Shown: one piece after another, positions 1 to 35,027 of the stretch
Position numbering within the stretch: the stretch's first letter is position 1
How the letters are laid out: each line of letters starts with the position of its first letter
NCBI GenBank assembly: GCA_964459345.1
Contig: CAYWMC010000001.1
Location: forward strand, 1 to 35,027
Direction of reading: 5' to 3'
Source of the DNA: an uncultured Klebsiella sp.
Lineage (GTDB): Bacteria > Pseudomonadota > Gammaproteobacteria > Pseudomonadales > Pseudohongiellaceae
DNA: 35,027 nt
The notes under the pieces: generated by a model
What the model was told of the DNA's origin: nothing
Databases searched by the model: none
Seen by the model: the letters and a program-made list of their open reading frames with translations, nothing else
Made by a program: the position numbers and the translations under genes

Positions 1-1
1 A

Positions 2-211
2 GGTGCAGTGCTTGTAATCAAGCAGTGGTACGACAACACAGCTAACAACCCGAACAACCCAGATCCAGATTTCTGGGTTGTAGAGGGCAGCCGTACAGCT
101 GACGAAATGACTCACGCCTGGATTGCGATTACTCACCTGGACGATGCCGGTTACGCCGAAATCGTTGCACAGCGTGAAGCAGCAAAACAGCGTTCAGTAG
201 CAGCTGAGTAA
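2..211 (+). CDS. 3' end of a gene cut by the window edge. It is the C-terminal tail of a PHM/DBH-like (copper type II monooxygenase-like) protein, paralogous to the C-terminus of the 387..2084 product.
   Basis: The frame is open back to base 2. The tail YDNTANNPNNPDPD...TADEMT aligns with FDNTISNPFNPDPD...SKDEMF of the convergent neighbour. Stop TAA is at 209-211 and is followed by hairpins. Confidence 0.55.
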   Translation, partial: GAVLVIKQWYDNTANNPNNPDPDFWVVEGSRTADEMTHAWIAITHLDDAGYAEIVAQREAAKQRSVAAE

Positions 212-221
212 TAGAGTGATT

Positions 222-249
222 GGATGTTCAGGCGAAAGCCTGAACATCC
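222..249. other. Perfect 12-bp inverted repeat with a GAAA loop (GGATGTTCAGGC-GAAA-GCCTGAACATCC)
   Basis: All 12 base pairs were checked by hand. No T-tract follows on either strand. It may stabilise the 3' end or form part of a compound terminator with 261-296. Confidence 0.5.
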
Positions 250-260
250 TGTAAAAAGAA

Positions 261-296
261 AGGGCCGAAGACTTCTGTCTCCGGCCCTTTTTGTTT
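261..296 (+). terminator. Rho-independent terminator of the truncated left-edge gene
   Basis: GC-rich stem GGGCCG(A)AGAC / GTCT(C)CGGCCC with loop TTCT, followed by TTTTTGTTT. Confidence 0.6.
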
Positions 297-330
297 GCCC
301 CTGAAAAACCAATGCCTCTGGTCCACAAAT

Positions 331-364
331 AAAAAAGCCGCCTGATCCATCATGATCAGGCGGC
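331..364 (-). terminator. Rho-independent terminator of the 387..2084 gene
   Basis: An 11-bp perfect stem (337-347 with 354-364) has loop CATCAT. On the minus strand it is followed by TTTTTT (331-336). It lies 23 nt past the stop codon. Confidence 0.75.
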
Positions 365-386
365 TTGCTCTTGCGTCAAGTCTGTA

Positions 387-2084
387 TCAGTCAGCTTTGT
401 GGTAAGTGAAGTAGCCAGTGAACATCTCATCCTTGCTGGTGAGACCTGCGCGAATCTCTGCATCCGGGTCAGGATTGAAGGGATTGGAGATGGTGTTGTC
501 GAAAGCTCCGGTGACATGCACCTTGCTGCCAGCGGGCACTTCTACGGGCTCATCCAGAACATAATGCGGCTGCCACCCATAGTTGTAGGCAGGCACGCTC
601 AGAATGTCCTGCATGGTGCCATCGGGGAATTCCACACTGAACTTCATCTTCTTGCCACGTGCATTCATTTTCGCGCGCACGCCCGTAATTACCACCGCTT
701 CTTCAAAAACGTGCTCAGCATGGGCAGGAATCTCATGCTCATTGGGTGGCAGCAACAAGTCTGGTGCGGATACTGCCTGCACAAGTCTTTGTTTCAGTCC
801 ATCAACTTCAGAGGCATCGGCGAAGTAAAGACCGATCTTGGTTGCATCGACCAGCTCTGCACCAATGCCAACAAAGTGAAATTGCAGAGATAGCTTGTGA
901 CCCTTGGGAATGAAGACAGCAGTTCCTTCAGGAAACTGTGTGGCAGTGGGCTTGCCAGGCGTATAGCCGTCCAGGAAGATTCGTGTGGACGTGCTGGCAT
1001 TGCGCTCCTCACCCCAGAAATCTTCGCCAGGTGCTGTTACAAAGCCCATCAGGTGATGAAGGGCACTCGTTGCATCAGGGCGATACTGCACAGCAGTAAC
1101 CCACTTGTCTTCTGTAAATGGCAGCTCTACGTCGGAATATACGTAATCCAGAATGCCAGTTGCCGGAATTTCCTGAGGAGGCGCAGTGACTACCAGATCT
1201 GGCTCGCCCAGTATCCAGTCCTTGCTCTCCTCATAGACGAAAGCCTCCAGTGGATCTACCGGGCCGTCGCCACGAGGCGCCCCAGCATTGAACCAATGCA
1301 CGAGAGTCTGAATATCCTCTGTTGCGATATAGCGTGCGGTGGTGGTATGCCCGATGCTCGGATCTACCTGCGCCGGCGGCATGCGCTTGTTGAGCAGGAC
1401 TTCTCTGATCATGGGCGACCAGCCAAGTAGCGAGACATACTTGTCGATCGCAAAAGGTCCGACGCCGAATTGCCTGTGGCATGAAGCGCAGTTCTCAATG
1501 ATGATCGGCGCCACTTCCGTGGCGTAATCCGGAACCTGCGCGGCATGCATTTCCTTGACGGGGTATTCAATCAGGCAGTCGGCAGTATTGGTTGTCTTGA
1601 CCGTATCCCGCAGAGTGGTGCTCAGCAAACCCGCCAAGGTTGCATCCAGCTGCTCACCAACCGCCCCCACATAGAACAGAGACAGACGATCAGGGTTGAG
1701 CACTCTGACATCGCCGGCGCTACTGATTCCCAGCGCTTCAGAGATCAGTTGACCATTGTCCTGCAGGATAGGCAGAGAGACATTCAGTTCGCGCAGGGCC
1801 TGTCTGTCCAGATTCTGAGAATCCAGCAACAGAAATTCGATGCCTTGCTCGGCATAGCGATTGTGCAGATCCTGATACTGCGCCAGCGTTGCATCCATGC
1901 CCTGGCAGGATTGCGAATAGGACATCAGAACAACGGCCTTGCGATGCTGATACCGGCTCAGCTGATGGAACTCTCCATCACTGTCCAGGAGCGCAAAATC
2001 GCCCGTTCTATCCAGAGCGGCACTCGCGGCCCCGGATGCCAATGCGATAAATGCACCCAAACACGATGCTTGAACTTTTTTCAT
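387..2084 (-). CDS. Exported multidomain redox protein: thioredoxin-fold (redoxin-like, single Cys) + c-type haem-binding segment + PHM/DBH-like copper-monooxygenase-like C-terminal half
   Basis: I start it at ATG 2084 (MKKVQASCLGAFIALASGAASA is a Sec signal, with GAGG 9 nt upstream). The ORF-track start is 2111. Motifs read from the translation are SYSQSC in the Trx-like block and CASCH (nt 1476-1490). The PHM-like half has ALHHLMGF, LQFHF and SKDEMF. Confidence 0.75.
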   Translation of the reverse strand: MKKVQASCLGAFIALASGAASAALDRTGDFALLDSDGEFHQLSRYQHRKAVVLMSYSQSCQGMDATLAQYQDLHNRYAEQGIEFLLLDSQNLDRQALRELNVSLPILQDNGQLISEALGISSAGDVRVLNPDRLSLFYVGAVGEQLDATLAGLLSTTLRDTVKTTNTADCLIEYPVKEMHAAQVPDYATEVAPIIIENCASCHRQFGVGPFAIDKYVSLLGWSPMIREVLLNKRMPPAQVDPSIGHTTTARYIATEDIQTLVHWFNAGAPRGDGPVDPLEAFVYEESKDWILGEPDLVVTAPPQEIPATGILDYVYSDVELPFTEDKWVTAVQYRPDATSALHHLMGFVTAPGEDFWGEERNASTSTRIFLDGYTPGKPTATQFPEGTAVFIPKGHKLSLQFHFVGIGAELVDATKIGLYFADASEVDGLKQRLVQAVSAPDLLLPPNEHEIPAHAEHVFEEAVVITGVRAKMNARGKKMKFSVEFPDGTMQDILSVPAYNYGWQPHYVLDEPVEVPAGSKVHVTGAFDNTISNPFNPDPDAEIRAGLTSKDEMFTGYFTYHKAD

Positions 2085-2136
2085 GGCACTACGTACCTCT
2101 ACATGAAGCAATATGGATAGACGTCATGCATGTAGA

Positions 2137-3258
2137 TCAACGCATGGGATAATTGCTTACATGCTGAGTGGCAGAACGGCCGCGATTGCGCTCTGATTGT
2201 GTCAAGCCACCCAACGCAGGTCCTCCTTGATTGAAGATGCCGCCACGCAGCACAAATTCAAGGTATTTCATTTCGTCATCAAGATAGTTGGTCTTGTCTG
2301 TAAACGAGGCCAAGGCACTTTCGATTGCCGCTTCTCGATCCGGAACATCCGGATGGGCCAACAGGTCACCGATCACCACTTTCAATACCGAAATATTGTC
2401 CAGTACGTACGCAGCACCAGGATGAAAGCTGTATACGTTCGGGGCAATCGCCGGCATGGTAGGAATATCGGTCGGCAGGGACATGAGGCTGCCGTGCGTG
2501 GGCGCAACCTTCTCCTGAAACAGCGCGATTACAGCAGCGATACCCGCCTCTACTTCTGCATCACTGGCGGCCAGAATGGTAGCCTCCAAGGCCGCGATCT
2601 GCAGCCATTGAGAGGCCCAGGTCAGCCCGCTCAACTGCGGAAAACCTACCCGGAAGGCATAGGCGTAAGGGTGCTCAGAAAGCAGTTCAGGCGACTTCGG
2701 AAGTGCCGGCACGGACAGAGAATCTTCACTGAGATACTCGGCCAGTGCTTCTTCCACGGCGGTATGCTTGTCGATCACATTGTTGTCGAGATAGATGTCC
2801 AGAAGTGTGATGCCAAACTGGCGACCGCGTTCAAGAACGGCCACCGCGTTGTCAGGAATATTGCCGTTGGCTTCCAGCACACTCGCCACTTCGTCATCCG
2901 CAAACTGATCACGAATCATGGACTGCAAGCCAGGCGTTGCACGGCTTTCAAAAACCCGGAATGGTCCGAGCATGGCCATGTGGTTGGTGGACGTGTGATA
3001 GTGGGAGAATTCAGCCTGGGCAAGCTCCACAATCTCTTCACGCAACAGCACTTTGCCGAATTGCGATTCAGTCGATTCGTTGCTGACGACGATCTCGTCA
3101 AAAACCGCAGCCTGCAGAACTTCGGAGGCATTCAAATACTGCGCGAGAGCAGGAAACCGAGCTTCCATTATCCCCGCTGACTGAGCTTGCAGTGCCGAGG
3201 GCACGACCGCCCCCGCAAATGAGAATCCGATCAGTAATCCCTGAAGAACCTTGTGCAT
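2137..3258 (-). CDS. Secreted hypothetical protein (373 aa), no family recognised
   Basis: The long ORF is trimmed to ATG 3258 (MHKVLQGLLIGFSFAGAVVPSALQAQS is a Sec signal). It runs co-directionally with its neighbours. I cannot assign a domain from memory. Confidence 0.6.
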   Translation of the reverse strand: MHKVLQGLLIGFSFAGAVVPSALQAQSAGIMEARFPALAQYLNASEVLQAAVFDEIVVSNESTESQFGKVLLREEIVELAQAEFSHYHTSTNHMAMLGPFRVFESRATPGLQSMIRDQFADDEVASVLEANGNIPDNAVAVLERGRQFGITLLDIYLDNNVIDKHTAVEEALAEYLSEDSLSVPALPKSPELLSEHPYAYAFRVGFPQLSGLTWASQWLQIAALEATILAASDAEVEAGIAAVIALFQEKVAPTHGSLMSLPTDIPTMPAIAPNVYSFHPGAAYVLDNISVLKVVIGDLLAHPDVPDREAAIESALASFTDKTNYLDDEMKYLEFVLRGGIFNQGGPALGGLTQSERNRGRSATQHVSNYPMR

Positions 3259-3307
3259 TGTAACCCCCGCAAATGTCTGATTTTCAGGCGGGTTGTCCCG
3301 CCTGTAT

Positions 3308-3339
3308 AAACGGCCCAAGGATAAAAGCCCGGGCCGTTT
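3308..3339 (-). terminator. Possible terminator hairpin after the alpha/beta hydrolase gene
   Basis: A 9-bp stem AAACGGCCC / GGGCCGTTT is followed on the minus strand by ATAC. The U-tract lies partly inside the stem, so this call is weak. Confidence 0.3.
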
Positions 3340-3387
3340 AAGTCCATCCTCAATCAGGGCAAAGGTTTGGCAATGTGTGACATTCAA

Positions 3388-4416
3388 TCAATCTGCCGGC
3401 GGCGGCAACGGCTCCGACCGCAGGAAACGGATCAAATCTGCATGATACTGATCAGGAATCTCGAAATGCGGATTGTGACCGATGCCTGGATAGAGAATCA
3501 GCTCGGCATTGGGGATCGTTTCTGACACGTGCCGGGCCAGATCCGCATAGTTCGGCGTCAGGTTGTCCTGTGCGCCACCAATGACCAGTGCTTTGGCCTG
3601 AATGTGTTGCCAGTCGTAGACGACGGGGTCAAGGAACAGTATCTGCTGCTGCCAGGTGCGGATGCGTGCCAGCAGCGGCCACTCAGCGATAAGTGTCTGG
3701 CCGTACTGGTAGTGGACCCACTCGAGATACTTGTTGTCCCAGGTAGGGTAGTAGCTCATGTGGTTGCGAAGAATGCTCTGATAGGTCGTGTTGGTCAGCG
3801 TGGCCTGGTAGAGCTCTTCGAAGTCGCGCCAGGGACGGCCCTGACGCTGGTCTGTCAGACCGATCTGATTCACCAGCGCCACGTGCGTAGTGGCATTCGG
3901 ATAGGTCATCGCAAAGCGGCTTGCCACCATCCCGCCCATGGAATGGCCGACGATGGCAGCCTTCTCGACACCGACGTGATCCAGCAGGCGCTTGGAGTCG
4001 AGCGTGAAGATGTGCAGGTTGTAGGGAATGTCGAGTTTGGATGAACGACCGTAGCCAATACGATCCGGCACCAGTACCCGGAAACCCGCTTCGCTGAGGG
4101 CGGTGATTGTGACTTCGAAGCCCTTGCCCGCGAAATTCATCCCGTGGAACAGCATGGCTGTCTGGCCATTGGGCGTGCCGGTTGGAGCCACGTCCATATA
4201 GGCCATGCGACCATCCTGCCCGAAATGCTGCACGTCGAGGTACTGCACTGGATGCGGATACGGCACTTCCTCCAGTGTGGACGAGATTGGTCCCCAGTCT
4301 GCGGGTGCCTCACTGGGTGGTGTGTCAGCCTGTGCGTGCAGCTGTGCACTGCCAGTCAGCAGTGTGGCTGCAAAGACCAGCCCGGCGAGCTGTCTGAATC
4401 GGAACGACGTATACAT
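3388..4416 (-). CDS. Secreted alpha/beta-fold hydrolase
   Basis: It has a signal peptide (LLTGSAQLHAQA), the HGMNF oxyanion-type motif and the GHSMGG nucleophile elbow. AAGGAG lies 7 nt upstream of the ATG. Confidence 0.8.
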   Translation of the reverse strand: MYTSFRFRQLAGLVFAATLLTGSAQLHAQADTPPSEAPADWGPISSTLEEVPYPHPVQYLDVQHFGQDGRMAYMDVAPTGTPNGQTAMLFHGMNFAGKGFEVTITALSEAGFRVLVPDRIGYGRSSKLDIPYNLHIFTLDSKRLLDHVGVEKAAIVGHSMGGMVASRFAMTYPNATTHVALVNQIGLTDQRQGRPWRDFEELYQATLTNTTYQSILRNHMSYYPTWDNKYLEWVHYQYGQTLIAEWPLLARIRTWQQQILFLDPVVYDWQHIQAKALVIGGAQDNLTPNYADLARHVSETIPNAELILYPGIGHNPHFEIPDQYHADLIRFLRSEPLPPPAD

Positions 4417-4481
4417 TCAAGACTCCTTGTTGTTGTGTTGACCTGCAAATTTCGACGCCTGCTGCACGACCCGCATGACAG

Positions 4482-6206
4482 CTATTCTGCCTTGTGTGCC
4501 AGCTTCAGACCCATCTTGAGAATGCGACCCTGCTCGGCAGCCGCCACGGTCCAGAAAAATCCCTGCCACTCGATCTGATCGCCGACAACGGGCTTGCCTC
4601 CCATCTTGTCGCTGAAGAACTCCCCGATGGTCGCATCTTCGCGACACTCCTGCAGGGACAATCCATACACCGGGGCAAGATCCATCAAACGGGCATTGGC
4701 ATCCAGAATGAAATCGCCGAAGAACCAGTTGTCCATATTGGACACGGGCGCCTGACTGAAAAGCTTGCCCAACTCCGGCAGATCATGCTCGTGACCGATG
4801 ATACAGAGAATATCATCTGCCATCAGCCGTGTACTGCCACTGGGGTGGAGCAATTCACGCCCCCTGAAAAGAGCGGCAATCCTGGTACCTTCAGGCATGT
4901 GCAGGCGGCGCAGCTCGGTGTTGATGCACCACTTTTCTGCGCCCAGACGATAAACAAACATCTCCCATTGGCTGGTGGGATGTATTTCGAGCCCGGTGCG
5001 GGCGATCGGAGAAGGCTGGGGGGGCACCTCGACGCGTGCGAACCTGGTGGCAAATGGCAGCGAACTGCCCTGCAGCAGCAAGGACACCAACACAACGAAG
5101 AATGCCAGATTGAAATACAGCTGGGAGTCCGGCAGTCCCGCCATGATCGGGTAGACCGCGAGAATGATGGGCACGGCGCCCCTGAGCCCAACCCAGGAAA
5201 TAAACCATCGCTCGCGCGTCTTGAAACGCCTGAAAGGAGCAAGACTCAGCCACACCGCGATCGGCCTTGCGAACAGAATCATCCACAGCGCCAGCAACAA
5301 GCCTGGCAGCGCGATTGGCGCCAGCTCGCTTGGCGTGAGCAGCAGCCCCAGCACAAGGAACATGCCGATCTGGCTCATCCACGCCAGGCCATCAAATATG
5401 GCCAGGATCGAGGTGCGGCTGCGAATGGGACGATTGCCAAGCAACAGCCCGCAGATGTAGATCGCGAGAATGCCGCTGCCGCCCACCATATTGGTAAAGG
5501 CGAACAACAGCAGGCCACCGCTCAGGGCCAGAAGGGGATAGAGACCGTTGGCCAACACACTGCGGTTGATCAGCTTCCACAACAGCCACCCGCCGCCCAG
5601 CCCCAGAGCAACGCCCAGTCCAAACTGCTGCACCAGACTGAGCAGGAAGATCATGCCGATATCGGTTTGCCCAGACCCGATCACTTCTATGAAAGTGATC
5701 GTCAGAAACACCGCCATCGGGTCATTGCTGCCGGACTCTATTTCCAGGGTGGCTCCGACACGTTCGTTCAGACTGCGCTGACCGAGCAGGGAGAACACGG
5801 CGGCCGCGTCAGTGGATCCCACGATGGCACCGATCAGCAGCCCTTGCAGCAGCGTCAGGTCGAACAGCCAGGCGGCGACATAACCCGTCAATCCGGCTGT
5901 AATCAGAACGCCGACAGTGGCAAGCGACAAGGCTGGCCCCAGAGCAACGCGGAACGTGGCAGCACGCGTGCGCATGCCGCCGTCCAGAAGAATGATTGCC
6001 AGAGCGAGGTTGCTGGCAAGATAGGCCAGCGAGTAGTCGTCAAACTGAATGCCGCCTATCCCGTCTTCCCCGGCCAGCATCCCGACCCCCAGAAAGATGA
6101 CCAGGATGGGAATGCCAAGACGTGAGGAAAGAGAACTGACCAGAACACTGAAGCCAACCAGCAAGGCGCCAATCAGGAAGAAATTGTTGATCGTGCCTGC
6201 ATCCAT
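4482..6206 (-). CDS. nhaP2: K+/H+ antiporter NhaP2 (CvrA, cell volume regulation protein A)
   Basis: Full-length similarity to E. coli CvrA/YcgO as I recall it ([13 protein letters not shown]..., [29 protein letters not shown]-terminal TrkA-C-like tail). GGAG lies 9 nt upstream. It starts 18 nt after the purA stop. Confidence 0.9.
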
Positions 6207-6224
6207 TCAGCTGTCTCCAGGTAC

Positions 6225-8790
<2,566 letters not shown>

Positions 8791-8867
8791 TGTCGAGTCC
8801 TGAATCCAATCCTGTCAAAGTGAGTCTTGCCGCCTGTTGTCCGGCGCAAAATGCGCTATCTCCAGAC

Positions 8868-8904
8868 GGACAAAGACCAGCAGCAGGAGCGCCTGCTGCT
8901 GGTC
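8868..8904 (-). terminator. Terminator hairpin downstream of hflC
   Basis: A perfect 13-bp stem (8875-8887 with 8892-8904) has loop AGCG. On the minus strand it is followed by TTTGTCCGT, a short U-tract. Confidence 0.55.
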
Positions 8905-8916
8905 CTTTCCCACGCA

Positions 8917-9786
8917 TTACTGCGCTATGGTGCTGCCACGCATGTATTTGAAGTATTCGCTGTCCGGGTCTACCAGCAGCACATCGCCCTTGTTCGAGAA
9001 GCTCTCCTGGTAGGAGTTGATGCTGCGGGTAAACGCATAGAATTCTTCATTCTTGGAGTACGCTGCCGCATAAGTGGCCGCTGCTATTGCATCGCCTTCG
9101 CCGCGGATGCGCTCGGCATCACGATAAGCCTCGACGAGAAGAACCGCTTCCTGACGATCGGCATCCGCTTCAATGCCAATGGCCAGCTCGTTGCCGCGCG
9201 AGCGCAGCTGCTGAGCTTCGCGCTGCCGTTCGGAAGTCATCCGCTCATACACGGATGAGCGCACGTCCAGAGGCAGTTCGATCTGCTTGACCCGCACATC
9301 GATCACTTCGATGCCGTATTCCTCGGCCGTTGAGAGATTCAATTCCCGGGTCAGCTCTTCCATCAGCAAGTCACGCTGACCAGACACCACTTCCTGCAGG
9401 TCACGTTCGCCGAACTTGTTGCGCAGACCGTCATTGATTCGCTGCGCCAGCAGATTGCTGGTGCGGCTCTCTTCTCCCGAAGATGAACGGTAGAACTGCG
9501 CCACGTTCACGATGCGCCACTTGGCGAAGGAATCCACCACCAGTGCCTTCTGCTCGAGAGTGAGGTAACGCTGTGCTTCGGCAGTTACCGTCAGCACGCG
9601 GCCATCGAACTTGCGCACGGTATTGACCCACGGCATCTTGAAGTGCAGACCCGGCTCAAGATCGGCTTCCACGATATTGCCGAAACGCAGCAGAATCGCC
9701 CTTTCCGTCTCGCGGACGACGAACACGGCGTCCGAGGCTGCGATAAACAGGAAAAACACCAGAATTCCAGCAAATGCATTCTTCAT
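8917..9786 (-). CDS. hflC: Protease modulator HflC
   Basis: It has an SPFH/band-7 domain and an N-terminal TM segment. Its start overlaps the hflK stop as TGATG. Confidence 0.92.
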   Translation of the reverse strand: MKNAFAGILVFFLFIAASDAVFVVRETERAILLRFGNIVEADLEPGLHFKMPWVNTVRKFDGRVLTVTAEAQRYLTLEQKALVVDSFAKWRIVNVAQFYRSSSGEESRTSNLLAQRINDGLRNKFGERDLQEVVSGQRDLLMEELTRELNLSTAEEYGIEVIDVRVKQIELPLDVRSSVYERMTSERQREAQQLRSRGNELAIGIEADADRQEAVLLVEAYRDAERIRGEGDAIAAATYAAAYSKNEEFYAFTRSINSYQESFSNKGDVLLVDPDSEYFKYMRGSTIAQ

Positions 9787-10988
9787 CAGCGTGCTCCTCG
9801 TGCAGGAACCGGTTGCAGGCGTGCCCTGTCAGCGTCTGTGACTGAGAGTTCGCGTGTTACCTGGTCGGAAATTTCGCGCAGCTGCTGTGGCGTCAGTTGC
9901 GCCGCGGCACTTGCAGACGTTGCTGTGCTTTGTTCGATGATCTTGTCCAGCGGCAGATAGAACATGCTGTTGCCCCCTTCGACATCGATCAGCACTTTGC
10001 TGCTGTTGCTCATGACTGCCTGCATGGCGTCAATGTACAGACGCTCACGCGTGACTTCCGGCGCTTTCTCGTACTCGGTCAGCAACTGCTCGAAGCGGGC
10101 TGCTTCACCTTCCGCACGGGCAACTACCTGATCGCGATAGGCATTGGCCTGTTCGATGATGCGCTGTGCTTCACCACGGGCAACGGGCACCACGCGGTTG
10201 GCATAGGCCAGCGCTTCGTTCTGAACGCGCTGCTCGTCTTCACGCGCCTTGATCACATCGTCGAACGCACCCTGCACAGCATCGGGCGGCTGTGCGTTGC
10301 GGACGGTAACTTGCTGAATCAGGATGCCGGAATCATAGCTTGCCATGTAGCGCTGCAAGCGATCCCTGACCTCTGCTGCCACATCTGCTCGTCCCTGCGT
10401 CAGCACGCGATCCATGGTAGTACCGCCCACAACATGGCGGATGGCGGATTCGGCCGCGTGGTCAAGGCTGACCTCGGGATCTCGCACCACAACTACAAAT
10501 TTCACGGGATCTTCAATCAGGTACTGGACGTCGATGGAGACGTTCACGATGTTTTCATCGGTAGTCAGCATGTCTCTGGCGTAGGAGCGGGTGTTCACGC
10601 GGGAGACATTCACTTTCTGAACGGTATCGATGAGGGGCGGGTTCCAGCTCAGGCCTGGCATGACCACTTCACTGCGCAGGGCGCCAAAACGCATCACGAC
10701 ACCACGCTCGGATTCGTCGACCGTGTAGAAACCCATGGCAGCCCACATGACGACAACTACCGCCAGCGCACCACCCAGCAGCCCGCCCGATACACCAGGA
10801 GCATTGCCTCCGCCGGTGCCACCACTGGAAGAACCGCCGGATTTGCCACCGAACAGACTGTTCAGCTTGCGGGAAACCTTCTTGATAACTTCATCAATAT
10901 CGGGCGGCCCCTGATCACCACCCCCGCGGCCACCTCCGCCCCAGGGATCGTTCCCATTGCCTTTGTTTCCAGGTTCATTCCAAGCCAT
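9786..10988 (-). CDS. hflK: Protease modulator HflK
   Basis: MAWNEPGNKGNGNDPWGGGG is the typical HflK N-terminus. I start at ATG 10988 (GGAG 7 nt upstream). The ORF-track start is 11000. Confidence 0.92.
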   Translation of the reverse strand: MAWNEPGNKGNGNDPWGGGGRGGGDQGPPDIDEVIKKVSRKLNSLFGGKSGGSSSGGTGGGNAPGVSGGLLGGALAVVVVMWAAMGFYTVDESERGVVMRFGALRSEVVMPGLSWNPPLIDTVQKVNVSRVNTRSYARDMLTTDENIVNVSIDVQYLIEDPVKFVVVVRDPEVSLDHAAESAIRHVVGGTTMDRVLTQGRADVAAEVRDRLQRYMASYDSGILIQQVTVRNAQPPDAVQGAFDDVIKAREDEQRVQNEALAYANRVVPVARGEAQRIIEQANAYRDQVVARAEGEAARFEQLLTEYEKAPEVTRERLYIDAMQAVMSNSSKVLIDVEGGNSMFYLPLDKIIEQSTATSASAAAQLTPQQLREISDQVTRELSVTDADRARLQPVPARGAR

Positions 10989-11054
10989 TGGCTTCTCCAT
11001 ACCCCAAAAATGCGGGGGTGATTTTAACGAATTATTGTTGATTAACCCAGCTTT

Positions 11055-12341
11055 TTACCCGACGGCCTTCGGGGCAAGCCCCTCGTCCTCGAGTAGTCGA
11101 TCAAGATCGTTGCGTGGCAGCCTGATTGCCAGAGAGACCAGCCCGTCAGAATTCACTTCCTCGCCATGAACGGCGCCCCGGGCATAGAGACGAGCGCGCA
11201 ATCGCCCCTGATCAGGGCGCAATTCAATCTGTCGTTCGACGACGTCTTGACCGAGCAATTCACTGATCGCTTGCAGAAGCAGTGGCATGCCAGCGCCGGT
11301 GCGCGCGGAAAGCCATATCCGCACCGGTTTGCCGCTCTGATCTCTCTCCAGCACAGGCTCGCGTTCGGCAAGCAGATCAATCTTGTTGTAGACGAGCAGG
11401 CAGGGCACCTGCGCTGCATCGATCTCTTCCAGCACTTCGTTGACCTGTTCCGTAAAGAATTCGTGATGCTCGTTGGCGGCATCGATCACATGCAAGAGCA
11501 GGTCGGCACGCGTCGTCTCTTCCAGTGTGGCACGGAATGCTTCTACCAGTTTGTGCGGAAGATGACTTATGAACCCTACTGTATCCGCAAGGATAGCCGC
11601 TCCGAAACTGGGCAGCTGAATGCGTCGCAAGGTGGAATCCAGTGTCGCGAACAACTGATCCGCTGCATAGGTTTCGGCACCCGCCATGGCATTGAAGAGC
11701 GAAGACTTGCCCGCGTTGGTATAGCCAACCAGGGAAATTGTGGGAATATCGGCGCGGCTGCGGGACCTGCGCCCCTGCTCGCGCTGTGCACGAACCTTTA
11801 CCAGCCCCTTGTTGATGTTCTTGATTCGCTGCCGAATCATGCGCTGGTCGAGTTCCAGCTGCGTTTCGCCCGCACCGCGAAGCCCGATACCACCCTTCTG
11901 GCGATCAAGGTGGGTCCACCCACGTTTCAGGCGGGTAACTGTGTGCTCCAGCTGTGCAAGCTCAACCTGCAGCTTGCCCTCATAGCTGCGCGCTCGCTGC
12001 GCGAAAATATCCAGAATCAGCCCCGTCCGATCAAGCACTCTGCATTGCAGATGCTTTTCCAGATTGCGCTCCTGGCTGGGACTCAGGGAATGATTGAACA
12101 GGACAAGCTCGGCCTGATGCTCCTTCACAGCAGCGGCTATTTCGTCGAGTTTTCCAGAACCAACGAAATGCCCCGCGTCGGGCTTCTTGCGAGTGCCTTT
12201 TATGAAAAGTACAGGGATAGCGCCTGCGGATCGCGCCAGCTCCTCGAACTCCAAAGGGTCCTCCTGATCCTGTTCCGCTTCCAGATCAATATGCACGAGG
12301 ACTGCGGTTTCACCGCCATCGGGTCTTTCAAAGAACAACAA
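11055..12341 (-). CDS. hflX: GTPase HflX
   Basis: It has the G1 motif GYTNAGKSSLFN and DTVGF, plus the HflX N-domain. It starts 11 nt after hfq. Confidence 0.93.
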   Translation of the reverse strand: MLFFERPDGGETAVLVHIDLEAEQDQEDPLEFEELARSAGAIPVLFIKGTRKKPDAGHFVGSGKLDEIAAAVKEHQAELVLFNHSLSPSQERNLEKHLQCRVLDRTGLILDIFAQRARSYEGKLQVELAQLEHTVTRLKRGWTHLDRQKGGIGLRGAGETQLELDQRMIRQRIKNINKGLVKVRAQREQGRRSRSRADIPTISLVGYTNAGKSSLFNAMAGAETYAADQLFATLDSTLRRIQLPSFGAAILADTVGFISHLPHKLVEAFRATLEETTRADLLLHVIDAANEHHEFFTEQVNEVLEEIDAAQVPCLLVYNKIDLLAEREPVLERDQSGKPVRIWLSARTGAGMPLLLQAISELLGQDVVERQIELRPDQGRLRARLYARGAVHGEEVNSDGLVSLAIRLPRNDLDRLLEDEGLAPKAVG

Positions 12342-12352
12342 TGCACCTCAGG

Positions 12353-12628
12353 TCAGGCTACATTCCCTGGCGCTTCTTCCTCTTCGTCCGCTGGCATATC
12401 GCCTGAGCCTTGTGTCGGAATCTTGACCGAGCGGGCGGGGACTACTGTGGAAATCGCGTGTTTGTAAACCATCTGATTCACTGCATTCTTCAGCAGTATC
12501 ACGAACTGGTCGAAGGATTCGATCTGCCCCTGCAGCTTGATGCCGCTGACCAGATAAATGGACACGGGGATTCGCTCCTTGCGAAGCACGTTCAAGAAAG
12601 GGTCTTGTAGAGAATGCCCTTTTGACAT
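12353..12628 (-). CDS. hfq: RNA chaperone Hfq
   Basis: [47 protein letters not shown] is the canonical Sm-like core. AAGGAG is upstream. Confidence 0.98.
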
Positions 12629-12691
12629 TTACTTTCTCCTTGGTTTTTTGATTTGAGCTGGAATACCCAGCGGTTTGCGTCCAAACAGTCT

Positions 12692-13654
12692 CTATATTGC
12701 GATCCGATCAACAAACTTCAAGACCAGTTCGAGAGTCTCCGGGTTTTCGCTGTCAAAATCACGCAAATTTTCCCAACTGCGCAGCCACGTAATTTGCCTT
12801 TTCGCCAGTTGTCGTGTCGCAATGATACCTTGTTCCACCATGCCATCAAAGCTCAATTCTCCCTCGATGTACTGCCATACCTGGCGATATCCAACGGCTC
12901 TCATCGATGGCAGTGCGAGCGTGAGATCGCCACGCGCGCGCAGCCTTTGAACCTCATCCACCAACCCATCAGCAATCATTTTCAGGAAGCGCGCCGCTAT
13001 CCTGTCATGGAGTACGCCACGCGATCCCGGCTGGATCGACAGAAAATGCAAGTCGAATGGAATGTCGGCAAGGCCAGGCTCGGCACGACTCTCAAGGTGC
13101 CACTGTGTCATCGATTTGCCTGACACAAGGAAGATCTCCAGCGCACGTTGAAGGCGCTGTGGATCATTGGGATGAATGCGCGCAGCCGATTCCGGATCCA
13201 CTTCCTGCAACTGAGCATGGACATGGGCCCAGCCACTGGACTGCGCCATATCGGCGATGCGCTGCCGAACCAGAGCGTCTGCGCCAGGCATCTGCGCAAG
13301 ACCGTCGCGCAGCGCCTTGAAGTAAAGCATGGTGCCGCCCACCAGAAGCGGAATTCTGCCACTGCGCTGGATATCCGCCATCTCGCGCAGCGCATCGCTG
13401 CGAAACTGCGATGCAGAGTAAGCCAGTGCAGGATCCAGAAAATCGAGCAGACGATGCGGCGCCACCGCCAGTGTGGCTGCATCAGGCTTGCCAGTGCCGA
13501 TGTCCATGCCACGGTAGATCTGCGCGGAATCCACATTGATGATTTCGCAGGGCAGACGCTTGACGATTTCGATTGCCAGCGCGGTCTTGCCTGACGCGGT
13601 GGGTCCGAGCAGGCAGACTGCAGGATAGCGTAGCGTGTGGGCCGCTTCGTTCAT
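12692..13654 (-). CDS. miaA: tRNA dimethylallyltransferase
   Basis: It has the P-loop GPTASGKT and [16 protein letters not shown]. Confidence 0.95.
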
Positions 13655-13663
13655 GTGGCCAGC

Positions 13664-15505
13664 CTACTGTCCACGCAGGAACAGTTTGTCCAGCTGGTCA
13701 AGGCTCTGCAGCACCCAGGTCGGGCGACCGTGATTGCATTGTCCACTGCGCTCCGTGCGCTCCATGTCACGCAGCAGCGCATTCATTTCCGCGATACTGA
13801 GCTGCCTGTTGGCGCGCACTGACCCATGACACGCCATCGTGGCAAGCAATTCGTCCTGATGATTGCGGATGCGCTCGCTGCTGCCGTGCTCCAGCACATC
13901 GGCCAGCACATCACGCACCAGTTGCTCGATATCGGCGCCCGCCAGGATGGTGGGCACCTGACGCACAACGATTGACTCCGTGGCCACCCGTTCCACGCCA
14001 AGCCCAAGTGCCAGCAATGCGTCTGCCTGATGTTCCGCACAGTCCGCTTCGGCCTGACTGACGGCGATGGACAGAGGCACCAGCAATGGCTGTGCGCGAA
14101 TGCCTTCGTGCTGCGCTGCCGCCTTCATGTGCTCATAGGTAATGCGCTCATGGGCAGCATGCATGTCAACGATGATCAGCCCCTGTCTGTTCTGCGCAAG
14201 GATGTAGATGCCGTGCAGCTGAGCGATGGCGAAACCCAAAGGGGGCACGTCATCGTCTTTGTGCAGCGCGGAGTAGACGGCCAGCTGATCAGCTACCTGT
14301 CCTGCAGACGCCGGTGACGACCAGGCGCCTGCAGATGCCCAGGGAGAGCTCAGGGGGACTCCTGCCTCTGGCGCCCCGAACTGCATGCGGTTCTGCACGG
14401 CTTCCGCATTGCCGAATACAGGGGCACGTGGCACCCAGGACTCCGGTTCCGCAGTCGCAAAACCCTGCGCCAGGCCCGCGGCCAGACGATCCTGCGGCCG
14501 CTGCTGTGCAAGCGCCTTGTGCAAGGCGCGAAACAGGAAGTCATGCACCAGGCGCCCGTCACGAAAGCGCACTTCATGCTTGGTTGGATGCACGTTCACA
14601 TCCACCAGTGCCGGCTGCAGTTCGAGATACAGCACAAACGCCGGGTGGCGACCGTGAAACAACACATCCTGATAGGCCTGCTTGACCGCATGGCTGACCA
14701 GTTTGTCGCGAATGATGCGGCCGTTCACATAGAAATACTGCAGATCGGCCTGGCTGCGCGAGAAGGTGGGCAGACTGACCCAGCCCCACAGGCGCAGTCC
14801 TGCCGCCTCGACATCCACGTGCAGAGAATTTTCGACAAAGGCCGGCCCGCACACGAGGGCCACGCGTCGCTGCATCTCCTGCATCGATTGCGCCGCCTGC
14901 AGGTGGTGAATCGCGCGTTGATTGTGGCGCAGCATGAAACTGACATCGAAGCGACTGAGCGCCAGACGCTTCACAACGTCGTCGATGCGCTCGAACTCTG
15001 TCTTCTCGGTGCGCAGGAATTTCTTGCGGGCAGGGGTGTTGAAGAACAGATCCCGTACCTCGACAGTGGTGCCTCGAGGATGCGCGGCTGGTGACACGGC
15101 GGCAGCCATCTCCTGCCCTTCTGCTTCCACCCGCCAGGCCGTCTCATCGACAGCACCACTGGCGCGGGACACAAGTTCAAGACGGGATACCGAGCAGATA
15201 CTCGCCAGCGCCTCGCCGCGAAAACCCAGGCTGGCGATATTCTCAAGGTCATCGAGATTGGCAATCTTGCTGGTGGCATGGCGGCTCAGGGCCAGACCCA
15301 GGTCATCCTTGTCGATTCCGGAGCCGTTGTCGCGAATGCGGATGAGCTTGGTGCCCCCCTGCTCGATATCGATCTCGACCCGGTCGGCACCCGCATCCAG
15401 ACAGTTCTCCAGCAGTTCCTTGACCACGGAGGCGGGTCGTTCGACAACTTCGCCGGCTGCGATCTGATTCGCCAGGCGCTGGCTGAGTAGAGCTATTCGT
15501 TTCAT
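13664..15505 (-). CDS. mutL: DNA mismatch repair endonuclease MutL
   Basis: [24 protein letters not shown] is the GHKL ATPase N-terminus. It has the MutL C-terminal dimerisation domain. Confidence 0.95.
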
Positions 15506-15537
15506 GGAGAGTCGCAGGCCGCAGGCCGGAATTTCGC

Positions 15538-17145
15538 TCAGGGAGCGGGGATCGTCAGAACCTGCCCCACGTGAATGACATCGTTGCGCAGATCATTGGC
15601 GGCACGCAGGCTGGACAGACTGACACGGTAGCGCGCCGCAATGCCCGAGAGAGTATCACCCCGCTGCGCCTTGTGCTGCACCTCCGGCGCGTCCGGCAGG
15701 GAGAATCCGCCGGGAATGCGCAGTTCCTGACCGACATGAATGACGTCATTCTTCAGATTGTTGTGCTCGCGCAGCTCCCGTGTACTGACCCCGTTGCGCT
15801 GGGCGATGACCGACAGGCTGTCGCCGCGTCCGACCACGTGGGTGCCACCGATGCTGCCACTGCTGCTGACCGCGCGACTCTGACCGAAGTCCGGTTTGAT
15901 GTTGTTGGCCTTCTGCCAGGCCAGCAGTGTGTCCTCGGGCGGGCTGGCGACGAAGTAGTTCATCACGCCCTGCACGATCCCGTCAGCCAGACGTCGCTGA
16001 TAACTGGAAGAATTGAGCTTGCGCGCCTCGTCCGGATTGGACAGGTAGCCCGTTTCGATCAGCAACGAGGGGATGTCCGGCGAGCGCAGCACCCAGAGAT
16101 TGCCCTGCTGTGTCTTGTCGCGCCGCAACGTAGCCACACCCTTCAGGGAGTCCAGAATATGGCTGCCCGCGGTGATGCTCTGCTCGATGCTCCACGCCAT
16201 GGACAAGTCCAGCAGCGTGCGCGCCAGGTCATCCTCGATGTTGCGCAGACTGGTGTCCCCCGCAACGCCGCCCAGCAGATCTGCGCTGTTCTCCTTTTCC
16301 GCGACACGCCGGGAGTTTTCGTCTTCAGCAATTTTTTCGGAGAGCGCATACACCGTGACACCTTCCGCGCGGGAGGTGCTGTAGGAATCAGCATGGATCG
16401 ACAGGAAGATGTCCGCGCGCTGCTGCCGGGCAATCTGGGGGCGCCGCTGCAGCTGGACGGAGTAATCACCGTCGCGCACCATCACCGGCTGGAAACCGGG
16501 CACCGTCAGCAGGCGGTCGTATATCGCACGGGAAATGGCCAGAGCCACATCCTTCTCGCGGATCTTGCGGTCATAGGCCAGCGCTCCCGGGTCTTCTCCC
16601 CCATGTCCCGCATCAATCGCCACGATGATGTCGCGCTGGGCAGACACCGGAGCCTGCGGCGCTTCCACTGTCTGCGCTACTGCAGGCGCCTGTCCGGCTT
16701 CGTAGAGATCCACCACCAGCCGGTTCTTGTTCTCGGCATTGGCTTCCAGCGTAAAGCTGCTGGGATTGACGGTTCTGGCAAGATCGAGCACGAGACGCAC
16801 GTCTGTCTCATTGCGCACTGCACTGCGAATGCCGGTTACGGGACTGTCCTTGAAATCCAGCGCAGACAGGCTGGCGCTGACACGCGTGTTGCGGATGTCG
16901 ATCACGATGCGGGCAGGATTTTCCAGAGCGAAGACGCTGTACTGCGACAGCTCATCCATATCCAGCACAACGCGCGTGTAATCCGGGGCACTCCACAGGC
17001 GGACATCTTCGACTTCGGCCGCGGACAGGAGGGAAAGGGGTGCGCAGGTCAGCAGTGCCGACACGAGCAGCATGCGGCCAGCGCTGCGCAGGCTTGCCGC
17101 CAGGAGGAGTGCCCTGTTGCGTACGCAAAAAATTGTCAGTGCCAT
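15538..17145 (-). CDS. amiB: N-acetylmuramoyl-L-alanine amidase with C-terminal LysM repeats
   Basis: It has an AMIN domain, an Amidase_3 core ([12 protein letters not shown]) and two LysM repeats (H.V..GD(S/T)LS.IA). I prefer ATG 17145, which overlaps the tsaE stop as TGATG. The ORF-track start 17163 is the alternative. Confidence 0.85.
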
Positions 17146-17669
17146 CAAGGTCCAGCGTTCCATGTTGCAGTCATTTCAGTCAGTCGGCGCGCCATTTCGG
17201 CGCCTTTTGTCGAGCGCGCATGCCAGTGAATCAGTCGCCCCGGGCCGGCATTTTCAAGGGAGAGCTCCAGGTCTGGAGCAGGTAAAAACCCCCGGCCTTT
17301 CTCCGCCCACTCCACCACGCAAAGATTCACTTCTTCAAAATATTCCAAAACTCCAAGAAATTCAACTTCTTCCGGGGTGTTTATGCGATAAAGGTCGAAG
17401 TGATAGATCGAATACCTTGTCTCCTCATAGGGTTCCACCAAAGTGTAGGTAGGACTTTTGACAGCGCCCTGATGGCCATAGCCCCGCAACAAGCCCCGCG
17501 TCAGCGTGGTTTTGCCAGCCCCGAGGTCCCCCGATAGAAACAATCGCCCCCCCGTGCAGACGCGCTCCGGGCTGCCGTCTGCAGCGGGAGTACTGGTCAC
17601 CAGCGCGAGCAGGCGCCCCATCTCCACCGTGGCTTCCTCGTCGGCCAGATAGCATGCAGATCCGTTCAT
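17145..17669 (-). CDS. tsaE: tRNA t6A37 biosynthesis ATPase TsaE (YjeE)
   Basis: It has the GDLGAGKTTLTRGLL Walker A motif and YHFDLYR. Synteny nnr-tsaE-amiB supports the call. Confidence 0.9.
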   Translation of the reverse strand: MNGSACYLADEEATVEMGRLLALVTSTPAADGSPERVCTGGRLFLSGDLGAGKTTLTRGLLRGYGHQGAVKSPTYTLVEPYEETRYSIYHFDLYRINTPEEVEFLGVLEYFEEVNLCVVEWAEKGRGFLPAPDLELSLENAGPGRLIHWHARSTKGAEMARRLTEMTATWNAGP

Positions 17670-17678
17670 TGCGCCTCC

Positions 17679-19289
17679 TCAGCGTCTGTTCATCAAATGC
17701 CTGACATGAGGCAACAAGTCCGTGGCAAGCAGGCCACGTTCGCCGTCCTGTGCCGCTGCCAGATCGGCTGCCTCGCCGTGCAGACTCACTGCCAGACGCA
17801 AGGCATGCGGCGCTTCGATCCCCTGCGCGAGCAGGGCGCCAACGAGGCCGCTCAGCACATCTCCCATGCCCCCCGATGCCATGCCGGGATTGCCTTCGGT
17901 GCACAGCGCCACCTCCTGCTGTTCACCGCTGTCATGACAGACGAGACTGCCGATCCCTTTCAACAGGCAAACCCCGCCCCACTGCTTCTGCAACGCACGC
18001 ACCGCCGCGAACCGGTCTGCCTGTATCTGCGCCGTTGTGCTCCCAAGCATTCGTGCTGCCTCGCCAGGATGGGGAGTCAGTACCCACTGACGTTGATGCA
18101 CCCCGAGTGATTGCGCGCCCGCGGGGGTCATGGTCTGACGCTCTTCCAGGGCCGCAGACAGCAGATTGAGCGCATCTGCGTCCAGCACCAGGGGAGTGCG
18201 ATTGCCCGCCGCCGTGAGCACTTTTTGCAGCAGAACGCGCGACCAGGCCGATTTGCCGAGCCCCGGACCGATAACGACCGCGTCAGCTTTGCGCACATGG
18301 AATTCCAGTCCTTGCCAGTCACTGGCCTCGAGTGTCTCCAGTGCCTGCACCATGATTTCCGGCCGCCGTGCCAGTGCGGCAGCAACATGGGCAGCCCGGG
18401 TCAGCAGACTCACCGTCCCGGCCCCGGCGCGACAAGCCGCTTCCGCCGCCATCAGCGCTGCTCCACCGAAGCCCGTATCGCCGCCAATCACCAGCACGTG
18501 GCCATCATGACCCTTGTGGGCGCCGAGCGGCCGGGGCTGCAGGCGGGGCGATTCAGTGTGAATGTCGATGCGCACGCTGGCGGGGTTGCCTGCCACGCTT
18601 CCCGACAGGACGCGCTCTGGAATCGCCAGATCCTCCACCACAATCTCGCCTGCGTGCTCCGGCCCCTGCGCCGTCAGCAATCCCTGCTTGAGCCCGATGA
18701 AGCATACGGTCAGGGTGGCACGCACGGCGTCGTCCTGCACGGCGCCAGTGTCCGGACACAGTCCGGAGGGGATATCGACCGCGACCACGGGCACTGACAG
18801 CGCATTCATGTACTGCACGGCCTGCCTGAATGCCGGGCGCAGCGCGCCGTGCATTCCGATGCCAAGAAGGGCATCGATGACGACAGCGTCAGCACCCAGC
18901 CTTGTCTCCAGCAACCCGTTGTTCTCCGAGGCCATGGCCTCGCACGTCGCCCCGCTGGCCAGAGCCAGTGCACGAGCGCTGGCGGCATCCGGCCCGAGCT
19001 TCGCAACGTCCCCCACCTCCACCACATCGGCGCGCAGCCCCTCTGCCCTGGCAAGGGCAGCCAGCAGGTAGCCATCACCGGCATTGTTGCCAGAGCCGGC
19101 AAGCACCAGCAGTCGACGCACCTGGGGCCACCGGGTCTGCACCTGCAGCAGCAGCGCGGCGGCGGCCCGGGACATCAACTCGATGCCGGGAATGCCGCAC
19201 TCTTCGATAGCCTGGCGATCAAGTTCACGCACTTGCGCGGCGGTATAGAGCCTGCGGGGCAGGCGGGCCAGCCATTGCGATCTTTGCAC
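17679..19289 (-). CDS. nnr: Bifunctional NAD(P)H-hydrate repair enzyme (epimerase/dehydratase, YjeF)
   Basis: It has the YjeF_N domain (GSGNNAGDGY) and a carbohydrate-kinase-like C domain (GNPGMASGGMGDVLSG). Confidence 0.9.
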   Translation of the reverse strand: MQRSQWLARLPRRLYTAAQVRELDRQAIEECGIPGIELMSRAAAALLLQVQTRWPQVRRLLVLAGSGNNAGDGYLLAALARAEGLRADVVEVGDVAKLGPDAASARALALASGATCEAMASENNGLLETRLGADAVVIDALLGIGMHGALRPAFRQAVQYMNALSVPVVAVDIPSGLCPDTGAVQDDAVRATLTVCFIGLKQGLLTAQGPEHAGEIVVEDLAIPERVLSGSVAGNPASVRIDIHTESPRLQPRPLGAHKGHDGHVLVIGGDTGFGGAALMAAEAACRAGAGTVSLLTRAAHVAAALARRPEIMVQALETLEASDWQGLEFHVRKADAVVIGPGLGKSAWSRVLLQKVLTAAGNRTPLVLDADALNLLSAALEERQTMTPAGAQSLGVHQRQWVLTPHPGEAARMLGSTTAQIQADRFAAVRALQKQWGGVCLLKGIGSLVCHDSGEQQEVALCTEGNPGMASGGMGDVLSGLVGALLAQGIEAPHALRLAVSLHGEAADLAAAQDGERGLLATDLLPHVRHLMNRR

Positions 19290-19339
19290 GGGGAAATCCT
19301 CAGCGTGGCGGGGACTGTCAGCGGGCGCCTGTCTGGCGC

Positions 19340-19783
19340 TCAGTGGTCGAATTTGTGTATCAGGCGCCGCACCAGGTGCAAAGCCGTTTCCAGCTCTTCA
19401 ACAGGCACGTCTTCGGTATTCTCGATGGCCCACGGGTCCTGCACACTGCGCAGTGCCGTGTAGGCCTCCTGACCTGCATCGGTCAGACAGACAAGCACGG
19501 AACGCTTGTGGTCAGGATTGGGTTGATAGCGCAGCAGTCCATCCTCTTCCATCACGTCGCAGATGCGCTGCACTGCCTGCCGGGACTGCCCCAGGACTCT
19601 GGCGATGCCCGGAACCGTCATGCCCGAGTGTGCCAGCGCCACGACGCCAATCACCTTCCAGCGTGCGCTGGTCAGGCCCAGTGCTTCCGCCATGCGGTCT
19701 CCTTCGGACACCAGCAGGCCGTTCAAACGGAACAGTGACAGGACCAGGTCCAGAAAAAGTTTGCGCTTCGGGGAATGTGCCAC
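19340..19783 (-). CDS. MarR-family transcriptional regulator
   Basis: The winged-helix MarR pattern is present (LTSARWKVIGVVAL ... GIARVLGQSRQAVQRICDVMEEDGLL). I prefer GTG 19783 because AGGAGG lies 5 nt upstream. The ORF-track start is GTG 19798. Confidence 0.8.
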   Translation of the reverse strand: MAHSPKRKLFLDLVLSLFRLNGLLVSEGDRMAEALGLTSARWKVIGVVALAHSGMTVPGIARVLGQSRQAVQRICDVMEEDGLLRYQPNPDHKRSVLVCLTDAGQEAYTALRSVQDPWAIENTEDVPVEELETALHLVRRLIHKFDH

Positions 19784-19816
19784 GGCAGCCTCCTGCACTC
19801 AGAATGCACGTAAAGG

Positions 19817-19856
19817 CAGCATGCTGTCATTGCGGTCCTGTGCTGTCAATCTGACA
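19817..19856 (-). promoter_or_regulatory. Candidate marR promoter/operator
   Basis: There is a 10-bp perfect palindrome CAGCATGCTG (19817-19826). A second palindrome, TGTCA-ATC-TGACA, lies at 19844-19856. On the minus strand the second palindrome contains a perfect TTGACA -35 hexamer (19844-19849). TGCTGTCA is repeated at 19822 and 19841. Confidence 0.4.
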
Positions 19857-19873
19857 ACACTGAAGCCCTCGTC

Positions 19874-22099
19874 CTACTGTGGCAGATAACGATTGACCGG
19901 AGACGGCCCGAAGGACAGCCACGTCTGATTGCCGGTCTGATGGACACCAGGCTTCGACCAGTCACAAACCCCTTGTGCAAAGATCGTTTCAAGGCGACGT
20001 TTCTCGTCATCAGTGAAGCTCACTGTGTAGTCCTTGTAGTCGATGGGCTTGAGCTGGCACTTGAGCACATCGTTGCTCATGGGGCCACCGGCCACCAGGC
20101 GCAAACCAGCATGGGGCGGATACAAGGCGTTGCAGCGCGAACCAGTGTTGTCGAAGAGTCGGGCCTGGTCGTAAACAGCTTTCTCCACGATGCGCTCACC
20201 ATTCTCGGCAAAGCAGTCATCCTGCAGTGCAGCCGGACGCGCCTTGACGATTCTCTCCAGCATGCTCATTTCGGAACGATCAGCTTTCAGCGCCGCCAGC
20301 CATTCATCCATCAGCGCAAGATTCTCGTCAGCCAGTGACTGACTGGCAGGATGCCTGCGGATCACGTAATTGTCGGCGTGCCCGTTGTCCCGCTCCAGCC
20401 GGGCGCGCGTCGTGAAGGAGTACACGCTCGCATGAAAATTGCCTTCGTGGTCAAGATAGGGACGATCATCAATGATCGGCACCAGTGCCAGCCCGGCTGC
20501 CCCGCTGCTCACGCGGCCGGTTTCATACGCGATGCGGATGGCATCGTCGTCACCCACCATCCGCTCCGGAAGCGGGTTGAAGTCGATGTCCCAGCCGCCG
20601 AATTTTTCGTTGAGGTCCAGAAACAAGGTCGTATCGATCAGGCCTTCATTCAGTGCTGCAAGCCCGTACTGCACGCCGACGTTGTCATGGGGACTGACGG
20701 CGAACTCGCGACTGGCATTGATCTGCGCAAACAGCTTTTCACCGAAGATGTTGCGCATGCCGTCGTAAATGGAACACCGCACCCCTTCAGGGTTGCTCAC
20801 GGGATCGTAACGCGCGGGCACTGGAATCTCATCGGAGCAGCCATCCGGAGCAACACGGTCCGGTCGACTGCCCAATGACTCATCGCACAGATACCAGTTC
20901 GGCCAGCCGCCAAGGATGGCCTTGGTCTCGTCACTCAGGCCGCGCGCCGGATCATTCACGAACTGGCGCAGCGGTTGACTGCATTCCTGTGAATCCGTCA
21001 TGTAAGTCACGGCATCTGGAAATGTCATGCCGGGAATGATGCCGTCGAGAATGCCCGGGTAAGCACCGGCAATCAGCAGTTGCTGCATGGCACCGCCCGA
21101 GGCTCCATTGCCGATGGTATACACCGGCTCGCCGTACTGTTCGATGAAATGCTCCTTGAGCATCATCGCCGTCTCGGCGGACACCACATCGTTGCAGCCG
21201 CCCTGGGAATTCACGTTCAGCGTCGACGAGACCACGGCATAGCCTTTGCCGAGCATCGACGGACTGAGGACGCCCCCAGTGGCAGTCGCCTGGAAATAAC
21301 CCGGCTGACAGCCGCCTCCAAAGGTGTAGACGATGCGCTGGTTCCACGCTGCAGAGGGGCTCACAGCCGAAGGAGTGCCAGAAAGCGGATCATGCAGCAG
21401 CGCGATCTGATAGATCGCACGATTGAGGGTGCCCGTTTCCAGCCGGACGATGAACGGCACCTGGGTACCAGCCAGGGTGGTGGTCATTGCCAGGTCCGCA
21501 GGTCGCGGGCCCGCAGGATCCAGTGGCAGGAATCCGGACGTGTCCGCCGTGCTCCGATACACGTAGTCGATGCGCGTGGGCAGGGAACAGAATTCGTCCA
21601 GCGGGGTGTCATCCAGAAATTCCCCATTGCCAATGGCGAAGCGGCGCTTGCTGCCATCGGCCTCCGGGCTCAATTGTGCAAGACAGAAATAGGGCGTCTG
21701 ATGGGCGCCGGAAATGATCGGTCCGGTACGGGGGTAGTTGACCATGCTCAGTTGCGCCGCGCCTGTGCCGGAAAGCACCTGCAGGGTATTCTCGCCATCC
21801 ACCAGTCCGTCGAGCAGCACCCGATACTGGAACATGCCTCCCTGCTCGCCGACAGGCGTCAGGGCCGTCTGGACGGGTTCGCCATTGAGAAGCATGCTCA
21901 GTGCCGCTGCGCTTGCAACGCTGCTGCTGACTTCGATGAGTGCGTCGCCGCCGCTCAGAAGATGCGGTTGTCCGGAGATGACCTCCACGCCAATCTGCAC
22001 AGGCGTTTCGGGCCCGCAGGCTGCCAGCAGACAGGCCATGCCAGCGATGGAAAGGGGGGCTTTCAGGAAGGACTTTGTCATGATTGTTCTCATTGTCAT
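19874..22099 (-). CDS. Large lipoprotein, alpha/beta-hydrolase (tannase/feruloyl-esterase-like; I believe DUF6351-type)
   Basis: The 806-codon ORF is trimmed to the ATG cluster at 22099/22093/22081. That cluster precedes a lipobox signal (MTKSFLKAPLSIAGMACLLAAC). It has the GxSxG-type motif GNGASGGAMQQ and many Cys pairs. The C-terminal GVCDWSKPGV resembles that family as I remember it. Confidence 0.6.
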   Translation of the reverse strand: MTMRTIMTKSFLKAPLSIAGMACLLAACGPETPVQIGVEVISGQPHLLSGGDALIEVSSSVASAAALSMLLNGEPVQTALTPVGEQGGMFQYRVLLDGLVDGENTLQVLSGTGAAQLSMVNYPRTGPIISGAHQTPYFCLAQLSPEADGSKRRFAIGNGEFLDDTPLDEFCSLPTRIDYVYRSTADTSGFLPLDPAGPRPADLAMTTTLAGTQVPFIVRLETGTLNRAIYQIALLHDPLSGTPSAVSPSAAWNQRIVYTFGGGCQPGYFQATATGGVLSPSMLGKGYAVVSSTLNVNSQGGCNDVVSAETAMMLKEHFIEQYGEPVYTIGNGASGGAMQQLLIAGAYPGILDGIIPGMTFPDAVTYMTDSQECSQPLRQFVNDPARGLSDETKAILGGWPNWYLCDESLGSRPDRVAPDGCSDEIPVPARYDPVSNPEGVRCSIYDGMRNIFGEKLFAQINASREFAVSPHDNVGVQYGLAALNEGLIDTTLFLDLNEKFGGWDIDFNPLPERMVGDDDAIRIAYETGRVSSGAAGLALVPIIDDRPYLDHEGNFHASVYSFTTRARLERDNGHADNYVIRRHPASQSLADENLALMDEWLAALKADRSEMSMLERIVKARPAALQDDCFAENGERIVEKAVYDQARLFDNTGSRCNALYPPHAGLRLVAGGPMSNDVLKCQLKPIDYKDYTVSFTDDEKRRLETIFAQGVCDWSKPGVHQTGNQTWLSFGPSPVNRYLPQ

Positions 22100-22230
22100 T
22101 GCGGCTGTCTGCACGTGGAGGCGACTGTAAACCCAATGTTCGCCAACAGGCAAGCAGCCTGCCGCTGCCTTGCAATGGGGTCTGACGCAGGGTAGCTTAC
22201 GGGCTCTGACTCCTGAACTCGGAATCCTGC

Positions 22231-23031
22231 ATGTCAGATTCAATCCCTCTGGACAAAAGCCCCGGACGCTGTCTGCCCGCCCTGGTGGCGGCACTGTTGA
22301 TGGTGCTTGGCAGCCATAGTGCCGCGCAGCCGCTGGTCGACCCTTTCGTGCTGGAAACCCAGGACGTCGCCGGCGAGTTCGCCTTCGTGCGTCTGCAATA
22401 TGACAACTTCTACAGCGACGGCTTTCGCTCCGGCACCTGGCGCACCGACTTTCCCAGCGCCGACTCCAACTTCCTGCGCGGCGTGTCGCGACTGACCAAT
22501 GTGCGCGTCATGCGCGAACCGATAGTGCTGCGCTTCGATGACGACGAGATTTTCGACTACCCGTTCCTGTATGCCCTGGAAATGGGGCGCAATGGCGGAC
22601 CATGGTTCACGCCGGCAGAGCAGCAGAACATGCGGGAATATCTGTTGCGAGGTGGTTTTCTGCTGATCGATGACTTCTGGGGCACTCGACAGTGGGACAA
22701 TTTCTACCGTGCTTTCACAGAAGTGTTTCCTGACCGGCAGATCATCGAACTGCCGCCGGATCACGAGATATTCCGCAGCTATTACGATATCGACGGCCCG
22801 CAGATGATCCCTGTGATTGGCAACCCGGAGAACTACCCCGAACAGGATGTGGACAGGGCGACCAACCATGCCATTCTGGATGACGCGGGACGCGTGATGG
22901 TGCTGATCAACTGGAACTCGGACATGGGCGATGGCTGGGAACACACCTACGACCCCAGCTATCCGACACGGTATGCCAATCTGGCCTACCAGCTGGGCAT
23001 CAATTATCTGATCTATTCGCTGACCCATTGA
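22231..23031 (+). CDS. Exported DUF4159 domain protein (class-I glutamine-amidotransferase-like fold)
   Basis: It has a Sec signal. FAFVRLQYD, YPFLYALEMG, REYLLRGGFLLIDDFWG and DHEIF match my recollection of DUF4159. Confidence 0.7.
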   Translation: MSDSIPLDKSPGRCLPALVAALLMVLGSHSAAQPLVDPFVLETQDVAGEFAFVRLQYDNFYSDGFRSGTWRTDFPSADSNFLRGVSRLTNVRVMREPIVLRFDDDEIFDYPFLYALEMGRNGGPWFTPAEQQNMREYLLRGGFLLIDDFWGTRQWDNFYRAFTEVFPDRQIIELPPDHEIFRSYYDIDGPQMIPVIGNPENYPEQDVDRATNHAILDDAGRVMVLINWNSDMGDGWEHTYDPSYPTRYANLAYQLGINYLIYSLTH

Positions 23032-23971
23032 GTGCAGTCTGCTCGCGCCCTTCGCGCAGCGATGCACAGTAGTCTTCCGCGGAAACTGCCGGCGTGAACC
23101 ACAGGTAGTCATAGGGAAGCACGTCTGAAAACGCCTGCAGATAGTCCTGCGGGTTCTGCATCTCAGGGTTCACTTCCATGATCCCCACACTCACGACCGG
23201 GCCGTCCACAGCAGGCAGATAATTTGTCACCCCCAGATCGCGGCGCGCGTGAAAATTGCCTGCGATCAGCACGTGGACACCCTGCTCGCCTGCACCAATA
23301 CTCCTGGCCATGCTGGCATCTCGCGCCTGCTGCACGCGAACCATGGCCGGAAACTGACTCTCGGGCAACATGCCGCAGTGACTCTCATCGATCTCGGTGT
23401 ACAGCCTTTCCACCTGTGCGGCGCCCAGGGCCGAAGCCACTTCTTCGGGAAGCTCTGCGCCGTACACAGACATCATCTCGTCCATGCTGATATTGGCAGC
23501 GCGCAGCGGCACTCCCGCACGGGCAGTGTCCAGGATCAGCGGGCCATACAGATCCCATTGCCAGCCTTCCTCGTCCCACTGCAGGTGCGACTTGACTGCA
23601 CTTTCCGAAGCAAGGTCCACGCCTGCGAGGGTGTCCAGCGCCGCCTTCTGGCTGGAATCGAGCATCTCGAAACTCACCACGCCAAGATTGCCTGAGGCGT
23701 TCAATGCGGCGAGTGTTTCGCGCTGAATGGCATGGTGATCGGGGTTGTCATGCTTCTCGCCGAGAATTGCCACGCGCGACTCCTGGAGAACCGCCAGCAG
23801 CTGTGCCTGGTTGATGAAGGCATCGGCACGCGCGTCCCAGATTTTTCCGGTGAGGGCGTGTTCGACATACAAAGGGGACTGCCAGGAGGAGGCCGCATCA
23901 GCGATCTGATTGGCCGAGGAACAGGCATTCAGTAAAGACAGAAGAACTAGGGCGGCGCTCGGCAGTTTCAT
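23000..23971 (-). CDS. ChaN-family (haem/iron-associated, Tiki-superfamily) lipoprotein
   Basis: It has a lipobox (LLSLLNAC) and the ILGEKHDNPDHH motif. Its 3' end overlaps the DUF4159 gene by 32 nt in convergent orientation. Confidence 0.7.
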   Translation of the reverse strand: MKLPSAALVLLSLLNACSSANQIADAASSWQSPLYVEHALTGKIWDARADAFINQAQLLAVLQESRVAILGEKHDNPDHHAIQRETLAALNASGNLGVVSFEMLDSSQKAALDTLAGVDLASESAVKSHLQWDEEGWQWDLYGPLILDTARAGVPLRAANISMDEMMSVYGAELPEEVASALGAAQVERLYTEIDESHCGMLPESQFPAMVRVQQARDASMARSIGAGEQGVHVLIAGNFHARRDLGVTNYLPAVDGPVVSVGIMEVNPEMQNPQDYLQAFSDVLPYDYLWFTPAVSAEDYCASLREGREQTALNGSANRSDN

Positions 23972-23992
23972 GGCGTTCCTGATATCGCAGTG

Positions 23993-24487
23993 CTATTCGG
24001 GATTTTCCGGATATTCAAAATGCTGCAGGGTAGCAATACCGGGCTGCAATTCGGCCCAGTGTTCAATGGGCAAGCTCAGTGTCACGAGTCCGCAGGTGGG
24101 AATATTGTCGATACCGGCCCGGGCCAGGTCATTCGCAAGATCGGTGAGCGCCGGATTGTGAGCCACCAGCATGGCGCTGTCAGCCGACTCGTCGAAGAAG
24201 CTGATCAGCTGTTGCAGCTTGGGGCTGCCCGCCAGATAGATCTGCCGGTTCTCCTGAATGCAGTCAGGCCCCTTCCCCAGCACGTCGCAGACTATGCGCG
24301 CCGTGCTCAACGCACGCACTGCCGGGCTGCTGACAACCAGGTCGACACTAACCCCACGAGCCTTCAGTCGGGCGGCCATTTCCGGCGCGTCCAGAACGCC
24401 GCGTTCATCAAGGGGTCGGTCGTAATCTTTTTGGTCGGGCGCCGCCCAGCTCGATTTTGCGTGTCGGAGCAGATAAAGCGTCTTCAT
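23993..24487 (-). CDS. SixA-like histidine phosphatase family protein
   Basis: It is trimmed to ATG 24487 (MKTLYLLRHAKS is the RHG catalytic motif). AHNPAL is the second catalytic His region. It ends 21 nt upstream of chaN. Confidence 0.75.
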   Translation of the reverse strand: MKTLYLLRHAKSSWAAPDQKDYDRPLDERGVLDAPEMAARLKARGVSVDLVVSSPAVRALSTARIVCDVLGKGPDCIQENRQIYLAGSPKLQQLISFFDESADSAMLVAHNPALTDLANDLARAGIDNIPTCGLVTLSLPIEHWAELQPGIATLQHFEYPENPE

Positions 24488-24595
24488 GGGTCGGATGAAA
24501 TCCTCGGGTTGCGAAGGGCTGGCCAATGACCCTGCCGGGAGCGAGAGTTGCCGGGCATTCTACGCGAATACGGGGGTCTGGCCAGAAAAAGCGGC

Positions 24596-24627
24596 AAAAA
24601 AAAGGGAAGAGCCTTGCGGATCTTCCC
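24596..24627 (-). terminator. Rho-independent terminator of the oxidase-ggt operon
   Basis: The stem is GGGAAGA(G)CC / GG(A)TCTTCCC. On the minus strand it is followed by T8 (24596-24603). It lies 49 nt past the ggt stop. Confidence 0.8.
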
Positions 24628-24675
24628 GAAAAAACGTCACTACAACGTCTGTGAGAGTAAGTCATGAACTGCAAA

Positions 24676-26400
24676 TCAATAAGCGGCTGCGCCCCCTGCG
24701 CTGCGGGGATCCGAGGTTGCCTCGATCGTGCCGTCCTGCACCACGATGGAGTTGGCATCGCCGTAGGCAAACCCCGCCTCTTCGAAGCCACGGTGCCCCA
24801 TGGCTTCCAGAGTGGAGCGGGTCTCGACACTGATGGAATCACGCTCGAAGCGGATCTGGTCGGGCTTCCACTGGTGATAGAAACGCGGACTCGCCACCGC
24901 TTCTTCCACGTCCATGCCGTGATCGATCACGTTCATCACGATATGGAGAACCGTATTGATGATGGTTGAGCCGCCCGGAGACCCGGTGACAAGTACGGTG
25001 GCCCCGTCCTTGACGACAATCGTCGGTGTCATCGAGCTGAGCATGCGTTTGCCAGGCTCGATCTTGTTGGCTTCGCCACCCAGAAGCCCGTACATGTTGG
25101 GGCTGCCGGGCTTGGCAGAGAAGTCATCCATTTCGTTGTTGAGCAGGAAGCCGGCGCCGGGCACCACGATGCGATTGCCGTAGCTGCCATTCAGCGTGGT
25201 GGTCACTGACACTGCATTGCCCTGTCCGTCCACGACGGAGTAGTGCGTGGTGTCCATGCTCTCGTCTACCCAGTTGCCGGCGAAGATCTCTTCGCTGTCG
25301 CTGGCGGCCTGCGGGTCCATGTCCTCGAAACGCTCCAGGGCATAGTCCTTGCTGATCAGCTTGTCGATGGGCACGGGATAGAAGTCGGGATCACCCAGGT
25401 GCTCGGCGCGATCGGCATAGGCACGACGCAGTGCCTCCACTGTCAGATGCACAGTCTGGGAACTGCCCCAGCCAAGGGTGCCGATGTCGTAAGGCTCCAG
25501 CATGTTCAGAATCTGCATCAGCACCACGCCGCCGGAAGACGGTGGGGGCATTGACCATATCTCATAGCCGCGATAGTCGCCGCGAATCGGCTCGCGCCAC
25601 ACCACATCGTAGGACTCGAGGTCTTCGTGACTGATCAGTCCGCCATTGCGCTGCATCTCGGCAACAATCAGGTCGGCGGTGGGCCCCTTGTAGAATCCAT
25701 CACGCCCCTGTTCAGACACTCGTTTCAAGCTCTCGGCCAGGTCTGCCTGCACAAACAGATCGCCTGCACGGTAGGGCGAGCCGTTGTTGCTGAAGATGGC
25801 CTGCGATGCCGCGTGGCGCTCGAAGTAGGGCATGGTGTCGCTGAAGTCGCCGGCAAGATCTTCGTTCAGCACGAAGCCTTCTTCCGCCAGTGCGATGGCC
25901 GGTGCCAGCACCTGCTCACGTGTCATCGTGCCGTGCTTTTCCAGCGCGTCGAGCATGCCGGCCACAGAGCCCGGCACGCCGGAAGCCTGCAGGCTGAACA
26001 GCGAAAGCTCGCGGTCCACATCGCCGTTGGCATCCAGGAACATGTCGGTGGAGGCGGTCAGAGGCGCCTTCTCGCGGTGGTCCTGCGTCAGCACTTCACC
26101 ATCGGCCAGGCGAATGACCATGAAGCCACCCCCGCCAATGTTGCCGGCGGAGGGATACGTCACGGCCAGAGCGAAGCCCACGGCAACGGCAGCGTCAATG
26201 GCATTGCCCCCCTGCCGGAGTATCTCCACACCCACTTCAGAGGCCAGCGCCGAGCGGGAGCTGACAGCCCCGTTGCTGCCCGAGACCGTATTGGCAAACG
26301 CGCCGCCACCGAAGCCCTGCAGCACAACCAGCAGCGCCACCAGCATGCGCGCCAGGGGCTTTCTGAACGTCAGTGATCTGATCGAGACGGCTTTCAACAT
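24676..26400 (-). CDS. ggt: Gamma-glutamyltranspeptidase (periplasmic Ntn hydrolase)
   Basis: It has a signal peptide. The autoprocessing/nucleophile region DTTHYSVVD is present, along with GSPGGSTIINTV. GGAG is upstream. It starts 30 nt after the oxidase gene. Confidence 0.93.
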   Translation of the reverse strand: MLKAVSIRSLTFRKPLARMLVALLVVLQGFGGGAFANTVSGSNGAVSSRSALASEVGVEILRQGGNAIDAAVAVGFALAVTYPSAGNIGGGGFMVIRLADGEVLTQDHREKAPLTASTDMFLDANGDVDRELSLFSLQASGVPGSVAGMLDALEKHGTMTREQVLAPAIALAEEGFVLNEDLAGDFSDTMPYFERHAASQAIFSNNGSPYRAGDLFVQADLAESLKRVSEQGRDGFYKGPTADLIVAEMQRNGGLISHEDLESYDVVWREPIRGDYRGYEIWSMPPPSSGGVVLMQILNMLEPYDIGTLGWGSSQTVHLTVEALRRAYADRAEHLGDPDFYPVPIDKLISKDYALERFEDMDPQAASDSEEIFAGNWVDESMDTTHYSVVDGQGNAVSVTTTLNGSYGNRIVVPGAGFLLNNEMDDFSAKPGSPNMYGLLGGEANKIEPGKRMLSSMTPTIVVKDGATVLVTGSPGGSTIINTVLHIVMNVIDHGMDVEEAVASPRFYHQWKPDQIRFERDSISVETRSTLEAMGHRGFEEAGFAYGDANSIVVQDGTIEATSDPRSAGGAAAY

Positions 26401-26430
26401 GTTTCTCTCCAGGGGTGCTCAGCGCACGGG

Positions 26431-28026
26431 TCAGGCGCTTGTGGCCTCGGCGCGGACGCGGGCGTCCAGATCAGCCAGAGCGACGTGTGCCGATTGGATG
26501 GCGCTTTCCATCCAGGCTGTGTGGTGACTGACCTGGTCGCCGATACACCAGTAACGTCCATCCACAGAACCCTGCAGCCTGGCGAAGATCGCCTGCTCTT
26601 CCGGGGTCTCGACGTTCCAGCGTGCGGAGCAGCCCAGCATGTAGTTCATGCGGTGCCACGCAATGGTGACGCCTTTCTCGACCTGCTGACGGTAATCCGG
26701 ATGCACTTTCTCGCCCTGAGCAATCATCGCTTCGATGCGCTGTTCCTGGGTCATGCGCGTGAATGGCATGCCGTTGCCGTAATCGTAGGCAGCAAGGACC
26801 ACGCCCTTCGCCTTGTGAATGCCGTGCGGCGGGTACCAGATCTGGCGGATAGGCTGATTGGTCCAGCTGATGCCGCCGTAGATGCCCTGCTTCTCCCAGA
26901 AGCGTTCCTTCGCCTGGAAGGCCCCCTTGTAGGCGGTGCCGCGGCGAATGTATTTCATGGCCTGCACATAGTCGGCCGGCAGGTTGTTCTCGATGCCGCT
27001 CATGAAATGGCTGGGGATGCAGTTGAAGCAGTAGTCGGCTTCGATGGCGTGAGTCTGCCCGTCCTGGCGATACTCGACGGTGACGCCCTTGTCAGTCAGA
27101 TTGGCGCTCAGGACAAACGCGCGGTACTTGATCTTGCCTTCCAGCTGACGCGTGAATCCTGCAGGAATGCGGTCCATGCCGCCGGTGGGCTGCATCAGCA
27201 TCGGGCCGGTTTCACCTTCGTTGTCGCTGATGACCTGGCGGGCGGCATTGGCACGCAGCAGATTGCGCACATCGATCATGTCCTTCTGGACGGTGTGAGT
27301 GACATAGTTGCCGGAGGCGTAGCCTGCGCGGGTGCTGCCGGTGTAACGGTTGTCGCGTCCAAGATCGCCGAACGCGCGGATCATGCCCATGACCAGCTCA
27401 GCTTCTTCGTCGGTGAAAGGCTGATCCAGTTCGAGATCGGTCATGGCCTTGGACATCAGTTCAGCCATGAAGCCCCTCACATTGGTGGTGAATTCGGCAT
27501 TGCGAAAAGGCTTGCCGCCCATGACGGCGTCGTCCTGAATCCAGGCCATCTTGTTTTCGTTGATGAACAGCTCGAGGTTGACGCCCAGCTCCTTGCAGTA
27601 GTGCAGGGTATTGCTGTGCGTGCTGGGGATACGGGCAGCGCCGCCATTGAAGAACAGGTGCGGCTCATCGTCCCATTCGCAGTACTGGGGATTGCCGATC
27701 TCGTCGATCAGAGTGCCGGCGCGGACGGTGAAGATGCGGCCGCCGGCACGATGGGAACCTTCCAGAACGGTGCAGTCATAGCCGGCCTTGCCAAGCTCAT
27801 AGGCCACGGTGAGTCCGGAGATACCGGCGCCAAGGATGACAACCTTGCGATTCTGGTTGCTCAGCCGGAGCAGTTCGGGAACAGAGGCTGTTGCGCTGCT
27901 GGGGATCATGCCCAGCGCCCCGGTAATGCCGAGGACGGCAGCGGTACCGCCTGTGGCGGCGATCAGATTCAGGAATTCTCGACGGGTAACTGGAGTTGAC
28001 ACTTGCTGATCCTCTTTGGAAATCAT
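26431..28026 (-). CDS. Tat-exported FAD amine oxidase, L-amino-acid-oxidase-like
   Basis: The twin-arginine signal TRREFLNLIAATGGTAAVLG is present. It has the dinucleotide fold VVILGAGISGLTVAYEL..VLEGSHRAGGR. GGMDRIPAGF resembles the LAAO motif GGMDKLP. Confidence 0.8.
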   Translation of the reverse strand: MISKEDQQVSTPVTRREFLNLIAATGGTAAVLGITGALGMIPSSATASVPELLRLSNQNRKVVILGAGISGLTVAYELGKAGYDCTVLEGSHRAGGRIFTVRAGTLIDEIGNPQYCEWDDEPHLFFNGGAARIPSTHSNTLHYCKELGVNLELFINENKMAWIQDDAVMGGKPFRNAEFTTNVRGFMAELMSKAMTDLELDQPFTDEEAELVMGMIRAFGDLGRDNRYTGSTRAGYASGNYVTHTVQKDMIDVRNLLRANAARQVISDNEGETGPMLMQPTGGMDRIPAGFTRQLEGKIKYRAFVLSANLTDKGVTVEYRQDGQTHAIEADYCFNCIPSHFMSGIENNLPADYVQAMKYIRRGTAYKGAFQAKERFWEKQGIYGGISWTNQPIRQIWYPPHGIHKAKGVVLAAYDYGNGMPFTRMTQEQRIEAMIAQGEKVHPDYRQQVEKGVTIAWHRMNYMLGCSARWNVETPEEQAIFARLQGSVDGRYWCIGDQVSHHTAWMESAIQSAHVALADLDARVRAEATSA

Positions 28027-28091
28027 TGCTTCTCATGACACAGCGTCGCGCAAGCAATCCACTCGCGACACAGGGGGTTTTCACAGGCTGG

Positions 28092-28146
28092 ATTATTCCG
28101 GGCCGGCCCGGGAAAGTCCTCCCAAAAATCTTCTGAAAACCTCCTA
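28092..28146 (-). promoter_or_regulatory. Copy C of the shared promoter/operator element, upstream of the oxidase-ggt operon
   Basis: The minus strand reads TAGGAGGTTTTCAGAA GATTTTTGGG AGGACTTT (28146-28113), then 15 nt, then AATAAT (28097-28092). The ATG lies 66 nt downstream of the AATAAT hexamer. Confidence 0.6.
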
Positions 28147-28196
28147 ATTCCGCTGCACACCAGAGTATTCCTGCCCCATCGCAGCCAGCGTCCGGC

Positions 28197-28225
28197 TTGA
28201 CCTTGCGCCGTTTCTAGGCTCTACT
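28197..28225 (+). promoter_or_regulatory. Possible sigma70-type promoter of the regulator gene
   Basis: TTGACC (28197-28202), a 17-nt spacer, then TCTACT (28220-28225). This rests on a weak hexamer match only. Confidence 0.25.
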
Positions 28226-28292
28226 TCAGTTACTCATTCAGTACGCGCATCCAAAGACGGACGCTGTCCGCTCACTCAAGAACGATCAAGCC

Positions 28293-30386
28293 GTGGCATC
28301 CGACAAAATCAACAAGTACAGGATCGGCGATTGGGAAGTATCGCTGACAACATGCACCCTCACCCAGGGCGAGAACGAGGTGAAAGTCACCCCTCGCAGC
28401 ATGGACGTGCTTGATTGCCTTGCGCAGAATCCTGGCGACGTCATCAGTCACGAAGAACTCCTGAAACGCTTCTGGCAGGGCACCTTCCCGTCCGATCATG
28501 CAGTGCACAAGGCCATCGCCGAACTGCGCAGCGCCCTGGGCGACGACGCACACAATCCGATCTACATTCGCACCATTCCGAAGCGCGGCTACTCCCTGAT
28601 CGCGGAAGTCGTGCGCCCGCAGATGCCGGGCGCCGAGGGCACAAACGAGTCGGGAGCCGAACTGTTGTCGGCCGCGACAGCACGCAGCTCACCGCCATTC
28701 ACTGCCTTGCTGGACAGGCGCCTGGTGGCCGGTATCGCGGCTGCCGTGGTTCTACTCGCAATGCTGATCTGGCCCGGCAGCCAGGTCGTCAGCGACAAGG
28801 ACGAGGTAGTCCGCCTTGCCGTGCTGCCCTTCATCAATCGCGGCCTCAATACCGAGAACCAGTTTCTGACAGACGGGCTGCGGGAGTCCCTGGTGGACGG
28901 CCTGTCGAAACTCAGCCACATGGAAGTCCTCTCCCCGTCACGCGGCCTGGCCGATGAAGAGGAGAGCCGCCGCTCCGAGCGCGCCGCCGACCGCGGCCGG
29001 GATCTCAATGCCGACCACGTGCTGCACGGCAGTGTGCAGACCGCCGAAGGGCGCATGCGGGTAACGGTGCAGTTGACCCGCGCGAGCGATGGCGTCCACC
29101 AGTATTCCGAGCAGTTCGACCTGCCGATCGAAGACCTCTTTGCCCTGCAGGACCAGATTGTCTCGAATGTGGTCAGCGCCCTGAGCGTCCATCTGGACGA
29201 GACAGAGCGTGAACAGATGCTGGACTGGGGCACCACCAATGCCATCGCCTATGAGCGTTTTCTGCGTGGTGAGTTCTACTACAACCAGTTCAGCCCCGAT
29301 GACTTCCAGCGCGCCATCGACTACTACATGTCCGCCCTGGAGGCCGATCCGGGATTCGTGAACGCTTACCATGGCGCGGCCACCGCCGCCAACAACATGG
29401 CCGTTTACAGCAGCAGCGCCCGCATTCAGGAACTGAGCGAGCTGATCAGCAGCATCCACCGGGAAGTCGCCCGTATCGCCCCCGACAGCGAGGCGCTCCA
29501 TGCGATCAACGAAATCAAGCTGCGCATGAGCGGCACCAGTCAGGTACAGCAGGAAGTGCAGTTGCGCGAACAGATTCTGTCCGGCAATCCACCCGACTAC
29601 GCCATGGCCCATTACGCGCTGTTCCTCATCGGCGCCCGCCTGTATGAAGAGGCCTCACAGTTTCTGGACAAAGCGAACGAAGTCGGCCCGTTCGAGATTT
29701 CTCCCGACGAAGTCTGGAGCTATCGCAGCAATATTCAGGCGCCACGCGCCATGCTGCTGTCTGCCAAGGGCCAGCTTCAGGAACGCCCCTACCATGTGGG
29801 TTTTCTGGGCACTGTTGCCACGAACCTTGCCCTGGCGGGCGACTTCCGCCAGGCCGGGATGTACCTGAGCCGCCAGCGCGATGTGGACAAGGACGGCATC
29901 CTTGCGCATTACAGCGAGGCGGTGATTGGCTTCCTCAGCGGCGAAATCGTGCTCGGCAACGAGGCCTATCAACGCATCATGAGTGCAGGTGAAGACTTCA
30001 ATTTCACCAAGGGCGCCCTCAGCTTCATGCTGGGCGACGTGGAAACCGGCGTGGCCTTCTGGCGCAGCATCCCGCCGCTGCAGAAGCGTCGCCTGTTCAA
30101 TGTCACCCACGGCGCGGAGAAGTATTTTCCAGACGCCGTTCTGGAGGACCCCCGCTACCAGAGCGTCCTGGAAGAACTCGATTTCGGCATTTCCTGGCAG
30201 CGCCGGCTCATGGAAGGAGTCATCGCCATGGAAGCGGTGACTGGCGTCAGCCTGAGCGAAAGCGCTACCAAGGCCTACGAGTCCGGCACCTTCATGTCCC
30301 GCAACAATCTCTGGAAACCCGAAGACTGGGCAGAACTGGAGTCCCGCAAACTTGCCGGAATGCAGCCCCGCGGCATTCTTGACTGA
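28293..30386 (+). CDS. ToxR/CadC-like membrane-anchored transcriptional regulator: N-terminal OmpR/PhoB-type winged helix, one TM segment, periplasmic TolB-N-like + TPR-like domain
   Basis: YRIGDWEV...LTPRSMDVLDCLAQNPGDVISHEELLKRFWQG...VHKAIAELRSALGD...YIRTIPKRGYSLI is the wHTH domain. The TM segment is LVAGIAAAVVLLAMLIW. It is followed by RLAVLPFINRG. The GTG start is uncertain. Confidence 0.8.
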   Translation: MASDKINKYRIGDWEVSLTTCTLTQGENEVKVTPRSMDVLDCLAQNPGDVISHEELLKRFWQGTFPSDHAVHKAIAELRSALGDDAHNPIYIRTIPKRGYSLIAEVVRPQMPGAEGTNESGAELLSAATARSSPPFTALLDRRLVAGIAAAVVLLAMLIWPGSQVVSDKDEVVRLAVLPFINRGLNTENQFLTDGLRESLVDGLSKLSHMEVLSPSRGLADEEESRRSERAADRGRDLNADHVLHGSVQTAEGRMRVTVQLTRASDGVHQYSEQFDLPIEDLFALQDQIVSNVVSALSVHLDETEREQMLDWGTTNAIAYERFLRGEFYYNQFSPDDFQRAIDYYMSALEADPGFVNAYHGAATAANNMAVYSSSARIQELSELISSIHREVARIAPDSEALHAINEIKLRMSGTSQVQQEVQLREQILSGNPPDYAMAHYALFLIGARLYEEASQFLDKANEVGPFEISPDEVWSYRSNIQAPRAMLLSAKGQLQERPYHVGFLGTVATNLALAGDFRQAGMYLSRQRDVDKDGILAHYSEAVIGFLSGEIVLGNEAYQRIMSAGEDFNFTKGALSFMLGDVETGVAFWRSIPPLQKRRLFNVTHGAEKYFPDAVLEDPRYQSVLEELDFGISWQRRLMEGVIAMEAVTGVSLSESATKAYESGTFMSRNNLWKPEDWAELESRKLAGMQPRGILD

Positions 30387-30500
30387 GCCACTGCGCAGCC
30401 GCAAGCTCCCACCCTTCCCGGCAACGTCCTGCCCGCCAATCCTCACCAAACCCCTGAGCAATTCGCGAAAACCCCAATGAATTCAATCCTCGAACAGCTC

Positions 30501-30555
30501 TAGGAGGTATTCAGAATGTTTTAAGTAGGACTTTGGGGAGGTCACTGCAGATAAT
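30501..30555 (+). promoter_or_regulatory. Copy A of the shared promoter/operator element, upstream of the TonB-dependent receptor
   Basis: TAGGAGGTATTCAGAA TGTTTTAAGT AGGACTTT (30501-30534), then 15 nt, then GATAAT (30550-30555). The ATG is at 30652. Confidence 0.6.
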
Positions 30556-30651
30556 CGGGGTGCTATCAAGGTCGGGCCCCTATACCCACAGTACAAGGAA
30601 CCCGGTCTCTCTTTCGCAACTAAAGAAACGAATGAAAAGGGATAAGTAACT

Positions 30652-33189
30652 ATGAAAATATCAAATCTGCTGACTCTGTCGTCGGTTGCCGCCCTGCTGG
30701 GCTCAGTGGCAGCGACTGCACCAGTCGCCATGGCCCAGGCGCCAGCGGCTGAAGAAATCGAAGAAGTTGTAATCATCGGTTCACGCCGCGCTCCGCGCAC
30801 GGCGCTTGACTCCGCTGCGCCCGTAGACGTGTTCTCTGCCTCCGACTTCCAGGACCAGGGCACCGCCGACATGAACGACCTGCTGCGCAACCTGGTTCCA
30901 ACGTTCAACGTGGACGTGCAGGACATCAACGACTCCAGCAGCCTGGTACGCCCCGCTACTCTGCGCGGCCTGCCTGCAGACGACACGCTGGTGCTGGTGA
31001 ACGGCAAGCGCCGTCACCGCTCCGCCGCTGTGCAGTTCGGCCGTCAGGGCACGCACTTCGCAGACGTGTCCCAGATTCCTCCGATTGCACTGCGTCAGGT
31101 AGAAGTTCTGCGTGACGGCGCGGCCGCTCAGTACGGTTCCGACGCCATCGCCGGCGTGATCAACTTCCAGCTCAAGGAAAATCGTGAAGGTCTGTCAGTA
31201 GAAACCAAGACAGGCATTCTGACCGAGACCAATGACGGCCAGCTCAACTACGTTGCAGCCAACCTCGGCCTGCCGCTGGGCAACAATGGTTTTGCCAGCC
31301 TGAGCATGGACATGACCAACCAGAAGCGCAGCGACCGCAGCATTCAGCGCGGCGACGCGCAGACGCTGATCAACAACGGCAACACTGCAGTGCGTGTGAA
31401 CGCCCAGCACCAGGGTCTGCCAGACACCGAGATCGTCAACCTGTTTGCGAACGTCGGTCTGGACCTGGGCAATGACCAGGAGCTTTACTCCTTCACCGGT
31501 TACAGCGAGAAGGAAGTGGAACTCGGCTTCTTCTTCCGCAACCCTGAAAACCGTGGTGGCGTGTTCACCAGCGGCGCCAACCAGCTGTTCTTCGACCAGA
31601 CGCCTGGCACTGGCACAACCTGCCCGACCATTCCGCGCGGCGTGAATGCAACAACCAAAGTCACCAGCTCCGTTGCAGCACGCAATGCCGGCCTGGCTGA
31701 CCCGACCTGCTTCACCTTCCTGGAGTGGTTCCCAGGTGGTTACACCCCTGACTTCGGCGGCAAGAACGTCGACATGTCCAACGTGACCGGCCTTCGTGGC
31801 GAACTCAACGACGGCACCACGTACGACCTGAGCCTGGGCAATGGTTTCTCCGAGATGACCTACATGATCTCGAATACCACCAACCCGTCCATGGGCCCGA
31901 ACTCTCCTACCAGCTTCGAGCCAGGCATCTACACGACGATCGAGAACAACATCAACCTCGACCTGTCCAAGCCGTTCGACGTGGGCTTGTACTCGCCGCT
32001 GAACGTTGCCTACGGTCTGGAATGGCGTCGTGAGATCTTCAAGGTTGGTTCAGAAGATCAGGATTCCTACCGCATCGGCGAATACTCCAATCTTGGAGCA
32101 GGCGTGGGTTCTGACGGCTTCCAGGGTTTCGGCCCGGACCAGCAGGGCACCTGGGATCGCAAGAACTGGGCGATCTACGCTGACCTCGAAGTGGACGTCA
32201 CCGAGCAGCTGCTGCTGGGCGCCGCGATCCGTTACGAAGACTTCTACAACACCTTCGGCGGCACCACCAATGGCAAGCTGACAGCACGTTACGCGCTGAC
32301 AGAGACGACCAACATCCGCAGCACGATCAGCACGGGATTCCGCGCACCGTCACCGGGTCAGGCCAACATCTCCAACATCAGCACCGGCGTTGTAGACAGC
32401 ATCCCTGTGACACAGGGCCAGATTCCTCCGACCAACCCGATCTCTCAACTGTTCGGCGGCAAGGAACTGACTCCGGAAGAGTCCACCAACTACAGCATCG
32501 GTGTAGCGACAGAATTCGGCGGTCTTGATCTGACCATCGACTACTACCGCATCGACCTGGATGACCGCATCCTGAACTCTGCAACCTTCGACATCACGCC
32601 GGCGATTGCAGCGCAACTGGAAGCATCAGGCATCTCTGGTGCACGCAGCATCGTGTCCTTCAACTACTACACCAACGACATGTCCACCACCAACGAAGGT
32701 GTGGAAATCGTAGGTTCGTGGGGCATGGACTGGGAAGACTTCGGCAACACCGAGTTCGCCGCTTCCTGGGCCTGGACCAAGCAGGAGCTGACCAAGTTCA
32801 CACCTGGCCTGCTGACCCGCGCCAACGTGGCTGACCTGGAAGACGGTATCCCTGCGAACCGTGGCAACTTCCGCGCGAACCACACTCTGGGCGACTGGAG
32901 AGTCACGCTGCAAGCCAACTACTACGATGAGTACCTGTCAGTTCCAGCCAACGCCATTCCGGCGCGCGATTACTGGGTCGGCAGCGAGATCATCTTCGGC
33001 AGCGAAGTGGCCTACACCCTGCGTGACCGTTACACGTTCATCGTTGGTGCGGACAACATCCTCAATACGGCGCCTGAGAAGGTCCGTCCTGTGGATTTCA
33101 ACGCCACCACCAGCAACAAGTACGTCACTGGCGGCGCGTTCAGCCCGAACGGCGCCTTCTGGTACGCACGCTTCAAGATGGACATCTAA
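30652..33189 (+). CDS. TonB-dependent outer-membrane receptor (no N-terminal signalling extension)
   Basis: A signal peptide is followed directly by the plug start EEIEEVVIIGSR. VEVLRDGAAAQYGSDAIAGVINF is present. The barrel is long. Confidence 0.9.
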   Translation: MKISNLLTLSSVAALLGSVAATAPVAMAQAPAAEEIEEVVIIGSRRAPRTALDSAAPVDVFSASDFQDQGTADMNDLLRNLVPTFNVDVQDINDSSSLVRPATLRGLPADDTLVLVNGKRRHRSAAVQFGRQGTHFADVSQIPPIALRQVEVLRDGAAAQYGSDAIAGVINFQLKENREGLSVETKTGILTETNDGQLNYVAANLGLPLGNNGFASLSMDMTNQKRSDRSIQRGDAQTLINNGNTAVRVNAQHQGLPDTEIVNLFANVGLDLGNDQELYSFTGYSEKEVELGFFFRNPENRGGVFTSGANQLFFDQTPGTGTTCPTIPRGVNATTKVTSSVAARNAGLADPTCFTFLEWFPGGYTPDFGGKNVDMSNVTGLRGELNDGTTYDLSLGNGFSEMTYMISNTTNPSMGPNSPTSFEPGIYTTIENNINLDLSKPFDVGLYSPLNVAYGLEWRREIFKVGSEDQDSYRIGEYSNLGAGVGSDGFQGFGPDQQGTWDRKNWAIYADLEVDVTEQLLLGAAIRYEDFYNTFGGTTNGKLTARYALTETTNIRSTISTGFRAPSPGQANISNISTGVVDSIPVTQGQIPPTNPISQLFGGKELTPEESTNYSIGVATEFGGLDLTIDYYRIDLDDRILNSATFDITPAIAAQLEASGISGARSIVSFNYYTNDMSTTNEGVEIVGSWGMDWEDFGNTEFAASWAWTKQELTKFTPGLLTRANVADLEDGIPANRGNFRANHTLGDWRVTLQANYYDEYLSVPANAIPARDYWVGSEIIFGSEVAYTLRDRYTFIVGADNILNTAPEKVRPVDFNATTSNKYVTGGAFSPNGAFWYARFKMDI

Positions 33190-33228
33190 GTCCGTCGCAC
33201 TTTCTTAGTGCAATGTAAGTCAATGCAA

Positions 33229-33258
33229 AGGGTGCCACTTCGGTGGCACCCTTTTCTT
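33229..33258 (+). terminator. Strong Rho-independent terminator after the receptor gene
   Basis: The perfect 10-bp stem AGGGTGCCAC / GTGGCACCCT has a TTCG loop. It is followed by TTTCTT. Confidence 0.85.
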
Positions 33259-33276
33259 ACCAGGAGATTCGCGCAT

Positions 33277-33906
33277 ATGTTTCGCAAAGTAGTAGTTCAA
33301 TTGCTGGCAGTTTTCGTCATGGCTCTGGCCACTGCGGGCAGCTGGGCGGCCGAGCCACACGAGCCGGTCAATCATCGATTCTGTTTCACCTGCCACGGCA
33401 CCGACGGCATTGGCAGCGAAGGCATCAACGGCCCGCGCCTGGCCGGCATGGAGCCTTGGTATCTCAAGCGTCAGCTGGAGCTGTTCCGGGCCGGTGGGCG
33501 TGGCAAGCATCCTTCTGACTATCACGGCATGGAAATGCAGCCCATGGCGGTCATACTGACTGACGAGAATATCGCCGACATTCTGGAGTGGGCAGCCACC
33601 TGGGAGTATGTCCCGGCAACGCCAACCATCAGCGGTGGCAATGCAGATCGCGGTCGCCAGCTCTATCAGGCCTGCGCGAGCTGTCACGGCGCTGCGGCAG
33701 AAGGCAGCGAAGCCATGAATGCCCCCCAGCTGGCCGGTCAGAATGACTGGTACCTCGTTACACAGCTGAAGAACTTCAAGGCAGGGTATCGCGGCGTGGA
33801 CCCTCTGGATCAGTACGGCGCGATGATGCGCACCATGACTTCAGGACTTGCCGACGACCAGGCCATTGTGGACGTTGTCAGCTACATCAACACACTGGGA
33901 CGCTGA
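33277..33906 (+). CDS. Periplasmic di-haem cytochrome c, c4-like
   Basis: It is trimmed to ATG 33277 (CAGGAG 10 nt upstream, signal MFRKVVVQLLAVFVMALATAGSWA). It has two CxxCH motifs (CFTCH, CASCH). Each is followed by P(R/Q)LAG...Y...QL..F..G.RG and Met-rich ligand regions. Confidence 0.85.
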   Translation: MFRKVVVQLLAVFVMALATAGSWAAEPHEPVNHRFCFTCHGTDGIGSEGINGPRLAGMEPWYLKRQLELFRAGGRGKHPSDYHGMEMQPMAVILTDENIADILEWAATWEYVPATPTISGGNADRGRQLYQACASCHGAAAEGSEAMNAPQLAGQNDWYLVTQLKNFKAGYRGVDPLDQYGAMMRTMTSGLADDQAIVDVVSYINTLGR

Positions 33907-33949
33907 AGCGCGTCCAATTGCACAGACCCCTACTACAAGAGGCCTCAAC

Positions 33950-34426
33950 ATGACCAGATTCACCAAAGTAGTTTCCCTTTCTGCCGCCCTGTTCGCCGCC
34001 GCCTTCGCGGTCAGCAGCAGCGCTCAGGAAATCGTTCGCACCGGCGAAGGCCGCAATTTCTTCAACAACATCTTCATTCCAGCCGGCGCCGAGACGCTGT
34101 ATCTGAGTGGGGCTGGCGCAGATCCGCTTCCTGATGGCAGCTACGGCGACATGGAGCAGCAGACGGTCGACACCTTCAACAAATTCAAGGCCACGCTGGA
34201 AGAGCAGGGCTGGTCCATGGCTGACATCGTGCAGGTGCGTGTATTCGGCGTGGCCGGAGACGACGGCACCTTCGACTTCGCCGGCTTCAACCGCGGTTAC
34301 CAGCAATTCTTCGGCACCGAAGAGAACCCCATGAAGCCAGTGCGCTCTGTGGTGGAAATCGCTGATCTGGTGGTAGACGGATGGTTGGTCGAGATCGAAA
34401 TCCGCGCATCCAGAATGCCGAAGTAA
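33950..34426 (+). CDS. Exported RidA/YjgF/UK114-family protein (paralogue 1)
   Basis: It is trimmed to ATG 33950 (AAGAGG upstream). The Sec signal is MTRFTKVVSLSAALFAAAFAVSSSA. The family core is present, with KPVRSVVEI aligning to E. coli RidA PARSCVEV, so the imine-deaminase Arg is retained. Confidence 0.8.
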   Translation: MTRFTKVVSLSAALFAAAFAVSSSAQEIVRTGEGRNFFNNIFIPAGAETLYLSGAGADPLPDGSYGDMEQQTVDTFNKFKATLEEQGWSMADIVQVRVFGVAGDDGTFDFAGFNRGYQQFFGTEENPMKPVRSVVEIADLVVDGWLVEIEIRASRMPK

Positions 34427-34436
34427 TGCCCTCCCG

Positions 34437-34473
34437 CTGGCAGGAAGGGACCACTCTCCCCCCTTCCTGCCAG
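34437..34473 (+). other. Perfect 13-bp hairpin 11 nt after the RidA-1 stop, with no U-tract
   Basis: CTGGCAGGAAGGG (34437-34449) pairs with CCCTTCCTGCCAG (34461-34473). The loop is 11 nt. The following sequence is CCGCTTCTGCC. Confidence 0.5.
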
Positions 34474-34597
34474 CCGCTTCTGCCGCTCCAGACATCCCTC
34501 GATTGACTCAAAAACAAGCTTCTCCCTTTTCTCCCGGAACTCCGCAAATTTCTCCCACTGGCCGGACATGATCCGGAATCAGTGTTTTATCGCCTTG

Positions 34598-34619
34598 TTC
34601 TGCAAGCCATTTCTGCAAG
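34598..34619 (+). repeat. Direct repeat TTCTGCAAG x2 (period 13 bp) abutting copy B of the shared element
   Basis: The copies are at 34598-34606 and 34611-34619 and are identical 9-mers. Confidence 0.5.
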
Positions 34620-34672
34620 TAGATATTCAGAACAAAACAGGTAGGACTTTCAGCAGCGCTCTTCCCGATACT
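34617..34672 (+). promoter_or_regulatory. Copy B of the shared promoter/operator element, upstream of the second RidA gene
   Basis: AAGTAGATATTCAGAA CAAAACAGGT AGGACTTT (34617-34650), then 16 nt, then GATACT (34667-34672). The ATG is at 34784. Confidence 0.55.
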
Positions 34673-34783
34673 GCGTGTGCCTTTACGCTCGCATCAACAT
34701 GAACATGCAGACGCTGAGAAGGTGAGAGCCAGCAGGCCCCTTTTTCAGCGCCACACGCCAACCCATCGACGAGGAACCGCCCT

Positions 34784-35027
34784 ATGAAAACTCTGTTCAA
34801 GACTGCATGCCTGACAACTGCCCTGGCTGCGACGCTTTTCGCTGCCACTGCCAGCGCCCAGGAGATTGTCCGCACCGGTGAAAGTCGCGTGCTGTTCAAC
34901 AACATCTACATACCCGCAGGTGCCGAGACGCTGTATCTGAGCGGTGCTGGTGCTTCCGCGGCCGCAGACGGCAGCTGGGGCAACATGGAGCAGCAGACGG
35001 TCAACATCTTCGAGAAATTCAAGGCAA
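34784..35027 (+). CDS. Exported RidA-family protein (paralogue 2), 5' part only, running off the window
   Basis: It is absent from the ORF track because it has no stop in the window. My own translation is MKTLFKTACLTTALAATLFAATASAQEIVRTGESRVLFNNIYIPAGAETLYLSGAGASAAADGSWGNMEQQTVNIFEKFKA. GAGGAA lies 7 nt upstream. By hand count, 43 of 56 mature residues are identical to paralogue 1. Confidence 0.8.
   Translation, partial: MKTLFKTACLTTALAATLFAATASAQEIVRTGESRVLFNNIYIPAGAETLYLSGAGASAAADGSWGNMEQQTVNIFEKFKA

Follow-up and report, generated by a model that had tools for sequence, protein, structure and literature searches.

The window, a stretch of 35,027 nucleotides from a freshwater gammaproteobacterium, carries seven genes towards its end, all of which lie where a preliminary description of this DNA had placed them. 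Two are read from the minus strand: a flavin amine oxidase gene (26431-28026; 531 aa, PF01593) and, behind it, a gamma-glutamyltransferase gene (GGT; 24676-26400; 574 aa, Sec-type signal). On the plus strand follow the genes for a CadC/ToxR-like wHTH regulator (28293-30386; 697 aa), a TonB-dependent receptor (30652-33189; 845 aa, plug and barrel Pfam domains), a di-haem cytochrome c4 (33277-33906; 209 aa, PF00034) and two Rid proteins, Rid_A (33950-34426; 158 aa, PF01042) and Rid_B (34784 to the window end at 35027; partial here, 158 aa in full). The oxidase, cytochrome and Rid genes are here distributed between two divergent units, one with oxidase-GGT and the other with receptor-cytochrome-Rid. 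As had been claimed for the structural products, every soluble one begins with a Tat or Sec signal-like N-terminus, a reading made by eye plus hydropathy scan. By this reading, the oxidase starts with V-T-R-R-E-F-L, then a hydrophobic stretch and ATA|S, and R15/R16 of its RR motif are unchanged in 13 homologues; GGT, the receptor, the cytochrome and both Rid proteins show a basic N-terminus, a hydrophobic core and an AxA-type site. No signal peptide was seen in the regulator by eye or in the hydropathy scan.

The oxidase matches PF01593 at E 2e-34 (Pfam profile search) and has more than 1100 homologues. Its best solved relative is the L-amino-acid oxidase (LAAO) of Rhodococcus opacus (2jae; E 5e-73; HMMER, PDB), and the R. 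opacus and vertebrate LAAOs are its closest characterized relatives in the PDB search, which upholds the LAAO-like assignment made earlier. The alignment spans residues 59-528, making this a full-length relationship, with limited identity to the broad-range R. opacus enzyme. Of 97 PDB matches, the 60 best include no nicotine enzyme. R132 and Y414 align with the carboxylate-binding Arg/Tyr pair of LAAOs and are invariant in 13 homologues. We predict that the oxidase is the catalytic core of the module, and its substrate class would be an alpha-amino acid.

The cytochrome has two haem motifs, CFTCH and CASCH, and two stretches matching PF00034 (Pfam); among solved structures it is related to cytochrome c4 (1etp) and to 5lo9, a c-type cytochrome. 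Rid_A, in turn, best matches the solved Rid3 proteins PSPTO_3006 (E 7e-24; PDB 9bka) and PFL_1385 (E 2e-20; PDB 9bkc), both of which deaminate LAAO-generated imines in vitro (PMC5619798). Rid_A keeps the catalytic Arg (in KPVRS), as the preliminary description had stressed, and the Glu (in IEIE), and the PFL_1385 chain, like the window protein, starts with a signal-like hydrophobic segment. Rid_A is therefore predicted to be a Sec-exported, Rid3-like 2-imino-acid deaminase, which would act on the imine made by its cognate oxidase. Rid_B is a second exported Rid3-like paralogue; the two genes form a DNA repeat with 78-86% identity, and the complete 158-aa gene is present in two further loci (L001 and L082). 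The window proteins, as predicted deaminases, differ from the known Rid3 enzymes in that they are duplicated and form part of a defined regulon, alongside a cytochrome and a receptor of the outer membrane.

By its sequence, the regulator is a CadC/ToxR-like one-component membrane protein. It matches PF00486 (E 1e-17), the CadC model NF007540 (E 5e-33, N-terminus only), the CadC DNA-binding domain 5ju7 (E 3e-17) and ToxR (E 4e-10). Like CadC/ToxR-type regulators, it has an N-terminal, cytoplasmic winged helix of the OmpR type, a single transmembrane segment (residues 144-162) and a periplasmic C-terminal domain; unlike in these, the domain (∼535 aa, with weak TPR matches) does not resemble the sensor domain of either CadC or ToxR. 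An orthologue in Microbulbifer aligns at E 4e-51 and lacks the region past residue ∼327, the TPR matches included.

The units had been proposed to be linked by a shared promoter element, and this element proved real: it is a 35-nt site with three 11-bp-phased GGAGG repeats, the last of which coincides with the -35 of a conserved -10 element, (G)ATAAT. The motif TTCAGAA-N10-AGGACTTT occurs exactly three times in the window, versus 0.02 copies expected by chance, and each copy is oriented toward its downstream gene, namely the oxidase (28113-28137, minus strand), the receptor (30510-30534, plus strand) and Rid_B (34626-34650, plus strand). The oxidase promoter (28092-28147, minus strand) comprises the operator (28113-28147) with GGAGG-type repeats over the -35, a 17-nt spacer and an AATAAT -10 (28092-28097). 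The promoter of the receptor-cytochrome-Rid_A unit (30500-30555, plus strand) has the same layout, with operator (30500-30534), 17-nt spacer and GATAAT -10 (30550-30555). At the Rid_B promoter (34616-34672, plus strand; GATACT -10 at 34667-34672), the first two repeats of the third operator copy (34616-34650) are degenerate, and the same copy is found in L001. A consensus of 61 sites retains the three 11-bp repeats followed by the spaced ATAAT. Across relatives and metagenomes, the site stands almost exclusively 5' of the oxidase gene and the receptor/cytochrome/Rid unit: in 241 million metagenome records, 53 of 64 operator matches lie immediately 5' of oxidase, receptor or cytochrome genes, and 4 further matches are the same sites interrupted by contig ends. 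Microbulbifer retains the operator together with the orthologous regulator. Promoters with tandem direct repeats abutting a weak -35 are likewise a feature of CadC/ToxR-type systems, and we infer that the regulator binds the operator repeats.

We next consider which of these genes travel together. Among 80 loci in the neighbourhood set, 50 have at least 7 kb on each side of the oxidase gene. Cytochrome c4 is encoded in 50/50 of these and an exported Rid in 46/50, so that oxidase, cytochrome c4 and exported Rid make up a conserved unit. In 45 of the 80 loci, the cytochrome gene lies immediately 3' of the oxidase gene. As the two genes are not adjacent in the window, their link there rests on the common operator and on synteny in relatives. 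Two window-type loci (L043 and L044) have no Rid beside the cytochrome gene; a 198-aa open reading frame occupies this position in L043. The regulator, named earlier as a member of the module, indeed recurs with the trio (33/50 loci), Microbulbifer included, where a divergent regulator gene is followed by receptor, oxidase, cytochrome and Rid in this order. The TonB receptor, encoded by the first gene of the receptor-cytochrome-Rid_A unit, also recurs with the trio (23/50 loci; 24 of 28 window-type loci, and Microbulbifer), as had been suggested, but it is dispensable, being absent from some window-type loci. In a second architecture, mostly an inner-membrane SDF symporter takes the place of the receptor, and an SDF-family symporter lies within the operon in 31 relatives. 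Many genomes carry two paralogous clusters.

GGT fared differently. It was identified by profile search (PF01019, E 4e-169; TIGR00066, 583 bits with a cut-off of 358; catalytic Thr motif TTHYS in the translation), its start lies 30 nt 3' of the oxidase stop, no terminator-like site was found in this 30-nt gap, and it is probably co-transcribed with the oxidase. However, a GGT gene accompanies the oxidase in only 7 of the 80 loci (L001-L005, L008 and L015) and in 4 of the 50 long-flank loci, which marks it as a lineage-specific passenger of the oxidase operon outside the core. The earlier view of GGT as a step of the pathway thus gives way to that of an accessory add-on, which may supply glutamate or other amino acids out of gamma-glutamyl compounds.

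Together, these data suggest, with a probability that we put at roughly 60%, that the genes encode a pathway of their own, under local regulation, by which an alpha-amino acid is oxidatively deaminated in the periplasm. This substrate would pass the outer membrane, here via the TonB-dependent receptor, and a Tat-exported FAD enzyme of the LAAO clade would convert it to the 2-imino acid. The reduced flavin would be re-oxidized mainly by the co-encoded di-haem cytochrome c4, sending electrons into the respiratory chain with little H2O2. Exported Rid3-type proteins would then hydrolyse the imino acid to 2-oxo acid and ammonium, both of which would be taken up. The CadC/ToxR-like protein would control the pathway by binding the three 11-bp-phased direct repeats that overlap the -35 of the oxidase(-GGT) and receptor-cytochrome-Rid_A promoters, a degenerate third copy standing in front of Rid_B, and in this lineage GGT would have been added behind the oxidase gene. 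The physiological purpose may be nitrogen or carbon scavenging with energy gain.

The electron route is suggested by work on flavoprotein amine oxidoreductases, in which dehydrogenases that use a cytochrome could be predicted from a Tat signal plus a Sec-exported cytochrome c encoded in the operon, as checked by kinetics on 25 enzymes; the predictor was worked out on clades related to NicA2, which have cytochromes c of their own, rather than on the LAAO clade and its di-haem c4 (PMC12224317). With its Tat signal and a co-encoded cytochrome c, the window oxidase is probably a cytochrome-c-linked dehydrogenase that feeds the respiratory chain rather than O2, and the Sec-exported di-haem cytochrome c4 is its predicted electron acceptor. 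The cytochrome had been offered earlier as an optional acceptor; the role as acceptor stands, and it is more likely the main one (PMC12224317). The NicA2/Pnao dehydrogenases with CycN follow the same predicted logic of passing electrons to the respiratory chain instead of O2, and likewise pair a Tat-exported flavoenzyme of amine-oxidase fold with a co-encoded Sec-exported cytochrome c (PMC12224317, PMC9396064). In contrast to these, the window enzyme belongs to another clade, with LAAOs as best solved relatives, and has a di-haem c4, a Rid partner and a predicted alpha-amino-acid substrate.

The preliminary description had regarded the gene combination as undescribed. This holds in part, as clustering of Rid3 genes with FAD amine oxidase genes was reported in 2015 (PMC4433059) and a lao-cccA-ridA cluster in 2016 (PMC5053998). 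The latter (GDI2456-2454 of Gluconacetobacter diazotrophicus PAL5) comprises three co-expressed genes and resembles the window by description in joining an LAAO, a cytochrome c and a Rid gene; its LAAO has a Tat signal, is similar in length (533 aa, compared with 531 aa for the window enzyme) and is 34% identical to that of R. opacus, and an assisting role of the cytochrome and RidA for the LAAO was put forward in that study (PMC5053998). The core trio was thus already described in other bacteria. In the window, from an aquatic gammaproteobacterium, the trio is spread over two divergent units, Rid is duplicated and GGT is present as well. What is new is the TonB receptor of the outer membrane, together with the CadC-like regulator and its defined operator.

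A rather unlikely alternative is a genuine L-amino-acid oxidase that depends on O2 and sets free H2O2 and ammonium, either in the periplasm or extracellularly, for nitrogen scavenging or antagonism, as exemplified by Chlamydomonas LAO1 and the Pseudoalteromonas LAAOs, with cytochrome c4 in another role such as feeding a peroxidase. Its closest characterized relatives are indeed oxidases, and fast reaction with O2 was seen for those flavoprotein amine oxidoreductases that are Tat-exported but have no cytochrome nearby (PMC12224317). A periplasmic complex of Chlamydomonas reinhardtii with an LAAO and a Rid-like subunit, known here through its citation in PMC5053998, resembles our proposal by description, as an extracytoplasmic LAAO and a Rid-family protein free ammonium from external amino acids; as cited there, it is eukaryotic and O2-dependent, and lacks cytochrome, TonB receptor and CadC-like control. 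However, every one of the 50 loci has a cytochrome c4 gene with the oxidase gene, usually as the next gene, an adjacent cytochrome c is the stronger predictor of dehydrogenase behaviour (PMC12224317), and the cluster shows no evident gene for a catalase or peroxidase.

Free amino acids normally cross the outer membrane through porins, so that a TonB receptor within the regulon hints at a substrate larger or scarcer than a standard amino acid. It is nonetheless improbable that the otherwise unchanged pathway serves a non-proteinogenic substrate (a gamma-glutamyl compound, or an opine-like, non-protein, D- or beta-amino acid) taken up in a TonB-dependent manner. Although GGT was recruited into the operon in one lineage, paralogous clusters suggest several specificities and the broad-range R. 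opacus enzyme shares limited identity with the oxidase, the Arg/Tyr pair that binds the carboxylate in alpha-amino-acid oxidases is invariant, Rid partners typically go with 2-imino acids, and no feature of the cluster specifies an unusual substrate.

We consider it very unlikely that the product serves signalling or secondary metabolism instead of scavenging, for example as indole-3-pyruvate/IAA from tryptophan in algal or plant interactions. Transposon mutants in the homologous-type lao gene of G. diazotrophicus, and ccm mutants described earlier, lose tryptophan-derived IAA (PMC5053998), and the architecture is the same (Tat-LAAO of ∼530 aa, cytochrome c and Rid). Yet the uptake receptor here and the symporter in relatives point to import and catabolism, many genomes have two paralogous clusters, and the IAA loss also fits a broad-specificity catabolic enzyme. 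Iron acquisition, in which 2-oxo acids from deamination would chelate iron for import by the TonB receptor, had been put forward as an alternative and is highly improbable: although the receptor plug is most similar to those of the catecholate siderophore receptors PirA and FepA and a ChaN-type haem-binding lipoprotein gene lies ∼0.7 kb beyond GGT, the resemblance to solved receptors does not extend beyond the generic plug domain, no operator copy accompanies the ChaN gene, no Fur-box-like site was found in any promoter (best match 10/19 positions, background level), most relatives keep the oxidase-cytochrome-Rid trio without the receptor, and control lies with a CadC-like regulator that has its own operator.

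The preliminary description had assigned a set of genes to positions 24676–35027, and all of them were found there. Two lie on the minus strand, encoding a gamma-glutamyltransferase (GGT; 24676–26400) and a flavin amine oxidase (26431–28026). The plus strand carries genes for an OmpR-type winged-helix regulator (28293–30386), a TonB-dependent receptor (30652–33189), a di-haem cytochrome c (33277–33906) and two members of the Rid (RidA/YjgF/UK114) family, Rid_A (33950–34426) and Rid_B (from 34784, running past the window end). The export proposed for their products agrees with inspection of sequence and hydropathy, which gave signal-like N-termini for the oxidase, GGT, the receptor, the cytochrome and both Rid proteins. 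The oxidase begins, by reading, with V-T-R-R-E-F-L followed by a hydrophobic stretch, a Tat-type signal, and its twin arginines (R15/R16) were invariant in 13 homologues. The other five, likewise by reading, each show a hydrophobic core behind a basic N-terminus and then an AxA-like site, and the regulator has one transmembrane segment (residues 144–162). Exact-sequence look-up returned a 158-aa protein on record for Rid_A and no identical product for the oxidase. Open reading frames antisense to the real genes, for example at 26485–27999 and 25627–26376 on the plus strand, reach at most 504 aa without family matches; such long antisense frames are the usual by-product of coding sequence with ∼60% G+C.

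Residues 69–514 of the oxidase matched PF01593 (Amino_oxidase, E 2e-34), with a further match to PF13450, and a GAGISG motif marks the FAD-binding Rossmann fold. Similarity to the L-amino-acid oxidase (LAAO) of R. opacus (2jae) spans the full length (residues 59–528, E 5e-73), and vertebrate LAAOs matched at E 1e-28 to 1e-35. Both R132, in the segment AARIP, and Y414 align with the matching Arg and Tyr of the R. opacus and vertebrate enzymes and were invariant in the 13 homologues; we take this pair to bind the substrate alpha-carboxylate in LAAOs. Judged from these alignments, the oxidase is related along its whole length to both sets of LAAOs and is thus LAAO-like, as the preliminary description had supposed. 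Among the best 60 of 97 PDB matches, its closest solved relatives were LAAOs, not nicotine enzymes.

The partner proteins were classified in the same way. Rid_A contains the Rid domain PF01042 (E 3e-15), and its KPVRS and IEIE segments align with KPART and IEVE of PSPTO_3006, so that the catalytic Arg (R105 equivalent) is kept, together with a conserved Glu. The full-length Rid_B of the closest reference MAG (L001) has KPVRT. Rid_A matched the structures of PSPTO_3006 (E 7e-24) and PFL_1385 (E 2e-20), both Rid3 representatives (subfamily labels from PMC5619798), compared with 5e-9 for the RidA-type YabJ; by these E-values the Rid proteins are nearer to Rid3 than to RidA. As PSPTO_3006 and PFL_1385 hydrolyse LAAO-made imines and iminoarginine in vitro (PMC5619798), imine deaminase activity is predicted for the window proteins from these relatives. 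The cytochrome has two PF00034 stretches (class-I c-type domains) with the CXXCH motifs CFTCH and CASCH, and its matches to the cytochrome c4 structures 1etp and 6q2u (E 1e-13 to 1e-14) mark it as c4 type. GGT scored 583 bits against a cut-off of 358 for TIGR00066, an NCBIfam equivalog-level model, and has a DTTHYSV motif with the autoprocessing Thr nucleophile. The regulator combines an N-terminal OmpR-type winged helix, no receiver domain, the single transmembrane segment and a periplasmic C-terminal domain, the layout expected of the ToxR/CadC-like protein originally proposed. Its DNA-binding domain matched CadC and ToxR, but the CadC model NF007540 and the PDB matches cover residues 9–116 only and gave no homology to CadC or ToxR in the sensor domain. 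This periplasmic part (∼535 aa) has weak TPR matches and no known relative.

To determine which genes belong together, we scanned one genome per species, found 253 oxidase relatives and kept the best 80; these loci come mostly from Pseudohongiellaceae-like MAGs of fresh, ground and sea water and from SAR86. The window proteins were compared with the 80 loci by tblastn, and genes were counted wherever a locus had 7 kb or more of flank per side, as 50 did. A cytochrome c4 gene was present in 50/50 and a Rid gene in 46/50, the oxidase, cytochrome c and Rid genes thus occurring together in the window and in 46 of the 50. The regulator was found in 33/50, the receptor in 23/50 and GGT in only 4/50; across all 80 loci, GGT was confined to L001–L005, L008 and L015. 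These counts define a core of oxidase, cytochrome c4 and exported Rid, of which the regulator and receptor are frequent companions. The co-conservation predicted for the whole cluster therefore holds for the core and often for regulator and receptor but not for GGT, a gene inserted into the oxidase operon in a particular lineage.

Three architectures recur. In 28 window-type loci, regulator and oxidase are transcribed divergently, with (receptor)-cytochrome-Rid after the regulator; a second type is an operon of oxidase, cytochrome, SDF symporter and Rid, with the symporter confirmed in 31 loci; and a short operon consists of oxidase-cytochrome-Rid. The cytochrome gene directly follows the oxidase gene in 45/80 loci (the best 80 of 253), and a divergent regulator accompanies 14 of the 45 loci of the two operon types. 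Several genomes hold one window-type and one operon-type cluster, which suggests paralogues with different specificities. Two paralogous oxidase-cytochrome-Rid clusters per genome were seen in the locus pairs L002/L040, L007/L053, L008/L079, L048/L077 and L049/L078, of which the first three combine a window-type with an operon-type cluster; the paired oxidases are ∼60% identical, and a second cluster probably exists elsewhere in the window organism. The SDF symporter gene, located between the cytochrome and Rid genes (L035:12545–13945 and 30 other loci), encodes proteins 70–88% identical among themselves, which may serve the uptake of either the 2-oxo acid product or the substrate; the window has no such gene. 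At L043:2957–3553, a 198-aa open reading frame directly after the cytochrome c4 gene takes the usual place of Rid, and in L044 tblastn gave no Rid match beside the cytochrome gene. The MAG records L001, L003, L012, L026 and L027 bear the names Klebsiella pneumoniae, Klebsiella sp. or Rhodoferax sp. in their titles; as their gene content and synteny match Pseudohongiellaceae-like relatives, these titles look like labelling errors.

The shared promoter element reported for the cluster proved real. The window holds exactly three copies of TTCAGAA-N10-AGGACTTT, where chance would give 0.02, and all three are intergenic and directed at a downstream gene, that of the oxidase, the receptor or Rid_B. 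Alignment of 61 sites from relatives gave the consensus tTtAGgAGGTaTTcaGAAggtTTTtgGGAGGACTTT, an operator of three direct repeats (GGAGGTaTT, GAAGGTTTT and GGAGGACTT) spaced by exactly 11 bp. Only upon this alignment did a conserved −10 become visible: (G)ATAAT lies 17 nt past the AGGACT hexamer of the last repeat, placing that repeat at the −35 of a promoter with a good −10 and a poor −35. Winged-helix activators of the OmpR/PhoB/ToxR type act on promoters arranged in this way, with repeats over a poor −35, and by this analogy the neighbouring regulator would bind the operator repeats. A sigma-70 consensus scan found no promoter in the cluster, as expected of activator-dependent promoters with a poor −35. 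Additional AGGACTTT octamers at 17451, within tsaE, and at 22069 lack the rest of the operator and are chance matches.

To define how widely the operator is used, we ran a degenerate version of it against 241 million metagenome records. Of the 64 matches, 27 lay directly upstream of an oxidase gene, 25 of a receptor gene and one of a cytochrome gene; four were the same operator sites cut by contig ends, and seven, without GGAGG repeats, look like chance matches. From this distribution, the site appears exclusive to the module. In the receptor-less relatives L005, L017 and L019, the operator directly precedes cytochrome-Rid, which speaks for a single transcription unit of receptor, cytochrome and Rid_A in the window. 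A weak terminator-like hairpin of seven pairs (33177–33196) over the receptor stop, 80 nt before the cytochrome gene, might attenuate read-through to cytochrome-Rid_A. GGT has no operator of its own and starts 30 nt past the oxidase stop, with no terminator-like hairpin found in the gap; it is probably co-transcribed with the oxidase. For the second architecture, with the regulator divergent from oxidase-cytochrome-Rid, the operator search gave scattered partial matches only; its regulators are 45–52% identical and probably recognize a diverged site. In Microbulbifer, which belongs to another order, a three-repeat site (GGGAGGAATAT, AGGAGGTTTGC, AGGAGGACTTT) precedes a receptor-oxidase-cytochrome-Rid operon, and a shorter regulator orthologue is present (E 4e-51). 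This 320-aa protein (L081:5927–6889) keeps the winged helix, the transmembrane segment and the membrane-proximal periplasmic module and lacks the region after residue ∼327, including the weak TPR matches; as the operator is still present (L081:7060–7125), that region may be dispensable for the basic switch.

The best-supported reading of the cluster is regulated periplasmic oxidative deamination. What we infer for its substrate, its oxidant, the in-situ function of the Rid proteins and its physiological goal is that a substrate would enter, in the window through the TonB receptor, and be oxidized by the LAAO-type flavoenzyme to a 2-imino acid, which the Rid3 proteins would hydrolyse to a 2-oxo acid and ammonium, while cytochrome c4 would re-oxidize the reduced flavin. 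The presence of a receptor points to a substrate in short supply or of bigger size than a common amino acid. That it is a non-standard carboxylated amine seems to us quite improbable. SDF symporters are a family of glutamate/aspartate/dicarboxylate transporters and GGT releases glutamate; together they invite the guess, attractive as it is, that the substrate is an acidic amino acid whose 2-oxo acid is dicarboxylic.

L-amino-acid oxidation with O2 as acceptor is EC 1.4.3.2, and a genuine H2O2-forming oxidase would fit the kinship with LAAOs; we nevertheless consider it unlikely, as the gene neighbourhood favours cytochrome c over O2 as the acceptor. NicA2 and Pnao, formerly called oxidases, use the cytochrome CycN, and a 2025 survey established by kinetics that flavoprotein amine oxidoreductases can be predicted to behave as dehydrogenases from a Tat signal together with a Sec-exported cytochrome c of the same operon, the cytochrome being the stronger predictor (PMC12224317, PMC9396064). 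It is on this precedent that flavin re-oxidation by cytochrome c4 is proposed. By reading, the window oxidase has the RR motif of such a Tat signal, and the cytochrome is linked to it through the regulon and in relatives, the window gene itself not being adjacent to that of the oxidase. The oxidase falls outside the three NicA2/Pnao-related clades of the survey (PMC12224317) and would thus act like their dehydrogenases without belonging to them. As the survey is limited to NicA2 relatives, with L-amino acids absent from its text (PMC12224317), the LAAO clade would be an additional case. The earlier suggestion was that the di-haem cytochrome may accept electrons instead of, or in addition to, O2; on this precedent, and with a cytochrome gene at every one of the well-flanked loci, it is more probably the principal acceptor than an optional one. 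In G. diazotrophicus, cytochrome c maturation mutants and lao mutants both lose tryptophan-derived IAA (PMC5053998), which fits a cytochrome-dependent LAAO. A signalling role such as IAA synthesis is very improbable for the present cluster, since its uptake components speak against it.

Least credible of all is the iron module of the preliminary description, with keto acids as chelators and the receptor taking up their complexes: no Fur-box-like site rose above background in any cluster intergenic region (a weak test, made with an E. coli-type consensus), the cluster has its own regulator of non-iron type, the core persists without the receptor, and the receptor shares with siderophore receptors just the generic plug domain, the only part matching solved structures, of siderophore and B12 receptors alike. 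These matches therefore give no pointer to what the receptor takes up. The solved structure of a recently described copper-chelate receptor family tied to respiration (PMC12914433) was not among the receptor's matches, and that assignment was rejected.

Extending the deamination reading, we tentatively propose, at a probability of about 0.4, that the LAAO-clade enzymes of these clusters are obligate L-amino-acid:cytochrome c4 oxidoreductases, which would be one more independent origin of dehydrogenases in the flavin amine oxidase superfamily. Together with periplasmic Rid3, they would form a respiratory deamination pathway widespread in aquatic Gammaproteobacteria (Pseudohongiellaceae-like, SAR86, Microbulbifer), switched on by a CadC-like regulator through the three-repeat operator and possibly accounting, on the bacterial side, for the oxidation of amino acids outside cells and the regeneration of ammonium in natural waters. 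If true, many aquatic bacteria would oxidize amino acids in the periplasm, gain respiratory electrons and free ammonium without peroxide, with a bearing on the recycling of dissolved organic nitrogen. The recent finding that some "amine oxidases" are really cytochrome c dehydrogenases would then extend to the classical LAAO clade, and exported Rid3 proteins, whose in-vivo substrates are not known (PMC4433059), would gain a concrete physiological partner. The regulator and operator are unusually well defined (61 conserved sites, apparently module-exclusive), which makes induction experiments and substrate discovery straightforward to design.

The gene combination had been thought undescribed, which is true in part. 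A lao-cccA-ridA cluster (Tat-LAAO, cytochrome c, RidA) was described in G. diazotrophicus in 2016, with conservation in Caulobacter and Xanthomonas and a parallel drawn to the Chlamydomonas periplasmic LAAO-Rid complex (PMC5053998), and a 2015 paper had reported that RidA and Rid3 genes cluster with those of FAD amine oxidases (PMC4433059). When full texts were searched for LAAO in combination with twin-arginine, cytochrome c and periplasm, only the 2016 paper came up. The window likewise has Tat-LAAO, cytochrome c and Rid genes, but its oxidase gene lies on the strand opposite to cytochrome-Rid, in contrast to the single operon of lao-cccA-ridA, a form seen in 45 relatives and Microbulbifer. 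New are the split divergent form, the presence of a CadC-like regulator and a three-repeat operator, the inclusion of a TonB receptor in the regulon, a duplicated Rid gene, the recruitment of GGT and the wide occurrence in aquatic Gammaproteobacteria.

Housekeeping genes (purA, hflXKC, miaA, mutL, amiB, tsaE, nnr) occupy 1–19.8 kb of the window, indicating that the cluster is chromosomal. Between them and the cluster, at 19874–24526, genes for DUF6351 (tannase-like, 806 aa), DUF4159, a ChaN-type haem-binding lipoprotein and a SixA-like histidine phosphatase are syntenic with the oxidase gene; SixA and ChaN recur in 19/80 relatives, a little more often than DUF4159, with DUF6351 the rarest, and none of these genes has an operator copy. 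On the other side, just beyond the window end, a second TonB-dependent receptor (∼960 aa) follows Rid_B in three of the four contigs examined for the window strain's Rid_A (L082, L084, L085), lying ∼360 nt past it in L082 (L082:11668–14553). It has no operator copy upstream and is absent from L001. Homologues with 53–59% identity lie beside the cluster in 9/28 window-type loci, in varying positions and orientations; L006:11898–14723 and L021:265–3132 also hold such a receptor. Downstream of the second receptor, L082:15493–20477 encodes a DUF481 outer-membrane protein, a 539-aa Glu_synthase-domain (PF01645) protein and the 2Fe-2S and molybdopterin subunits of an aldehyde-oxidase/xanthine-dehydrogenase-type enzyme.

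Follow-up and report, generated by a model that had tools for sequence, protein, structure and literature searches.

A triple-repeat element predicted to act as operator and promoter for a CadC/ToxR-like regulator in an amino-acid-oxidizing gene cluster

SARP regulators of actinomycetes (AfsR/DnrI/ActII-ORF4) bind, through an OmpR-type wHTH, heptamer direct repeats that have 11- or 22-bp periodicity and overlap the -35 of cluster-situated target promoters. ToxR and TcpP of Vibrio cholerae (ompU/toxT) are bitopic wHTH-TM-periplasmic regulators that occupy tandem direct repeats adjacent to the core promoter, the wing pointing to the start site. ToxR recognizes its AT-rich sites mostly through DNA shape; activation is class I via alpha-CTD, and a -35 is retained for sigma region 4. 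The PHO box of PhoB (E. coli pstS and phoA) is built from 11-nt direct repeats in which 7 positions are conserved and 4 less so, bound head-to-tail with a contact to sigma-70 (PMC4415409). CadC, which regulates E. coli cadBA, uses AT-rich head-to-head sites far upstream, with Cad1 at -153 to -113 and a consensus of T-T-A-x-x-x-x-T (PMC5430869). With respect to target genes, lao-cccA-ridA of Gluconacetobacter diazotrophicus combines a TAT-exported flavin amine or amino-acid oxidase with RidA and a c-type cytochrome (PMC5053998), and in P. putida (NicA2/Pnao-CycN) such 'oxidases' are dehydrogenases passing electrons to the cytochrome (PMC9396064). The papers on these two systems describe no regulator or operator. 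The cluster analyzed here has the same target-gene combination and additionally contains a TonB-dependent receptor (TBDR), a second RidA, a CadC-like regulator and, in some genomes, ggt.

In the 35,027-nt stretch of DNA that we analyzed (the window), this cluster carries three copies of a 34-bp element, which together span 6.6 kb and are each oriented toward their own downstream gene (Table 1). The pattern TTCAGAA-N10-AGGACTTT has three exact matches in the window where 0.02 are expected, and none of 100 shuffled sequences reached three matches. Allowing up to two mismatches revealed no match in the window beyond the three copies, and two further AGGACTTT octamers, at 17451 and 22069, are isolated and were rejected as sites. 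An earlier note on this DNA had proposed these copies, their positions and directions and a match beyond chance, all of which we confirmed; recounting from the sequence also reproduced its identities of 28/34 for A versus C and 24/34 for A versus B. Distances from element to start codon are about 117 nt (A), 86 nt (C) and 133 nt (B). Using a PWM built from orthologous sites only, with copy B left out, we obtained scores of 60.5 bits for copy C, 55.0 for copy A and 19.4 for copy B, while the best remaining position of the 35-kb window scored -0.9.

Table 1. Coordinates of the features in the window, ordered by position
Feature	Position	Strand	Remarks
Gamma-glutamyltransferase (ggt)	24676..26400	-	30 nt downstream of oxidase gene
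FAD L-amino-acid-oxidase homologue	26431..28026	-	Pfam Amino_oxidase; Rhodococcus LAAO 2jae, 4.9e-73
Predicted -10 AATAAT, oxidase(-ggt) promoter	28092..28097	-	15 nt past copy C; start predicted near 28085
Copy C, 34-bp predicted operator	28113..28146	-	TAGGAGGTTTT/CAGAAGATTTT/TGGGAGGACTT+T, three 11-bp direct repeats; faces oxidase gene
Regulator's own promoter-like region, TTGACC-N17-TCTACT(T)	28197..28226	+	Read from sequence; conserved along with spacer
Proposed binding protein, 697-aa CadC/ToxR-like bitopic regulator	28293..30386	+	Pfam, PDB sequence matches, AF2, Foldseek
Copy A, 34-bp predicted operator	30501..30534	+	TAGGAGGTATT/CAGAATGTTTT/AAGTAGGACTT+T; faces TonB-dependent receptor operon
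Predicted -10 GATAAT, TBDR-cytochrome c-RidA-1 operon	30550..30555	+	15 nt past copy A; start predicted near 30562
TonB-dependent receptor	30652..33189	+	Plug domain from residue 52, plus barrel
Dihaem c-type cytochrome	33208..33906	+	Domain and family matches
RidA-1, Sec signal peptide	33950..34426	+	
Copy B, weaker predicted operator	34617..34650	+	AAGTAGATATT/CAGAACAAAAC/AGGTAGGACTT+T; faces RidA-2
Predicted -10 GATACT, RidA-2 promoter	34667..34672	+	16 nt past copy B
RidA-2, tandem paralogue, Sec signal peptide	34784..35027	+	Continues past window end

The element consists of three tandem 11-bp direct repeats, TAGGAGGTWTT / CAGAAGGTTTT / TAGGAGGACTT, in each of which a G-rich core of 7 bp (nAGGAGG) precedes a T-rich tail of 4 bp. 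Written as core plus tail, the units are nAGGAGG+TWTT, CAGAAGG+TTTT and nAGGAGG+ACTT, and the T-tails are well conserved too. Over 80 distinct sites, self-identity peaked at shifts of 11 (0.60) and 22 (0.65), compared with 0.09–0.45 at other shifts, and PWM matches shifted by 11 nt were also seen. In a clear phylogenetic footprint across sites of regulators with 99% to 55% identity, most of the 34 positions carry 1.3–2.0 bits and the flanks values near 0, with information content climbing again at the -10 hexamer.

The hexamers that the earlier note had placed downstream of the three copies, and their distances, were likewise recovered (Table 1); in the orthologous cluster L002 the counterpart of the copy B hexamer is GATAAT. 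The spacer between element and hexamer is 15–17 nt at 78 of the 80 distinct orthologous sites, and the predicted -10 is GATAAT, AATAAT, CATAAT or TTTAAT at 73/80. Relative to the predicted start the repeats cover about -61 to -28, AGGACT occupies the -35 position with a 3/6 match to TTGACA, and no sigma-70 -35/-10 pair scoring at least 9/12 was found across 27900-35027. This agrees with the activator-type layout suggested previously, with a -10-like hexamer at constant spacing and no usable -35; the element appears to stand in for the -35 hexamer, its distance from the predicted sigma-70 -10 being fixed. One detail had to be corrected: because the third repeat overlies the -35 position, what had been described as an 8-nt 'spacer' is really the T-tract of the middle 11-bp repeat. 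The third repeat, unlike the first, carries GAC, the core of TTGACA, and could therefore double as a weak -35. The regulator gene is not placed behind an element copy and has an ordinary promoter of its own, a role probably played by the TTGACC-N17-TCTACT(T) region; upstream of this gene, the block AAGTAGAG..CAGAA....GGTCAAG is kept in 33 distinct loci.

The regulator comprises a wHTH domain (residues ~1-108), a disordered linker, a TM helix (~139-159) and a periplasmic part of ~530 aa with an alpha/beta (TolB-N-like) domain at ~173-300 and a TPR-like helical domain at ~303-690. Its sole Pfam match is Trans_reg_C (residues 28-102, 1.2e-17), and Pfam revealed no receiver domain. By sequence, the best PDB matches of its DNA-binding domain are those of CadC (5ju7, 3e-17) and ToxR (4e-10), and the protein matches the NCBIfam CadC model at 5e-33, which is below that model's cut-off. 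In the AF2 model (pLDDT 78.7), residues 111-140 are disordered, 139-159 form a helix and 173-690 make up folded domains; Foldseek matched the model best to the DNA-binding domains of CadC and ToxR (TM 0.85-0.88) and also to TolB and TPR proteins. Pfam, sequence and Foldseek thus agree with the wHTH domain that the earlier note had assigned to this product, and place the protein in the CadC/ToxR type. A hydrophobic stretch, LVAGIAAAVVLLAMLIW, occurs at ~143-159 with RR just before it, and from these data we infer a cytoplasmic wHTH, a single TM and a periplasmic sensor domain. The recognition helix (D68-R79) is largely invariant in 37 regulator homologues with 52-100% identity, matching the near-invariant DNA core.

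Scanning 185,579 species genomes (596 Gb) with the strict pattern yielded 49 stretches, 45 of which are oxidase-regulator-TBDR/cytochrome c clusters in which the element adjoins the regulator gene. The other four, from unrelated phyla and without cluster genes, look like chance matches. No strict-pattern site was found away from the cluster in the carrier genomes, and a metagenome scan added nothing. The strict pattern overlooks weak sites, for example copy B, and the regulon therefore appears strictly local for strong sites only. The element is kept in every orthologous cluster examined, down to ~52% regulator identity: it precedes the L-amino-acid-oxidase gene in every orthologous locus containing that intergenic region, and the downstream-side element follows the regulator gene in all loci, before the TonB receptor or, in loci lacking the receptor gene (L006/7, L010 and L047), before cytochrome c. 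Locus L011 shares only the oxidase-regulator-TBDR-cytochrome c-RidA module in a different neighborhood, and both sites are present: the element follows the regulator and not the neighborhood. The CadC/ToxR-like regulator is the only transcription-factor gene common to all clusters. The earlier proposal of an element that is no generic repeat and travels with its target genes is thus supported on both points, but its three copies are not equal: A and C are strong, while copy B (19 bits) is found in the closest relatives only. Copy B is 33/34 identical in L002 despite differing flanks and is reduced to a mere remnant in L004.

Like the PHO box, the element has 11-nt direct-repeat units that each pair about 7 well-conserved with about 4 A/T-rich positions, an OmpR/PhoB-type wHTH as its predicted head-to-tail binder, and a normal -10 with the -35 replaced. 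It differs in having three units instead of two, a G-rich AGGAGG core instead of CTGTCAT, and a last unit that ends 16 nt before the -10, whereas the PHO box ends ~10 nt before it. The three units are kept in all lineages, in contrast to the two-unit dimer sites of PHO-box-like operators, and instead of a phosphorylated response regulator, the protein proposed to bind is one-component, membrane-anchored and without a receiver. ToxR and TcpP share the bitopic architecture and the tandem repeats beside the core promoter, and the ToxR DNA-binding domain is the structurally closest (8b4b, TM 0.88). However, the repeats here are G-rich, highly sequence-specific and overlie the -35, no ToxS/TcpH-type partner gene adjoins the regulator, and the ~530-aa periplasmic domain has a TolB-like plus TPR fold. 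CadC comes closest to the DNA-binding domain by sequence, is likewise a stand-alone bitopic regulator with a periplasmic alpha/beta and helical domain (3ly8 match), and regulates an adjacent amino-acid-related operon, as predicted here; its sites differ from the three direct repeats that lie here between -61 and -28. The element does not follow the pattern of ToxR operators (A-tract direct repeats) and CadC Cad1, which are AT-rich and upstream of an intact core promoter. Since the structurally characterized ToxR and TcpP are class I activators working from AT-rich sites through alpha-CTD, and CadC sites are AT-rich and far upstream, a G-rich triple repeat over the -35 is without precedent within the ToxR-like group. 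We rejected the SARP-regulated promoter class: the regulator is membrane-anchored and has no BTAD match in Pfam, and 19 nt separate the end of the last heptamer from the -10, compared with about 8 in SARP promoters.

All the sequence-based checks proposed in the earlier note turned out in its favor. Taken together, it is likely that the element is an operator-promoter of the adjacent CadC/ToxR-like regulator, which would bind in tandem and activate the amino-acid-oxidizing cluster; the system is of a familiar kind and the prediction is well supported. The 34 bp would combine operator and promoter, with the cytoplasmic wHTH domains of the membrane-anchored regulator occupying the repeats in tandem on one helix face, in a PHO-box-like, head-to-tail manner. 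The promoter-proximal protomer would fill the place of the missing -35 hexamer and recruit or position sigma-70 RNA polymerase at the nATAAT -10, 15–17 nt downstream, so that sigma-70 promoters without a -35 element are activated. In this window three operons would be switched on, and two in the majority of genomes, by a signal presumably sensed in the periplasm by the TolB-like/TPR domain. We infer that the adjacent regulator binds the element and that it activates rather than represses; the number of bound protomers, the contact made with the polymerase, the points where transcription begins and the signal that induces it likewise belong to this predicted scheme.

The same protein and site could also work with the opposite sign, as a repressor sitting on the -35 region until a periplasmic signal releases it, in which case the blocked promoter would be a weak constitutive sigma-70 promoter, AGGACT-N17-GATAAT. 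A repressor would fit a site over the -35 equally well, and ToxR is known to repress as well as activate. We nonetheless consider repression unlikely, given the poor -35 match and the lack of any promoter passing the 9/12 scan. Moreover, activators of the OmpR/PhoB family usually have this layout, with three in-phase direct repeats that extend to -61 and point to the start, and the regulator's own promoter indicates that, where an activator is not required, this lineage does employ a good TTGACC. Somewhat less probable again is an unlinked binder, for example an OmpR/PhoB-family response regulator, with the adjacent wHTH protein merely a member of the cluster. While 11-bp direct repeats are generic to that whole family, all 45 genuine genomic occurrences adjoin the regulator gene without strong sites elsewhere in those genomes, and an unlinked factor lacking any other strong target would be unusual. 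Sites and regulator were also relocated together in the L011 module, and the regulator gene has its ordinary promoter with no element copy in front.

Action at the RNA level, through a mini-ORF, a ribosome stand-by site or a leader structure, is suggested by AGGAGGT, a perfect Shine-Dalgarno sequence: copy A reads AGGAGGT-N7-ATG TTT TAA, and an ATG lies 7 nt past the first AGGAGGT in this copy and in several downstream-side orthologues. However, AAG replaces this ATG in all oxidase-side copies and in the downstream-side copies of L004 and L006, and copy C would remain untranscribed, being upstream of the two divergent promoters predicted there. Folding was no better than for shuffled sequences (z = 0.27, -0.48 and +1.41), conservation is that of a sequence at a fixed distance from the -10 hexamer, and Rfam gave no match across the whole window at the gathering threshold, all of which leaves this explanation very improbable. 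Finally, three similar copies inside 6.6 kb might represent a dispersed repeat, a miniature mobile element (REP/MITE-like) or chance similarity, to which we assign almost no weight. Only 0.02 matches are expected by chance, and the occurrence of the element at this cluster only, among all the species genomes scanned, effectively refutes such an origin. The element also has no inverted termini, always faces a downstream gene, and is kept in lineages in which the flanking DNA has been randomized.

For the operator-promoter that we favor, the units predicted to be driven are oxidase(-ggt), TBDR-cytochrome c-RidA-1 and RidA-2. This retains the oxidase(-ggt), TonB receptor and RidA-2 targets of the earlier note and refines them, in that the TBDR unit also holds cytochrome c and RidA-1. 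The N-terminus of the oxidase carries a twin-arginine signal (TRREFL), and the true start of its gene is probably the GTG at 28002. Among orthologous clusters only some contain ggt, which is probably co-transcribed with the oxidase gene. The TonB-dependent receptor has no N-terminal signaling extension. Together, the products of these units would form a periplasmic system for the uptake and oxidative deamination of amino acids. A conserved RNA hairpin starts ~9 nt past the predicted start of the TBDR operon (30562).

Exact matches to TTCAGAA-N10-AGGACTTT occurred three times in the whole window, against a chance expectation of 0.02; allowing up to two mismatches added none in the window, and 0 of 100 window shuffles gave three. 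These matches are the cores of the three 34-bp elements (copies A, B and C) described in an earlier note, whose positions were confirmed exactly. On recount, its identities also held (28/34 for A versus C, 24/34 for A versus B), as did the spacers of 15, 15 and 16 nt to the hexamers GATAAT, AATAAT and GATACT in copies A, C and B. Judged by orientation, copy C is directed at the gene for an FAD L-amino-acid-oxidase (LAAO) homologue, copy A at that for a TonB-dependent receptor and copy B at the gene for RidA-2.

Genes and element copies in the window, and domains of the regulator. The gene map is from Pfam, NCBIfam and PDB sequence searches; element cores are exact TTCAGAA-N10-AGGACTTT matches.
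Feature	Position	Strand	Basis or remark
ggt	24676-26400	(-)	Pfam/NCBIfam/PDB sequence searches
FAD L-amino-acid-oxidase homologue	26431-28026	(-)	best PDB match Rhodococcus LAAO 2jae, 4.9e-73; TRREFL twin-arginine signal
Regulator	28293-30386	(+)	Trans_reg_C; divergent from oxidase gene
TonB-dependent receptor	30652-33189		Pfam/NCBIfam/PDB sequence searches
Dihaem cytochrome c	33208-33906		Pfam/NCBIfam/PDB sequence searches
RidA-1	33950-34426		Sec signal peptide
RidA-2	from 34784		Sec signal peptide
Element copy C	28113-28146	(-)	core 28113-28137
Element copy A	30501-30534	(+)	core 30510-30534
Element copy B	34617-34650	(+)	core 34626-34650
Regulator, wHTH	residues 1-108		AlphaFold2 model
Regulator, disordered linker	after wHTH, before TM helix		AlphaFold2 model
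Regulator, TM helix	residues 139-159		AlphaFold2 model
Regulator, alpha/beta domain	residues 173-300		AlphaFold2 model
Regulator, all-helical TPR-like domain	residues 303-690		AlphaFold2 model

The 34 bp consist of three tandem 11-bp units, TAGGAGGTWTT, CAGAAGGTTTT and TAGGAGGACTT. Among 80 distinct sites, self-identity reached 0.60 and 0.65 at shifts of 11 and 22, respectively (0.09-0.45 at other shifts), and secondary matches to a PWM built from orthologous sites alone were offset by exactly 11 nt; the supposed T-rich spacer therefore belongs to the middle repeat, as its tail. Information content in the aligned orthologous sites was high over the 34 bp, near zero in the flanks, and rose again at the hexamer 15-17 nt downstream. 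PWM scores were 60.5 bits for copy C, 55.0 for copy A and 19.4 for copy B, and the next best match in the window reached -0.9. The AGGACTTT octamer is over-represented in the window (5 observed versus 0.47 expected), and two more exact octamers lie at 17451-17458 and 22069-22076 (+); with no upstream repeats and PWM scores of -0.9 and -4.1 bits, these are not sites. An element this long and specific (about 55-60 bits) would suit use as a reporter for finding the inducing signal.

Across the 80 distinct sites, the hexamer was most often GATAAT (34), AATAAT (25), CATAAT (9) or TTTAAT (5), and the spacer after ...CTTT measured 15 nt in 55 sites, 16 nt in 19 and 17 nt in 4. At a 17-nt spacer the -35 position is occupied by AGGACT, a 3/6 match, and a consensus scan called no sigma-70 promoter of at least 9/12 in 27900-35027, although it also left uncalled the regulator's own TTGACC-N17-TCTACT because of the C at position 2 of its -10. 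The poor -35 reported previously is thus borne out, and the absence of a consensus promoter fits activator dependence. Upstream of the regulator gene, TTGACC-N17-TCTACT(T) at 28197-28226 (+) is conserved in 33 distinct loci, including its spacer (TTCTG.GC). On the minus strand the same segment reads AAGTAGAGCGCAGAAAC-N6-AGGTCAAG, which has a low PWM score and resembles a degenerate element minus one base (compare AAGTAGATATTCAGAAC in copy B and AAGTAGATATCAGAAC in L016, another genome stretch); an autoregulatory operator may overlap the regulator's -10 here.

By its regulator's homologues, the window belongs among uncultured Gammaproteobacteria near Pseudohongiella, and we compared orthologous loci whose regulators were 99% to 55% identical. 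All of these loci carried the element both on the oxidase side and immediately 3' of the regulator gene, so that it co-travels with the clusters, as expected of the regulon first proposed. Where the receptor gene is absent (L006/L007 and L010), the element precedes the cytochrome c gene instead. In locus L011 the neighbouring genes differ, and the module is retained with both sites, recognisable but somewhat drifted. Upstream of the cluster (22240-24529; same in L002-L009) lie syntenic genes for DUF4159, ChaN-like haem-binding, histidine-phosphatase and MarR-family proteins; this block is absent from L011 and is therefore not part of the mobile oxidase-regulator module.

We also scanned one genome per species (185,579 species, 596 Gb) with the strict pattern GKAGGTNNTNNGNANNNTTTNNGKAGGAC, which returned 49 stretches that were assigned by tblastn with the window's proteins. 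Forty-five were located at the oxidase-regulator-receptor/cytochrome cluster; their genomes are Pseudohongiellaceae-like, those of the isolates P. nitratireducens SCS-49 and Pseudohongiella sp. O18 among them. The other four, on Chloroflexi, Robiginitalea, Kofleriaceae and Bacillota contigs, lacked any cluster genes; we estimate that about 17 matches would be expected by chance. Within carrier genomes no strong site was found outside the cluster by this pattern, which would miss weak sites like copy B, and no PWM match above 5 bits lay away from the cluster in 624 kb of compared loci, chance loci excepted. The element is therefore no generic repeat, the outcome that would have counted most heavily against the original proposal, and the regulon appears local. 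A tolerant, 19-base-equivalent pattern meant to catch copy-B-like sites in metagenome contigs returned five unrelated low-GC contigs without cluster genes and also missed the window's own lineage, so that it is uninformative on extra regulon members. Neither the window's regulator nor the P. spirulinae homologue had a record under exact look-up. Several cluster-bearing MAGs (GTDB genome contigs L020, L031, L035, L049 and L053) carry 'Klebsiella' record titles, and with a Pseudohongiellaceae-type cluster these bins are probably mislabelled or contaminated.

The oxidase, regulator, cytochrome c and RidA-1 genes are constant across lineages, and the TonB receptor, ggt and second RidA are variable (receptor absent from L006/L007, L010 and L047; ggt and RidA-2 absent from L008, L009 and L010). 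The longest oxidase ORF opens with ATG at 28026, and orthologues are called from a GTG eight codons downstream, at 28002 (-); this GTG, 7 nt after AAAGAGGA, is the likelier start, and with it the TRREFL twin-arginine motif falls close to the N-terminus. Cytochrome c (209 aa in orthologues) and RidA-1 (158 aa) likewise start later than their longest ORFs. In L001, a 99%-identical strain, an extra 961-aa TonB receptor follows RidA-2 (L001 8828-11713), with an AT-rich upstream region and no element copy. This gene and the downstream DUF481 and glutamate-synthase-like genes have no PWM match above 5 bits and so fall outside the predicted regulon.

An LAAO, cytochrome c and RidA triad is known from the lao-cccA-ridA cluster of Gluconacetobacter diazotrophicus (PMC5053998), and the flavin amine 'oxidases' NicA2 and Pnao of Pseudomonas putida are dehydrogenases that pass electrons to cytochrome c (PMC9396064). 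All cluster products carry export signals, which, together with the TonB receptor and, in some genomes, GGT, point to a periplasmic pathway. We infer that the regulon serves periplasmic uptake and oxidative deamination of amino acids or gamma-glutamyl compounds, the resulting imine being hydrolysed by RidA; it is probably a module for harvesting nitrogen or carbon from these compounds.

The 697-aa regulator has a single Pfam domain, the N-terminal Trans_reg_C wHTH, which is closest by sequence to CadC (5ju7, 3e-17) and ToxR (4e-10). Searching with its AlphaFold2 model (mean pLDDT 78.7), Foldseek matched the DNA-binding domain to CadC and DNA-bound ToxR (TM 0.85-0.88) and the periplasmic part to the TolB N-domain, TPR proteins and, weakly, the CadC periplasmic domain. 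The protein fits the architectural definition of ToxR/CadC-like bitopic regulators. Its recognition helix (D68-R79) is mostly invariant among 37 homologues of 52-100% identity, in parallel with the near-invariant DNA core, and no other transcription-factor gene is common to all clusters. The subfamily (wHTH-TM-TolB-like-TPR) is common in Pseudohongiellaceae and related aquatic Gammaproteobacteria. Literature searches covering ToxR-like regulators and the cluster turned up neither a description of the subfamily nor a DNA site for it, and nothing relevant on a regulator of this architecture together with a TonB receptor.

Tandem-repeat operators for wHTH activators are textbook. The PHO box is built of 11-nt units, 7 positions of each being conserved and 4 less so, such direct repeats are bound head to tail by OmpR/PhoB-type wHTH domains, and PhoB contacts sigma-70 (PMC4415409). 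Because the element shares this unit structure and orientation and would extend from about -61 to -28, with its last unit where the -35 hexamer should be, we propose that the membrane-anchored regulator places two or three of its DNA-binding domains on the repeats and recruits sigma-70 polymerase to otherwise -35-deficient promoters. The earlier interpretation is supported in this form, refined to three 11-bp units, a weak copy B confined to close relatives and an apparently local regulon. It is doubtful that the likeness of this membrane-tethered ToxR/CadC-type factor to PhoB extends to class II activation, with a trimer on the three in-phase G-rich repeats replacing the -35; such an arrangement would tether two or three promoters of the 10-kb cluster to the inner membrane, where all the encoded proteins are exported. 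In a bolder extension, the TolB-like periplasmic domain would read the occupancy of the co-regulated TonB-dependent receptor, amounting to cell-surface signalling without a sigma/anti-sigma pair, but the receptor lacks a signalling extension and some clusters have no receptor gene.

Overlap of the site with the -35, and a GAC core that could serve as a weak -35, would suit a repressor operator for the same regulator, which we consider unlikely. Binding by an unlinked factor is quite improbable, being hard to square with the exclusive linkage of the element to the regulator gene. Very little probability attaches to an RNA or Shine-Dalgarno signal, which its AGGAGGT motif might suggest: the first AGGAGGT is followed by an ATG that lacks conservation, no predicted transcript includes copy C, fold z-scores were 0.27, -0.48 and +1.41, and no Rfam match was found. 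The chance that the copies are a mobile repeat or fortuitously similar is close to negligible, with three found where 0.02 were expected and the strict scan of species genomes tying the element to the cluster. On inspection of the sequence, ECF-sigma and sigma-54 promoters were ruled out by the canonical sigma-70 -10, the absence of GGAAC/CGTC or TGGCAC-N5-TTGC motifs and the lack of a sigma gene in the cluster; the SARP family was ruled out by the absence of a BTAD domain and the wrong distance to the -10.

The element fits the definition of an OmpR/PhoB-type tandem direct-repeat operator, save for having three units in place of two. It is unlike the known sites of ToxR and CadC, AT-rich sequences located upstream of a core promoter that is intact; CadC sites lie head to head at -153 to -113, whereas the element comprises direct repeats much closer to the start. 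Class II activation, if it applied, would depart from the class I, alpha-CTD-mediated mode established for ToxR and TcpP. A ToxR-like factor with a PhoB-like, -35-replacing site is the one less expected feature and, if true, would broaden the known ways in which such factors engage RNA polymerase. While the type of system is familiar, the regulon prediction is robust and comes from a little-studied lineage. It supplies a precise, conserved predicted operator for an uncharacterised subfamily of membrane-bound one-component regulators, ties the regulator to a periplasmic module (TonB receptor, TAT-exported L-amino-acid oxidase or dehydrogenase, cytochrome c, RidA and sometimes GGT) and is directly testable because cultured carriers exist (P. 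nitratireducens and Pseudohongiella sp. O18).

Copy B is restricted to the window's closest relatives (L001 and L002), and in L004 is reduced to a remnant, GGCAGGATTTT-16-CATAAT. Comparison of the window with L002 shows 33/34 identity in copy B but diverged flanks, so that the copy appears to be under selection. It would give the duplicated RidA-2 its own predicted promoter, downstream of a conserved GC-rich hairpin (CTGGCAGGAAGGG ... CCCTTCCTGCCAG, 34437-34473 (+)) directly after RidA-1. The terminator scan missed this hairpin because it lacks a T-run; L002 and L004 have hairpins of other sequence at the same place. Transcription of the receptor-cytochrome-RidA-1 operon probably stops at this hairpin, and RidA-2 would for that reason depend on copy B.

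Downstream of copy A, the leader of the TonB-receptor gene (30556-30651) contains a conserved 6-bp hairpin, GTCGGG ... CCCGGT, at 30571-30606 (+), followed by an invariant block, TCGCAAC...AAGAAACGAWTGAAAAGGG. Rfam had no match for it, nor for anything else in the whole window. Twelve orthologous leaders showed compensatory changes in three of its pairs and an invariant CCCACA in the loop, and hairpin and block could be an mRNA-stabilising or regulatory 5'-UTR element. The hairpin begins about 9 nt after the predicted transcription start, and its position and compensatory changes agree with that start.
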